Shown here piece by piece: positions 1 through 57,213 of a stretch of DNA of 57,213 nt; the first letter of the stretch is position 1; each line of letters opens with the position of its first letter. The stretch spans positions 1 through 57,213 of the forward strand of contig JBIIGI010000006.1 of the NCBI GenBank assembly GCA_044236545.1, given 5' to 3'. The position numbers and the translations under genes were made by a program. The notes below the pieces were generated by a model. The model was not told where the DNA came from, searched no databases, and saw only the letters and a program-made list of their open reading frames with translations. This DNA is from Chthoniobacterales bacterium. GTDB lineage: Bacteria; Verrucomicrobiota; Verrucomicrobiia; Chthoniobacterales; UBA6821.

Positions 1-169
1 AGGCCGTCCAGAGATTCTTAAGCCGTCCGGTGCAGACAACACCCTCTGCTTTGGCTCTTACCGTGGAAAAGTTGGGAACCAAAAGTGCCAGAAGTATTCC
101 CACGATCATGAGCACAACCACTGCCTCCAGGAGGGTGAATGCAGCGTATACTTTACGCATCCCCCTCAT
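1..169 (-). CDS. Prepilin-type N-terminal cleavage/methylation domain protein (partial, runs off the window start)
   Basis: Not in the ORF track. Manual translation MRGMRKVYAA|FTLLEAVVVLMIVGILLALLVPNFSTVRAKAEGVVCTGRLKNLW shows a basic leader, A|FTLLE motif, hydrophobic helix and the C-x-x-x-L-K pattern of PVC pilin-like proteins. Alternative start at 160. Confidence 0.85.
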   Translation of the reverse strand, partial: MRGMRKVYAAFTLLEAVVVLMIVGILLALLVPNFSTVRAKAEGVVCTGRLKNLWTA

Positions 170-187
170 CCTCTTATATTAATGATA

Positions 188-868
188 CTAATTTAGACGC
201 GATCCCTGAACAGATACCACGTAAGGGACAATAAAATTAGTGGGCGTATAGTCAATGTAACCGGGGGTGGGGGCCGCTGGGTTAGTTCCGGGAGGCACAT
301 TTGAGTAAGTTAATGTACTGAAACGGGCAGTTGCTTGACCTTGACCTGAAAAGATCTGATTGGGATACGAATTCTGCAATTTTGCTTGAAAAGTACCGTT
401 GCAGGAGTTTGAGGAAGAAAAATTGGTGACTCCCGACGAATATATGTATCCAACGATAAGTCCATTAGTATTTTGAATAGGTGTAGCTGTTAATGTAGGG
501 AGTTGGGTAATCAAAGCTCCGGCAATACCCGAATATGTTACGGCAATGGTCTGGGCGGGGGTGTTGATCGTTCCAACAGCCGATCCTATATACTGGATGC
601 CGTCTGCATAGACAGAGGCGATACCGCTATTGGTTGAACTGCTTATTGTGACATTGGTGGAACCGGTCGTGAATTGAACAACTCCAAGAAAACCGTTTGT
701 GCTTCTCAAAATAGCACTGAAACTTCCGGTGTTAGGAAAAAAAGTTCCATTACCGAAGGGATTACCGTTTTTATTGGAGGCCCCTGCCCGGAGATCGGAA
801 AGAGAGACAAAAGCGGTCGTCATCACTGCGGCCGCAAAAAACAATGGGGAGAATTTTTTGGAGATCAT
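188..868 (-). CDS. Secreted Ser/Thr/Asn-rich hypothetical protein
   Basis: ORF 188..967. Likely start is MISKKFSPLFFAAAV at 868, with a signal peptide and a promoter-like motif just upstream. The gene is visibly more AT-rich than its neighbours. Confidence 0.7.
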   Translation of the reverse strand: MISKKFSPLFFAAAVMTTAFVSLSDLRAGASNKNGNPFGNGTFFPNTGSFSAILRSTNGFLGVVQFTTGSTNVTISSSTNSGIASVYADGIQYIGSAVGTINTPAQTIAVTYSGIAGALITQLPTLTATPIQNTNGLIVGYIYSSGVTNFSSSNSCNGTFQAKLQNSYPNQIFSGQGQATARFSTLTYSNVPPGTNPAAPTPGYIDYTPTNFIVPYVVSVQGSRLN

Positions 869-874
869 GGGCAA

Positions 875-903
875 ATCACACCTCCCGGCGACCACAATGT
901 CAA
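875..903 (-). promoter_or_regulatory. Putative sigma70 promoter (TTGACA-17-TGTGAT), 6 nt before ATG 868
   Basis: Minus strand reads TTGACA ttgtggtcgccgggagg TGTGAT ttgccc ATG. Confidence 0.5.
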
Positions 904-1015
904 TCAGAAAGAACCTCTTGGGAACCGCAGCGGTTCCCTTAGAATGATGGAATCCCCGGACCGCCACACACCCTCACTCAATTCGGTCTCCATAGCGGAT
1001 ACTCGAGAAGGCGCA

Positions 1016-1558
1016 TCACCGTTCTTTCAGCGTCTCCAGGGCGTTCCGGACTTCCTCAGCGGCACCGCTGGTCTGGGCACTCAGGGAGGACCATGCGATT
1101 TTGCCGTCTTTTACGAGAAAGGACTGGCGCATGGACAGTCCCAGCACGGGGATCGTGGGCACACCGAAGGCCGCGGCGACCCTCCCGTCAGTGTCGGCAA
1201 TCAGGGTGAAGGGAAGCTTGCGGTTGGTCTGGAATTTCTTCTGCGCCTCAGAGTTGTCCTTGCTGACACCGAGAATCTGGAGACCGCTCGCCTGCAACCC
1301 CTCATAGGCATCCCGAAGCGAGCAGGCCTCGGCGGTGCATCCCGGGGTCTCGACCTTGGGGTAAAAAAATACCAACGTGATGCCTCTCGCATAGACATCA
1401 GGGAAGGAGACCGCGCGCCCATCCTGATCCGTGGCCGTGATGACGGGAGCCTGGGCGCCCGGAGCAAGAGGCGCGGCATGGAGAAAGGGTGAGAGAAGGG
1501 AGAAAATATTCATGGAGAGCAGGAAAATGAGGGGGCGTTTCATGGCATGATGGATCAT
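1016..1558 (-). CDS. bcp: Peroxiredoxin, BCP/PrxQ subfamily, with signal peptide
   Basis: FFYPKVETPGCTAEACSLRD motif (PxxxTxxC....C). Alternative start at 1543. Confidence 0.9.
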   Translation of the reverse strand: MIHHAMKRPLIFLLSMNIFSLLSPFLHAAPLAPGAQAPVITATDQDGRAVSFPDVYARGITLVFFYPKVETPGCTAEACSLRDAYEGLQASGLQILGVSKDNSEAQKKFQTNRKLPFTLIADTDGRVAAAFGVPTIPVLGLSMRQSFLVKDGKIAWSSLSAQTSGAAEEVRNALETLKER

Positions 1559-1647
1559 CTCTTACGATACTGTCATTCCGCCGATGAACAAGCGTGGAGA
1601 ACGTGACACTCCCATTGCGATTTGCCCCGTGATTCCCTAGAGACTAG

Positions 1648-2727
1648 GTGGTGAAGATTCCAGGACGCCTCTCCCTTGTCATCGCATCGGTGATGCTGTT
1701 GGCAGTCGCTTTCATCGCGGCGGCACTGCTCTTCAATTCGCGCACGGAGCGGCGTGAGGCATCCATCTTCACCCCCTCGCGCCCGCTGGAGGCGATCCTT
1801 CGCGAGGGAAAGTCGGTTTTTGTCTCGCCGGAATTCCTTGCTGCGATGCCCCCGGAGCACAGGCCTCTGGTCCCGACACCCGACGATGCCACCGCGGGAT
1901 CGCGACAGGTATCCACATTTTGGAAGCTCAACCGCCGGCAACACTATGCCGCGGTGCTGATCGGGGGCGCTGAGGTGTGGCGGGAGGTCGTGGAGTCGCT
2001 GCTTGATTCCCCGGCCTGGGTGCTCTCCGATGTCACGCCCAGCGGTTATCTTTTCAAGCCCGCTGGATCCCCTGCCTGGCACCTACCGACCCGGCAGGAC
2101 TATGAACAACGCTTCCCTGATCGGGGCGAACGTGCCAAGTGGATGATCCTCACCGCCGCGAACTTGGCCGCACTGGGTCGCCAAAGCGAGGCAGAACAAC
2201 TGCTTGCCATGGCTTCAGCCACCAAGAAACAAACTTCCCTGCTCCTGAGCACCCGGGCATCACTGGCTGCTTCGCGCGGTCATTGGGAAGAGGCCCAGTC
2301 CTTGGGATGGGCCTCCTTGAAAAACGACCGTGCCAACACGGCGGCCAGCGAGATCCTGATCAGGGCGCTGATCGAGTGCCGTCGGCCCGATGAGGCGCTC
2401 TCCCAGGCGAGACAGCTGTCGATCACCGTGAGCACCCCCTCGTCACTCTTCCTGCTTGCCCGCGCGGCCGATGCGGCCGGTTCGCGCGAGGAAGAGATCG
2501 ATGCCCTGGACAAACTCGTGAGCGCCATCAGGAAAAGAGGCGAACCCCTCGGCGCGAGCCTTACCTATCTTGGCCAGGCGAATGCAAAAACAGGCCGCAG
2601 GGGTGATGCCCTCCGGGCCTTTGAGGAGGCTCTCAAGGCACCTGAACTCACCGCTGAGCAGCGGAGCATGATCCGCGAACTCATGGATCATATTGCCGTG
2701 GAATCAGCTGATACCAACCACCAATAG
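1648..2727 (+). CDS. Membrane-anchored TPR-containing protein
   Basis: N-terminal TM/signal segment and C-terminal TPR-like helices (LTYLGQANAKTGRRGDALRAFEEAL). The last codons and the stop come from a MITE end. Confidence 0.75.
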   Translation: MVKIPGRLSLVIASVMLLAVAFIAAALLFNSRTERREASIFTPSRPLEAILREGKSVFVSPEFLAAMPPEHRPLVPTPDDATAGSRQVSTFWKLNRRQHYAAVLIGGAEVWREVVESLLDSPAWVLSDVTPSGYLFKPAGSPAWHLPTRQDYEQRFPDRGERAKWMILTAANLAALGRQSEAEQLLAMASATKKQTSLLLSTRASLAASRGHWEEAQSLGWASLKNDRANTAASEILIRALIECRRPDEALSQARQLSITVSTPSSLFLLARAADAAGSREEEIDALDKLVSAIRKRGEPLGASLTYLGQANAKTGRRGDALRAFEEALKAPELTAEQRSMIRELMDHIAVESADTNHQ

Positions 2728-2878
2728 GCACCATCCTTATCAGCTCGTTCTTTGGGCGTGTGGAGTTGTTGTCATCCCTCCGGTTATCATCTGATAGCCG
2801 TCGGTCTTCCTCCTAGCCACTCGCAAAAACTCCATCGCCGCTGAAGTCCGATTCTTATTTCCTATTGGGGCTTGGTAT
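2711..2878 (+). mobile_element. MITE family 1, copy 1 (imperfect TIRs ATACCAAccaccaatagg...cctattggggcTTGGTAT)
   Basis: Colinear with the reverse complement of 35952-36112. Has TIRs and an internal hairpin CGGTTATC-n4-GATAGCCG. Confidence 0.85.
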
Positions 2879-2971
2879 TAAAATGTGAATGCTGAAGGAG
2901 GCAAAAAGCAGTCTCCCATCCCTGCCACAATTCTTCCTTCATCCTTTCAGGTCTCCTGCTATTCTCCGGTG

Positions 2972-4714
2972 ATGAGCACTCGTAAAAATTCACCTGTCCG
3001 CACCGGCGGCAAATCCTCTGGCAAGACCGCAAAATCGATCGAACGCGCCTTTTCCTCCCTCGTGCTCGACGGTCCCAATCGCGCCGCCAGCCGCGCCATG
3101 CTTTATCCCGTCGGCTTCAGCGAGAAGGATTTTTCCAAGTCGATTGTCGGCGTCGCCTCGACCTGGAGCATGGTCACGCCATGCAACATGCACATTGACG
3201 GACTCGCCCGCGAATCGGCGCTTGGCATCGACAAGGCGGGGGGCAAAGCGATCATCTTCAACACCATCACAATCTCCGACGGCATCTCCATGGGCACCGA
3301 GGGGATGAAATACTCGCTCGTCTCCCGAGAGGTCATCGCCGACTCCATCGAAACGGTCACGGGCTGCCAGGGATTCGACGGACTGGTCGCCATCGGCGGC
3401 TGTGACAAGAACATGCCCGCATGCATGATCGCCATCGCCCGCCTGAACCGCCCGGCGGTCTTTGTCTACGGCGGCACCATCCTGCCCGGATGCCTCAACG
3501 GCAAACTCATCGATGTCGTCTCGGTCTTCGAGGCGGTCGGTCAGGAGGCCGCGGGCAAGATCACGGCGAAGGAGCGTCAGGCCGTCGAATCGTGCGCCAT
3601 TCCCGGACCGGGTTCATGCGGCGGCATGTACACGGCCAACACCATGGCCAGTGCCATCGAGGCGATGGGGATGAGCCTCCCAAACAGTTCCGCGCAGGCA
3701 GCGGTCTCCAGCCACAAGATCCAGGACTGCCGACAGGCAGGCGCGGCCGTGGTCAACCTCCTGAAGAGGGGAATCCGCCCCCTTGACATCATGACCCGCG
3801 AGGCTTTCGAGAACGCCATCACCGTCGTGATCGCCCTCGGCGGTTCCACCAACGCCGTCCTCCATCTTCTTGCCATCGCCCACACGGCCGGCGTGAAACT
3901 TTCCATCGACGACTTCACCAAGATCGGCAAACGGGTTCCCGTCCTCGCCGATCTCAAGCCGAGCGGAAAATACCTGATGTCCCAGCTCGTCGAGATCGGT
4001 GGCATCGTCCCCTTGATGAAGGACCTGCTCGCCGCCGGTCTCCTGCACGGCGACTGCATGACCGTGACCGGCAAGACGCTCCGGCAGAATCTTGCCGCAT
4101 TCAAGCCCTACCCCAAGGGGCAGCAGATCATCCGCCCCCTCTCCGACCCGATCAAGCCCGAGAGCCACCTTGTCGTCCTCAAGGGCAACCTCGCCCCGGG
4201 CGGCGCCATGGCAAAGATCTCCGGAAAGGAGGGCCTCCACTTCGAGGGGCGTGCGCGCGTCTTCGACGCTGAGGAACAGGCGCTTCAGGCCATCCTCGCA
4301 GGAAAAATCAAGAAGGGAGATGTCATCGTCATCCGCTACGAGGGACCCAAGGGAGGACCCGGCATGCGCGAGATGCTCTCGCCGACAAGCGCCGTCATGG
4401 GACTCGGTCTCGGCAAGGACGTGGCACTCATCACAGACGGACGCTTCTCCGGAGGCACTCACGGATTCGTGGTCGGTCACATCACTCCGGAGGCTTTCTC
4501 AGGAGGGCCTCTGGCACTTGTCAGGGAGGGTGACCTCATCACCATCGACGCCAAAAAACACACTCTCTCAGTGGCTATCAGCGCCGCGGAACTCGCCAAG
4601 AGGAAGAAGGCATGGAAGCAGCCTGCCCCCCGCTATCGGCGCGGTGTTCTGGCCAAATACGCCTCCCATGTCACCGACGCCTCCCACGGCGCCGTGACGG
4701 ATGCGGGGCTTTAG
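2972..4714 (+). CDS. ilvD: Dihydroxy-acid dehydratase
   Basis: Motifs [51 protein letters not shown] and [11 protein letters not shown] 2972 is preceded by TGCTATTCT. Confidence 0.97.
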
Positions 4715-4765
4715 GAAAGGATGAAGTCAGAAAGTTGAATGATGAAAGTCATTCAGCTTTACCAA

Positions 4766-4787
4766 CGGACTTGGGCAACCAAGTCCG
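4766..4787. terminator. Perfect hairpin between convergent ilvD and ppk2 (possible bidirectional terminator)
   Basis: CGGACTTGG-GCAA-CCAAGTCCG, a 9-bp stem with a GNRA loop. The U-tract is weak. Confidence 0.5.
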
Positions 4788-4844
4788 CATCATTTTCCGT
4801 ATCAGCGGTTCCACGGACCCTCGGTTAGCGAATCCGTCGGATGC

Positions 4845-5588
4845 TTATGCCAGTTTCCCAGCCTCAGGGAATTCCTTGGCGATGCGCTCGTAGACCGTCT
4901 TGGCGAACTGGACCCTTGCATACCACTTGTAGTCACCGGGGATCACTTTCCAAGGGGCGATATTCGTGGAGGTCTTCACGAACATCGCCTCCGCTGCGGC
5001 ATTGTGCTGACTCCACTTCCTGCGATTCCTCCAGTCCTCTCCGTTGATCTTCCAGTGCTTGTAGGGATCGGCGAGGCGTTGTTTGAATCGCTTGAGTTGC
5101 TCGGTCTTGGAGACCTGAAGGAATAGCTTGATCATGATGGCACCGCCATCGATGAGGGTGCGCTCAAAATCGTTGATCTCCCGAAAGGCCCTCATCCACT
5201 CGGCCTCGGTGGCGAACTTCTCGACGCGCTCAACGAGCACGCGACCGTACCACGATCTGTCAAAGACGGCGATCTGCCCAAGAGGGGGAAGCTTGTTCCA
5301 GAAACGCCAAAGATAATGCTGCTGGAACTCCTCGGGCGTCGGCTTTTGCGTGGAGTAGACCCTGATCAGGCGGGGATCGAGACGCTCGAGTGTGCGCTTG
5401 ATCGCTCCGCCTTTGCCCGCCGCATCGGGCCCCTCAATCACGATGACGACCGACCGCTTGCTCTCCTTGAGACGGAGTTGCAGGTTCAGCAGCCCGAGTT
5501 GGTATTTTTTCAGTTCACGCCGGTACTCCTCCTGGGGGATCGGGACATTCTGGTCGAGTGTGTCGAGGCGGAGTCTCTTGAAATTCAT
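4845..5588 (-). CDS. ppk2: Polyphosphate kinase 2 family protein (class II-like, single domain)
   Basis: Walker A EGPDAAGKGG, plus HYLWRFW and FDRSWYGRVLVERVE. Confidence 0.9.
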   Translation of the reverse strand: MNFKRLRLDTLDQNVPIPQEEYRRELKKYQLGLLNLQLRLKESKRSVVIVIEGPDAAGKGGAIKRTLERLDPRLIRVYSTQKPTPEEFQQHYLWRFWNKLPPLGQIAVFDRSWYGRVLVERVEKFATEAEWMRAFREINDFERTLIDGGAIMIKLFLQVSKTEQLKRFKQRLADPYKHWKINGEDWRNRRKWSQHNAAAEAMFVKTSTNIAPWKVIPGDYKWYARVQFAKTVYERIAKEFPEAGKLA

Positions 5589-5610
5589 CGGATGCAATGA
5601 CTGAAACACG

Positions 5611-5686
5611 AATCAGGAAATCAGGAAATCAGGAAAAGTGAGAGATCCGCACGATCCATCGAGAACTGTTCCCGAATTCCTGTTTT
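5611..5686. repeat. Octamer tandem (AATCAGGA)x3 with a degenerate inverted partner (TTCCCGAA TTCCTGTT)
   Basis: Read directly: 5611-5634 and about 5669-5686. Confidence 0.7.
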
Positions 5687-5700
5687 ACAACCGATGGTTC

Positions 5701-7794
5701 TTATCTCCCGATTGCATCCAACACGATCTTCTCGGTGAGAAGTTCCGGGAGGAGGATCGGATCGCTCCCCTTCCCAGCAGGATAGTAAACGACGAGCGGG
5801 ACGCCGACGCGGCCGAAGGACTTCAGGGCGGCGGTGATCGCGGGATCGGAATTCGTCCAGTCACCTTTCATGGCAGTGATGCCCTTCTCGCGGAGAAGGG
5901 AGCGAACCGCAGGCACATTGATCGCCGTCTTCTCGTTGAACTGACAGGTCAGGCACCACGAGGCAGTGAAATCGAGAAAGACCGGCTTGCCTTGCGCGCG
6001 AAGCGATTCAAGCGCTACAGACGAGTAAGGAATCCAGTCAATCCCTTCCCTGGATCCCGATGATGGGGAGAGAGGTTCGGATTCAAGGATCCTCTTGAGA
6101 AGCACGGGTGATGCGCCCCCTAGCAGGAGGATGATCAGGATGAGGGACACCCGGCGTAAGCCTGTAGAAGCCAAAGGGAGAGCTCCATAGACCCAGGCGC
6201 AGAAACCGAGAATCAGCAGGAGTGCGAGCAGTGCAAGCAGAGCCCCGCTTCCACGCTGGTTCTGGAGGACCCAAAGCAGCCAGATGTTGGTGGCCAGCAG
6301 GGGGAATCCCATGAACTGCTTCAGACGCTCCATCCAGGTTCCGGGCTTTGGGATCCACTTTCTCCATCCCGGACGGGCCGAGAGGAGAACGTAGGGGATG
6401 GACATGCCGAGCGCCACCGAGGCGAACATGGCAAGGATCACGGACGGACTCTGGCCAAACGCAAATCCGAGCGCGCTCCCGAGGAAGGGTGCCGTGCAAG
6501 GCGTCGCCAGCAGGGTGGCGAAGAGGCCTTGGAAGAAGGAAGCAACATAGCCGCCCCCTGAGCCTGCATGATCAAGCGAGGTGGCCGCCGACCCTGGCAG
6601 CGTGATCTCAAAGACTCCGAAGAGATTCATGGCGAAGAGAAAGACCAGCGCACTGAGTCCGACCACGAAGTAAGGACTCTGAAATTGGAAGGCGCCCCAG
6701 GTCACCTGCGAACCACCGGTCTTCAGGGCGATGACCAACACCCCGAGTCCTAGAAACCAGGTGAAGATTCCGGCTGCGAAGGCAAGACCGTGACGGAAGA
6801 TTCGCGAGGGCGATTCCCCGGCCTGCGCGATGAAGTTGAAAATCTTCAGGGAGATCACCGGGAGGACACACGGCATGAGATTGAGGATCAAGCCTCCGAG
6901 GAAGCCCGAGAAGAGAGCGGCCATGAGGACTCCCAAGGCAACGCCGCCGCTCTGGGTGGAAGACTGACCGCTCTCAACGATCTTGCTCTCTCCCCCTATC
7001 CACCATCCCTGTCTGGACGATCCGGTCTTCTCGACCAGCAATCCTTTGAAAGGGGCGGAACCATCCCAAGGGATGGAAAAGACGATGACGGTGCCTTTTG
7101 GGCCTTGGGAAGAAATCTGCGTCACGTGACCCGCCATCGTCCCTTCCGCAGGGTCGGGGTAGAGCTCGTAGGTCACGCCTGCCTGTCCTGCGAATGAAAC
7201 CAACTTGGTGCCGTTCTTACCGGAAACGGAAACGGGGAACGGCGGGCTTCCTGACTCAGGCCATTCACCTTTAGGCACAATAGCCTGTTGCCAAGATATA
7301 GATGTAGGACCATCCGTGGGGCCCAGCACCCTGAGTTGCACATCAGCCGATCCCGGGACGCAGAGTTCCTTGCAGGCGAGCCATGTGAGCGATGCCTTGA
7401 TTTCGAAGGTCTGATTCTTGGGAAGATCCTTGGGTGGCCTGATCACGGCCCGCAGAAGCTGCTGCTTCTCGTAGCCGTAGACAATCATGTCACCCGGTTC
7501 GGAGAACAGATGTGGAATTGCGAACTCGATCGGACCCGCCGTCCATCCATCGGGGAGATGCCATGTGACCTTGGGGGCAAGACCCGAGTCCCCGGGATAC
7601 TGCCAGTAGGTGTGAAAACCGCGCTGAAGATCGAGCACCACCGTGGCGATAAAAGGTTTCCCGGGAAGCAATGGCGCGGAAGCATCCGTCGCGATCCACG
7701 CTTTCACCCCCTCGCCCGTGCCGGCGAACAGAGCCATGTGGGGCAGGAAACACGCTGCCAGAACAAGACATAGAAACCTCTTCATGCCCTTCAT
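5701..7794 (-). CDS. dsbD: Thiol:disulfide interchange protein, DsbD family
   Basis: N-terminal HTYWQYPGDSG and CKELC, TM domain with LMPCVLPV and ATPCTAP, C-terminal thioredoxin WCLTC. Confidence 0.92.
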   Translation of the reverse strand: MKGMKRFLCLVLAACFLPHMALFAGTGEGVKAWIATDASAPLLPGKPFIATVVLDLQRGFHTYWQYPGDSGLAPKVTWHLPDGWTAGPIEFAIPHLFSEPGDMIVYGYEKQQLLRAVIRPPKDLPKNQTFEIKASLTWLACKELCVPGSADVQLRVLGPTDGPTSISWQQAIVPKGEWPESGSPPFPVSVSGKNGTKLVSFAGQAGVTYELYPDPAEGTMAGHVTQISSQGPKGTVIVFSIPWDGSAPFKGLLVEKTGSSRQGWWIGGESKIVESGQSSTQSGGVALGVLMAALFSGFLGGLILNLMPCVLPVISLKIFNFIAQAGESPSRIFRHGLAFAAGIFTWFLGLGVLVIALKTGGSQVTWGAFQFQSPYFVVGLSALVFLFAMNLFGVFEITLPGSAATSLDHAGSGGGYVASFFQGLFATLLATPCTAPFLGSALGFAFGQSPSVILAMFASVALGMSIPYVLLSARPGWRKWIPKPGTWMERLKQFMGFPLLATNIWLLWVLQNQRGSGALLALLALLLILGFCAWVYGALPLASTGLRRVSLILIILLLGGASPVLLKRILESEPLSPSSGSREGIDWIPYSSVALESLRAQGKPVFLDFTASWCLTCQFNEKTAINVPAVRSLLREKGITAMKGDWTNSDPAITAALKSFGRVGVPLVVYYPAGKGSDPILLPELLTEKIVLDAIGR

Positions 7795-8795
7795 GGTAAA
7801 GACTCTAGTCGATGTTCCTCCTGCTGTCTCCCAAAGACCCTGCGGATGACCTCCTCGATCGGCACCTCCTGCACCGAGAGGTCGATCACCTGACCACCCG
7901 AAAGGAGAGCCGTGCAGGCTTTGGGCACTTCGGCGCGGGGCACCTCGAGCTTCAAGCTGTGGAGATTGCGTTCTATCACGTTTCCGGGAGGGGTGAAGTG
8001 ATCGGGCAACGGAGCACTGAAATCGACCTCAATGATCTTGGTAAGGGTGAATCGGGCGACGACCTCTTCCAGCGGCCCGTCAAAGAAAATCCTCCCATGA
8101 TCAATCAGGATGACCCGCTCGCAGAGCTCCTCGATATCCTGCATGTAGTGACTAGTCAGGAGAGTCACGACTTTGTGCCGGCGGTTGTATTCACGCAGGA
8201 ATTCCCGGACTTTTTTCTGGCTGATCACGTCGAGACCGATCGTCGGTTCATCCAGAAAAAGAACCTTGGGACGGTGCATCAGCGCGGCGATCAGCTCCAT
8301 CTTCATCCGCTCACCCAGACTCAGTTCCCTGACCATGACACTCATCTTGTCGCGGACATCAAGCAACTCCGAAAGCTCCCCAACGGTAGCTTTGAATTCC
8401 GTTCTCCCTATCCCGTAGATCGCCCGGTTCAGTTCAAGGGACTCGCGTGCCGGAAGGTCCCACCAGAGGGCGTTCTTCTGCCCCATCAGCAGGGCGAACT
8501 GGCGCTTCAGCTCGATCGGACGCTTCGAGGGATTGTATCCCAGGACCGAGGCGCTCCCCGATGAGGGCTGAAGGAGTCCCGAGAGCATCTTGAGGACCGT
8601 CGTCTTCCCGGCGCCGTTGGGTCCCAGGAACCCCACGAACTCACCCTCCCCAACGGAGAAGTTCACCGAGTCGGCGGCCTTCGTCTCCGTGTACCCGCGG
8701 TGAAAGAGGCCCTTGAAGGCTCCAACAAGCCCCTCCTCCTTCCGGTAGGTGCGAAAGATCTTGGTGAGATCACGAGTCTGGATCACCTGGTTCAT
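7791..8795 (-). CDS. ABC transporter ATP-binding protein (ABC-2-like)
   Basis: GPNGAGKTT, LSLGERM, LFLDEPT and TSH motifs. Start is 8795 or 8837. No permease gene lies adjacent. Confidence 0.92.
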   Translation of the reverse strand: MNQVIQTRDLTKIFRTYRKEEGLVGAFKGLFHRGYTETKAADSVNFSVGEGEFVGFLGPNGAGKTTVLKMLSGLLQPSSGSASVLGYNPSKRPIELKRQFALLMGQKNALWWDLPARESLELNRAIYGIGRTEFKATVGELSELLDVRDKMSVMVRELSLGERMKMELIAALMHRPKVLFLDEPTIGLDVISQKKVREFLREYNRRHKVVTLLTSHYMQDIEELCERVILIDHGRIFFDGPLEEVVARFTLTKIIEVDFSAPLPDHFTPPGNVIERNLHSLKLEVPRAEVPKACTALLSGGQVIDLSVQEVPIEEVIRRVFGRQQEEHRLESLP

Positions 8796-8864
8796 GGGAT
8801 TGAAGAAATCCGGTTCGGAGCGCCTCCCCCTCGTCATCCAGCACCCACACCTTCCTCACAAAGA

Positions 8865-9893
8865 TCAACCATGGAGCGTTTCCTCATTTTTGGGTGCGAA
8901 GACCCAGGAGACTCCACCCGAGACCAGGAGTGCCGTGAGGATGATGGCAAGCGACCAGGATGTCGGAAAGCGCTCCTCGAAGTGATGGTCAAGCCACGCC
9001 ATCTTCACGCCGACAAAGCAGAGAATGAAGCCGAGTCCGTATTTCAGGTACTGGAAGCGCGAGACCATTCCGGCCAGAACGAAGAAGAGGGCCCGCAGTC
9101 CAAGAATGGCAAAGACATTCGAGGTGAAGACGATGAAAGGTTCCGAAGTGATGGCGAAAATGGCCGGAACGCTGTCGACCGCGAAGATGATATCGGTCAC
9201 TTCAATGACGACCAGTGTGACCAGCAGCGGGGTTCCGAACCAGCGCCCCTCATGACGGAAGAGGAATTTATCCCCATGAAGATTCGGTGAGATCGGCAAC
9301 AGGCGCTTGAGGATCCGGATGAGGATGTTTTTGGACGGATCGGGATGGCTTTCCGGGCCGAAAGCCACCTTGAAGCCGGTGAAAAGCAGAAACACCCCGA
9401 ACACCAACGGCACCCAGGAGATACCCATCAACACCGATCCGAGAGCGATGAAGATGCCTCGGAAGATGAGAGCGCCAAGAATCCCGTAAAAGAGGATGCG
9501 GTGACGGTACTTTTCCGAAACGGCAAAGAAGTCAAAGACGACGAGGAAGATGAAGAGATTGTCGACAGAGAGACTCTTTTCAACGAGATAGCCGGAGAGA
9601 AACTCGAGACTGCACCGTGTGGCGAGATGACGAGCATCGTGGCCGGCAAGCCTGGGATCGAGGGGAAACTTCCAGACTCCGTAGGCATATAATCCCGCAC
9701 AGAAGAGCAACGCCAGCGAGATCCAGACAACGACCGTGATGATCGCTTCCCGGTGACCGACAGCCTGCTCCCTCCCCCCCCTTCTGCGCATATCCAAGAG
9801 GAGACCGCCGATAATCATCAGGCAGAAGAGAATGTAGGCCCACCAGGTGGTTGCGAAAGGGAAGAGTTCGGGATGGTCCGTGCCTGCTGTCAT
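8865..9893 (-). CDS. TerC/Alx family metal homeostasis membrane protein
   Basis: GYLVEKSLSVDNLFIF, DIIFAVDSVPA and FTSNVFAILGLR motifs. ATG 9893 is preferred over GTG 10043. Confidence 0.92.
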   Translation of the reverse strand: MTAGTDHPELFPFATTWWAYILFCLMIIGGLLLDMRRRGGREQAVGHREAIITVVVWISLALLFCAGLYAYGVWKFPLDPRLAGHDARHLATRCSLEFLSGYLVEKSLSVDNLFIFLVVFDFFAVSEKYRHRILFYGILGALIFRGIFIALGSVLMGISWVPLVFGVFLLFTGFKVAFGPESHPDPSKNILIRILKRLLPISPNLHGDKFLFRHEGRWFGTPLLVTLVVIEVTDIIFAVDSVPAIFAITSEPFIVFTSNVFAILGLRALFFVLAGMVSRFQYLKYGLGFILCFVGVKMAWLDHHFEERFPTSWSLAIILTALLVSGGVSWVFAPKNEETLHG

Positions 9894-10043
9894 GGTCGAG
9901 AATTCAGGGATATCCGATGTATTGAATCCGGAATCATGAATCACAGGAAGGGAATTGAGGGTGGATCCTGGATAAAGCGAGGCGGGGCGAGTGAAGCACG
10001 GACAGTCCCGTCTGATGAACCGGAACGCATCTCGCGTCGGCAC

Positions 10044-10120
10044 TTCAGCCTTCAGCCTTCAGCCTTCAGCCTTCAGCCTTCAGCCTTCAGCCTTCAGCCT
10101 TCAGCCTTCAGCCTTCAGTC
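10044..10120. repeat. Heptamer microsatellite (TTCAGCC)x10 plus TTCAGTC
   Basis: Counted directly. It overlaps the last codons and the stop of the CBS-domain gene (LKAEG*). Confidence 0.97.
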
Positions 10121-11393
10121 TGGTGACAAGCAACTTGTCGATGCGCTGCCGGTCCCTGTCGACAACCTCAAAGCGGAATCCGCCGCGATCGAATTTTTCC
10201 CCCTCCTCCGGAATATGGCCGAGATGGTGGAGAACGTAACCCCCTACGGTCTGGTAACGGTTCGTCTCAAACTCCTCGGAAGGAACCTCAAGTCCGACTT
10301 CTCGCGCGGTCTCCTCGAAGTCAAGCTGGGCATCGACCAGCCAACTCCCCTCGTCGCGCATAATTATTTCAGGATAATGCTGACGCACGCCGCGCTCAGG
10401 GAGCCTTCCGACGATCGCCTCGACGACATCCTTCAGGGTCACCATTCCCTCCACGACACCGAACTCATCAACCACGAGGGCGACGTGGCGGCGGGTCTTG
10501 CGGAACTCCTCGATCAGGCGGGGGGCCGTCATCGTGGCAGGGACAAACAGCGGGGTGGTGAGGACATCGGAGAGGCGGACCCCGCCGGTCATGGAGACAT
10601 TTGCCCAGAGGGCCTTCACGGCGACCATGCCGCGGATGTTGTCATGGGTTCCCTGAAAGACAGGATAATCGGAGTGACCGGCACCTGCGATGCGGCGCCA
10701 GTTCACATCATCCTTGTCGTCGAGATCGAGCCAGGTGACGCGGGACCGGGGGGTCATCAACTCGGCCGCCGACTGCTCGTCGAGATCGAGGACGCCCTCC
10801 ACCATCTCCTTCTCCACGGGATCGAAGGCGCCGCTCTCAAGCCCGTCATCCATCATCTGGAGAACCTCTTCCTCCCGTTCCTCATGGGAGCGCCTGCGAT
10901 CCAGATGCAGGATCCGGATGACGGATGAGACAAAGATCCACCCCAGACCCGCGAGCGGATCCATCCAGACGGTGAACCAGCGGGCAATCCTTGAGACCGC
11001 GCGAAGCGGCCCGGACTCGTGCAAGGCCTCACCGAGCGCGCGGGGGAGAAGAATTCCGAAGAGGAGAATCAGGAAGGCCAGCACCATGCCCAGGCAACCG
11101 AATCCCGCCGAGAGTAGAAGAGGAGATTCCCCTTGAATGAGAAGGATCAAATCCCGCGAGGCGAGAAGCGAGGCGAGGGTGAAGAGAAAAACGGCGGCCA
11201 GACGAAGACCCGGACGGGGACGCCTCCCGGCACCGTCGAATGAAGATACCGAATCAGCCTCTCCGCGGCGCTTCAGCAGCACCACATCAGCCATCACGAA
11301 GACCCCTCCCAGCAGAATCAGGGCGACCGGAACCAACGGCATCGAAAACCATCCAAGTGCTGTCTCAACAGATTCCGGGGAGGGATTCATCAC
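10101..11393 (-). CDS. HlyC/CorC (hemolysin-family) CBS-domain transporter-associated protein
   Basis: N-terminal TM segments, ELMTPR, VVDEFG..GMVTLKDVVEAIVG, and a C-terminal CorC domain YQTVGG...RIDKLLV. Confidence 0.9.
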   Translation of the reverse strand: MMNPSPESVETALGWFSMPLVPVALILLGGVFVMADVVLLKRRGEADSVSSFDGAGRRPRPGLRLAAVFLFTLASLLASRDLILLIQGESPLLLSAGFGCLGMVLAFLILLFGILLPRALGEALHESGPLRAVSRIARWFTVWMDPLAGLGWIFVSSVIRILHLDRRRSHEEREEEVLQMMDDGLESGAFDPVEKEMVEGVLDLDEQSAAELMTPRSRVTWLDLDDKDDVNWRRIAGAGHSDYPVFQGTHDNIRGMVAVKALWANVSMTGGVRLSDVLTTPLFVPATMTAPRLIEEFRKTRRHVALVVDEFGVVEGMVTLKDVVEAIVGRLPERGVRQHYPEIIMRDEGSWLVDAQLDFEETAREVGLEVPSEEFETNRYQTVGGYVLHHLGHIPEEGEKFDRGGFRFEVVDRDRQRIDKLLVTRLKAEG

Positions 11394-12055
11394 GAGCGGG
11401 CGCCCAGAAGTGCAAGGAGATGATCCGGAGACACCCCCCTGAGCGAACCCACGGCAAGATCACACTCTCCGAGCGACTCGATCGGATTCGTCGTGGCAAC
11501 CCCGACCACCTTCATGGCGGCCCGGCGGGCGGCCTCGATTCCGGCAAAGGCGTCCTCAATGACGATGCATCGGGAGGGATCGAGCCCCAGACGGCTGGCA
11601 GCGGAAAGAAAAACCTCCGGATGAGGCTTGCCATGGGTCACATCACTCCCGCAGACAACCTCGTCGAAGAGCTCGCCCAGACCGGTGGAAGCAAAGATGG
11701 CATCGAGATTTTCTCGCGGAGTGGAGGAGCCGACGGCGCGGGGAATCCCGGAACCTTTGAGGGAGGAGAGCAGTTCCTCGGCACCGGGAAGGACAACGAC
11801 CCCCTCGGCGGCAACAAGATCCCGGTAGATTTGCTCTTTCCTGTTGGCAAGCTCCCGGACGATTTGGGAATCCTCAGACCATCCAAGCGCCGGGATAATC
11901 ACCTCGTTCTTCTTACCGAAACCCGCCCTGAAATGTCCTTCGGGGAGTGTCAGCCCACGCTCGGCGGCGAGCAACTCCCAGGAGCGTTCGTGCTGGCAGG
12001 AGGAGTCGATCACCACGCCGTCCCAGTCAAACAGGACACCCCATGCATTGTTCAT
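11390..12055 (-). CDS. HAD-superfamily phosphatase (beta-PGM/CbbY-like)
   Basis: FDWDGVVIDS, GSS, KPHPE and IEDA..G motifs. Confidence 0.9.
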   Translation of the reverse strand: MNNAWGVLFDWDGVVIDSSCQHERSWELLAAERGLTLPEGHFRAGFGKKNEVIIPALGWSEDSQIVRELANRKEQIYRDLVAAEGVVVLPGAEELLSSLKGSGIPRAVGSSTPRENLDAIFASTGLGELFDEVVCGSDVTHGKPHPEVFLSAASRLGLDPSRCIVIEDAFAGIEAARRAAMKVVGVATTNPIESLGECDLAVGSLRGVSPDHLLALLGARS

Positions 12056-12188
12056 CGGACTATTAACAGCGGTTTGGCAGGCGCTCGGCAATGGTATTCT
12101 GATCCTCTTCCCGATGGATCCCCTGCCCGTGCACGTTCTTTCTATTGGATGGCAAGGGGGTCCCTCCCGTGGCTATCATCCGTGTCCA

Positions 12189-13694
12189 ATGCCTCCCCGC
12201 AGTCATCTTCCATTGCTGAGCATGCTCCTGTTGGGATTCGCCCAGGCTCTGTCGGCAAAGGAATCGCCTGTGGAATCTCCCGACATGGCACTTCGTTCCA
12301 CACTCACCTCCAGCGTGGTGCGGATCGATGTGACAACGCAGGAAGCGGACTACAGGTCCCCATGGAATGCCGGACGAATTGGAGGGGGTGTCGGATCGGG
12401 ATTCGTCGTCACGGATGGGAAAAAAACCTTGAAGATTCTGACAAACGCTCATGTCGTCAGCAATGCGCGCTTCATCCAACTGACCCGCGACGGGGTCAGC
12501 CATCCCTTCGCGGCCAGGGTCGAGTTCATTGCCCACGATTGCGATCTGGCCCTGCTGACTGTTGATGATCCGGCCTTTTTCACGGGAACCGTGCCGCTTG
12601 ACTTCGGAGGTGTCCCGACGATCGAATCGGTCGTGAGCGTCTACGGGTACCCTCTCGGGGGAGAGCGCCTTAGCGTGACCCGTGGCATTGTTTCCAGGGT
12701 GGATTTCAACACCTACTCCCATTCGGCAGTGGATTCGCACCTGGTGGTCCAGATCGACGCGGCGATCAATCCGGGCAACAGCGGGGGCCCGGTCCTTCAG
12801 GATGGAAAGGTTGTCGGCGTTGCCTTTCAAGGATACTCCGGAGACGTGGCCCAGAACGTCGGCTTCATGATTCCCACACCCGTGATCGCGCGCTTCCTTA
12901 GGGACATTTCAAAAGGATCCTACACCGGCTACACCGACCTCTCGATAGTCTACCGCCCGCTGATCGCGGAGGCTTCCAGAAAGGCCCTTGACGTGACAAG
13001 GGATGATCACGGCGTGCTGGTGACCGATGTGCATGAGGCGGGTTCAGCCCATGGTTATCTCCGCAGGGGGGATATCCTGCTGAGCATCGACGGACATGAC
13101 ATCGAGAGCAACGGCCGGGTTCAATTGGATGGACAATCCATCGAGATGGCCGAGGTGGTGGAGAGGAAGTTTGAGGGGGAGAAGGTCTCCTTCGGGATCC
13201 AGCGGGAAGGAAAACCGCTGAGGGTAGAATTTCCACTGCGCGGCACCTGGCCCTTCCGAATGCAGTCCAACTCCTATGATGAAAAGCCGCGCTACCTTCT
13301 TCACGGCGGACTTCTTTTCCAACCGCTTGACCGGAATTTCATGTCCGCCACGGGTGCCGCTGACATGAGGCTGAGCAGGGCATTTGACGATTTCGTCGAG
13401 CGCCACCTCTACAAGGAACGACCAGAGATTGTTGTCTTGAGCAGGATCCTTGCAGATCCGGTTAACAAGGATTGCGACGGACTGCGGCAAGGGATCGTCG
13501 AGAAGATCAATGGGATGACCATCAGGTCCCTCACCGACGTGGTGAACGCCTTCGCGGCTCCGGCCCTCTTCGATGTCATCAACCTCGAGGGGCCCGGCAT
13601 CCCGATCGTTCTCAAGCGTGAGGAGGTCCTCAAGGCCAATCCCCGGATCATGGAGCGTTACGGCATCCCCTCGCCGCAAAACCTGCAGCCCTGA
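12189..13694 (+). CDS. Trypsin-like Deg/HtrA serine protease with PDZ domains (plant Deg2-like layout)
   Basis: Signal peptide and intact triad: TNAHVV, DCDLAL, AINPGNSGGP. Confidence 0.92.
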   Translation: MPPRSHLPLLSMLLLGFAQALSAKESPVESPDMALRSTLTSSVVRIDVTTQEADYRSPWNAGRIGGGVGSGFVVTDGKKTLKILTNAHVVSNARFIQLTRDGVSHPFAARVEFIAHDCDLALLTVDDPAFFTGTVPLDFGGVPTIESVVSVYGYPLGGERLSVTRGIVSRVDFNTYSHSAVDSHLVVQIDAAINPGNSGGPVLQDGKVVGVAFQGYSGDVAQNVGFMIPTPVIARFLRDISKGSYTGYTDLSIVYRPLIAEASRKALDVTRDDHGVLVTDVHEAGSAHGYLRRGDILLSIDGHDIESNGRVQLDGQSIEMAEVVERKFEGEKVSFGIQREGKPLRVEFPLRGTWPFRMQSNSYDEKPRYLLHGGLLFQPLDRNFMSATGAADMRLSRAFDDFVERHLYKERPEIVVLSRILADPVNKDCDGLRQGIVEKINGMTIRSLTDVVNAFAAPALFDVINLEGPGIPIVLKREEVLKANPRIMERYGIPSPQNLQP

Positions 13695-13708
13695 ACATTC
13701 CCCCATCC

Positions 13709-15238
13709 ATGCGCCCCGGTCTATCCCCCTGCCCTGCCTTCCTTATTCCGGCACTTTTGCTGGGCGCGGCCATCCAGTTGTCAGGGTGCGGGGGGAAAAA
13801 ACCTCCGCTCGGGATCTCTCACTTCTCTCCGGCGGATTCGGTGATCCGGGTGACTTCGACGATCCAGTACCCCGATCCTCAGAGACCGTGGATCAAGAAG
13901 ACGCCTTTCACCCGGGCCGGTCTCGGAACGGTTATCGAGGGCGATCGTCTCTTGGTCACTGCCGATCTCGTGGCTCACGCGACATGTATCGAACTGGAAA
14001 CACCCTGGGATGGCCGGAAGGAAAGCGCCTCTGTCTCGGCCATCGACGAGGAGTGCAACCTTGCGGTGATCAGGCCGCTCAATGATGCGATCCTGCGCAA
14101 CGCCCGCCCCCTTTCCCTGGATCAGTCGATCCGCACCGGAACCCGTTTGGAAATCCTGCAACTAGAACCCAACGGATCCCCGGCCCTGACCCCGGCCACC
14201 GTGACCACGGTGGCCGTGATGCCTTACCCCGCTGACGGGGCCTCCTACCTCCTCTACCGCACGGCCACATCGATTCCCCAGAGGGAAGGAAGTTTTGTCG
14301 TTCCGGCACTCCGTGATGGAAAAATTGCGGGACTCGTGATGCGCTATGATCCGAAGAGCCAGTCGGCCGACATCATACCGGCACCCTTGATAGCGCGCTT
14401 TTTGAAAGAGAGCGCCAAACCCGGTTTCTCCGGCCTGGCACGCGCCGGGCTCTCCTGGGAGCCGGTCCGTGGAACGACCCTGAGGGAATGGCTCGGCGTG
14501 GAAAAGGATCGGTCGGGTGTCTACGTCACCTCGGTCGATCCAAACGGCCCCGCCGAGAAAGGGGGGGTGCGAACAGGGGACCTGCTGTTCAAGGCCGCAG
14601 GCAAGGAGATCGACCGCGAAGGGAATATCATCGACCCCGACCACGGTAAAATCTCCTTCAGCAACCTCGCGAGCCTGGGTAGCTCGACCGGCGACCCGAT
14701 GGTGCTCTCGTATTTCCGAAGCAGCGGGGCGGGAACAGGAAGTTTCGGAACCACCACGCTGACCTTGGCCGGACGGAATCCTCTCGCCGAAAGCAGTCCC
14801 TCGCGACTCGAGGGGGAGTCAGTCCCATACACGTTTCTTGGCGCACTGCTCTTTCAGGAACTCTCCCGTCCCTACCTCCGTGAATGGGGCTCGGACTGGC
14901 GCAGGGAGGCACCGCGGAATCTGGTCTATCTGGATGCCTTTCAGGAAGAGGCCCCGCGGGGACATGAACGCTATGTCATTCTATCCGCGGTTCTCCCCAC
15001 CGAGCGCAACGTCGGGTTCCAGGATCTCTCCAACAGATTGGTCCTTGCCATCAATGGCAAAGCGATCCACCGCCTCGCCGATGTGACCGAAGCGGCAAAA
15101 AGTCCGGAAAACGGATTTCACCGCATCGATCTGGAGGGTTCGGCCGGTCCGATCTTTCTCGATGACTCCACGCTGGTCACCGAGGAGGAAGAGGTGCGCA
15201 AGCGCTACGGCATACCCCGAAAAATGGGGGGAAATTGA
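13709..15238 (+). CDS. Deg-like PDZ lipoprotein, catalytically degenerate paralogue
   Basis: Lipobox LSGC. Colinear with the upstream protease but the triad positions read TADLV / ECNLA / REGSF. Confidence 0.8.
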   Translation: MRPGLSPCPAFLIPALLLGAAIQLSGCGGKKPPLGISHFSPADSVIRVTSTIQYPDPQRPWIKKTPFTRAGLGTVIEGDRLLVTADLVAHATCIELETPWDGRKESASVSAIDEECNLAVIRPLNDAILRNARPLSLDQSIRTGTRLEILQLEPNGSPALTPATVTTVAVMPYPADGASYLLYRTATSIPQREGSFVVPALRDGKIAGLVMRYDPKSQSADIIPAPLIARFLKESAKPGFSGLARAGLSWEPVRGTTLREWLGVEKDRSGVYVTSVDPNGPAEKGGVRTGDLLFKAAGKEIDREGNIIDPDHGKISFSNLASLGSSTGDPMVLSYFRSSGAGTGSFGTTTLTLAGRNPLAESSPSRLEGESVPYTFLGALLFQELSRPYLREWGSDWRREAPRNLVYLDAFQEEAPRGHERYVILSAVLPTERNVGFQDLSNRLVLAINGKAIHRLADVTEAAKSPENGFHRIDLEGSAGPIFLDDSTLVTEEEEVRKRYGIPRKMGGN

Positions 15239-15311
15239 CCTGTCGGCAGCCCTTTTGGAACTCGACGGAAAAAGCGGACCGGCTAGCTTGGGATTCCTAT
15301 TTTCATCGCCC

Positions 15312-16049
15312 ATGTCCGAACGCACCCTGGTCGTCATCCCCACGTACAATGAAAGGGAAAATCTCCCGAAGCTTGTAGAACAACTGCTTTCCCTCACCGA
15401 CCGGCTTGAAATTCTCGTTGTTGACGACGGATCCCCCGATGGAACCGGCCAATGGGTGTCGGAAACCGCAGCCACGGAACCGAGGATTCACCTCCTTTCC
15501 CGTCTTGCCAAAAACGGCCTTGGCCGTGCCTACGTGGCGGGATTCCAGTGGGCCTTGGAACACGGTTATGACCTGGTCGTTCAGATGGACGCCGACTTTT
15601 CGCATAACCCCGGGGATGTGCCAAAACTCCTCGCGGGGATCCGGGCAACCGGCGCCGACCTTGCGATCGGTTCACGCTATGTCGGCGGGATCCGTGTGAT
15701 CAACTGGCCACTCAATCGCCTGGTGCTCAGCGTGGGGGCTTCCTATTATGTGAAGTGGATCACGGGACTGCCGCTCTGGGATCCCACCGGAGGATTCAAA
15801 TGCTGGAGGCGAGGCACTCTGGAGGCGATCGACCTTTCCACCGTGAAGTCGAACGGCTACGGATTCCAGATCGAGATGTCGCACCGGACCTGGCGGCAGG
15901 GACTACGCATCACGGAGGTTCCGATCATCTTCACCGAACGCCTTGAAGGAACCTCCAAGATGTCGAAGAAAATCGTCATTGAGGCGCTCGTGATGGTCTG
16001 GTCACTGCTATTGCAGAATGGCCTGATGCGCAGCCCGAAGAGGGCTTAG
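15312..16049 (+). CDS. Polyprenol monophosphomannose synthase (GT2, Dpm1/Ppm1-like)
   Basis: IPTYNEREN, VVDDGSPDGTG, QMDADFSHNP, GSRYVGG and GYGFQIEM motifs. Confidence 0.92.
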   Translation: MSERTLVVIPTYNERENLPKLVEQLLSLTDRLEILVVDDGSPDGTGQWVSETAATEPRIHLLSRLAKNGLGRAYVAGFQWALEHGYDLVVQMDADFSHNPGDVPKLLAGIRATGADLAIGSRYVGGIRVINWPLNRLVLSVGASYYVKWITGLPLWDPTGGFKCWRRGTLEAIDLSTVKSNGYGFQIEMSHRTWRQGLRITEVPIIFTERLEGTSKMSKKIVIEALVMVWSLLLQNGLMRSPKRA

Positions 16050-16124
16050 CGAAGCGCTGATTCCCTAGATCATCTTCTCCGGACGCGATACCAGACGATA
16101 TTTCCACCACTTTCCATTACCCCA

Positions 16125-19085
16125 ATGAGCACGACGACAACCCGCGACGCGCAGAATCCCGAATCCGATTCACAGCGCGAGGAACGCATTCATCCCTTCC
16201 GCCTCTTCGACAGTCATGAGCGCAGGATCTCCTTACTTTGTTTCCTCATCGCCCTGATCACCTATTGGTCCACGGTCATGCCGAACATCGGGCTCAACGA
16301 CGATGGGGAGATGGCCACGGCCGCCCTCCACTTCGGCGTGATGCACCCCTCCGGCTATCCGCTCTGGACCATTCTGGCAGGATTATTCAGCCATCTCATC
16401 CCCTTCGGAAACGGCTCCTGGAAGATCAATCTCTTCTCCGGTCTCTGCACGGCGATCGGAGCCGGGATCTTCTCCCTGATCTCGCTGAATTCGACCCGCT
16501 GGCTTGGTGTGGCACGCCTTCCAGCAACAGTTCTAGCGCTCTCCGCCACGCTGACCTTCACCTGGGTAACTCCCATCTGGTCCCATGCGGTCGTCGGGAA
16601 GGGGCTGTATGCCCTGCATGTCTGCCTGATGATGTCGTTTCTGCTCTTGACCTACGTCTGGATCAGGCGTCCGCACTGGAAGAACGCGTTTGTCTGGTTG
16701 GTCTTCCTCTTCTGCCTGGGCATGAGCAACCACCACATGACCCTCGCGATGGCGTTCCTCCCCTTGCTGGTCATCCTGCTCCTCCATGCCGAACTTTTCT
16801 GGGAATACGCACTCTACAGCATGCTCATCGCAAGCCTGCTGTACCTGGGATTCGCATATCTCTCCACCGACCAATACCACGCCCCGGCGATGAAGGCCGC
16901 GATCCGCCTCCTCTTCACGGTGGGCGCATTCCTGGTTCTTTTTGTGCTGATCAGGAAAAAACTCCCAGAATGGCGGCGGGGCCTTCTTCTTTTCGTGGCG
17001 GTGTTTTTTGGTCTGCTCCCCTACGCCTACATGCCGCTGGCCTCGTCGTCGAACCCACCGATGAACTGGAGTTACTGCAGCACGCCCGAGGGCTTCTTCT
17101 ACGCGATCAATCGTTCCCAGTATTGGGGCACCCTTGCCGACCAACTCCAGGGAACGGTCGGAAAACTGGTCGGGGTCCCCCCGGCCGATAAGCAGAAAGG
17201 GCCAAAGGCCCCGGATGAGGAGAGCACCCTTCAATCCTTCACCGGATTCTGCAAGGTCTTCTGGCGTGTCCTGAACGAGAGCATCACCCCGGTTCCGTTG
17301 ATCTTCGCCCTGCTTGGCTTCATCCTCTTCTGGCGGATCCCTCGGGAGCAACGGATCTGGTTTTACCTCCTTGTCATCGGTTTCTGTCTTTCGGCCTTCC
17401 TGCAACCCCTCTCCTGGAACAACGGCTACGACAACGCCGGATGGGAAATGCAGTACCAGTACCAGAGCCTCAGCTACGCCTTCTTCATCATGCTCTCTGT
17501 TTTCGGGGCGGCCATCCTCTTCACGGCCTTGGAGAAGCCGTTGCCACGGGGTCGCCTTGCGATCATAGGCCTAATGGTTGCAACGGCGATCTACACCCTG
17601 GTCACTTGCCTGCCGAAGAGCAGCCAACGCGGTCATTGGTTCGGCTGGATGTACGGCCATGACATGCTCGCAGACTTGCCAAAGGACAGCTTTGTCTTCG
17701 GTGGCACCGACCCGGGGCGTTTCGTTCCCACCTACATGGTCTTCGGTGAGAGCTTTGAGAAGTACAAGCGGGATCCGGACTTCGACCGCCGCGATCTCTA
17801 CATCGTCACCCAGAACGCCTTGGCCGACACCTTCTACAACCGGTACATACGCTCCCACTACACTGATGAACGCCCCTCGGAGTTCAACTGGATCGAGCGC
17901 CTGCTCGGACGTGACCGAACCTATCCCAAGGAGACTCTCACGCTTCCCCACCGTGAGGATATCATGGCCCTTTTCGAGGCGCTGATGCGGAGATATCAGG
18001 AAAATCCTTCAGCAATGCCGAATCCCCAGACCGATCCGGTGACCCTGAACTCGGCGGTGGCTGAATGGATTTTCCTACACAACCGCGACAGGAAAGACGG
18101 TACTCCCCGGCATTTTTTCGTCGAGGAAAGCTTCCCGATGCAGTGGTCTTATCCCTACGCCATCCCGCACGGCCTCTGTTACGAAATCAACCATGATCAA
18201 CTAGCGGAACTACCACCCGGCACCGCGCAAAAGGACTTGGCTTGGTGGGATGACTACATCAAGCGACTTGAATCCGTTTCCGGCTTCCAAAACGACGATC
18301 TGGCCAAGCATTCCTTTGCAAAACTCCGCAACACAGGTGGGAATATTTACTCATTCCGCAGGATGTTTCCTGAGGCGGAGCGAGCCTACCGACAGGCTCT
18401 CCATCTCTGGCCGGGCAACACAGAGACAACCTCCAACTTGGTGAATCTTCTCACCCAGCAAGGTCGGTTCAAGGATGCCTCGGATCTTGCCGCCGAATCC
18501 CTGCCGATCGACCCCAATAGCAAGGTTCTTCAGCGTCTGGTGATCGCAACCGGGGCACGGTTGAAGGCTACACAGGATCTCCCGATCCAGATGACCGCGC
18601 TTCAGTCAGACCCGAACAACAGGCAACTCCTAGCTCCGGTGCTCCAGAACCTCATGATCCTTGGCCGCCAAAACGATGTTGATGAGACGGTTGCCAGATC
18701 CATGTCGAAGACACCGAACGACATCCCCTTCCTTCGCGACATGATCAACTTCTACGCCACCCAGGGGCGCATTCAACAAGCCCTCGACGTTGCAAAGGCT
18801 CTCCAGAAAGCCCAACCCGGCGAGTGGGATGTCCCCTTTACAATCGCAAAATACCAACTTGTCCTAGGCCAAAGGGAACCATCCTTCATGAGCCTGCGCC
18901 GTGCCGTGGAATTGGGAGGCAACACGGCTCTTCAGCAGATCGCTAGGGAGCAACTCTTCCAGCAGGTTGCGGCTGATCCGGGCTTCCAGCAGGCGGTTCG
19001 TTTTGATCCGAATCTGAAACAAGCGCCCCAGCCAGAAAATCAGAAATCGACCTCCAACCCTTCTAGCGCAAAATTGAAAAAATAG
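16125..19085 (+). CDS. DUF2723 (TMEM260-like) GT-C membrane glycosyltransferase with C-terminal TPRs
   Basis: DDGEMATAA...HPSGYPLW motif after the first TM helix, many TM helices, NPPMNW, a periplasmic domain and TPR-like repeats. Confidence 0.85.
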   Translation: MSTTTTRDAQNPESDSQREERIHPFRLFDSHERRISLLCFLIALITYWSTVMPNIGLNDDGEMATAALHFGVMHPSGYPLWTILAGLFSHLIPFGNGSWKINLFSGLCTAIGAGIFSLISLNSTRWLGVARLPATVLALSATLTFTWVTPIWSHAVVGKGLYALHVCLMMSFLLLTYVWIRRPHWKNAFVWLVFLFCLGMSNHHMTLAMAFLPLLVILLLHAELFWEYALYSMLIASLLYLGFAYLSTDQYHAPAMKAAIRLLFTVGAFLVLFVLIRKKLPEWRRGLLLFVAVFFGLLPYAYMPLASSSNPPMNWSYCSTPEGFFYAINRSQYWGTLADQLQGTVGKLVGVPPADKQKGPKAPDEESTLQSFTGFCKVFWRVLNESITPVPLIFALLGFILFWRIPREQRIWFYLLVIGFCLSAFLQPLSWNNGYDNAGWEMQYQYQSLSYAFFIMLSVFGAAILFTALEKPLPRGRLAIIGLMVATAIYTLVTCLPKSSQRGHWFGWMYGHDMLADLPKDSFVFGGTDPGRFVPTYMVFGESFEKYKRDPDFDRRDLYIVTQNALADTFYNRYIRSHYTDERPSEFNWIERLLGRDRTYPKETLTLPHREDIMALFEALMRRYQENPSAMPNPQTDPVTLNSAVAEWIFLHNRDRKDGTPRHFFVEESFPMQWSYPYAIPHGLCYEINHDQLAELPPGTAQKDLAWWDDYIKRLESVSGFQNDDLAKHSFAKLRNTGGNIYSFRRMFPEAERAYRQALHLWPGNTETTSNLVNLLTQQGRFKDASDLAAESLPIDPNSKVLQRLVIATGARLKATQDLPIQMTALQSDPNNRQLLAPVLQNLMILGRQNDVDETVARSMSKTPNDIPFLRDMINFYATQGRIQQALDVAKALQKAQPGEWDVPFTIAKYQLVLGQREPSFMSLRRAVELGGNTALQQIAREQLFQQVAADPGFQQAVRFDPNLKQAPQPENQKSTSNPSSAKLKK

Positions 19086-19374
19086 GCACTCAGCTGTTCG
19101 CTTCGGAATCGCCTCAGGGTTGGATTGTCCCTACGGGAACAGCACGCTCCAAGGAGTAACAAGCGGATAGAAAATCACTATGAGCAGGAATGAAACTGCA
19201 ATACCCTAGTGAATTTCATTTCTAGAATCAGCATTTCTCAAACGTGGCAGGACATAGAATTCCTTGTCCTTCTGGGTAGCCAGACACCAATCCCATCGCG
19301 TCAGCGGATGAGTAGCAGGAAAGAATAGGCCGTTTGACTAGGTGTCCTGAGTTGAAAGACCACCGGTTGGACTG

Positions 19375-20184
19375 ATGATGAAGTCACAACCTATGAGCAC
19401 GACATCCCGTAATGCTGGTAAGGGGAACTACGAAGACGAGTTGAGGGAGCTTCAGGTTGAATTGGCACACCTACAAGCCTGGGTGGTAAAGAGTGGAGCG
19501 CGGATCGTCGTGGTGTTCGAAGGACGGGACGCGGCAGGCAAGGGCGGGATGATCAGGCGGATAACCGAGCGTCTCAGTCCCCGGATCTTCCGCATCGTGG
19601 CGCTACCCGCGCCGACCGACCGCCAGAAGACGCAGCTCTACATGCAGCGTTACATGGAGCAAATGCCCGCGGCCGGCGAGGTCGTGATTTTTGACCGCAG
19701 TTGGTACAACCGCCCGGGCGTTGAGCGGGTGATGGGCTTTTGCAGCGAGGTGGATGCCAAGCGCTATCTGGAACTGACACCGCATTTTGAGGCTTACATG
19801 ATCGATTCCGGAATCATGCTCATTAAGTACTTCCTGACGGTCAGTGAGGCGGAGCAGGAAAAGCGCTTCCGCCGCCGCATCCACGACCCCCTGAGGCAGT
19901 GGAAGCTCAGCCCCATGGACATTGAGTCCTATCGTCGCTGGTGGGATTACTCGATCGCCTACGACGAGATGATCCGAATGACTGACACGCCGCAATCGCC
20001 ATGGTGGATCGTGCCGTCAGACAATAAAAAGCGCGCGCGCATCAACTGTATTTCGCACTTCCTGAGCCTCATTCCGTACAAGAAGGTCCCGTTCAGGAAG
20101 CCTGTGCTTGGAAAGCGCAATAAACGGCCCAAGAGCTATGTGCCAGACGAGGAGTCGCTCAATGTGGTGCCGGACATCATGTGA
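19375..20184 (+). CDS. ppk2: Polyphosphate kinase 2 (class I-like)
   Basis: EGRDAAGKGG, FDRSWYNRPGVERVMGF and WKLSPMD motifs. Start may be 19393. Confidence 0.93.
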   Translation: MMKSQPMSTTSRNAGKGNYEDELRELQVELAHLQAWVVKSGARIVVVFEGRDAAGKGGMIRRITERLSPRIFRIVALPAPTDRQKTQLYMQRYMEQMPAAGEVVIFDRSWYNRPGVERVMGFCSEVDAKRYLELTPHFEAYMIDSGIMLIKYFLTVSEAEQEKRFRRRIHDPLRQWKLSPMDIESYRRWWDYSIAYDEMIRMTDTPQSPWWIVPSDNKKRARINCISHFLSLIPYKKVPFRKPVLGKRNKRPKSYVPDEESLNVVPDIM

Positions 20185-20245
20185 TTGATGTTCTGAACAA
20201 CGACCACTGATCCAAGCATTTTTCTTTAACACAGGGCTCAACTCT

Positions 20246-23002
20246 ATGGAGACACCTTCCAAAACGGAGCCGGTCCACGAGACCGTGCCTTGGCATGCGC
20301 TGGCAACCGACGACGTGCTCAGGCAACTGGGCACTCGAGTCGATAAGGGACTTGATTCAGCGGAAGCCTCGAGTCGTCTCCGAAAACACGGGCCGAATCT
20401 TTTGCCCTTGGGCAAAAAGCAGAGCTCCTTCATGCGGTTTTTCCTGCAATTCAATAATGTACTGGTCTACGTGCTCATTGGCGCCGGGGTACTCAAGGTC
20501 GCACTTGGTCTTTGGCTCGACGCGTCGATCATTCTCGCCGTGGTCTTTCTCAACGCACTCCTCGGCTTCCTTCAGGAGGGCAAGGCGGCCGAAGCACTGG
20601 AGTCGATTAGCAAAATGCTGTCGACTGATGCGCGTGCCGTCCGCGACGGCGAAACACGCATGATCGCGGCCGATTCGCTGGTGCCTGGCGATGTGATCCT
20701 GCTCGAGTCGGGTGACAAGGTTCCTGCCGACCTGCGCCTGATCGAGGTCAAGAATCTGCGCACAGAAGAGGCCGCCCTGACGGGCGAATCGGTACCCGCC
20801 GACAAGTCCACTCAAGCCGTGGATGCAAATGCCACGGTCGGCGACCGTGAGAGCATGGTTTTCTCAGGGACAATGGTTGTTTCCGGCCGCGCGACGGGAG
20901 TGGTGGTGGCCACCGGCAGCCACACCGAACTGGGACGCATCAACGCATTATTGGCCAACGTCAACACGCTTGAGACGCCTCTGCTGCGCCAGATCAAGAA
21001 GTTCGGTTACAAGATCACGGGCGCCATCGCGGTCGTGGGGGCACTGGTATTCGCCTTCGCCCGCTGGGGCCGGGGGATGGAGTTCGTCGACGTTTTTCAG
21101 GCCGTCATCGGTATTGCCGTTTCGATTATTCCAGAGGGCCTTCCTGCCATCATTACCATCACGCTGGCCATTGGAGTGCAGCGCATGGCCCAACGCAACG
21201 CCATCATTCGCCGGTTGCCGGCGGTGGAGACGCTCGGCTCGGTGTCGCGCATCTGCTCGGACAAGACCGGCACACTGACGCTGATGGAAATGATGGTGGT
21301 CTCAGCCGTCACGGCCGAGGCAAGTTACCAGATCACTGGCGACGGCTATGATCCGGAGGGCAACGTCACCCTGGACGGCAAACCCCTCCGTGAGGACTCG
21401 GTTCTGCAACTCGTCGGCCGCGTCTCCATGCTATGCAATGACGCCGAAATCCGAAAAGAAGAAGGCGTCTGGAAGGTTGAGGGCGACCCAACCGAAGGCG
21501 CTCTCTACCCCTTCGCAAGCAAGCTTGGTATCGAGCGTAGTGTCGAGAAAACCGCCTACAAGCGCGTCGATTCGATACCGTTCGAGTCCGAGCACCGTTT
21601 CATGGCAACCCTCAACGAGGGTGCCGATGGCAGGCAGATGTTGCTCGTCAAGGGGGCTCCTGAGGTGATTCTCGAGCACTGCAGCCACCAGCAGTTGCAG
21701 AACGGCGAGATCGTCCCAATCGATCTCGCCTATTTCGGAAAGGCGTCGGACAAGTTGGCCGGACAGGGCGAGCGTGTACTGGGCATTGCCTGGCTCGCGA
21801 ACCCCGCCGGTCTCGACGTCGGCAACCTTGCGGCGGCTGATTTGCCGCGCAATCTGGTACTACTCAGCCTGATCGGTCTGCTAGATCCGCCACGCAAGGA
21901 AGCGATTGAGGCGGTTAGGGAGTGTCACACTGGAGGCATCCGAGTGACAATGATCACCGGTGACCACAAGATCACCGCGGCGGCCATTGCCAAGATGCTC
22001 GGTATCGGCGATGGCAAGACTGCGATGGAGGGTGTCGAGGTCGAGAAGCTCGATCAGGCCGAACTGCGCGAGTGCGTCAAGAGTGTCGACGTGTTCGCCC
22101 GGTCCAGCCCCGAGCACAAGCTGCGGTTGGTGGAGGCGATTCAGGCAAACGGTCAGATCGTCGCCATGACCGGCGATGGAGTCAACGACGCTCCCGCCTT
22201 GAAGAAAGCCGATATCGGCGTAGCCATGGGCATCAAGGGCACTGAGGTCACCAAGGAGGCGGCTGAAATGGTACTCGTCGACGATAATTTCGCGTCGATC
22301 AGTGCCGCGGTTAAGGAAGGGCGCACGGTGTACAATAACATCGAGAAGGCGATCCTGTTCCTGCTGCCGACCAATCTAGCACAGGGCCTGGTGATCATGG
22401 TCGCAATCATCTTGGGCATTACGATGCCGATCACGACGCCGCAGATTCTGTGGGTCAATATGATCACCTCCGTGGCGCTTGGTCTGGTTTGCGCATTCGA
22501 ACCGCACGAACTGAATGTGATGAAGCTCCCCCCACGGGCCGTGGACCGTCCTCTGCTGACCGGCTTTGGCCTGTGGCGAGTGATCTTCGTCGGCTTGGCA
22601 CTGGTTGCCTATACGCTGTGGGCGTTCTTCTGGATGAAGGGGCAGAATGCATCCGACGCGGCGGCACGCACGGTGGCCGTCAACGCGATCACCATCGGCC
22701 AGTGCTTCTATCTGCTCAACAGCCGATACCTGATCGACAGTTCGGTATCCATACGGCCGCACCTCGAAAACAGGTACCTTCCCATCGGCATTGGCGCGGT
22801 CATTGTGCTGCAGCTGATGTTCACATACCTGCCGTCGCTGCAACGCATCTTCGAAACCGAGTCGGTGCAACTTTATGTGTGGCCGTGGCTGCTTGGCGGT
22901 GGCCTGCTGTTCTTCTTCTTTGTTGAGGTTGAAAAAACGGTGATCCGAATTTATCGCAAGTCCTCAGCGTCTGCTGCGGTTTCCTCCAGCGGTGTTTCCT
23001 GA
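20246..23002 (+). CDS. Cation-transporting P-type ATPase (P2A/Ca2+-type)
   Basis: TGES, PEGL, CSDKTGT, KGAPE and TGDGVNDAP motifs. Confidence 0.95.
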   Translation: METPSKTEPVHETVPWHALATDDVLRQLGTRVDKGLDSAEASSRLRKHGPNLLPLGKKQSSFMRFFLQFNNVLVYVLIGAGVLKVALGLWLDASIILAVVFLNALLGFLQEGKAAEALESISKMLSTDARAVRDGETRMIAADSLVPGDVILLESGDKVPADLRLIEVKNLRTEEAALTGESVPADKSTQAVDANATVGDRESMVFSGTMVVSGRATGVVVATGSHTELGRINALLANVNTLETPLLRQIKKFGYKITGAIAVVGALVFAFARWGRGMEFVDVFQAVIGIAVSIIPEGLPAIITITLAIGVQRMAQRNAIIRRLPAVETLGSVSRICSDKTGTLTLMEMMVVSAVTAEASYQITGDGYDPEGNVTLDGKPLREDSVLQLVGRVSMLCNDAEIRKEEGVWKVEGDPTEGALYPFASKLGIERSVEKTAYKRVDSIPFESEHRFMATLNEGADGRQMLLVKGAPEVILEHCSHQQLQNGEIVPIDLAYFGKASDKLAGQGERVLGIAWLANPAGLDVGNLAAADLPRNLVLLSLIGLLDPPRKEAIEAVRECHTGGIRVTMITGDHKITAAAIAKMLGIGDGKTAMEGVEVEKLDQAELRECVKSVDVFARSSPEHKLRLVEAIQANGQIVAMTGDGVNDAPALKKADIGVAMGIKGTEVTKEAAEMVLVDDNFASISAAVKEGRTVYNNIEKAILFLLPTNLAQGLVIMVAIILGITMPITTPQILWVNMITSVALGLVCAFEPHELNVMKLPPRAVDRPLLTGFGLWRVIFVGLALVAYTLWAFFWMKGQNASDAAARTVAVNAITIGQCFYLLNSRYLIDSSVSIRPHLENRYLPIGIGAVIVLQLMFTYLPSLQRIFETESVQLYVWPWLLGGGLLFFFFVEVEKTVIRIYRKSSASAAVSSSGVS

Positions 23003-23113
23003 CAGAGCTTCTTGGCATCCACCAGACCCTGGGTAATGGGGGGCACAATCCCGCATCTGTTCCTTGATTTCCCTTAAGGAGGGATGAGTGCTAGTCTCTG
23101 ATACGCACCGAGC

Positions 23114-23770
23114 ATGACACCGACTCCTGTTGATCAAGAACGAGATCCGGTTGAACCGCGGCGACTCTCGGTGGAGTTGCAGATCCTCTCGGATTCCGCA
23201 GAGCAATCCGATCTCACCATGAGTGACTTGGTTGATCGGCTTGAAGGGCGCGTCTACACGCTGCTCCTGGTGATTCTCGCCCTTCCCTTCTGCCAACCGA
23301 TCATGCTTCCCGGTCTCTCCACGCCCTTCGGCATGGTGATCGCCCTGCTGGGTCTGCGATTTGCGTTGCGCCAGCATCCATGGCTTCCGCAGCGCCTGCT
23401 CAAGACCCATCTTTCCGGAAAATACCTTCCAAAGATCCTTCACGGGAGCGCCCGGCTCCTCGGGGGAATTGAGAAGCTCCTTCACCCCCGCCTCTCGTTC
23501 CTCTTTGAGTTTCGCCTCACCCAGTTCCTTGCAGGCATGGCTGTTTTCCTCAGCGGCCTGATGCTCCTGCTGCCGCTCCCCATTCCCTTCAGCAACATGC
23601 TTCCCGCGCTGACGGTCGTGCTTGTGGCATCCTCTTTCTCAGAACGCGACGGCGTGACCCTGGGTGCGGGTCTGATCCTCTTCCTGATCTCCCTTGGGTT
23701 TATCGGTGCGATCCTCTTTGGAGGGACAGAGGCGATCACCTGGATCTCCAACGGGTTCGTACGCCGTTGA
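23114..23770 (+). CDS. ExoD family (exopolysaccharide synthesis) membrane protein
   Basis: LALPF..PG.STPFG...PWLP and LPLPIPFSNMLPA...ERDG motifs. Confidence 0.88.
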   Translation: MTPTPVDQERDPVEPRRLSVELQILSDSAEQSDLTMSDLVDRLEGRVYTLLLVILALPFCQPIMLPGLSTPFGMVIALLGLRFALRQHPWLPQRLLKTHLSGKYLPKILHGSARLLGGIEKLLHPRLSFLFEFRLTQFLAGMAVFLSGLMLLLPLPIPFSNMLPALTVVLVASSFSERDGVTLGAGLILFLISLGFIGAILFGGTEAITWISNGFVRR

Positions 23771-23833
23771 ACCCGGCGCGAGAAGATTAATCCGGAATTT
23801 GCATTGGGAATTCCTGAAATAACAGGAGGCCGC

Positions 23834-24157
23834 GTTAAAAGAGTTAAAAAATGAAAATGTTACAAACAAGGCTCTGGGAAGAGTCGCGTAAGATCCCGCG
23901 CATGCGGGACCCAGAGGGCGCCACCGCTTGCCGGGAGGCAAGTGGCGTCAACGTGGATCCGGGAGAGCCCTGACCCGAGATTCGGAAGGGGAGTGACAGG
24001 GAACCCGCCGACAAAAGATGCCTGCATGAGTTCCACTTAGCCTCGAAATTCAGTCCCCTTTTAACTTTTTAACGGTGTAACGCTTTTAACCCTTCAGGGA
24101 CTCACCATCCTGGTGAACGCTCAAACCTGTCAACGCCGCTCTGATGACAATTCTGGG
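23834..24157 (-). repeat. Host repeat (family 3), locus 1: inverted GTTRMAN arrays plus GCGTTCACC-n3-ATGGTG arm
   Basis: Colinear with 30423-30725 and 56581-56736. Interrupted by four-hairpin element copy A. Confidence 0.75.
23864..23951 (-). mobile_element. Four-hairpin mini-element (family 2), copy A, including flanking TT
   Basis: Minus strand reads TT-GACGCCACTTGCCTCCCGGCAAGCGGTGGCGCCCTCTGGGTCCCGCATGCGCGGGATCTTACGCGACTCTTCCCAGAGCCTTGT-TT. The empty site is seen at paralogous loci. Confidence 0.85.
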
Positions 24158-24158
24158 A

Positions 24159-24830
24159 TTAATCCAGCAGATCAGGTCGGCGTTTTTTTGTCGCTTCCAG
24201 GGCCTGTTCAGCCCGCCATGTGGCGATTGCCCCGTGATTTCCCGATAGCAGGATCGGAGGAACGCCCCAGCCCTGAAACTCGACCGGACGCGTGAAGTGA
24301 GGGTGGTCGAGCAATCCGGTCTCGAAGGACTCGGTGACCGCTGACTGATCATCTCCCAGGACTCCGGGCACCAACCGCACGATGGCGTCGGTCAGCACCA
24401 GCGCCCCCAGAACGCCGTTGGTCAGGATGTAGTCGCCGATTGAAATCTCGTCGTCGACAAGGTGATCGGCCACGCGTTGGTCGACACCCTCGTAATGCCC
24501 GCAGAGGAGGATGAGATGCCGCGCCTTGGCATACTCGCGGACGATCGGTTGCTTGAGCGGCCTTCCCTGCGGGGTGAGGAAGATCACTTTGGTCTCCGGT
24601 CGGCGGAGTTCGGCCAGCGCCTCCGCGATCGGTTCGATCTTCATGACCATGCCGGGGCCGCCGCCGTAGGGTGCGTCGTCGACCGTGCGATGGCGGTCAT
24701 GGGTCCAGCGCCGGAGGTCGACAGCCTCCAACTTCACCAAACCGGCCTCCTGGGCGCGGCCAAGGATACTCTCCCGGAGGACTCCCTCGGCGATGGAGGG
24801 GATGGGTGTCAGGATCTGGATCTCGATCAT
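24159..24830 (-). CDS. trmD: tRNA (guanine37-N1)-methyltransferase
   Basis: VDDAPYGGGPGMVMK, LTPQG, CGHYEGVDQR, SIGDYILTNG and LSGNH motifs. Confidence 0.97.
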   Translation of the reverse strand: MIEIQILTPIPSIAEGVLRESILGRAQEAGLVKLEAVDLRRWTHDRHRTVDDAPYGGGPGMVMKIEPIAEALAELRRPETKVIFLTPQGRPLKQPIVREYAKARHLILLCGHYEGVDQRVADHLVDDEISIGDYILTNGVLGALVLTDAIVRLVPGVLGDDQSAVTESFETGLLDHPHFTRPVEFQGWGVPPILLSGNHGAIATWRAEQALEATKKRRPDLLD

Positions 24831-24895
24831 TTTGAAAAGTTGGAGCTCAACGGTGGCTAGCCATCATGGAAAGAGCCACCTAGGATGCAAGTCCC

Positions 24896-26869
24896 GTGTC
24901 TTCCTCCCGCCCCGCGAACAAACGCCGCAGTGCACCCTCTCCACGGGAACGCCGCGGCTCCTTCCTGATCACGCTGATCAAGCTCGGCTTCGCGGCACTC
25001 CTTCTCTGGGTGCTTGTCGGTGTTCTCTACTATCTCTGGGCGCTCACCTTCGACCTCTCGACGATCGGTCAGATGCCGCAGCGATCGGCGATTTATGACC
25101 GGACCGGGACATTCTACAGCCGGACCATGGGGGAGAACCGCGTCGTGGTCCCCTACGACGGTGTCTCGCCGAATTTCGTCAAGGCCCTGATCAGCCGCGA
25201 AGACTCGAGATTCTACGAGCACCGCGGAATCGACCCTCTCGGCATCGCACGTGCGGCCGTGCGGAACCTTCTCATTGGCGGGATGAAGGAGGGGGCCAGC
25301 ACGATCACCCAGCAGTTGGCCCGCAACAGCTTCCCGCTCGGCGGCAAGACCTTCAACCGCAAGTTCCTCGAGGCGGCCATGGCCTTCCGCATCGAGATGG
25401 AGATGACCAAGGAGAAGATCCTCGAGCTCTACATGAACCGCATCTACTTCGGCTCCGGTCTCTACGGGGTCGAGACGGCGAGCCAGGCCTACTTCGGAAA
25501 ACCCGCGGCCGACATGAGCCTCTCGGAGGCGGCCCTTCTGGCGGGACTGATCCGCAGCCCCAACCGTTACTCTCCTTTCAACAACCTCGAGGCATCCCTC
25601 AGGCAGCGCAATGTCGTGCTCGGAAGGATGGAGGAACTCGAACTCATCACCCATGCGGAGCATGAGAAGGCGCTCCGGGAGAAGATCGCACCGCGCCAAC
25701 GCCAGCTTGTGAACCCCCTCAACAGCTGGGCCGTCGACGCGATCCTCCACGAACTAGAGCAGGTCGTCTCCCCCTCCAAGATCGACGAGGGAGGTCTCCG
25801 GATCGACACCTCGATCGACGCGGGGATGCAGCAGGCCGCCGAGCAATCGCTGGCACGACGGCTTACGGAAGTGGAGGCGCGGCCCGATTTCCGCCAGCAA
25901 CACGCGCCACCGAAACCTCCCAAGCCGTCAAAAGGCAAGGGCAAGGGAATCATCCCCCAGCCCGTCCAAACCGTCGAGCCCCCCGAACCACTTCAGGCCG
26001 CCCTCCTTGCCATCGACAACGCCTCCGGCGGCATCACGGCCATCGTCGGCGGGCGCAACTTCGCCGAGAGCAAATACAACCGCGCCCTGGTGGCAACGCG
26101 CCAGATCGGTTCCTCGGCCAAGCCATTCGTCTACGAAGAGGCCTTTCGCAAGGGGGTCATCACCCCGGAGACACCGGTCAGCGACGCCCGGCTCTCGATC
26201 ACGGAACTACCGCCCCGCTCCCCGGCCTACGATCCCCAGAACAGCGACGGCACCTTCGGGAGCGACCTGCCGGCCAAGGAGGGCCTCATCCACTCCCGCA
26301 ACACCATGAGCGTGCGCGTCGGGCTCGCCACCGGTCTCGGAACGGTGGCCTCCATCATGGAAAAACTCGGCCTTGCCGAGGATGTCCCCCGCTACCCCTC
26401 CATCTGCCTCGGCAGCTTCGAGTCGACTCTCAGGAATGTCACAATCGCCTACTCAGCGCTCGCCACCGGCGGATCACGCCTCCACCCGCACCTGATCGAG
26501 CAAGTCACCGATGCCGAGGGGAAGGTCCTCTTCCGGGCCACCCGCGACCGCGTTCCCGTCCTCGACCGGAATGCGGCCCGGGCGACCACGTCGATTCTGA
26601 CCGAGGTCTTCACGCGAGGCACCGCCTCCCGGGCGGCCTCACTCGGCCTGCGCAAGCCCGCAGCTGGAAAGACCGGAACCACCGACCGCTTCGTCGATGC
26701 CTGGTTCCTGGGATACACGGAGGGGCTCACCTGCGGAGTCTGGGTCGGCTTCGACCACCCAAAGACCATCATGCGCGGCGGCTATGGGGCCGAACTGGCC
26801 CTCCCGATCTGGGTCGATGTCATGCAGTCCCCGGCCGCCAATCGCTACGCGGCGGGGCCGTTGCCGTAG
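24896..26869 (+). CDS. Class A penicillin-binding protein (PBP1A family)
   Basis: EDSRFYEHRG, GASTITQQLAR, YMNRIYFG, S-x-x-K (GSSAKPF), SRN and KTGTT motifs. Confidence 0.95.
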   Translation: MSSSRPANKRRSAPSPRERRGSFLITLIKLGFAALLLWVLVGVLYYLWALTFDLSTIGQMPQRSAIYDRTGTFYSRTMGENRVVVPYDGVSPNFVKALISREDSRFYEHRGIDPLGIARAAVRNLLIGGMKEGASTITQQLARNSFPLGGKTFNRKFLEAAMAFRIEMEMTKEKILELYMNRIYFGSGLYGVETASQAYFGKPAADMSLSEAALLAGLIRSPNRYSPFNNLEASLRQRNVVLGRMEELELITHAEHEKALREKIAPRQRQLVNPLNSWAVDAILHELEQVVSPSKIDEGGLRIDTSIDAGMQQAAEQSLARRLTEVEARPDFRQQHAPPKPPKPSKGKGKGIIPQPVQTVEPPEPLQAALLAIDNASGGITAIVGGRNFAESKYNRALVATRQIGSSAKPFVYEEAFRKGVITPETPVSDARLSITELPPRSPAYDPQNSDGTFGSDLPAKEGLIHSRNTMSVRVGLATGLGTVASIMEKLGLAEDVPRYPSICLGSFESTLRNVTIAYSALATGGSRLHPHLIEQVTDAEGKVLFRATRDRVPVLDRNAARATTSILTEVFTRGTASRAASLGLRKPAAGKTGTTDRFVDAWFLGYTEGLTCGVWVGFDHPKTIMRGGYGAELALPIWVDVMQSPAANRYAAGPLP

Positions 26870-27063
26870 TTGGGGAGTAGGGGGATCGGTAATAGGCCTA
26901 TAGGGAATAGGTTATGGGGCGATTCCCTCGGAGACTTCGACGCTTTGAATCGACTTTTTCCCCTTTCAACCCTTCAACCTTTCAACTTTTTCACTCTTTC
27001 CTAAGGGAGTTCTTTCCCTTTCAAAGGGGGCTGTGTATTAGTCGGGCTTATCCATTTTTTCCC

Positions 27064-28254
<1,191 letters not shown>

Positions 28255-28297
28255 GCAACCTTTCCACCGTCACCTTCACCTTTCACTTTTCTCTCCC

Positions 28298-29197
28298 ATG
28301 TCGATCCTCGTCACTCCCGACACCAAGGTACTCATCCAGGGCATCACCGGCAGCTTCGGAGCACGCCACGCCAAGCTCAGCCTCGACTACGGCACCAAGG
28401 TGGTCGCCGGCGTCACCCCGGGCAAGGGAGGCCAGCTCTTCGAGAATCAGGTGCCCATCTTCGACACCGTCGATCAGGCCGTGAAGGAGACCGGAGCAAC
28501 GGTCTCCGCGGTCTTCGTCCCGCCCCCGTTCGCCGCCGACGCGATCCTTGAGGGTGTCGCCGCCGGACTCGACCTTGTAGTCGCCATCACAGAGGGCATT
28601 CCCGTCATCGACATGATGAGGGTCAAGGAGGCCATGAAGGGATCGAAGACCCGGCTCATTGGCCCCAACTGCCCCGGCCTCGTCACTCCCGGCACCGGTG
28701 ACAAGTCCCACGGCGGATGCCGCATCGGCATCGCTCCCGGCTACATCCACAAGAAGGGGAATGTAGGCGTCGTCTCCCGCTCCGGCACCCTCACCTACGA
28801 GGCCGTCTGGCAGCTCACCACCCGCGGTTACGGCCAGAGTACCTGCGTCGGTATCGGCGGCGACCCGATCAACGGCACTTCCCACCTCGACATCCTCAAG
28901 ATGTTCAACGAGGACCCCGAGACCGAGGCGATCATCATGATCGGCGAGATCGGCGGCACCGCCGAGGAAGAGGCCGCGGCATGGGCCGCCAAGCATTGCA
29001 TGAAGCCGATCGCCGGCTTCATCGCGGGAGCCACCGCGCCGGAGGGGCGCCGCATGGGTCACGCCGGAGCAATCGTCAGCGGCGGACACGGCACGGCCGC
29101 CAGCAAGATCGCCGCCCTCCGCGAAGCGGGGATCGAGATCGCCGAGACCCCTTCCGACATGGCCGACGCCCTCATCCGCCGGATGAAGCGGGCCTGA
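28298..29197 (+). CDS. sucD: Succinyl-CoA synthetase alpha subunit
   Basis: [20 protein letters not shown] and RMGHAGA motifs. Confidence 0.98.
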
Positions 29198-29237
29198 GCG
29201 AACCTTTTCACTTCAAACCCAACAACCTCTCACTCCC

Positions 29238-30368
29238 ATGCCTGTCATCGCCAAAGGACTCGAAGGTATCGTCGCCAACTCCACCACGCTCAGCGATGTG
29301 CGCGGCGAGGAGGGCATCCTCATCTACGCCGGATACAATATCAACGAACTCGCCGGCAAGGTCAGCTACGAGGAGGTCGTCTATCTACTCTGGCACGGGG
29401 AACTTCCCAACAAGGCCCAGCTTGAGTCCCTGCATCGGGAGCTTGGTTCCCAGCGCGAACTTCCGCAGGGAGTCATCGACTTCCTCAAGTCGGCCCCCAA
29501 GGATGCCAATCCCATGGATGTCATCCGCACGGGTGTCTCCATGCTCGGCCTCTACGACAAGGTGCCGACCGGCGAGATCGATCCCGTGAAGAACCGCCAC
29601 CGCGCAGTCTCCCTGACCGCCAAAGTCGGCGTCATCGCCGCGTACTATCACCGCGCCCGCCTCGGCAAGGATCTCCCACCCGTCCGCACCGATCTCGGTG
29701 AGGCCGCCCACTTCCTCTACCTCCTCAACGGAGAAGTGCCGACCGCCGAGGCCGCAAAGACCCTCGATGTCGCCTACGTCCTCCATGCCGATCACGGCAT
29801 GAATGCCTCCACCTTCTCCGCGCGCGTCACGATCGCCACGCTCAGCGACATCTACTCGGCCGTGACCTCGGCCATCGGCACGCTCAAGGGGCCCCTTCAC
29901 GGCGGCGCCAACGAGGGAGTCATCCACATGCTTCAGGAGATCGGCGAAGAGACCAAGGTCGACGGTTGGGTTGAGACTGCGCTCGCCACCAAGAAGAAGG
30001 TCATGGGCATCGGTCACCGCGTCTACAAGACCCTCGATCCCCGCGCCCCCCACCTCCGTTCCATGGCCGTTCAGCTCTGCGAGCAGCTTGGAGAGGGCAA
30101 GTGGATCCGCATGTCGGAGCGCATCGCCGAACTCATGAAGGAGCGCAAGGGGCTGAATGCCAATGTCGATTTCTACTCAGCGACCGTCTACTACTCGCTC
30201 GGCCTGCCGACCGACATGTTCACACCGATCTTTGCGATCGCCCGGACCTCCGGCTGGACCGCTCATATCCTGGAACAGCTCGTCGACAACAGGCTCTACC
30301 GCCCGCTCAGCGAGTACGTCGGCCCCGCAGTCGGCAAGACGGTGGTTCCGCTCGCGGACCGCGCTTAA
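29238..30368 (+). CDS. gltA: Citrate synthase (type I / 2-methylcitrate synthase-like length)
   Basis: LHADHGMNASTF, GPLHGGANE, MGIGHRVYK..DPR and NVDFYS motifs. Confidence 0.93.
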   Translation: MPVIAKGLEGIVANSTTLSDVRGEEGILIYAGYNINELAGKVSYEEVVYLLWHGELPNKAQLESLHRELGSQRELPQGVIDFLKSAPKDANPMDVIRTGVSMLGLYDKVPTGEIDPVKNRHRAVSLTAKVGVIAAYYHRARLGKDLPPVRTDLGEAAHFLYLLNGEVPTAEAAKTLDVAYVLHADHGMNASTFSARVTIATLSDIYSAVTSAIGTLKGPLHGGANEGVIHMLQEIGEETKVDGWVETALATKKKVMGIGHRVYKTLDPRAPHLRSMAVQLCEQLGEGKWIRMSERIAELMKERKGLNANVDFYSATVYYSLGLPTDMFTPIFAIARTSGWTAHILEQLVDNRLYRPLSEYVGPAVGKTVVPLADRA

Positions 30369-30422
30369 GGAAGCGCTGAATAAATCACATAGAGGCCTCT
30401 GAAAGGCAGTTGCTGATTCTTG

Positions 30423-30725
30423 AACCCAGATTATGCGATAGGGAGGCGGAGACAGGTCTGGATGGTTCACCCGGATGCTGAGTCGTCGGATGGTTAAAAT
30501 CGTTGAACCAAGCATGCTGGAACATGCGCGGTAGATCACGCGCAGTCGTGACCCGTAAGGGCGCCACCGCTTGCCGGGAGGCAAGTGGCGTCAACTGTTG
30601 AAACGTTACAACGTGCTGACAGCAAGCACTATTCCACTCTCAGAACCGAGCCATGATCAGCAAACTTCTTGATGGCGACTTCTCGAATTCAGGTTCAGGG
30701 GTTTCCGGATCCACCTTGTAACATT
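30423..30725 (+). repeat. Host repeat (family 3), locus 2, carrying element copies B and C
   Basis: GACAGGTCTGGATGGTTCACCCGGATGCTG...GGTTAAAATCGTTGAA|B|CTGTTGAAACGTTACA...TCAGGGGTTTCCGGATCCACCTTGTAACATT|C aligns with locus 1. Confidence 0.72.
30506..30594 (-). mobile_element. Four-hairpin mini-element, copy B, including flanking TT
   Basis: Minus strand reads TT-GACGCCACTTGCCTCCCGGCAAGCGGTGGCGCCCTTACGGGTCACGACTGCGCGTGATCTACCGCGCATGTTCCAGCATGCTTGG-TT. Confidence 0.88.
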
Positions 30726-30760
30726 GACGCCACTTGCCTCCCGAGTAGCGGTGCCGCCCC
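30724..30760 (+). mobile_element. Four-hairpin mini-element, copy C (truncated, 5' part only)
   Basis: TTGACGCCACTTGCCTCCCGAGTAGCGGTGCCGCCCC, after which similarity is lost. Confidence 0.75.
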
Positions 30761-30803
30761 CTCACATCGGGATGGGGGGGCAGGCATGGGCGGGAAGCAT
30801 CCC

Positions 30804-33800
30804 CTACTTCATCAGATTCTCGAGCGAGGGATCGGGCGGTGCTCCAAGTTCCACGGCCTTGGCATAATGCTTTCTCGCCATCATTTTGGCGGGTGGCTTG
30901 CCGGTGGCGTAGATGACCGCAAGATTGAAGTGGGCGTCGGCATAGCGGGGATTGATCTCGATTGCCTTCATGATCTCGCTTTCACCGGCCTTTCCCTTGC
31001 CGGAAGCGGCAAGAACGATACCGAGGTAGTTGTGGGCGGTGAAATCCTCCTGATTTACAGTCACTGACTTTCTGAGCACTTTTTCAGCATCCGAAAGACG
31101 CTCCTGACGATAATGGACGATTCCCAGCGTGGTGAGGGCAAAAGAACTATCGGAGGTCTTTTCGGAAGCTTTCCTGAGCACCTCCTCGGCCTCCTTCAAC
31201 TTGCCGAGCTGAAACTCCACCACGCCGAGGTTGGAGAGGGCGAAGTAGTCATCGGGATTAAGTTTGAGGGCTTCCCGAAAAGTGCTTTCCGCCTGCAGGT
31301 AATCCTGGCGCTCGAACTCATCCTTGGCCCTGGCCAGCAGTTCCTTGAACTGTCCCTGCCAGGGGGCCGCCGCATCGGCCGGCGCGGACGAGTCACCCTT
31401 ATCGGCGCCTTGCTCAAGCTGCCCCGATGAAGTGGCTGCAGCTTTTTCACCAGCCTGATCCGCCGCTGGATTCGTAACAACACCCGCTGCCTTGTCGCCC
31501 TTTTTTTGTAGTTCCTTGGCGGCGTTCTTGGATTCGTCCTGCGGGATGGATTTCTGGATCGGGGCCGCTATGGAAACCTCCATCTTCCCCCCGCCATCAT
31601 CCGAGATAACGAGTTGCTGATCCTTGAACAGGGCACGCTCTTCAGGCGTCAGTTTGACGGTCGGGACGGAAAGGACTGTGATCTGGTCGGCAAGGGTCTG
31701 CGACTCGACGTTGAGCCTCTTGAGTTCCTCTTCCATCAGGCGCCGTGCCTGCGCCCTTCGAGCCTCCTCCTTGATTTCACGAAGAACGATTCCCCTGAGC
31801 AGGGTGGTCTCCTCGATGTTTTTTTGGTCGGAGGCATCCCTCCCCTTCCTGAGTTCGACAATTTCGGCGTCCCTCGAGGCCAATTGATCCTGAAGTTCCC
31901 GGAGTCGATCATCACCCACGGATCCCTGCTTCTGGATGGAAACGATTTTCTGATTGGCCTCGGCAAGTTCCGATTGGAGCTTTTCAGTTTCCAGACGAGC
32001 CTCGGAGAGGGCCTTTTCCTTCTCCTTGAGCGCCTTCTCCTGCTCGGGTTGGGCCCTGGAAAGCTCGGCGATGCGGCGCTGGGATTCCTCGTGGTTCCTG
32101 GCATTGAGGTCGATCTGATGCTGAAGATTCGTCAACTGTTCACGCAGGCCCGAGGCATCCTGTCCCTGATCCACCATGAGGGAAATCCGCCCAAGCGTGG
32201 TTTTCAACTGCTCCTGGAGAGAGCCGTTTTGCTGCTGGAGAAGTTCCTGGAGATTCTTGGAAGCGACCGCCTTGCGCTCACCCTCGGCTCTAGCTGTTGC
32301 GGCGATCTTCTCCGCCTCGGCAATCTTGTTTTTGGAAACTTCCAGGGACTTCGTGTTTTCGGCCATCCGTGCCTTGAGTTCAGCGATCTCCCTGTTCAGC
32401 GGAGCGACGGCACCGGCCTCCTTCGCGGCGGCTTCGAGCGCCTTCGCCGACTGATCCAGCTTGGAAAGAAGGCGCGTCCTCTCCTCCTCGAGCGCGGCAC
32501 GGTCGGCCTCACCGTTCCGCTCGATCTTGGCAAGACGCTCTTTGGCATCCTGTTCAGCCTTGGCGGAGGACTGCGCCTCGCTCCTTGACCTTGCGAGTTC
32601 CTTTTCAGCCGATCCGGCACGCTCCTGGAGACGGGCGATGGTCTTTCGGAATTCCTCACCCTCCTCCTCCAGACCCTTCACTTTGGAAGCCTCTCGAGCC
32701 GCTTCGGAAAGACGGGCGATTTTCTCCACCAGCACCGCCCTCTCTTCCTCGGCAACCTGAAGGTCGGCGACGGAGTTCTTGGCAAGCGTCTCGCTTCGGG
32801 AGAAGCCGGACTGTAGTTCCTTGAGACGCTCGCGCAGCGGAGCTGTTTCGTCGGCTTGTTTTTGGACAGCGGCCAGTTTTTCCGTAGCCTGAATGAGTTT
32901 CTTTTCAAGGTCCCCGCTGCGTGAACCCGATTCCTTGGCAACCTGCTCGGCATGCTCCAGCTTGAGACGCTGTTGTTCCATCGACTCCCGGCCGCTCTCG
33001 ACTTCCTTTTTCAGTTGTTCGTACTTCTGCCTGGCTTCCTCACCACCCGCCACTTTTTCACGGGCCTCGCGGAGTTGCACGACCAGCGCGGCATTTTCCT
33101 CGGCGGCTTTTTTAGCACCCACCTGATACTGCTCCTCCACGGCCAGTTTGTCAGCCACCGCTTCATCGAGCTTTTTCTGCAGATCCTTCAGGTCCTTTTC
33201 CCAGGAGGCGCGGGCCTTAAGATCCCGTTTCAGGTCGGAAATCGTGCGATTGGCCACATCAAGTTTGTTGGTCAGGTCGGAAAATTTTTCCGTCCTCTGC
33301 GCATCCTCCAGATCCTTGGAGCGGGTCTTCTGTGAAATGAGCGCCTCCTTGGCTTCCTTCAGTTCCCCCTTGAGCTCCTCGAGTTGCCTCTTCAGGCGCC
33401 TCACGTCTCCGGATGAATCTGCAGGAGCCTGCGTGGCCGTCCTCTGAGGCGCCGAAGGGGGGGTGATCGTGATGCTCGGAACGGGGGAATGTTCCTCCGG
33501 AGTCATGACATCGGGAGCCTGCTCGGATGATGCCACGGAAACGGAGTCCGTGCCGCTGGCCTGCAGACGGTCAAGGCTCTCGCGGATCTTCTTGAGGCGG
33601 TATTCGACGACCGGCTTTTGCCACGTGGGATCGTTCTTCCCGATGGAAACCAGAAGGCTTTCCGCAAAGCGGTATTTCTTCACCGCCTCCGCTGTGTTCC
33701 CCGAGCGTTCCAGCTTTTCCCCCTGCTGATACCCCTGGTAGGCGGAAAGGAATTGCTCCGAGGGATCGGCGGCGGCAAGCGTCGTGACACCAGCGGCCAG

Positions 33801-33830
33801 CAGGAAAATAAAGGTCAGCGGTCGCAACAT
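30804..33830 (-). CDS. Exported long coiled-coil protein with C-terminal TPR repeats
   Basis: Signal peptide, about 600 aa of E/K/A/L heptad-rich sequence, then TPRs (ALSNLGVV, AHNYLGIV, AHFNLAVIY). Confidence 0.85.
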   Translation of the reverse strand: MLRPLTFIFLLAAGVTTLAAADPSEQFLSAYQGYQQGEKLERSGNTAEAVKKYRFAESLLVSIGKNDPTWQKPVVEYRLKKIRESLDRLQASGTDSVSVASSEQAPDVMTPEEHSPVPSITITPPSAPQRTATQAPADSSGDVRRLKRQLEELKGELKEAKEALISQKTRSKDLEDAQRTEKFSDLTNKLDVANRTISDLKRDLKARASWEKDLKDLQKKLDEAVADKLAVEEQYQVGAKKAAEENAALVVQLREAREKVAGGEEARQKYEQLKKEVESGRESMEQQRLKLEHAEQVAKESGSRSGDLEKKLIQATEKLAAVQKQADETAPLRERLKELQSGFSRSETLAKNSVADLQVAEEERAVLVEKIARLSEAAREASKVKGLEEEGEEFRKTIARLQERAGSAEKELARSRSEAQSSAKAEQDAKERLAKIERNGEADRAALEEERTRLLSKLDQSAKALEAAAKEAGAVAPLNREIAELKARMAENTKSLEVSKNKIAEAEKIAATARAEGERKAVASKNLQELLQQQNGSLQEQLKTTLGRISLMVDQGQDASGLREQLTNLQHQIDLNARNHEESQRRIAELSRAQPEQEKALKEKEKALSEARLETEKLQSELAEANQKIVSIQKQGSVGDDRLRELQDQLASRDAEIVELRKGRDASDQKNIEETTLLRGIVLREIKEEARRAQARRLMEEELKRLNVESQTLADQITVLSVPTVKLTPEERALFKDQQLVISDDGGGKMEVSIAAPIQKSIPQDESKNAAKELQKKGDKAAGVVTNPAADQAGEKAAATSSGQLEQGADKGDSSAPADAAAPWQGQFKELLARAKDEFERQDYLQAESTFREALKLNPDDYFALSNLGVVEFQLGKLKEAEEVLRKASEKTSDSSFALTTLGIVHYRQERLSDAEKVLRKSVTVNQEDFTAHNYLGIVLAASGKGKAGESEIMKAIEINPRYADAHFNLAVIYATGKPPAKMMARKHYAKAVELGAPPDPSLENLMK

Positions 33831-33956
33831 GGGACAAAAGAGGGAAGTGTTGACTATAGGGTCCTGTCCCAAAGATCAAACCTCCTCTTCATCAAATCGC
33901 CTTTCCTTAAAAGGGGGCATTTACCCGGGACGGCTCAATCATCAGCATGGGCCTAA

Positions 33957-33986
33957 TTGACAACTCCCGGTCAGGGTGCTAGGCAT
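33957..33986 (+). promoter_or_regulatory. Putative sigma70 promoter for the HNH gene
   Basis: TTGACA-17 nt-TAGGCA(T), with TG one base upstream of the -10. Confidence 0.45.
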
Positions 33987-34007
33987 AAATCTTACGACCG
34001 CAAGATC

Positions 34008-34619
34008 ATGGATCATCGACTCGATCAGCCGGTGCTTGTACTCAACAGGTTGTGGCAGGCTATCAACACCTGCTCGGCCCGAAGGGCCCTCACGCTCCTG
34101 TACCAAGGCCAGGCGCAGGTGGTCGCCAGCGACGGTGAGAGGAATTTTCTGACCCATGATTTTCTGAGTTGGCGCGATTTTTCCATCTCAAATCCGGAAC
34201 CGAAGATGCTCCAAGGCATCTCGCTCAGGATCCGCATTCCGAGAATCATCGTCCTCTGCATCTTTGATCGTCTTCCGAAAAAAGAGGTGAAGTTCACACG
34301 TCACAATGTGTTCGAGAGGGACAAAAACACCTGCCAGTATTGCGGAACGCTCTTCGAGCGCAGCAACCTCAACATCGACCACGTGCTACCCCGTGACAGG
34401 GGTGGCCAGACCACTTGGGAGAATGTCGTCTGCTCCTGCATCCCGTGCAACACGCGCAAGGGAAACAGGCTTCCCCACGAGGCAAGGATGCAACTTCTCA
34501 GAAAACCAAAGCGTCCCAAGTGGCGCCCATTTGTCAACATCACCTTCACGGGAAGCGTCGACGACAGTTGGAGCCACTTCATCGACCTCGCTTACTGGAA
34601 TGTCGAGTTGGGTGAGTAG
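34008..34619 (+). CDS. HNH endonuclease (McrA-like, VLVLN N-terminal family)
   Basis: VLVLN, RDKNTCQYCG and IDHVLPRDRGG.TTWENVVCSC..CN.RKG motifs. Confidence 0.92.
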   Translation: MDHRLDQPVLVLNRLWQAINTCSARRALTLLYQGQAQVVASDGERNFLTHDFLSWRDFSISNPEPKMLQGISLRIRIPRIIVLCIFDRLPKKEVKFTRHNVFERDKNTCQYCGTLFERSNLNIDHVLPRDRGGQTTWENVVCSCIPCNTRKGNRLPHEARMQLLRKPKRPKWRPFVNITFTGSVDDSWSHFIDLAYWNVELGE

Positions 34620-34736
34620 CGGGGAAGCGGCATGAACCACGCGCGCTGAACCCCGGCATCGTTCCGGGCGTTCCGGGAAGTCATCCCGAACGAATTCAGT
34701 CTCAGGATCCCGGGAACATCGCTTCAGAGCAACTCC

Positions 34737-34768
34737 GCCCCCAAATTCAGGCCCCCAAATTCAGGCCC
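34737..34768. repeat. 14-bp tandem duplication (GCCCCCAAATTCAG)x2 spanning the carA stop
   Basis: Read directly from the sequence. Confidence 0.8.
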
Positions 34769-35888
34769 TTATCGCCTCCACGAATTCCTGGAAAAACGGG
34801 GCCGAGTCGTGTGGTCCCGGCGAGGCTTCGGGATGGAACTGAACAGCGCTCACGCGCTTGGAGCGGTGACGGATACCCGCGACCGTGCCGTCATTGAGAT
34901 GGCGGTGGGTGACTTCGAGATCGGCCGGCAAGTTCTCCTCGCTCACCGCATACCCGTGGTTCTGCGAGGTGATGAGGACACGTCCGGTGCGCAGATCCTG
35001 CACGGGTTGGTTTGCCCCGCGATGGCCGAACTTCAGCTTGAATGTCTTGGCACCGAAAGCCAGCGAGAGGATCTGATGTCCCAGGCAGATCCCGAAAACG
35101 GGCTTCGTCTCGGCCAACCGGCGGGCCGTCTCATGGGCCGTGGTGAGGACAGCCGGATCGCCCGGTCCGTTGGAAAGAAAGATCCCGTCAGGCTGGAAGG
35201 CCAGCGCTTCTTCAGGGGTCGTCGCGGAGGGAACCACCATGACGCGGACCCCGTGCGAGCGCAGAAGGCGGAGGATGTTCCGTTTCACCCCGAAGTCGTA
35301 CAGGACCACCAGCGGCTCCTTTTCATCACCCTTTGGGTGACTCGCTCCTGAGGCGAAACTCTCCCTCCGCTCGGGATCCCATTCATAGGGAGCCTTTGCG
35401 GAGACCTCGCCGACGAGGTCGAGTTCCTCGAGTCGCGGGGAAGCCTTGGCCCTTGCGATGACGGTGGCCTCGGAACTGCCATCCGTACTAAGGCATGCCC
35501 TCATCGCACCCTGCGTCCGGAGATGACGTGTCAGAGAGCGGGTGTCGACACCCCCGATGGCGGGAATGCCGTTGCGGCGCAGATAAGAGGGAAGATTCTC
35601 CGATGAGCGCCAACTGCTCTCCAGGCGCGAAAGTTCCTCGATCACGAATCCGCTGACCTGGGCCATGTCGCTCTCCCCGTCCTCGGGAGTCGTTCCGTAG
35701 TTACCGATCAACGGATAGGTCATCGTCACGATCTGACCCCGGTAGGAGGAATCCGTCAGCACTTCCTGATAGCCGCTCATGGAGGTGTTGAAGCAGATTT
35801 CGCCGACGGCATGCCCGGGGGCGCCGATGGAAAAACCGTGAAAGACACGCCCGTCTTCGAGGGCAAGGAGTGCTGGAGTTGTCGACAT
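34761..35888 (-). CDS. carA: Carbamoyl-phosphate synthase small subunit
   Basis: [38 protein letters not shown] and [10 protein letters not shown] motifs. Confidence 0.98.
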
Positions 35889-35951
35889 GATGCTTTTCAA
35901 AAAAAACCGCCCGCAACTTGAACACGCGGCCGGATTCCGTGCAACCAGATT

Positions 35952-36112
35952 ATACCAAGTCCCAATGGGAATCGGACTCAAGCGGCGATGGAGTTTTGGC
36001 GAGTGGCTAGGCGGAAGACCGACGGCTATCTAATGATAACCGGAGGGATGACAACAACGCCACAGGCCAAAAGAACGAGCCGAAATGGATGATTCCTATT
36101 GGTAGTTGGTAT
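35952..36112 (-). mobile_element. MITE family 1, copy 2 (TIRs ATACCAAgtcccaatgggaatc / gattcctattggtagTTGGTAT)
   Basis: About 22-bp imperfect TIRs. Homologous to 2711-2878. Confidence 0.87.
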
Positions 36113-36184
36113 TACCACGCGATTAGGGAAAATCATGATGCAATTGTTGCAGTGCGGGGGCCGGTTTTCTAAATTCAGGGATCC

Positions 36185-36970
36185 GTGACGGCTAAAAACC
36201 ACCATCCCCTGCTTCCCTGCGCAATCGCGATGCTCCTGCTCGCGGCCATGGGAGGGAGCGCAAGCGCCCAACTCGTGTCGCGCACAGCGGAGGGATTCGA
36301 CTTTCCCGTGGCCCCTCCCCATGGCCAAGGTTACTACAAATCCCGCGGCTTCCGCGCGGGATCACACCTCGGGGAGGACTGGTTGGTAACCGACGGCAGC
36401 AGTGCCAGAAGCCTCGGCAGGCCTGTCCACTCGATCGGCAACGGAGTTGTCGTGCTGGCCCGTGACATCCATGCCGCGTGGGGCAACGTGGTCGTCATCC
36501 GCCATGCCTGGATCGAGCGGAGGCAACTTCGCTTTGTCGACTCGCTTTATGCCCATCTCGACAGGATAGGTGTACGCGAAGGACAGCAGATCAGGCGGGG
36601 CCAACAGATCGGCACCATCGGGAACAACCATGGCATGTACCCCGCGCACCTCCACTTCGAGATCCACAAGGATCTCACCATCGGGGTGAATCACAGCGGG
36701 GGACCCCGCGACCTGACAAGTTACTGGATTCCAACGGAATTCATCATGACGCGCCGCCACCTCGACGGGGGAGGACGCAACGTCCCGACCCCTTCCGCCA
36801 ACTTCATCCTCCCGACTCCATCCCACCCATGGACAACGCGACGACCCTTCGTCAGGGGCAAGGGAAAGCAGAAGGGCTCTCACCACTCACCCACCCCCCC
36901 TTCATCCAAATCGAAATCCAAAGCCCCAAGCCCAGGTACCTACAAGGTCAACCGGTACTCTCACGGGTGA
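36185..36970 (+). CDS. M23 family metallopeptidase
   Basis: Signal peptide, HLGED (HxxxD), YAHL and HLHFE motifs, and a basic Pro-rich tail. Confidence 0.9.
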   Translation: MTAKNHHPLLPCAIAMLLLAAMGGSASAQLVSRTAEGFDFPVAPPHGQGYYKSRGFRAGSHLGEDWLVTDGSSARSLGRPVHSIGNGVVVLARDIHAAWGNVVVIRHAWIERRQLRFVDSLYAHLDRIGVREGQQIRRGQQIGTIGNNHGMYPAHLHFEIHKDLTIGVNHSGGPRDLTSYWIPTEFIMTRRHLDGGGRNVPTPSANFILPTPSHPWTTRRPFVRGKGKQKGSHHSPTPPSSKSKSKAPSPGTYKVNRYSHG

Positions 36971-37140
36971 TCACGGCTTTTGCCTTCCCGGCATGGATGG
37001 GAATGGTGCAATTCCCCCCTCCGCGCCGAGTGTGCGTTCTGCTTTCTTAACAGTCATCCGTTCCTGAAGACGCGCCCTTCCCCACCCCTCCCCGAGTTTG
37101 CCCTCGCGGCGGTTGAAGCCCCCCTCTAGGCTGGATCACT

Positions 37141-38514
37141 ATGCTCTTCACCAATCTGACCCGGGGAGCGGGCATCGGTTCCAACTGCTACAGACTCGAC
37201 CTGACGGAGGGTTCCGTGATCCTGGACTCCGGGATGCATCCCGAGCATGCGGGCATGGATGCCACGCCGCTGCTGGAGGAGGTTGGGAGCGGAAGCATCC
37301 GCACGACCATCCTCACTCACGCACATCAGGATCACGTCGGCTGCCTGCCGCTTCTTCAAACCCGTCAACCCGGCATGCCGGTCCTCATGACCCTTGGCAC
37401 AGCGAGGATCGCCGACGTGATGCTGCACAACTCGGTCAACGTGATGATGCGCCAGAAGGAGGCTCTGAATCTTCCCGACTACCCACTTTTCACCCATCGG
37501 GCGGTGGAACAGTCAACGCGCATGTGGCGAACCTGCCCCCTAATGCGCCCCCTCACACTCGAGGGGGAACGGACTGCCGAAGACGACCCCTCCCCCACCG
37601 TTACTTTTTACGACGCCGGTCACATCATCGGCTCGGCGGGCGTCATGATCCGGGCGGGAGGCAAGAGCTTCTTCTACACGGGGGACGTGAACTTCGAGGA
37701 CCAGACGATCCAGACAGGAGCGCGTTTCCCGGAGGAACCGGTCGATGTCCTCCTGATGGAGACGACGAGGGGGAATGCACAACTTCCCGAAGAATTCACC
37801 CGCGCCGCTGAGGAAAAGCGTTTTGCCGAGGCCGTCGCCGAGGCCATCGAGGGAGGAGGCAGCATCACCATCCCCGTTTTCGCACTCGGCAAAACCCAGG
37901 AAGTCATGGCCATGATCTGGAGGATGGAGCGGGAGGGGATCATCCCACCCACCCCGCTCTACGTCGGGGGACTCAGCAGCAAGATCACGGCGGTCTACGA
38001 CACCCTCGCGGAACAGGTTCCGAGGAACCTTCCCAAGCTCCGGCTCATGCATGATGTCGCCCCATATGTTGCCGGCGGAGCGGAGATCCAATCCCTTAAC
38101 CCCCGCAAGAGAGCCATCTACGCACTCTCCAGTGGCATGATGACCGAGAACACCCTCTCCAACATCTTTGCCAGCAAGGTGCTACCCGACCCCTCGCAGC
38201 ACCTCTTCTTCGTCGGCTACTCCGATCCGAATTCACCTGCCGGAATCATCCGCAAGGCCCGGCATGGGGACAATGTACAGCTAACCGTGAAAGGGGACTC
38301 CATTCCCTTCAATTGCGACAGGCAGGAATTCATCTTCAGCGCCCATGCCCGTCGCGAGGATCTCCTATCCTACGCCATCAAGGTGCGACCCAAGACCATC
38401 CTCCTTGTCCACGGGGATGATCCTGCCGTGGAATGGTTCGGGAAGAAGCTCAGCGAGGCCCTTCCGCATACCCGTATCCTCACTCCACCTCCCGGAGTAC
38501 CCATCGACCTGTGA
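37141..38514 (+). CDS. MBL-fold metallo-hydrolase, beta-CASP RNA-processing type
   Basis: THAHQDHVG, AGHIIGS, YTGD, VFALGKTQE, FSAHA and LVHGD motifs. Confidence 0.92.
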   Translation: MLFTNLTRGAGIGSNCYRLDLTEGSVILDSGMHPEHAGMDATPLLEEVGSGSIRTTILTHAHQDHVGCLPLLQTRQPGMPVLMTLGTARIADVMLHNSVNVMMRQKEALNLPDYPLFTHRAVEQSTRMWRTCPLMRPLTLEGERTAEDDPSPTVTFYDAGHIIGSAGVMIRAGGKSFFYTGDVNFEDQTIQTGARFPEEPVDVLLMETTRGNAQLPEEFTRAAEEKRFAEAVAEAIEGGGSITIPVFALGKTQEVMAMIWRMEREGIIPPTPLYVGGLSSKITAVYDTLAEQVPRNLPKLRLMHDVAPYVAGGAEIQSLNPRKRAIYALSSGMMTENTLSNIFASKVLPDPSQHLFFVGYSDPNSPAGIIRKARHGDNVQLTVKGDSIPFNCDRQEFIFSAHARREDLLSYAIKVRPKTILLVHGDDPAVEWFGKKLSEALPHTRILTPPPGVPIDL

Positions 38515-38683
38515 GGAATTCATAAACCCGTAACTCCCCTTTCCCGGACCTTCGGGTACCTAATGCAATTTTAGGGATAAATAATGATGATTCCTAATTG
38601 ACAAATCGAATTTGAAAACAAGCATTGGAATAACAGTCATTTATTCCCCCTCCGGTTCAATCAATTATCAACCCCCTTTCCCT

Positions 38684-41600
38684 ATGAAGCATTCCTCACG
38701 ATCCACCCGAACTTTTCATGCACTGGCAGCCTCCCTCTTGCTGATGCCATTGGGACAACTTTCCGCCCAATACTATTATCAACAATTCGATGCACCCCAG
38801 TCCTCGGTCGGCGCCGACAACTCCTCCATCATCGGGGTCTCCGGCACGAATGCTCTGGGAACCTTCGTGAAGGGGAATAACGGACCGTTCAGCTACCTCT
38901 TCGACGGATCCAACTACACCGTCATTGACAATACCAATGCCGCCTTCCCCGGCACCTTTGCCACGGGCGCCTCGTCCGGCGGAATCGTGGGGAACAACAA
39001 CTTCACCAACGGCGCATCGCCGTCGACCTTCGGTTTCCTCACATCAGATGGCATCACATTCACCACGATCTCTGTTGATAGTCAGAATACTCGCCTTTCC
39101 GGAATCACCGGCACCATCATCTATGGTTCCTACGGTGACAATGAGGCACCCTTTTTCACCACGTCCACAACTACGGGATTCCCTACCAAGGTTTCCATCC
39201 AAGGGGCTTCCTCCGCGACCATCCAGGGAGTGGGCGTTGATAACCAGTTGTTCGGAACCTATGCCAATGGAGGTGGGACCTATGGATTTCTGACAAGCAA
39301 CGGGACCCCCCCAACAACGATCAACGGACCTGCCGGTTCGGAGGGTAAAGTTGAGGCACTTCTTGGCATCTCGGCAGACAATGGTTTGGTGCTTGGATTA
39401 CTTTCCAACAACGCCGGGTTCATCACGCCGCTTGCCGGCGGAGCCTCCATCCCGGTCAATGGTCCAACCAACGCAACTCCAGGCACTGCCACGCTTATCT
39501 CCCCAATCGGCAATGACGCCCTTGGCGCCTACTACGTTGCTGGGAATGAACGACTCGCGGCATTCGTCACGGCAAACGGGACGAACTATAGCGTCGCCTA
39601 CGGCCCGGGTGATCTTGGAATTGAATCGCTGGTCGGCGCCTACAGTTCCGCCATCGTCGGCAATTTCAACACCAACGGGAATCTAGCAGGCTTCCTCGGC
39701 TTGCAGAACATCAGTGGGTTCGACTACCTGACTCTCTCAGGCCCGACGAATGCGACATCACTCAGCATCACGAATATTCTAGGCCAGACTCTCACCGGAA
39801 ACTACAGCGACACCGACGGGATTCCGCACAATTTTCTGCTCTATCCGAATCTGACCAACAACTCCATTACCCCCGTCTACATCACCGTGGATGGCCCCCC
39901 TGACTCTACAGTCATTACGGCGATCTCAGGATCCTATACCGTCGGCTCTTTCACCAACAGTTCTACGGCCACCCAGCAATGGTTCTATGCACTGGGAACC
40001 AATTCCACGACGATCACTCCCCCGGATTCCGCCCCTGAATCGGTTCAAGCAATCGGCTTGGCTGGAACCAATGCTGTCGGAACGTATACCGATACAAATT
40101 CACAATACCTCTACGGCTACCTCTTCAACGGGAGTAACTACACGACCATCTACGGCCCGGAGGGCACCAATGGTAGCGGAATCCTCACCATTGATGCCGT
40201 GTCCGGCGGCAGCATCGCCGGCACCTATTCCGATGCCAATGGTGTCATCAGGGCCTTTGTCACGACAAACGGCGTGAGCTCTACTCCGGTCTCGCTTCCT
40301 CCAGGATGTGATCCAAACGCTGGAATCTCCACGGTCAATGGGGTCAGCGGCACGACTGTTGTCGGGACTTACACTGATATTGAAGGAAATCTTTACGGCT
40401 TCCAAGGTAGCGCCAAAGTCACTGGTCCCGGCGGCCTTGTGGAGGGTGCATCCACGTTGTTGACGATCAACGGAATCAACGGCTCTTCGATCGTTGGAAC
40501 ATACACAGATCCAGTGACATCCGTCACATATGGATTCTCCGGATCATCCAAGATTATGGGTCCTCTGGGCACCGACGGCGTGGGGATCAGCACCATCGAC
40601 ATCGTCTCCGGCGGGAGTGTTGCCGGAACATACATCGACTCGAATATCAATGATCCTGAAAACCCCGGAACCGGCTTGACCTATGGTTTTGTGACGGCCG
40701 ACGGTGGTAAGAATTACAACACGGTGATCATGGGCCCGGACGAAACTCTCGGCATCAACTTGATCAAGGGCGTTTCCGGAAATCTGGTGATCGTTCAATG
40801 CACTGATGCCGAAGGGAACGAACCGTGCTATGCCTATGACGGCACCGCTTACGCGATCATTGACGTCCCTTCATCACAACCCTATTCCACGGTGGTCAAC
40901 GGCGTTTCCGGCAACACCATCTTCGGTTCATACACTGATGTCTACGGCCTGAGCCATGGATTCACGGCCTACACACGCGGGGACCAGTCGATCACCTTCA
41001 ACTACTTCCCGGCATCACCGGGAGTCTTCAACCTGAACGCGACGGCCTCCTCGGGCCTATCCGTCACCTATGTGCGATCCGGGGACACCCAGAGCGCAAC
41101 CCTCTCCGGATCAACGCTCACATTCACCAAACCCGGCACCGTCTCCGTAACAGCCAGCCAGGCAGGCAACCCGGACTTTTCCCCGGCGGATAATGTGACC
41201 AACACGTTCACCATGCTCGCGCAGGAGATCCTCACCAATAACTTCGTGACTCCGAATCTGACATTTGGAGCCAACACCACGATATCCAATCCCCCGACCT
41301 CCAGCGCCGGACTTCCCGTGACGCTTTCCGTTTCCGGTGACGCCATGCTCCAGGGGAACACCATCAGGCCGTTGAAAGCTGGAACGGCCGTTCTGTACGC
41401 AAATCAGGCGGGAACAGCCACCTACAACCCCACAAATTATTTCCCAGCCACACAGGTTGCATTCCCCTTGGTGATCGGTAAGTCCGCACAGACGATCGGG
41501 GCGTTTCAGCCGATCCCACAAAAATACTTCGGTGACCCACAATTCTCAGTAGTCCCCCCGACCTCCAGCTCGGGGCTCCCCGTTACCCTCGCCGTCTCCA

Positions 41601-44600
41601 ACGCCACCATTTCAGGAAACATCATCACGCTGACAAAGACCGGAACCGTGACAGTGTCCGCCAGTCAACCCGGCGATGACAATTATCTGGCCGCCACACC
41701 GGCAGCAACCACCTTCACAGTCCTCCCGGGAATCCAGACGGTATCAGCCTTCTCCTCCATCGGAACCCAGACGTTCTCAACCAACGGTTTCACGATTGTC
41801 CCCCCGACCTCCAGCGCGGGAACACCGGTGACCATCAATGTCGTCAACGGCACCTACAGCAATGGAATTGTGTATCCTTCCGGAGCCGGCGTGGTGACAT
41901 TGCAGGCGTTCGCGGAGCCATCCGATAACTACGGCCCGGCAAGCAACACCCCGGTCTCCGTGGTTGTGAACAAGGCCCAGTCATTCCTCTCCGCCTTCAC
42001 CCCGATTGCGAACATCACGGGAACAAACACGGCGGCGGTTCCGGTGACCCCTCCCACCTCACAGAACCCGAATGTCCCGGTGGTCGTTTCCGTGGTGAGC
42101 GGACCGGCCTTGTATGATTCCAACAGCAGTACCGTCAACGTGACCAACGCTGGCCTCGTCACCCTGCAGGCCACACAGGCGGGCGATGCGAATTACCTCT
42201 CCGCCTCGCCTGTCTCGACCTCCTTCTCTGTCGGCAGGAGCAATCAGACATTCACCAACGGCACCTTCGGACCGTTCGACGATCGGCCCTTCACTACGAT
42301 TCCGTTCGGCGTCTCCCTCCCCTCCTCCGACTCCCAACTGCCCGTGACCCTCTCCGTTGTCTCGGGACCCGCCGTCGCGGCGGGAACCAACGTCACCCTG
42401 ACCGGTATAGGTCAGGTGACTCTCGCAGCCATCCAGTCCGGAAACACCCAGTATGGCCCTATCCAGACAAACACAACCTTCACGGTCACTCAGGGTGCAA
42501 ACGAGATCTCTGACTTCGCCGCAATCAGCGACAGAAATTTCGGGGACACGCCCTTTTCCATACCCGTCCCGACAGCCTCTTCCGGGCTTCCCGTCACCCT
42601 TTCAGTTCTCTCTGGCCCGGCATCCGTCTCGGGCAATGCCGTGACGCTCTCTGGTGCTGGAATCGTGACACTCGCCGCAGACCAACCCGGCAACGCGAAT
42701 TTTCCGGCCGCTGCACGAAAAACGACTTCGTTCAATGTTTCCAAGGCCACGCAGTCCATCGCGTCCTTTGCTCCGATATCCAACAAAACCTTCGGGGCAC
42801 CGGCATTTGCCATCACCACCCCCTCAAGTTCCTCCGCTCTACCTGTCGCTCTTGTTGTCAGCGGTCCTGCCTATCTTGCAGCTAATCTGCTGAATATCAC
42901 GAACACCGGAACGGTCACCGTGACCGCCAGCCAACCCGGCGATGAGAACTATGAGTCTGCAACTCCAGTAACGGTGAGCTTCAGCGTCAGCAAGGCATCC
43001 CAGACCATAGCCCCGTTCGCCTCGATACCTGCCCAGACCTACGGGGCCCCCTTCCAGGTTACCGCGCCCACCTCGGATTCCGGCCTTCCTGTCCAACTTT
43101 CAGTCCTGGCCGGTGGAAGCATCAGCAACAACATAGTCACGCCGAATGGCGCCGGGATTATCACCATTGCCGCCTCACAACCGGGGAATGAATCGTATGC
43201 GCCGGCTACCGGCGTCACCACCACGGTGACCGTGAAACAGGCCACGCAGGTGCTCTCCCAATTTCCATCCATCGACAATATCGACTCTACCTGGAACACG
43301 GTCGCACCGTTCAAGATCACGCCTCCGAACTCCTCATCACCCAACGCTGTCATCCTCTCCGTGAGGGGGCCGGCAAGAATTGATTCCAACAATGTTCTGA
43401 CACTCACCGGGGACGGGTTGATCACCGTGACCGCCACTCAGCCCGCTGACGCCAACTATCTCTCCGCCACCGCGGTCTCCACCAGTTTCTCGGTCGGAAG
43501 GACCGCCCAGATCCTGAGCGGCTCGCTTGATCAGATTCCAGACAAGACGTTCGGTGATCTTCCATTCACTGTCACCCTGCCCACTGCAGATTCGGGTCTA
43601 CCCGTTTCTCTCACTGTTCTCTCGGGCCCCGCAACCGTAAGGGGTAGTACGCTCACGTTGACCGGCGCCGGCATGGTGACTCTTGCCGCGACCCAACCGG
43701 GCAGCACGAAATATGCTCCTGCCAGCACGGCTCCTGTCAGCTTCAGGGTTGATAAAAAGGCTCAGACAATCAATGCCTTTGGAACAATCAATGACATCCA
43801 GGCCGGATCCAAACCCTTCAAGGTTAGGATTCCAACATCCGACTCAGGACTCCCCGTCACCCTCTCGGTCTTCTCGGGGCCGGCAACCTTGCAGGGTGAC
43901 ACAGTGACTGTCACTGGTGTCGGCCCCGTCATTCTGGTGGCCAACCAACCGGGAAATGACAACTTCTCCCCGGCGAATCCGGTGACCTCCCTGGCTTTCA
44001 ACGTGACCAAGGCATCTCAGGCTGTGTCATTCAGAGCGATCCCCTCCGCTGCGTTTGCAGCACAGTCCTTGGATCTCAGCGCCACGGCAAACAGCGGCCT
44101 GATGGTAACCCAGTTTGAATCCTCCAATCAGGATGTGGCTATCATCAACGGCAACCGCCTTACCGTGATGGGTGCCGGCACCGCAATCATCACGGCGATC
44201 CAGGCCGGGAATGACTTCTATTCCTCGAACAGCGCCAGCCAGAACCTTGTGGTGAGACCGGGATCTCAGACAATCAATGCCTTCCAGCCGATCCCAAGCC
44301 AGTCATTCTCTCCGGGTATGAAGGTTCCGATCACCGCACCGTCCAGCAGTTCCGGCCTACCGGTAACACTGACGCTGACGGCATCCCCTGTTGGCATAGC
44401 CTCCCTGGACAGCAACAATGTTCTCTCTGTCACCGGTGCGGGAAAAATCACCCTGACGGCCAGCCAGCCAGGAAACGCTTCCTACACTGCAGCAAGATCT
44501 GTCACCACAACCGTGGACATCACCAAGGCCCAACAGGTCCTCCAGCCATTTGTCGCGATCGACAACATTACCAACAGCTTCACGTTGACTCCCACGCTGC

Positions 44601-45802
44601 AGGTGGTTCCTCCGATCTCCTCATCCCCCAATCCCGTGGTCCTGTCCGTGAGGGGCCCTGCAACAATCAACACCAACAACCTGGTCACGTTCACCGGTGA
44701 CGGCACCGTGACGGTCACCGCGAATCAGGCAGGAGATGCCAATTATCTCTCTGCCGCTGCTGTCTCCACCAGCTTCTCGGTAGGAAGGCTAAGCCAGACT
44801 TTGGCCAACCTTGATCCGATTACAGACCAGACCTACTCCGTCGGAGGCTCGGTCAATGTTCCCCTGCCGACTGCAACACCATCCGGAGTCAGATCGACTC
44901 TCTCGGTGATTTCTGGCCCCGCAACCGTGAGGGGGAGTACGCTCACATTGACCGGAGCAGGAGCGGTGACCGTCGCGGCCTCTGTGCCCGGCGACAAGAA
45001 CTACGGACCGGCTAGCACCGCTCCCGTAAGCTTCTTCGTCAGGAAAGCGCCGCAGAATATAGCATCATTTGAAACCATCCAAACCAAGACCTATGACAGC
45101 AAACCCTTCAAGGTTAAGGTTCCCACCTCTGACTCAAGGCTTCCGGTGGTCCTGAGCGTTCTCTCAGGGCCAGCCACGGTTTCGGGTGATACCGTCACTG
45201 TGACCGGTGTGGGTGATGTGACGCTGGCTGCCAATCAGGTGGGAAATGGGAATTACAACCCTGCTGCGCAGGTCAGCACCACCTTCGCTGTCCAGAAAGC
45301 CAACCAAACAATCAGTTTCAAGGCACCAGCCGTCCAAACCTTTGGAAACAATCCCTTCTTGCTGACGGCTACTGCAAGCAGTGGACTGCCAATCACGTAT
45401 GTTTCCGCAGACACGAACGTGGCCTCAGTAAGTGGCAGCGTTGTGACCATCGTGGGCGCAGGAGAATCAACGATCACGGCATCCCAGGAGGGAAATGACC
45501 TCTACAACCGCACCCAACTCAACCTGCGTGCACCGGTATTGACCGTCAGAAAAGCCGCCCAGAGCATTCAGGTGGTTTCCCCCTCAACGGTGACCTTCAG
45601 GCCTGGAATGCAGATACGACTCACGGCAACATCCTCTTCAGGCAACCCGGTCACATTCACCACGAGGAGTAGAAATGCGACCGTGACACCGAATGGCTTG
45701 CTCACCCTATCGGGCAAGGGCGCCGTATCCATCACCGCATCATCCGCGGAGAGCACTAACTACACGTCAGCATCCAAGACAGTAACAATCCAGGTGAGGT
45801 AA
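38684..45802 (+). CDS. Large secreted surface/adhesin-like protein: N-terminal beta-repeat region plus 19 Ig-like ~83-aa modules
   Basis: Signal peptide from ATG 38684, repeated (I/V)xGxYxD...YGF motifs, then 19 modules with Q.I..F...SSGLPVT...SGPA...G.G.VT..ASQ.G..NY. Confidence 0.88.
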   Translation: MKHSSRSTRTFHALAASLLLMPLGQLSAQYYYQQFDAPQSSVGADNSSIIGVSGTNALGTFVKGNNGPFSYLFDGSNYTVIDNTNAAFPGTFATGASSGGIVGNNNFTNGASPSTFGFLTSDGITFTTISVDSQNTRLSGITGTIIYGSYGDNEAPFFTTSTTTGFPTKVSIQGASSATIQGVGVDNQLFGTYANGGGTYGFLTSNGTPPTTINGPAGSEGKVEALLGISADNGLVLGLLSNNAGFITPLAGGASIPVNGPTNATPGTATLISPIGNDALGAYYVAGNERLAAFVTANGTNYSVAYGPGDLGIESLVGAYSSAIVGNFNTNGNLAGFLGLQNISGFDYLTLSGPTNATSLSITNILGQTLTGNYSDTDGIPHNFLLYPNLTNNSITPVYITVDGPPDSTVITAISGSYTVGSFTNSSTATQQWFYALGTNSTTITPPDSAPESVQAIGLAGTNAVGTYTDTNSQYLYGYLFNGSNYTTIYGPEGTNGSGILTIDAVSGGSIAGTYSDANGVIRAFVTTNGVSSTPVSLPPGCDPNAGISTVNGVSGTTVVGTYTDIEGNLYGFQGSAKVTGPGGLVEGASTLLTINGINGSSIVGTYTDPVTSVTYGFSGSSKIMGPLGTDGVGISTIDIVSGGSVAGTYIDSNINDPENPGTGLTYGFVTADGGKNYNTVIMGPDETLGINLIKGVSGNLVIVQCTDAEGNEPCYAYDGTAYAIIDVPSSQPYSTVVNGVSGNTIFGSYTDVYGLSHGFTAYTRGDQSITFNYFPASPGVFNLNATASSGLSVTYVRSGDTQSATLSGSTLTFTKPGTVSVTASQAGNPDFSPADNVTNTFTMLAQEILTNNFVTPNLTFGANTTISNPPTSSAGLPVTLSVSGDAMLQGNTIRPLKAGTAVLYANQAGTATYNPTNYFPATQVAFPLVIGKSAQTIGAFQPIPQKYFGDPQFSVVPPTSSSGLPVTLAVSNATISGNIITLTKTGTVTVSASQPGDDNYLAATPAATTFTVLPGIQTVSAFSSIGTQTFSTNGFTIVPPTSSAGTPVTINVVNGTYSNGIVYPSGAGVVTLQAFAEPSDNYGPASNTPVSVVVNKAQSFLSAFTPIANITGTNTAAVPVTPPTSQNPNVPVVVSVVSGPALYDSNSSTVNVTNAGLVTLQATQAGDANYLSASPVSTSFSVGRSNQTFTNGTFGPFDDRPFTTIPFGVSLPSSDSQLPVTLSVVSGPAVAAGTNVTLTGIGQVTLAAIQSGNTQYGPIQTNTTFTVTQGANEISDFAAISDRNFGDTPFSIPVPTASSGLPVTLSVLSGPASVSGNAVTLSGAGIVTLAADQPGNANFPAAARKTTSFNVSKATQSIASFAPISNKTFGAPAFAITTPSSSSALPVALVVSGPAYLAANLLNITNTGTVTVTASQPGDENYESATPVTVSFSVSKASQTIAPFASIPAQTYGAPFQVTAPTSDSGLPVQLSVLAGGSISNNIVTPNGAGIITIAASQPGNESYAPATGVTTTVTVKQATQVLSQFPSIDNIDSTWNTVAPFKITPPNSSSPNAVILSVRGPARIDSNNVLTLTGDGLITVTATQPADANYLSATAVSTSFSVGRTAQILSGSLDQIPDKTFGDLPFTVTLPTADSGLPVSLTVLSGPATVRGSTLTLTGAGMVTLAATQPGSTKYAPASTAPVSFRVDKKAQTINAFGTINDIQAGSKPFKVRIPTSDSGLPVTLSVFSGPATLQGDTVTVTGVGPVILVANQPGNDNFSPANPVTSLAFNVTKASQAVSFRAIPSAAFAAQSLDLSATANSGLMVTQFESSNQDVAIINGNRLTVMGAGTAIITAIQAGNDFYSSNSASQNLVVRPGSQTINAFQPIPSQSFSPGMKVPITAPSSSSGLPVTLTLTASPVGIASLDSNNVLSVTGAGKITLTASQPGNASYTAARSVTTTVDITKAQQVLQPFVAIDNITNSFTLTPTLQVVPPISSSPNPVVLSVRGPATINTNNLVTFTGDGTVTVTANQAGDANYLSAAAVSTSFSVGRLSQTLANLDPITDQTYSVGGSVNVPLPTATPSGVRSTLSVISGPATVRGSTLTLTGAGAVTVAASVPGDKNYGPASTAPVSFFVRKAPQNIASFETIQTKTYDSKPFKVKVPTSDSRLPVVLSVLSGPATVSGDTVTVTGVGDVTLAANQVGNGNYNPAAQVSTTFAVQKANQTISFKAPAVQTFGNNPFLLTATASSGLPITYVSADTNVASVSGSVVTIVGAGESTITASQEGNDLYNRTQLNLRAPVLTVRKAAQSIQVVSPSTVTFRPGMQIRLTATSSSGNPVTFTTRSRNATVTPNGLLTLSGKGAVSITASSAESTNYTSASKTVTIQVR

Positions 45803-46394
45803 ATTGGTAAAACCATGGAATAACAGCATGCCCGAGAGTCACTGGCTAAAGTTCCGGCAGGGTCAGCCTGCCGTGTAAAAATACTGAGAGATTTTGGCTC
45901 TCCGCTATTTTGAGTGGGTTCTCAGAGGTCGTAGCCATAGACCCCTTCCTCTTGTGGAAGAATAGAGAAGATATTGAATATGGAACTCAGCCGTAACGGA
46001 TGCGTAGCAACGGCCGGGCCAGCCAACTCAGGAATGAATGGTGAGAGATTGAGTAAATTAAGTAGGTTGAAGGATGGAACTGCATAATAAAGCTGGCTTG
46101 AGTGGCATGCCGGCCCTCCAATCTGGGGGCGGTTCCCTCCGTCCTGATACCTGCCGATCTATCACAGACCCGGTATTCCTAAGGCTCGGGTGTTCCGCAG
46201 ATGATTGCTCGGTGGTTCGGCACCCGCCTTTTCCAGCCTCTTTTTCCTGAGTTCTTGAGTTCCATATTCTTTACCTCTTGCTTCACTTCACCCACTTCAA
46301 ACAGCGAGGAGCCGAGATTTTTTACTTTGGATTTAGACAATGATTTGCGGATGAGATGGGGTGGTGGGCTAGGTGCAAACGAAGCGACTGTAGT

Positions 46395-46660
46395 TTGACG
46401 CCACTTGCCTTTGCCTCAGCATCTCCCGATGCATTGATGCCGCTTCCCTCCCGGGAAGCCGCGGCACCCTTCGGGCAGCGACAGGGTCGCAGTCTTCCGC
46501 ACACCTTCCCGGGGTGTTTGGTTCGTCCCTTTCCCGACTCTCATCGCAGTAGCGGGACAGGCTACGCCATGCCCCAGGCACTCGGCGGTCGGCAAGCGGT
46601 GGCGCCCTCCGGGTCCCTCATGTGCGGGATCTTCCGCGCCCTCTCCCCCGAGGCTTGGTT
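46395..46660 (+). mobile_element. Four-hairpin mini-element, copy D, split in hairpin-1 loop by a ~180-bp insert
   Basis: TTGACGCCACTTGCCT (46395-46410) ... CGGCAAGCGGTGGCGCCCTCCGGGTCCCTCATGTGCGGGATCTTCCGCGCCCTCTCCCCCGAGGCTTGG-TT (46590-46660). Confidence 0.85.
46434..46523 (+). mobile_element. Four-hairpin mini-element, divergent copy E nested inside D
   Basis: TT-GATGCCGCTTCCCTCCCGGGAAGCCGCGGCACCCTTCGGGCAGCGACAGGGTCGCAGTCTTCCGCACACCTTCCCGGGGTGTTTGG-TT has the same length, linkers and stems, with compensatory changes. Confidence 0.8.
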
Positions 46661-46807
46661 CAGTACTACTGGCCGAGCTCTACGACACAGAACAACGCCT
46701 CATGCTGCCGCAAAGAATGTCTAGAGATGAGGCAAAACCGCTCTTGTCGGCATAACATCCTCATCCTCCCAATAAAAGCGCAGGGGGGGGCGCCTTTCAA
46801 AACAGAA

Positions 46808-47371
46808 TCACTTACCCAGTAGGGCGTTTTTCAGATCGGGAGCGACAGGGTTGGATCCGAACCAAAGGCTGAGGAAGGATTTCTGGAAGTCACGACCGGG
46901 GATTGTTCCCCTTTGAATCCCCTGGTCGAACACCACCGTGTTGGTTCCTACAAAGCGGACCTGCTCCACACCGCCGTTTTTGAGAGCACCGAACATCCCG
47001 ATGAAGGCGTCGCGATCCCTCTCGTAGCCCGGATAGGTGTAGGAGACGCACTGTGCGAACTGGGAACTCCAGGCCTTGCTGACATCCGCGCGTCCCACAT
47101 CCCTGAGAAAGGTGAAGTCAAACTGCATCGGTCCTTCCGATGCCATGATGGCCGACTCGGAGCGCAGTGAAGTGGGGGCGTAGAAGGCGGCGACATAGAT
47201 CCTGATCGGCACCATCACCAGGGAAAAGGTGCGAAGTCCTGCCCCGTTGAGAGGGAGAGTGATCCCGTCAAACGTCACCCTGGGCGGAACTTTCACTCCT
47301 TGAATCTCCAAGGCCTGCACCGGGAGCAGTCCGAGAAATAATGCAAAGGTAAAAGCGGAGCTCTTCTTCAT
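46808..47371 (-). CDS. Chalcone isomerase-like (Chalcone_3) exported protein
   Basis: Signal peptide, LPLNGAGLR...IYVAAFY, and LSLWFG..PV..DLK.ALLG. Confidence 0.85.
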   Translation of the reverse strand: MKKSSAFTFALFLGLLPVQALEIQGVKVPPRVTFDGITLPLNGAGLRTFSLVMVPIRIYVAAFYAPTSLRSESAIMASEGPMQFDFTFLRDVGRADVSKAWSSQFAQCVSYTYPGYERDRDAFIGMFGALKNGGVEQVRFVGTNTVVFDQGIQRGTIPGRDFQKSFLSLWFGSNPVAPDLKNALLGK

Positions 47372-47405
47372 TTTTCCCCCTGCTTTGTTCCTGGAATCCA
47401 GGGCC

Positions 47406-47849
47406 CTAGGCTCCGTAGCTCTTGGTGAACTTTTTCTTACTGCCGTCACCGCCCCCGGCGCTATCGGCCTCCGGCGATTCTGCGGCATCAGGCGCTGCCG
47501 ATTCCTGCGGTGGAGGCATTGCCCCCCCGTCCCCGTGCGAGCAATTCTCGTCATGAACATGCCCTCCCCCCGCAGAGGAGACCTGCACAAAGGCCATCTG
47601 GAGTTCCGACAACACGCTGGTGAGGATCTTCTCCTCGTCCTTACTGAGGTTGCCGCGGGTCTTCTCCCGGATGATTTCCAGATGATCGATGAACATCTTG
47701 GCGGCATCGAGGTTCACTTCCGCCTTGCCGGTGGATGGATGGGCCATCTGCCCAAGGCAGAGTGCCGCCTGCTGGGCATTCATCATCACGAGTTCGATGA
47801 ATCGCTGGGTAAGGTCTGCGGAGTTGGTGGATTGCTGGATTTCGGCCAT
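47406..47849 (-). CDS. DUF1844 domain protein
   Basis: A..CLG...P.TGK..VNL..AK.FID.L....EKTRGNL..DE..IL...L.ELQM.FV. Confidence 0.88.
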   Translation of the reverse strand: MAEIQQSTNSADLTQRFIELVMMNAQQAALCLGQMAHPSTGKAEVNLDAAKMFIDHLEIIREKTRGNLSKDEEKILTSVLSELQMAFVQVSSAGGGHVHDENCSHGDGGAMPPPQESAAPDAAESPEADSAGGGDGSKKKFTKSYGA

Positions 47850-48017
47850 ATGAAGAAATGGTGATTAGGCTGTAGGAATTTGGGCTGTTAGTTACGCAAC
47901 AGATTTACAAGGTATCCTCAAAGGAATTTCATCCGGAATCAAACGAGAAAAGCATTCTCAATCATCCGATCACAGAAACTTCAGCCTTCAGTCTAACCTT
48001 CTTCAGCCTGCTTCTGG

Positions 48018-50726
48018 TCAGGGTGCCTTGGTTGGGTTGTGAAGCGGTTCTGAAGTCTTGGCGACCGGTGGGCCTACGACGACTTCGACACTTTTCCCGT
48101 CGCGGAAGTATTTCTGCGCCACGCGCTTGATCTCATCAAGGGTGACCTTCTCGATCTCATCCTTACGGACCTTGTCGTGGTCATATCCAAGTCCAAGCAG
48201 TTCATTGGTGGCACACAGACCTCCAAGAGCGGCATGGGACTGGTTGTGGATGGCCTCGCCCCCCAGGAGTTTTGCCTTGGCGCGATCGAGTTCCTCCTGG
48301 GTCAATCCCTCTGTGGCAAGCATGGCGATCTCGTCATTAAACTCACTCTTGGCCAGATCAACCTTCTTGGGATCGGTTCCGAGATAAAAGACGAAGGCAC
48401 CGGGAGCCAGTCCCGTGGAGTTGGAGGCCCCGACGAAGTAGGCAAGTCCCAGCTTCTCCCGGATCCTGTTGAAGAATCGGGATCCAAGGTCACTGGAAGC
48501 CTCCGCGATGAGTTCAAGCGCGGGACGATCCGCACTGGCGATGGAAGTTCCGAGGAATCCCTTCATGACGACGGCCTGCTGTTTGGGTCGTTCAGCTGAT
48601 GTCTCGATGGAAGCGGTCAACGGGGCGGCCACGGGTGGGGTGGTCAGGAGTTGTTCACCTGCAGGAAGCGATCCGAAGTCCTTCTTGGCAAGCTCGAGGG
48701 CATCCTCAGTCTTGACCGAGCCGAAGATGGAGAGGACGCCGTTGCGTCCGGTCACGAGGCGGTCACGAAATGACTTCAGGTCGGCCGAGGTGAGTTTAGT
48801 GACGGTCTCGGGGGAACCGCTTCCACGCAGGGCATAGGGATGGGTTCCGTAGAGGCTCGGCTTGAGGAGATTTCTCGCAACGGCGGTGATCTGGTCATCC
48901 TCGGCCTTGATCGAGGCGAGTTGGGAGTCCTTCTCTCGGGCGACCTCGTTCTCGGGGAAGGTGGCGTTGGCCACGACGTCGGAGAGGATCTGCATGCCTA
49001 GGGCGAAGTCATCCTTTATCACTTCGACGGAAACCGAAACAGAGTTGTTCCCGGCACCCCCACCGATGGATCCACCGACATGTTCGACCGTCTCGGCGAT
49101 CTGCTCGGCGGAACGGGTCTTCGTCCCCTTGATGATGGTGCTGGCAAGCAACTGGGAGAGACCGTTCTTCTCCGGAGTCTCGGCAAGAAGCCCCCCGCGG
49201 AAAGCGGCGACAAGCGAGACAAGGGGAAGACGGTTGTCCTCATGGACCAGAACGGTGAGTCCGTTAGGAAGGACCGACTTGACGATATCCAAATCGGGAG
49301 GGGTGGCCCGCTTCGTGTCGTCCGATTCCTTTGTCCCTTCGGCCGGATCAAGCGAGGTGACGATGAGTCCCTCAGGCTTGAGATACGCAGTGGCAACACG
49401 GCGGACATCGGCGGCGGTGACCTTTTCGATGGCCTCGAGGTAGCGGTGACCGAACTCGGGATTTCCCGTCATGAGCCATCCCCCGCCGTAGTCGGAGGCG
49501 CGTCCGCGCATGGTGGAAAGTCCATGGTAATGGTCCGAAAGAAGTCCCTTCTTGGCCTTGGCAAGCTGGGAGTCGCTGATACCGTCGCGGGCGATCTTCC
49601 CGACTTGGGCGATGATTTCCTTCTCGGCAGCATCGCGCTTCGCCGGATCGGAGATGGCGCCGATATAGATCATTCCCTCGCTCGGAGTCAGGGTGTAGAG
49701 ACCGCCGCCGACCTGATGGACGAGCCCTTTCTTCTCACGGACTTCACTGTTGAGGATGGAACTGGTGCCCGAAGCAAGCACCACGGAGAGCACCTCGACG
49801 GCGGGGGCGTCAGCGCTGGTGGCGCCGGGTGCACGCCAGGCAATGTTGAGTCGGCTGAGATCGGTCGGGAAGGTGTCCCTTCCCTCGATTTTTCCGAGTT
49901 GCGGCGGCTCTTCGGCCACCGGGATCGGTTCGAGGGCGATGCGTGGATATTTCGCGAAGAAGGTTCCGAGTTGGTCCCGGATCTCCGAGGCATTCACGTC
50001 GCCGACAACGACGAAGCAGAGGTTATTCGGGACGTAGCGGCGCTTGTAGTAGTCGAGCACGTCCTGACGGGTAAGCTTGTTGTAGATGTCGAGATGGCCG
50101 ATGACCGGCTCCTTGAAGGGGCTGGTGTGGAAGGCGGTGCGGAAGAGCAGCAGAGAGGCGGTGCGGTCGGGGTTGTCATATCCCATGGCAAACTCCCTGC
50201 GGATCACCTCCTGCTCCTTGTTGTATTCCTCCTCGGGAAGCGTGGCGTTCATCATGGCATCGGCAAGTATGTCGACTGCCTTTCCGGCTCCCTTCGAGGG
50301 GACGTCGATCCAGTAGACGGTACGGTCATGCGAGGTGTAGGCGTTGATGTAGCCGCCCTGATCCTGCACCTGGCTGGCGATAACTCCGGGAGCCCTGGAA
50401 GTCGTGCCCTTGAAGAGCATGTGCTCGAGGATGTGGGAGAGTCCCGCGCCGAGCCATTTCCCCTCATGGATGGATCCGGTGTTGCACCAGGCCTGGACGC
50501 TGGCGACGGGAGCGCCGCGGTTCTCCTCGACGATGAGGGTGAGTCCGTTGGGATAAGTGAAGACCTGGGGCTTGGAGGCGTGTTCGGGAGAGGAACCGAT
50601 GGCAACCGCAACGGGGGGGGCGCCCTTTTTCCCACCGCTCTCCTCCCCGGTCTTGGAGTGGGCGGTGGTGACAGCGAGTGAGAGAAGGGTGGCTTGCAGG
50701 GACATCAGGAGAATGTATCGGTTCAT
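48018..50726 (-). CDS. M16 (pitrilysin-like) zinc peptidase, two-lobed, exported
   Basis: Inverted zinc motif HILEH, NAYTS.D.T.Y, a second LPNGLT lobe, and a signal peptide. Confidence 0.93.
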   Translation of the reverse strand: MNRYILLMSLQATLLSLAVTTAHSKTGEESGGKKGAPPVAVAIGSSPEHASKPQVFTYPNGLTLIVEENRGAPVASVQAWCNTGSIHEGKWLGAGLSHILEHMLFKGTTSRAPGVIASQVQDQGGYINAYTSHDRTVYWIDVPSKGAGKAVDILADAMMNATLPEEEYNKEQEVIRREFAMGYDNPDRTASLLLFRTAFHTSPFKEPVIGHLDIYNKLTRQDVLDYYKRRYVPNNLCFVVVGDVNASEIRDQLGTFFAKYPRIALEPIPVAEEPPQLGKIEGRDTFPTDLSRLNIAWRAPGATSADAPAVEVLSVVLASGTSSILNSEVREKKGLVHQVGGGLYTLTPSEGMIYIGAISDPAKRDAAEKEIIAQVGKIARDGISDSQLAKAKKGLLSDHYHGLSTMRGRASDYGGGWLMTGNPEFGHRYLEAIEKVTAADVRRVATAYLKPEGLIVTSLDPAEGTKESDDTKRATPPDLDIVKSVLPNGLTVLVHEDNRLPLVSLVAAFRGGLLAETPEKNGLSQLLASTIIKGTKTRSAEQIAETVEHVGGSIGGGAGNNSVSVSVEVIKDDFALGMQILSDVVANATFPENEVAREKDSQLASIKAEDDQITAVARNLLKPSLYGTHPYALRGSGSPETVTKLTSADLKSFRDRLVTGRNGVLSIFGSVKTEDALELAKKDFGSLPAGEQLLTTPPVAAPLTASIETSAERPKQQAVVMKGFLGTSIASADRPALELIAEASSDLGSRFFNRIREKLGLAYFVGASNSTGLAPGAFVFYLGTDPKKVDLAKSEFNDEIAMLATEGLTQEELDRAKAKLLGGEAIHNQSHAALGGLCATNELLGLGYDHDKVRKDEIEKVTLDEIKRVAQKYFRDGKSVEVVVGPPVAKTSEPLHNPTKAP

Positions 50727-51160
50727 GATTTGAGGAGCATCCCCCCCGGAGCAGGGTGATCTGAGGACGGAGATCCGGGCGGAAGAAACGGAACGACGAA
50801 GGCTTCGTGAAAATCAAAACCCTTCTCGAAGCCCTCGAAAGTATCCTCTTCGGTGCGACTGAATGCCCCGCACTCCACGAGGTGAAACACCATCCGGCCG
50901 ACATCCACGCAACTCGCGATCCCCCAGTATTCGAGGACGGTCGGTGCCATCGGGCCGAACTCCTTGAGGGCCAGGTTCCGGAAACCGTCGAGAAGTTCGG
51001 ATGCCGTCACGTGAGAGGCAGGCGGATCCTTCCTGCCCTTGGAACGCCTCTTGATGGTGGCATCCAGTGAGTCGCGCAGGAACTGGTATCCCTCGGGGCG
51101 GTAGCGGCCATCACGTGAGACAGCGGACGCGACAGCTTCTTGGAATCCGGAAACATTCAT
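50723..51160 (-). CDS. Minf_1886/TIGR04138-like PVC-specific protein
   Basis: D.RY...Y.FL...L, HVT..ELL.G.R..AL..FG.MA..VL..WG.....DVG.MVF.LVE.G...T..D....F pattern. Confidence 0.8.
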   Translation of the reverse strand: MNVSGFQEAVASAVSRDGRYRPEGYQFLRDSLDATIKRRSKGRKDPPASHVTASELLDGFRNLALKEFGPMAPTVLEYWGIASCVDVGRMVFHLVECGAFSRTEEDTFEGFEKGFDFHEAFVVPFLPPGSPSSDHPAPGGMLLKS

Positions 51161-51166
51161 GGGGAA

Positions 51167-51304
51167 TCAGCGGGATGCGGAGTTGTGGAAAAGGGATGAT
51201 GGGAGCTGACTGTTCATGCGAACGTGCCGGATCAAGGACCCCGCAAGCAGCGCGACCATGATGAACGCAACAACCATCTGCTCCCGGCGTGTCAGTGAAA
51301 ACAT
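51167..51304 (-). CDS. Small single-TM protein, 45 aa (not in ORF track)
   Basis: MFSLTRREQMVVAFIMVALLAGSLIRHVRMNSQLPSSLFHNSASR*. TTGCGC-16-TATGAT lies 6 nt upstream, and the next gene starts 6 bp after the stop. Confidence 0.7.
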   Translation of the reverse strand: MFSLTRREQMVVAFIMVALLAGSLIRHVRMNSQLPSSLFHNSASR

Positions 51305-51384
51305 CCCTTTATCATAGAGGGGCGCTGTGAAGGCGCAAGAGCCTGAAATGATTCCGGAGGAATTCGTTCCCTCCTGATTTCACG

Positions 51385-52647
51385 TCACCATCCCCTCGCC
51401 TCGACGGCGTCAAGGCAACGACCCACGGGACCTTTCCTTATGCTGGCTTCACGTGTTTCGAGGAGCCTGTCGAAGAGGCCGCTGCGGACAGGTGTTTTGG
51501 CCGCCTCATACCAATCGATATACTCCTCGATGGCCCGCGCCCTCGCGAGCGTGGAAGCGCGAAGTTCGGAGAGGCTCTTTTCCCCGGAGCTGATTTTCTT
51601 CTCCGAAAGCCGCATCATCGTGGCACAGAGGCGGATCGTTCCATCAAGAAGCGGATCGGCAAGCGGATGAGCCTGCAGACGGAGTGCCGTGAGGCGCTCT
51701 CCCAGCAAGCCGACCGTGTAAGGAGCACCCCTCTCCCTGCGGAGAAGGGCCAGTGAATGCCCCGGTGTCCCAATCCCGGAGAGCAGGTCATCATATCGGG
51801 CCATGGTCTCCGAAAGCGTGAGACGCGGGGGGACCACCGCAAACTCTTCGCCGGGCGTACCGGTCCGTCCCGGGATGAGAAGGAGCCATCGGCGCTCCAC
51901 GGAACTCATTTCCCATCCCGGGGGCCAGGGGGGGATTCGGGCCCCGGGAGACTTCGGATCGAAATGCCCGATCCAGTTGCGGAAGGCGTTTGTGCCAGAT
52001 TCCCTGAGTCCGGCCAGCAGGAGGTAGGCGCACAGGGCGTCGTGAATCTCCCCGATTGTGACGTTTTCCTCCTGGGGCGGCTTCCGGGTCAAAAGGTCAC
52101 CGATCTCGGGAGGGGCCCCACCCCTGAGGTAGGAGGTTGGGATGATCGGGGAGACCGATCCCGGATTGCAGAGAAAGCCCAAGCCGTGGAGTACCCAGGA
52201 AGGGATCTCCACAATTTTGGATCCGGGCCGTGGGGATTGCCCCCCGTAGTGCTCTCGCAACAGCATGGCCATCGCCAGACAACGTGCTGTCCCGCGGCTT
52301 TTGAGAGAATCCTCTGCCAGATCAACCTGGATCCTCGACCCACCGCCCTCGAGCGTATCAAGGCGAAGCAACGGTAGACCCGTGGTGATGTCGGCGGCAT
52401 CATGAAGCACGACAACGACGGGAAGGGCATCGCCTGGAGAATAGCCGGTAAGCCTGAAAAAGTTCCTCTCGTAGCCGGCAAGCAACCGTGAAACCGGGGC
52501 CGCCGGAGAGCTTGAAGCCTGAAGGAGAAAAACCCCCTGCGAGGAGAGAGAGGGAGGCTTGGCCGAGAGGCTGCCCGGGGTTCCCAGCAGGGAAAAGGCG
52601 AGTGCCAGGACGGGGTAGCGGACCTTGCTGTGAAAGACCTGGAACAC
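51385..52647 (-). CDS. Exported hypothetical protein
   Basis: Long ORF with signal peptide, in an operon with its neighbours. No family recognised. Confidence 0.7.
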   Translation of the reverse strand: MFQVFHSKVRYPVLALAFSLLGTPGSLSAKPPSLSSQGVFLLQASSSPAAPVSRLLAGYERNFFRLTGYSPGDALPVVVVLHDAADITTGLPLLRLDTLEGGGSRIQVDLAEDSLKSRGTARCLAMAMLLREHYGGQSPRPGSKIVEIPSWVLHGLGFLCNPGSVSPIIPTSYLRGGAPPEIGDLLTRKPPQEENVTIGEIHDALCAYLLLAGLRESGTNAFRNWIGHFDPKSPGARIPPWPPGWEMSSVERRWLLLIPGRTGTPGEEFAVVPPRLTLSETMARYDDLLSGIGTPGHSLALLRRERGAPYTVGLLGERLTALRLQAHPLADPLLDGTIRLCATMMRLSEKKISSGEKSLSELRASTLARARAIEEYIDWYEAAKTPVRSGLFDRLLETREASIRKGPVGRCLDAVEARGW

Positions 52648-52656
52648 AGGCGTTCG

Positions 52657-53418
52657 TTACCGGGCGGAAAACTCGACGAACCCGCGGCGTAGCACCAGTC
52701 GTTCGGCCGAGCGAAGCACGGAGATTTCCTTATCGAGGGGGGCGGTGGTTCCCATCATGAAAGGAGTGAGAATACGCGAGGCTGATTCGGAAAGTGGCAG
52801 GAGTCCGATCGAGGCGGCAAGTGGCTCCAGACGCCACTGTCGCGGAGCCCCCACGAGTCTGAAGGTCTCCGAGAGATGGATCGGATAATTCAAAAAACTC
52901 AGGTCAACGAAGTAGGCGACCTTGTCCGGCTCGATGACCACACGACTGCCGCGCCACAGCGGAACGGGAAGAGCCGTGAACGTGGGCTTCCATTCGACTC
53001 GTCCCGAGACACGGAGAAACTCGTTGATCACCTGTTGGGATACCGTCACGGGAGAGACACGGGCGGAGACGATCGCCCTGTCGATGAGGGCCGATGCGTT
53101 GGGAAGAGTTGTGGCGACGGAACTATTTCCATTCCGAGGATCAAACTCCCTCGGCTCCATGAGGGCCAGAACGACAAGGACTCCCAATGCCACAGCAGCG
53201 AAGAAAAAAAGAAGATGGACCACACGGGAGAGGAATGGGGTCTTCTCCCCGTGCCCCCCCTCAGCCTCCTTCACTCGTCGTGCGGCGAGGGCAACCACCG
53301 GCGGTGCCAACTCAATCTCCTTGCCGACCGGTGCCGAGAGAATACCCCCGCAGTTCGTGCAATAGATTCTCGTGCCCGGGTTGGCTGATCCGCACGAACC
53401 GCAGGGGCGCTCGCTCAT
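52657..53418 (-). CDS. Zinc-ribbon plus TM hypothetical protein
   Basis: CGSCG.AN.....YCTNCG followed by one TM helix. Overlaps the upstream gene by 4 nt. Confidence 0.78.
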   Translation of the reverse strand: MSERPCGSCGSANPGTRIYCTNCGGILSAPVGKEIELAPPVVALAARRVKEAEGGHGEKTPFLSRVVHLLFFFAAVALGVLVVLALMEPREFDPRNGNSSVATTLPNASALIDRAIVSARVSPVTVSQQVINEFLRVSGRVEWKPTFTALPVPLWRGSRVVIEPDKVAYFVDLSFLNYPIHLSETFRLVGAPRQWRLEPLAASIGLLPLSESASRILTPFMMGTTAPLDKEISVLRSAERLVLRRGFVEFSAR

Positions 53419-53774
53419 GCGGTCTTGGGTGGAGTTTTTCCGGGCTTGGAAGCGACCGCACTGTTCTTGCCCGCATCCCCTTTCTTGGAGGGCGAGTCCG
53501 ATGAGGAGGCCCCCGCCGGCGGGGTGGTGGCGGGCTTGGAATCACTCTTGGCGGCGCTCTTGTATCCCTCGCTCCTGTAATCGGTGATGTAAAATCCGGA
53601 GCCCTTGAAGATAAGGCCCGCCCCCGCGCCGAGCAGGCGCTTCACCTTCCCCTTACCCCAGGCCTTCATGCGGCACTTCTCCTTGGGACAGGTCTTGTAG
53701 GCGTCATCCTTCATCGACTGGAATGCCTCGAAGGTCTTCTTGCACTTGGTGCACTCGTATTCGTAGGTCGGCAT
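53415..53774 (-). CDS. FmdB family zinc-ribbon protein
   Basis: MPTYEYECTKC...FE..Q and IFKGSGFY.TDY motifs. Confidence 0.92.
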   Translation of the reverse strand: MPTYEYECTKCKKTFEAFQSMKDDAYKTCPKEKCRMKAWGKGKVKRLLGAGAGLIFKGSGFYITDYRSEGYKSAAKSDSKPATTPPAGASSSDSPSKKGDAGKNSAVASKPGKTPPKTA

Positions 53775-53804
53775 GGTTCAGGTGGTCGTGAAAGTGTTGA
53801 AAAG

Positions 53805-54830
53805 TTACAGAAGTTCGGCGATCTGGACGGCGTTGAGCGCGGCTCCCTTGAGGAGTTGATCGCCACTGACCCAGAAGGTCAGTGCGTTCGGCAGGGCGCA
53901 GTCAATGCGGAGGCGTCCGATCCGGCAGTCATCCTCACCGCTGCACTCGATCGGCATCGGATAGACGGCATTGGCCGGATCATCGTGGAGACGGATACCG
54001 GGGGCGGCATTGATGGCTTCGCACGCTTTCTCGAGCGAGACCGGCTTCTCGAATTCCGCTGTCACCGCGACCGAGTGGGCGCGGAATACCGGGACACGGA
54101 CACAGGTGACCGAGGCGGTGAGCGATGGAAGGTCGAGGATGCGTCGCCCCTCGTTCTGCATCTTCATCTCCTCGCGGGTGTAGCCGTCCTCAAGAAAGGA
54201 ATCGACATGCGGGAGCACATTGAAGGCGATCTGATGGGGGTAGACCTCTCGGGTCACCGGCTTGTCCGAGGCGATCGCCTCGACCTGCTTTCGTAACTCC
54301 TCGATGGCCATGGCGCCTGTCCCGGAGACCGCCTGATAACTCGAGGCGATGATCCGCTTGAGGCCGAAGACCTGGTGAAGCGGGTGGATCGCCATCAATG
54401 TGATCGCGGTGGTGCAATTGGGATTGGCCAGGATGCCGGAGTGCGCGGCGGCGGCGGCGGCATTGATCTCGGGCACGACCAGCGGGACATTCGGATCCAT
54501 TCGGAAGGCGGAGGAATTATCCACCACGATGGCTCCCGACTTCACGGCATGGGGTGCGAATTCCTTTGAAATCCCCCCACCAGCGCTGAAGAGGGCGATA
54601 TCGATCCCCTCGAAGCTTTTCTCAGTCAGCGGCTCGACTGTCAGTTCCTCGCCACGGAAGACGAGTTTCTTACCGGCGGAACGGGGAGAGGCCAGCAGGC
54701 GCAGCGATGCGACGGGGAAATTCCGGCGCTCCAGAACCCGGAGCATCTCGATTCCGACGGCACCGGTTGCACCGACAATGGCAAGGTGCTTGGGGCAAAG
54801 GGTGTTGGAAGGTGTGGCGGAAGGTGTCAT
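53805..54830 (-). CDS. asd: Aspartate-semialdehyde dehydrogenase
   Basis: VGATGAVG, DNSSAFRM, ANPNCTT, YQAVSGTG, CVRVPV..AHS and KGAALNAVQIAE motifs. Confidence 0.98.
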   Translation of the reverse strand: MTPSATPSNTLCPKHLAIVGATGAVGIEMLRVLERRNFPVASLRLLASPRSAGKKLVFRGEELTVEPLTEKSFEGIDIALFSAGGGISKEFAPHAVKSGAIVVDNSSAFRMDPNVPLVVPEINAAAAAAHSGILANPNCTTAITLMAIHPLHQVFGLKRIIASSYQAVSGTGAMAIEELRKQVEAIASDKPVTREVYPHQIAFNVLPHVDSFLEDGYTREEMKMQNEGRRILDLPSLTASVTCVRVPVFRAHSVAVTAEFEKPVSLEKACEAINAAPGIRLHDDPANAVYPMPIECSGEDDCRIGRLRIDCALPNALTFWVSGDQLLKGAALNAVQIAELL

Positions 54831-54891
54831 GAAAAGACAAAATTGCCTTCGAGGGGGGCAGTCTGCAAGCATCCAGACACAACTTTTGACA

Positions 54892-55359
54892 ATGCCATCG
54901 TTTAACCTCCCCCGGATCCTCGTCGACGTGCCGCGCCAGCGGTTGGAACTCACCGGCACCGGGGGGATGATCACGGCCTCCTACCCGGTCTCCACCTCCC
55001 GCTTCGGGATCGGAAGCGTGGAGGGAAGTTTCCGCACCCCGGTCGGACGCTTCCGGATCGGCGAGAAGATCGGGGCAGGATCCCCCGCCTGGATGATCTT
55101 CAAAAGCCGGATTCCAACCGGTTCGCTTGCCACGGAGGGTGGTGATGATGATCTGGTCCTCACAAGGATCCTCTGGCTGGAGGGACTCGATCCGGAAAAC
55201 GCCAACACGCGGGACCGCTACATCTACTTTCACGGAACCAATCAGGAGAACCTCATCGGAACTGCCTCAAGCCATGGCTGTATCCGCCTCCGCAACCGGG
55301 AGATGATCGATCTATTTGACCGGGTTGAGGAGGGGTGCCAGGTCGATATCAGGGGCTGA
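54892..55359 (+). CDS. L,D-transpeptidase (YkuD domain only)
   Basis: YPVST, TP.G.F and IYFHGT...IG...SHGCIRL catalytic motif. No signal peptide is evident from ATG 54892. Confidence 0.92.
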   Translation: MPSFNLPRILVDVPRQRLELTGTGGMITASYPVSTSRFGIGSVEGSFRTPVGRFRIGEKIGAGSPAWMIFKSRIPTGSLATEGGDDDLVLTRILWLEGLDPENANTRDRYIYFHGTNQENLIGTASSHGCIRLRNREMIDLFDRVEEGCQVDIRG

Positions 55360-55484
55360 TTTCACACCGGAAGAACGCCAGCGGCGGCAAAAATGAAGAT
55401 TTCCCGGATTTTTTCTTTTTGAAGGCGCCCGCTGACCTTAAGTTCCACTACCGCAACCAGCAAAGAAAGGAGGCGAAATATTCC

Positions 55485-55598
55485 ATGACCATCACCAAGA
55501 TCGCAGCAGTTGTCGCCCTCGCGGCCGCAACCCTCACCCTCGGCGCCTGCGCCCACAAGCAGGCTCCCGCTCCCGCCACCAGCGTGAAGAGCAAGTAA
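55485..55598 (+). CDS. Mini-lipoprotein 1 (37 aa; mature CAHKQAPAPATSVKSK)
   Basis: Strong SD GAAAGGAGG, signal peptide II with lipobox LGA|C, host-like codon usage and its own terminator. Confidence 0.88.
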   Translation: MTITKIAAVVALAAATLTLGACAHKQAPAPATSVKSK

Positions 55599-55640
55599 GT
55601 CAGGGGGGATTGTCCGGCCATCCGGACAGTTGATATTTCA

Positions 55641-55680
55641 GAAAGCCGGGCCGTTTATACACAGCCCGGCTTTTTTCTTT
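55641..55680 (+). terminator. Rho-independent terminator after mini-lipoprotein 1
   Basis: AAAGCCGGGC...GCCCGGCTTT followed by TTTCTTT. Confidence 0.85.
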
Positions 55681-55747
55681 GTGAATCCGGAGATCGGGCT
55701 TACCTTTCCATCAGAGCAACCGGCTGAGAAAGGAGGCGAAATATTCC

Positions 55748-55861
55748 ATGACCATCACCAAGATCGCAGCGGTCGTCGCCCTCGCGGCGGCTTCCCTCAC
55801 CCTCGGCGCATGCTGCCACAAGCAGACCTGCACCCAGCCCGCCCCTTGCAAAAGCAAGTAA
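55748..55861 (+). CDS. Mini-lipoprotein 2 (37 aa; Cys-rich mature CCHKQTCTQPAPCKSK), not in ORF track
   Basis: Same SD/leader as copy 1 (GAAAGGAGGCGAAATATTCCATG), near-identical signal peptide with mostly synonymous changes, lipobox LGA|C. Confidence 0.88.
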   Translation: MTITKIAAVVALAAASLTLGACCHKQTCTQPAPCKSK

Positions 55862-55907
55862 GCTGAGTTTTGAATGCCCTGCAGGTGCAGGGTATTCACC
55901 CATTCAT

Positions 55908-55944
55908 GAAAGCCGGTCCGACCATTCGGCCCGGCTTTTCTTTT
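55908..55944 (+). terminator. Rho-independent terminator after mini-lipoprotein 2
   Basis: GAAAGCCGGTCCGA-CCAT-TCGGCCCGGCTTTT followed by CTTTT. Confidence 0.85.
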
Positions 55945-55969
55945 ACCCGGATCAGCAAAGCAGTGAGCG

Positions 55970-56536
55970 CTACGCCGGAATGCTCACGCACAGGCTCCCC
56001 TTCATCACAAAGCGCCACGGATAATCGGTGGCTTGGGAAATTCCGATTCGCGTCGAGGTGATCGTGGCGACCGTTGATCGTGGTCCCGTCAGGATCCATC
56101 CCCTTGCCGAGAGCGGATCGACTTCATGGTGATCACCCGTGATCCCAAGCGCTTGGGTGAGCTTGGCGGGGCCGTTGCAGAGTTCCTCCTCCTTCCCACG
56201 CCGCCTGCGCTCCTGCATCAGGTCGACTCCACCGAGCGGCTCCAAGGCTCTGATTAGGACAAAACCATCCCGCTCGCCACCCTTCACGAGCAGGTTGAAG
56301 AGCCAGTGCATCCCGTAGTTCAGGTAGACATAGGCGGTTCCGGGGGCATTATGGGCAACGAAATCGCGTGCTCCCTGCCGCTTCCAGGTATGGCAGGCGG
56401 GATCACCCTCGGCTGCATAGGCCTCGGTCTCGACAATGATGCCGGAGGTTCCCGCAAGACCCAGAGTGCATCCGATCAACTCACGGGCGCAGAGCACCGC
56501 ATCGCGCTCGAAGAAGGAACGTGACAGCGGTTTCAT
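55970..56536 (-). CDS. mpg: DNA-3-methyladenine glycosylase (MPG/AAG family)
   Basis: IVETEAY...DPACH, AYVYLNYGMH, VLIRALEP, NGPAKL..ALGI and RIGIS motifs. Confidence 0.93.
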   Translation of the reverse strand: MKPLSRSFFERDAVLCARELIGCTLGLAGTSGIIVETEAYAAEGDPACHTWKRQGARDFVAHNAPGTAYVYLNYGMHWLFNLLVKGGERDGFVLIRALEPLGGVDLMQERRRRGKEEELCNGPAKLTQALGITGDHHEVDPLSARGWILTGPRSTVATITSTRIGISQATDYPWRFVMKGSLCVSIPA

Positions 56537-56580
56537 GGAAGTCACAGCGGGTTGTTTAGAAATTGAACCGTGAAAACATA

Positions 56581-56736
56581 TCTGAAGCGTTCACCGGCAT
56601 GGTGCGCGGCGATCGGGTTAAAAAGTTGAAGCGTTAAAACGGTTAAAAGGGACTGATCCAAGAAGCTAAAACTCTCACGCTCAGGGCTGCAGTTCACGTT
56701 GTAACGGTTTAACATTCTAACCCTTTTAACTTTTCA
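56581..56736 (+). repeat. Host repeat (family 3), locus 3: uninterrupted (empty-site) copy
   Basis: GCGTTCACCGGCATGGTG...GGGTTAAAAAGTTGAAGCGTTAAAACGGTTAAAAGGGACTGA...TCAGGGCT...CACGTTGTAACGGTTTAACATTCTAACCCTTTTAAC. Confidence 0.75.
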
Positions 56737-56750
56737 CATCAGTCCACCTA

Positions 56751-57213
56751 TCAAAGCCCGGTCGGATGATCGAGGAAGCTCCAGGGAAGGCCCGTCTTTT
56801 CGGAGAGCCATGAGGCCAGCGCCTTCACCCCGAAGGTCTCCGTGGCGTAGTGCCCTGCGTAGAAGAGATTGATCCCGCATTCCTCGGCGGCCGTGTAGCT
56901 CCAGTGAGGGCCCTCGCCTGTCACGAAGGCATCGACTCCGAGATCAGCCGCACGGGCCACCTCGCTCCCCGCCCCTCCCGTAACGACAAGCACCTTTCTG
57001 ATGGTGGCGGGACCACCCGGAGCCAGATGGACCGCACCACCCACGGCATCGGTCAGTTTCTTGGCAAAGCGTTCGCGGCTTACGGGTGAAATGTTTCCGA
57101 TCAGGCCCACCGCATTCCCCTTGAGTTCCATGGCAGGCTTGGTCGCGGTGAGCCCGAGGGCACGGGCAAGGAGAGCGTTGTTCCCGAGTTTAGGATGCAG
57201 ATCGAGGGGAAGG
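56751..57213 (-). CDS. Nif3-like dinuclear metal centre protein (GTP cyclohydrolase 1 type 2 homologue), 5' part outside the window
   Basis: LPLDLHPKLGNN, TGGAG, FVTGE and GHYATETFGV...PTGL* motifs. Confidence 0.92.
   Translation of the reverse strand, partial: LPLDLHPKLGNNALLARALGLTATKPAMELKGNAVGLIGNISPVSRERFAKKLTDAVGGAVHLAPGGPATIRKVLVVTGGAGSEVARAADLGVDAFVTGEGPHWSYTAAEECGINLFYAGHYATETFGVKALASWLSEKTGLPWSFLDHPTGL

Follow-up and report, generated by a model that had tools for sequence, protein, structure and literature searches.

A short non-coding sequence that can be folded into four hairpins lies between the convergent exoD and trmD genes of the window (the whole stretch of 57,213 nucleotides that was analyzed), and related sequences recur at other positions of the same stretch. 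This locus raises the question of whether such a sequence is mobile DNA, how it joins its sites and what kind of enzyme could move it. Five copies (A to E) had been listed in the initial annotation, and all five were recovered at their positions by sequence inspection, nhmmer and a covariance model (CM). The copies, the repeats that carry two of them and one uninterrupted site are as follows.

23787..24165, unstranded: carrier repeat 1, ∼300 bp without copy A, with GTTAAAA-type 8-mer arrays at both ends
23864..23951, minus strand: copy A, a full element of 88 nt, 5' TTGACGCC ... CCTTGTTT 3' (nhmmer model positions 1-90; CM 93.4 bits)
30420..30726, unstranded: carrier repeat 2, ∼220 bp without copy B, with filled and empty copies in the source genome (G000)
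30506..30594, minus strand: copy B, a full element of 89 nt (nhmmer; CM 94.2 bits)
30724..30761, plus strand: copy C, partial, the 5' part only (hairpin 1) with the rest decayed (nhmmer model positions 1-38)
46395..46409, plus strand: copy D, the 5' arm of hairpin 1 (TTGACGCCACTTGCC), located by sequence
46434..46523, plus strand: copy E, a full element of the TTGATGCC subfamily, nested in D (nhmmer; CM 86 bits)
46577..46660, plus strand: the remainder of copy D, from the 3' arm of hairpin 1 to hairpin 4 and CTTGGTT (nhmmer model positions 6-90; CM 47.9 bits)
56696..56706, plus strand: the A target without an insertion, a paralogue reading cacg-TT-gtaac within a shorter repeat related to carrier 1 (∼56617-56740)

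Copies A and B were found to lie within larger repeats. According to the Pfam assignments, carrier repeat 1 sits between exoD (ending at 23770) and trmD (stop at 24159), and carrier repeat 2 is flanked by a citrate-synthase-domain gene (ending at 30368) and a TPR gene (stop at 30804). Parts of carrier repeat 1 were found elsewhere in G000 and in sister species, with and without the element, and BLAST against G000 gave 33 matches for its right part and 19 for its left part. Because A and B are inside such repeats, their high-identity relatives are copies of the carriers rather than separate insertions. The proposal that the copies of the window were independent insertions thus held in part: it is backed by filled and empty sites in unrelated carriers, but A and B themselves are passengers of larger repeats. 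Copy C occupies the TT that follows the A-site homologue 8 nt downstream, in a carrier of the 'ggatccaccttgtaaca' type, full copies of the element being present in this carrier at C97, C109, C8 and C74, with empty ones at C3:19006 and C110:11191. The segment 30707-30725, which had been taken for an empty paralogue of the A site, does keep an uninterrupted TT at the A position, although its last two T's are the first bases of copy C. The two halves of copy D are separated by ∼170 nt containing copy E. The same D and E composite was found at five further positions of G000 (C50, C10, C19, C35 and C22; 88-93% identity), and since all six E-type copies have their flanks in common, they go back to one nesting event that was amplified afterwards.

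The covariance-model scan that had been proposed was run on G000 (2.47 Mb, 95% complete) and returned 92 matches, while iterated nhmmer returned 86, of which 67 were full length. The family therefore numbers 86-92 copies in this genome, far above chance. The element was also present in 21 of the 22 sister species of the genus, at 3 to more than 100 copies each; ∼107 candidates were scored per genome, and the top counts are to be read as "at least". Outside the genus, weak matches alone were obtained, in 2 of 18 genomes (E 8.8e-4 and 9.9e-7), and GenBank phages and PLSDB plasmids gave no match. The element is essentially confined to one genus. No description of it was found in full-text searches of the literature on repeats, MITEs and transposable elements of Chthoniobacterales, Verrucomicrobia and Spartobacteria. 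Within G000, independent copies, that is, those with unrelated flanks, were at most 94.5% identical; independent insertions in this genome are thus not very recent, and its recent activity is not clearly indicated. Many of the copies in G000 were located at contig ends.

The members of the family are non-coding, 85-103 nt in length, and have constant ends (5' TTGACGSC and 3' GCTTGGTT). The termini read TTGAC or TTGAT at one side and CTTGG or CTTGT plus TT at the other. No terminal inverted repeats (TIRs) and no ORF were found within the element, and the two ends are not complementary; the ends first described from the window copies (TTGAY ... TTGK-TT, no TIR, no ORF) hold across the family. 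When filled and empty sites were tabulated in G000, as had been suggested, carrier 1 gave 7 filled and 8 empty copies (...ggatccacg-TT-gtaacatttt...), and carrier 2 gave 4 filled and 4 empty copies (...caaccc-TT-caacgg..., one with TG). Carrier 2 also occurs both filled and empty in G018, G012, G009 and G013, and in the empty copies the flank matches lie 2 nt apart. Two more carrier families showed the same pattern, which brings the unrelated carriers to four in total, and a cross-species empty site was found in G018. A single TT is present in the empty sites and a TT at each end of the filled ones, with no other duplication. The empty paralogue at 56696-56706 proved genuine; the pairing of copy B with an empty site at a "locus 1" was weak, a different repeat having been matched.

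Among 31 distinct flanks, 23 had C and 8 had G directly after the 3' TT, A and T being absent from this position, and the left flank was unconstrained. The polarity was always TT...TT, never AA...AA. At 9 of these 31 sites, most of them within 7-mer arrays, the 5-nt segments on the two sides of the element were the same, a comparison that reveals in-phase arrays and by itself cannot count T's; the single TT is therefore deduced from the carrier junctions. The 7-nt period of the arrays runs across the element if one TT is kept. Head-to-tail copies in G012:C4 overlap by 2 nt (89643-89731, 89730-89817 and 89816-89905), and a 3' fragment and a full copy at C43 of G000 have the TT in common. Insertion favours short tandem arrays of 7-8 bp and a few larger repeats, and the element was also found, with the same ends, in unique intergenic DNA. 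Insertion is thus seamless, in one fixed orientation, into 5'-TT-3' with C or G as the next base. The precise insertion at a 2-nt TT that had been proposed from the window is supported by the four carrier families, the 7-mer arrays and the tree of the carrier flanks, in which filled and empty carriers were interleaved. The same TT of one carrier was filled or vacated repeatedly. As far as the tree is concerned, repeated loss could explain the interleaving as well as gain, and the element could then be an immobile, ancestral part of the carriers, deleted again and again between its flanking TTs. This is very improbable, given that a 2-nt repeat is far too short for many identical exact deletions, that the same ends recur in four unrelated carriers, in 7-mer arrays, in unique intergenic DNA and in phages, and that nested copies exist (E inside D).

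Sister genomes were also compared at single loci. Locus A is also occupied in G018 (94% identity over 1.8 kb); the contigs of G012 and G009 stop at the repeat. Logan contigs were compared with positions 23000-31500 of the window and broke at repeats. A Logan joint that skips 86 nt (23862 to 23949) was considered as an empty allele of locus A and rejected, since its 30-nt sides and a depth far above that of the locus mark it as derived from paralogous empty carriers. At the one unique locus examined for a clean orthologous pair of filled and empty sites (C59:17817), none was obtained: the locus is filled in G012, G013 lacks the element together with a further 47 nt, and G018, G009 and G005 have unrelated spacers.

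The internal structure of the element was constant in its outline. After the initial TTGA comes hairpin 1, the stem of which has two tiers and a 3-nt bulge and ends in a TCCC loop; hairpin 2, which is short, and hairpin 3, of freely varying sequence, occupy the middle; and TCTWCCGCG, hairpin 4 (again with a TCCC loop) and CTTGGTT complete the 3' part. Hairpin 1 begins at nt 5 and hairpin 4 ends 6 nt short of the 3' end, and both covary. Folding as single-strand DNA gave z = -3.9 for copy A and four separate hairpins for copy B. In alignment A1, 88.0% of the cells were paired (71.9% in shuffles), with two-sided changes in 20 of 25 pairs; in the multi-species alignment A2, 93.8% were paired (75.4% in shuffles), with two-sided changes in 22 of 25 pairs, a level of covariation reached by none of 500 shuffles. 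The four hairpins are thus maintained by compensatory changes. A possible extension of hairpin 4, pairing WCCG with TTGG, is only a hint: one column pair was C:G in 49, A:T in 9 and A:G in 8 copies, and most of the A:T cases belong to related phage copies. A search of the window against Rfam 15 gave no match at the gathering score, and in a search with seven copies the best match had E = 0.24.

G:T pairs in the stems were about as rare as A:C mismatches (27 vs 24 in A1, 34 vs 39 in A2), and in tandem gene contexts of the host 14 copies were co-oriented with the genes and 13 opposed. Because G:T is no commoner than A:C and the orientation to genes is random, the data point to a structure selected as DNA rather than as RNA, and we infer that the hairpins are required in the DNA itself.

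The CM gave 23 matches in 27 IMG/VR loci, and the element was present in five temperate-phage records (4, 2, 2, 1 and 2 copies), one of which encodes a terminase, a portal and an S49 protease. Within each record all copies have the same direction. Each of the 10 phage copies inspected had a start codon 13-20 nt downstream, and all lay between same-strand ORFs except L252, for which the ORF call on one side is on the opposite strand. This placement could reflect cis-acting use in the phages instead of neutral insertion, and it is a point for a different reading, in which the element is a cis-acting intergenic module (a terminator, an attenuator or a protein-binding site) that is kept by selection and has spread mainly as a passenger of repeats and by recombination. 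In favour of such a module, hairpin 4 followed by CTTGTTT would, to judge from its letters, resemble a weak intrinsic terminator, 16 of the 50 host copies that could be classed separate convergent genes (a class that accounts for 333 of the 1804 intergenic spaces), and many high-identity copies ride in carrier repeats. However, the random orientation of the host copies and the G:T counts, which argue against selection on an RNA, do not fit it, nor does a copy number that ranges from 0 to more than 100 across species of one genus; unrelated contexts have been entered with exact TT junctions, and a function in phages is compatible with mobility. We regard the module as quite improbable. TTGACG or TTGACA was also tried as a promoter and rejected, as no -10-like hexamer was seen by eye at the right spacing in the phage-locus sequences. 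A terminator-like hairpin and T-run precede some phage copies. Temperate phages may carry the element between hosts.

Mobility is thus the preferred reading: the element is probably a genus-specific, non-coding, non-autonomous mobile DNA that inserts seamlessly. The earlier view of it as a non-autonomous unit recognized by its structure and moved in trans is supported by the phage copies and the four covarying hairpins, the enzyme itself being conjectural. As the mover, an HUH-type single-strand enzyme class is tentatively preferred, with a 2-nt-core double-strand exchange somewhat behind it and about as much weight left for a so far undescribed mechanism. A trans-acting enzyme of the IS200/IS605 or RAYT-like kind would move the element by single-strand "peel and paste", and the conserved unpaired bases would be presented for recognition by stems that can vary in sequence. 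Transposition would act on the strand complementary to the one written here, on which the element would land just 3' of 5'-SAA-3' and end in 5'-TCAA-3'. Single-strand transposition predicts an orientation bias relative to replication. With local GC skew and gene direction as a proxy for the strand, 43 copies were counted against 35, with no bias apparent, the proxy being poor in a fragmented assembly and unreliable because GC skew correlates negatively with gene direction here. Neighbouring copies on the same contig are often in opposite orientation.

IS200/IS605-type elements have asymmetric ends without TIRs, subterminal hairpins and a seamless, oriented insertion by a very short target, which is not duplicated. 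Like the PATE-type elements derived from them, the present element has a hairpin just inside each end and no inverted repeats. An SAA target with a TCAA end on the complementary strand is compatible with that type, and exchange at a 2-nt core fits equally. Unlike the PATE type, the element has a target of only 3 nt, two extra conserved internal hairpins and, in the weak test above, no replication-strand bias, and no cognate Y1 transposase sharing its ends was found in G000, the genus or the phages. In G000, no Y1_Tnp, IS110 DEDD domain, Transposase_20, Y2_Tnp or TnpB was found, and the sole serine recombinase is of the ordinary 185-aa resolvase/invertase type, with the catalytic domain at the N-terminus. 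Longer copies containing a recombinase or transposase, which had been anticipated, were absent from G000: no long element is bounded by both ends, and pairing of orphan 5' and 3' ends gave nothing with coding capacity. Y1_Tnp was found in 5 of 23 genus genomes, where the inspected cases have unrelated ends or are pseudogenes, and in none of the phage records. An IS200 beside a copy in G013 is a nest of repeats consisting of the element, an 87-nt repeat and a tnpA fragment with a stop codon, and the IS200 copies of sister species end in unrelated sequences. No RAYT homologue was found in G000; RAYT-like genes occur in a few sister genomes without adjoining copies, and those of G009 have no element copies in their immediate flanks.

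The same junctions could also be produced on double-stranded DNA, by a 2-nt-core exchange of an IS607-type serine recombinase or an IS110-type DEDD recombinase. The excised circle would then join ...CTTGG-TT-GACG..., and this junction would recombine with any TT(S). The fixed TT...TT polarity and the dinucleotide common to adjoining head-to-tail copies suit this mechanism, and the junction anatomy is as described for IS607 in PMC6188088 and PMC4058570. According to PMC6188088, IS607 has no TIRs, makes no target duplication, carries the same dinucleotide (GG) at its termini and in the target, and is of minimal specificity. With TT at both ends and a single TT in the empty sites, the element shows the same dinucleotide arrangement. 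However, IS607 has its ends bound in double-stranded form, and the account given there does not mention hairpins, whereas the element has four; an enzyme that reads the sequence of double-stranded DNA leaves unexplained why four hairpins vary freely and yet stay paired. TnpB is the usual partner of the IS607-type serine transposase. A serine transposase with an N-terminal DNA-binding domain is absent from G000, no IS607-type TnpA was recognized in the genus, TnpB was found in 0 of 23 genus genomes, and Resolvase-domain genes are missing from the high-copy genomes G009, G012, G013 and G018.

The IS110 variant of this exchange has the absence of TIRs and a 2-nt core at both junctions in common with the element. 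Transposase_20 (IS110-family) genes were found in 4 of the 23 genus genomes (G005, G012, G014 and G018), all of them among the 7 with at least 44 copies, but these four are close kin and do not count as independent cases. An IS110 element normally has a single specific target, whereas the 31 flanks here are diverse and agree only in TT and S. The IS110 copies examined, of two types from sister species, are unrelated to the element at their ends and carry no copy of it, and G000 has no gene of the family. The IS110 and HUH/RAYT suggestions made from the window thus lack a connection to the element, as neither domain was found in G000 and the ends of the sister IS110 and IS200 copies are unrelated. 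Double-strand exchange is considered rather unlikely overall, though it is the chief rival of the preferred single-strand mechanism. No partner enzyme is tied to the element so far. It is unlikely, but conceivable, that the element is an orphan without a dedicated transposase of a known family, moved by a new recombinase or by a single-strand housekeeping enzyme of the host or phage and borne by phages between species, with the 7-8-bp arrays as landing pads. Such an enzyme would recognize the unpaired bases that the hairpins present, and both insertion and excision at TT would be seamless.

Classical MITEs, which derive from DDE elements, have TIRs and a symmetric target duplication. The element resembles those such as Correia and RUP in being small, non-coding, multi-copy and intergenic, with insertion polymorphism among related sequences, but it is without TIRs, and only TT is shared, always with the same polarity. 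The complementary inverse-core and core ends of integron attC sites form one long imperfect hairpin, whereas the ends of the element do not pair and its four hairpins are local. According to PMC3733652, a REP consists of one 20-40-nt hairpin that bears an unpaired GTAG or CGTC tag, most REPs occur as inverted doublets, and the CGTC repeats are not flanked by transposase genes. Like REPs and REPINs, the element is a short palindromic DNA of intergenic location and high copy number, the structure of which is maintained by compensatory change, and it shares with the CGTC group the lack of an associated transposase gene. It differs in being a fixed four-hairpin unit of ∼88 nt with asymmetric ends, TT junctions and no GTAG tag, in copies that are single or head-to-tail rather than head-to-head, and in the absence of a RAYT gene flanked by element copies.

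The element offers a natural example of structure-dependent mobile DNA without terminal repeats, the junctions of which can be read from filled and empty paralogues. Seamless short-target enzymes of the HUH, IS607 and IS110 types are under study as genome-editing tools, and a family that apparently needs just TT and a folded donor would make a useful starting point when the enzyme has been identified. Together with its carrier repeats, the element breaks assemblies and drives fast intergenic turnover between sister species, and copies held in common could link phages to their hosts. The host lineage is one of uncultured freshwater Verrucomicrobiota, the records of which are labelled Spartobacteria or Chthoniobacterales.

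The five copies of the four-hairpin element named in the initial annotation were all found when the window sequence, contig C26 of the source genome G000 (2.47 Mb in 119 contigs, 60% G+C, estimated 95% complete), was read:

Copy A, 23864-23951, minus strand
Copy B, 30506-30594, minus strand
Copy C, 30724-30761, plus strand, 5′ part only
Copy D, 46395-46409 and 46577-46660, plus strand, split
Copy E, 46434-46523, plus strand

An HMM seeded with A, B and E, when run on G000 in successive rounds to convergence, gave 86 matches, 67 of them full length (85-103 nt), with 61 distinct sequences. A covariance model built on 37 representatives, each less than 93% alike, gave 92 matches. Both ends were constant across the full copies: TTGACGSC at the 5′ end (variants TTGATGCC and T-TGAACGG) and GCTTGGTT at the 3′ end (variants CTTGTTT and CTTGCTT). 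No complementarity between the two ends was found in the full copies of G000, and 88 nt leave no room for a gene, in agreement with the earlier description of an element with neither terminal inverted repeats nor an ORF.

Neither A nor B was located in unique DNA. Each lies in a larger repeat, or carrier, that occurs either filled with a copy of the element or empty, with a single TT; further carriers were found elsewhere.

Carriers of the element
Carrier 1, window 23787-24165, ~300-bp repeat filling the gap between convergent exoD and trmD; holds A
Carrier 2, window 30420-30726, ~220-bp repeat filling the convergent gap between a citrate-synthase-domain gene and a TPR gene; holds B
Third family, filled at C59:36696, C59:24902 and C115:23869, empty at C14:34390 and C112:8319
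Fourth family, filled on contigs C97, C109, C8 and C74, empty at C3:19006 and C110:11191
Fifth carrier, filled in G000 (C104 and relatives), empty in the sister species G018

Many copies of carriers 1 and 2 were found, some holding the element and others lacking it. Eight copies of carrier 1 in G000 were empty (...ggatccacg|TT|gtaacatttt..., one of them GTT) and seven were filled, with fills of 88, 88, 89, 96 and 96 nt and two of 175 nt carrying an additional insertion; for carrier 2, four copies were empty (three TT, one TG) and four filled. Across the carriers, the empty site had one TT and the filled site a TT at each end, with constant polarity. These junctions, seen in several carrier families, support the earlier claim of precise insertion with a 2-bp TT. 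In a tree of carrier-1 flanks, filled and empty copies were not separated (filled C87 grouped with empty C111 and C14, and filled C36 with empty C17; supports 0.75-0.99), which means that the same carrier-1 TT has been filled or vacated more than once.

To judge from their sequences, the carriers (up to 99% identity) look more recently amplified than the element they carry. Among element copies in unrelated flanks in G000, the highest identity was 94.5% and the next 90.8%, the rest being 87.5% or less, so the element may be quiescent in this genome. BLAST matches in G000 to parts of the carriers numbered 33 and 19 for carrier 1 and 17 and 13 for carrier 2, with many more in sister species, and carrier 1 had arrays of GTTAAAA-type 8-mers at both ends, in inverted orientation.

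Among 31 distinct flanks, the base 3′ of the terminal TT was C in 23 and G in eight, never A or T, and no left-flank preference was found. The 5′ end of the element (TT-G) itself obeys this TT+C/G rule, which explains the head-to-tail copies overlapping by two T's (G012:C4; a partial case at C43). Further observations likewise point to mobility. At 9 of the 31 distinct sites the element was preceded and followed by the same 5 nt (e.g. cgacc|TT..TT|cgacc and catcc|..|catcc), as expected if it had entered a TT within a 7-nt array. Three copies in a row, with CAGGT between them, were observed on C38, and E is nested within D, the D+E composite being copied six times. Short tandem arrays occur throughout G000 (over the 2.47 Mb, TRF listed 206 with a 7-bp and 242 with an 8-bp period), with units including TTCGACC, TTCATCC, CCCATCT, CTTCAGC, GTTAAAAG and TTCCTGAG; one, (CTTCAGC) x10.9, is at window 10043-10118. 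Only 16 of 502 arrays of period 7, 8, 14, 15 or 16 touched an element copy.

The hairpins were analyzed in a MAFFT alignment of the 37 representatives, not fitted to the model, on which five helices (25 pairs) were written down. Helix cells were paired in 88.0% of cases against 71.9% in shuffles, none of the 500 shuffles reaching the observed values; changes on both sides were found in 20 of the 25 pairs, and pairing fell to 35-46% when helix partners were slid by 1-3 columns. When 78 distinct copies from many species were aligned to the model, an alignment thereby biased towards it, pairing was 93.8% against 75.4% in shuffles (0 of 500), with both-side changes in 22 of 25 pairs. Hairpin 3 was always kept with its sequence almost free, and the conserved letters were mostly unpaired (TTGA, TCCC loops, GCN bulge, TCTWCCGCG, CTTGGTT). 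As single-stranded DNA, single copies folded into the same hairpins on either strand (z-scores -2.3 to -3.9).

A selected RNA would accept G:U pairs and not A:C. G:T and A:C cells numbered 27 and 24 in the alignment of G000 representatives (beside 776 Watson-Crick cells), and 34 and 39 in the multi-species alignment (beside 1711). By a crude gene call, 24 of the 86 matches overlapped mostly short, doubtful ORFs and 12 were at contig ends; the remaining 50 lay between convergent genes (16), between divergent genes (7) or in tandem contexts (27), the last being co-oriented with the genes in 14 cases and opposed in 13. No Rfam family matched the element, and a known Rfam family was ruled out. Because G:T is not commoner than A:C, gene orientation is even and Rfam gave no match, we conclude on this comparative evidence that the structure is important in the DNA itself.

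Two routes of movement were considered. For IS607, PMC6188088 describes a double-strand exchange over a 2-nt core, in which both termini and all targets carry GG and neither a duplication nor inverted repeats are present. The junction anatomy of the element fits such an exchange, with TT in place of GG. Alternatively, an HUH enzyme would move the element by single-strand "peel and paste". On the complementary strand, the element lies directly 3′ of SAA and its own end is TCAA, so that target information is all on one side, as it likewise is in the IS200/IS605 family. The HUH route is tentatively favoured over 2-nt-core exchange, since only a structure-reading enzyme explains the four hairpins, free stems and fixed unpaired bases; our belief in it stays somewhat short of an even chance, because no strand bias was detected (a weak test) and no cognate enzyme was found. 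The element behaves as an IS200/IS605-derived or IS607-like non-autonomous element, and is assignable to neither. A classical MITE was ruled out by the lack of inverted repeats, an attC site by ends that do not pair, and IS110 by the lack of a fixed target; as REP/REPINs are defined in PMC3733652 (a tagged single palindrome, in doublets), they were ruled out as well. No description of the four-hairpin element was found in the literature searched.

Y1_Tnp, Y2_Tnp, TnpB and either IS110 domain were absent from G000, where the only recombinase of these kinds was an ordinary 185-aa resolvase/invertase adjoining an Mrr-like gene. The longer copies with a recombinase or transposase that the initial annotation had suggested looking for were not found in G000. 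Multi-copy IS are often missing from MAGs, and the absence of an enzyme is therefore weak evidence. Y1_Tnp was present in 5 of 23 genomes of the genus and IS110-type genes in four, all within the seven having at least 44 copies; these four are close kin, and neither of their two IS types is related to the element at its ends.

Transposase genes in the genus
G013, Y1_Tnp, IS200-like pseudogenes
G006, Y1_Tnp, intact low-G+C IS200 with ends unrelated to the element
G009, Y1_Tnp, two RAYT-like genes
G012, Y1_Tnp, fragments
G005, Y1_Tnp, weak match
G018:C53 and G012:C18 (loci L259-L262), IS110-family type 1, 1271 bp, 99% identical between species
G005:C2 and G014:C225 (same set of loci), IS110-family type 2, 1372 bp, 98% identical between species

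The 98-99% identity of the IS110 types across species suggests recent transfer or activity.

In the covariance model scan, the element was found in 21 of the 22 other species of the genus, with zero copies in G019, an incomplete genome. The lowest non-zero counts were 3 (G007) and 4 (G011), and the highest were at least 103-108 (G018, G013, G009 and G012), lower bounds with about 107 candidates scored per genome. In the 18 genomes searched from outside the genus, the model gave only two weak matches: one among two genomes of the family's sister genus, the other among 16 that represent different families within the order. Scanning prokaryotes for the exact pattern, at one genome per species, gave at least 115 stretches; among the matches listed, multi-hit records were named Spartobacteria, Chthoniobacterales or Verrucomicrobiota MAGs, largely freshwater, and single matches in other phyla look like chance. 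The sequencing runs containing the window stretch were lake-water metagenomes. Overall, the four-hairpin element is a real and well-defined family of structured DNA that inserts seamlessly and occurs across the genus.

The same exact pattern occurred in 27 stretches of IMG/VR, 23 copies being confirmed by the covariance model, which shows that the element has spread beyond the chromosome. Of five phage records examined, three were rated complete (about 32-34 kb), one codes for a gpA-type terminase, a lambda-type portal and an S49 protease, and four have an integrase-like ORF, above the Pfam cut-off in only one. They held 4, 2, 2, 1 and 2 copies (the last count including one weak match), all in one direction within any one record. 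The 10 copies inspected read tt|TTGACGGCA...CTTGTTT|GACAY, with a start codon 13-20 nt downstream, and lay between same-strand ORFs, save one (L252) with an opposite-strand crude ORF call on one side. This placement leaves room for a possible local function in phages. A 16-nt "mini" form, TTGACGG-CTTGTTTGA, consisting of the first 7 and last 7 nt of the element with nothing between, sits in the left flanks of copies at phage loci L240, L230 and L244, its position being homologous between related phages; an internal deletion or a footprint may account for it.

Other features were noted as well. At L205:381-800 (G000 C59:17680-18100), compared with G012, G013, G018, G009 and G005, the intergenic spacers between conserved genes differed completely among species, the flanking genes being 92-97% identical; G000 and G012 both have the gene-start motif ATGAGTTCA a second time just past the element. 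In G013 (L199:1404-1490), a four-hairpin copy and an IS200-like tnpA fragment are separated by an 87-92-nt repeat, which occurs without tnpA in at least 12 places in G000 (e.g. C110:25486, C12:22647 and C14:52910). This repeat may itself be a small non-autonomous element. Two further features belong to the window:

2711-2859 and 35964-36112, 149-nt inverted repeat pair, 89% complementary, arms 33 kb apart
38612-45802, 2396-aa ORF containing internal repeats spaced at about 250-260 nt (families D1, D3 and D5)

The former bears a weak likeness to the 87-nt repeat beside the IS200 fragment in G013, and the latter probably encodes a large surface protein of repetitive sequence.
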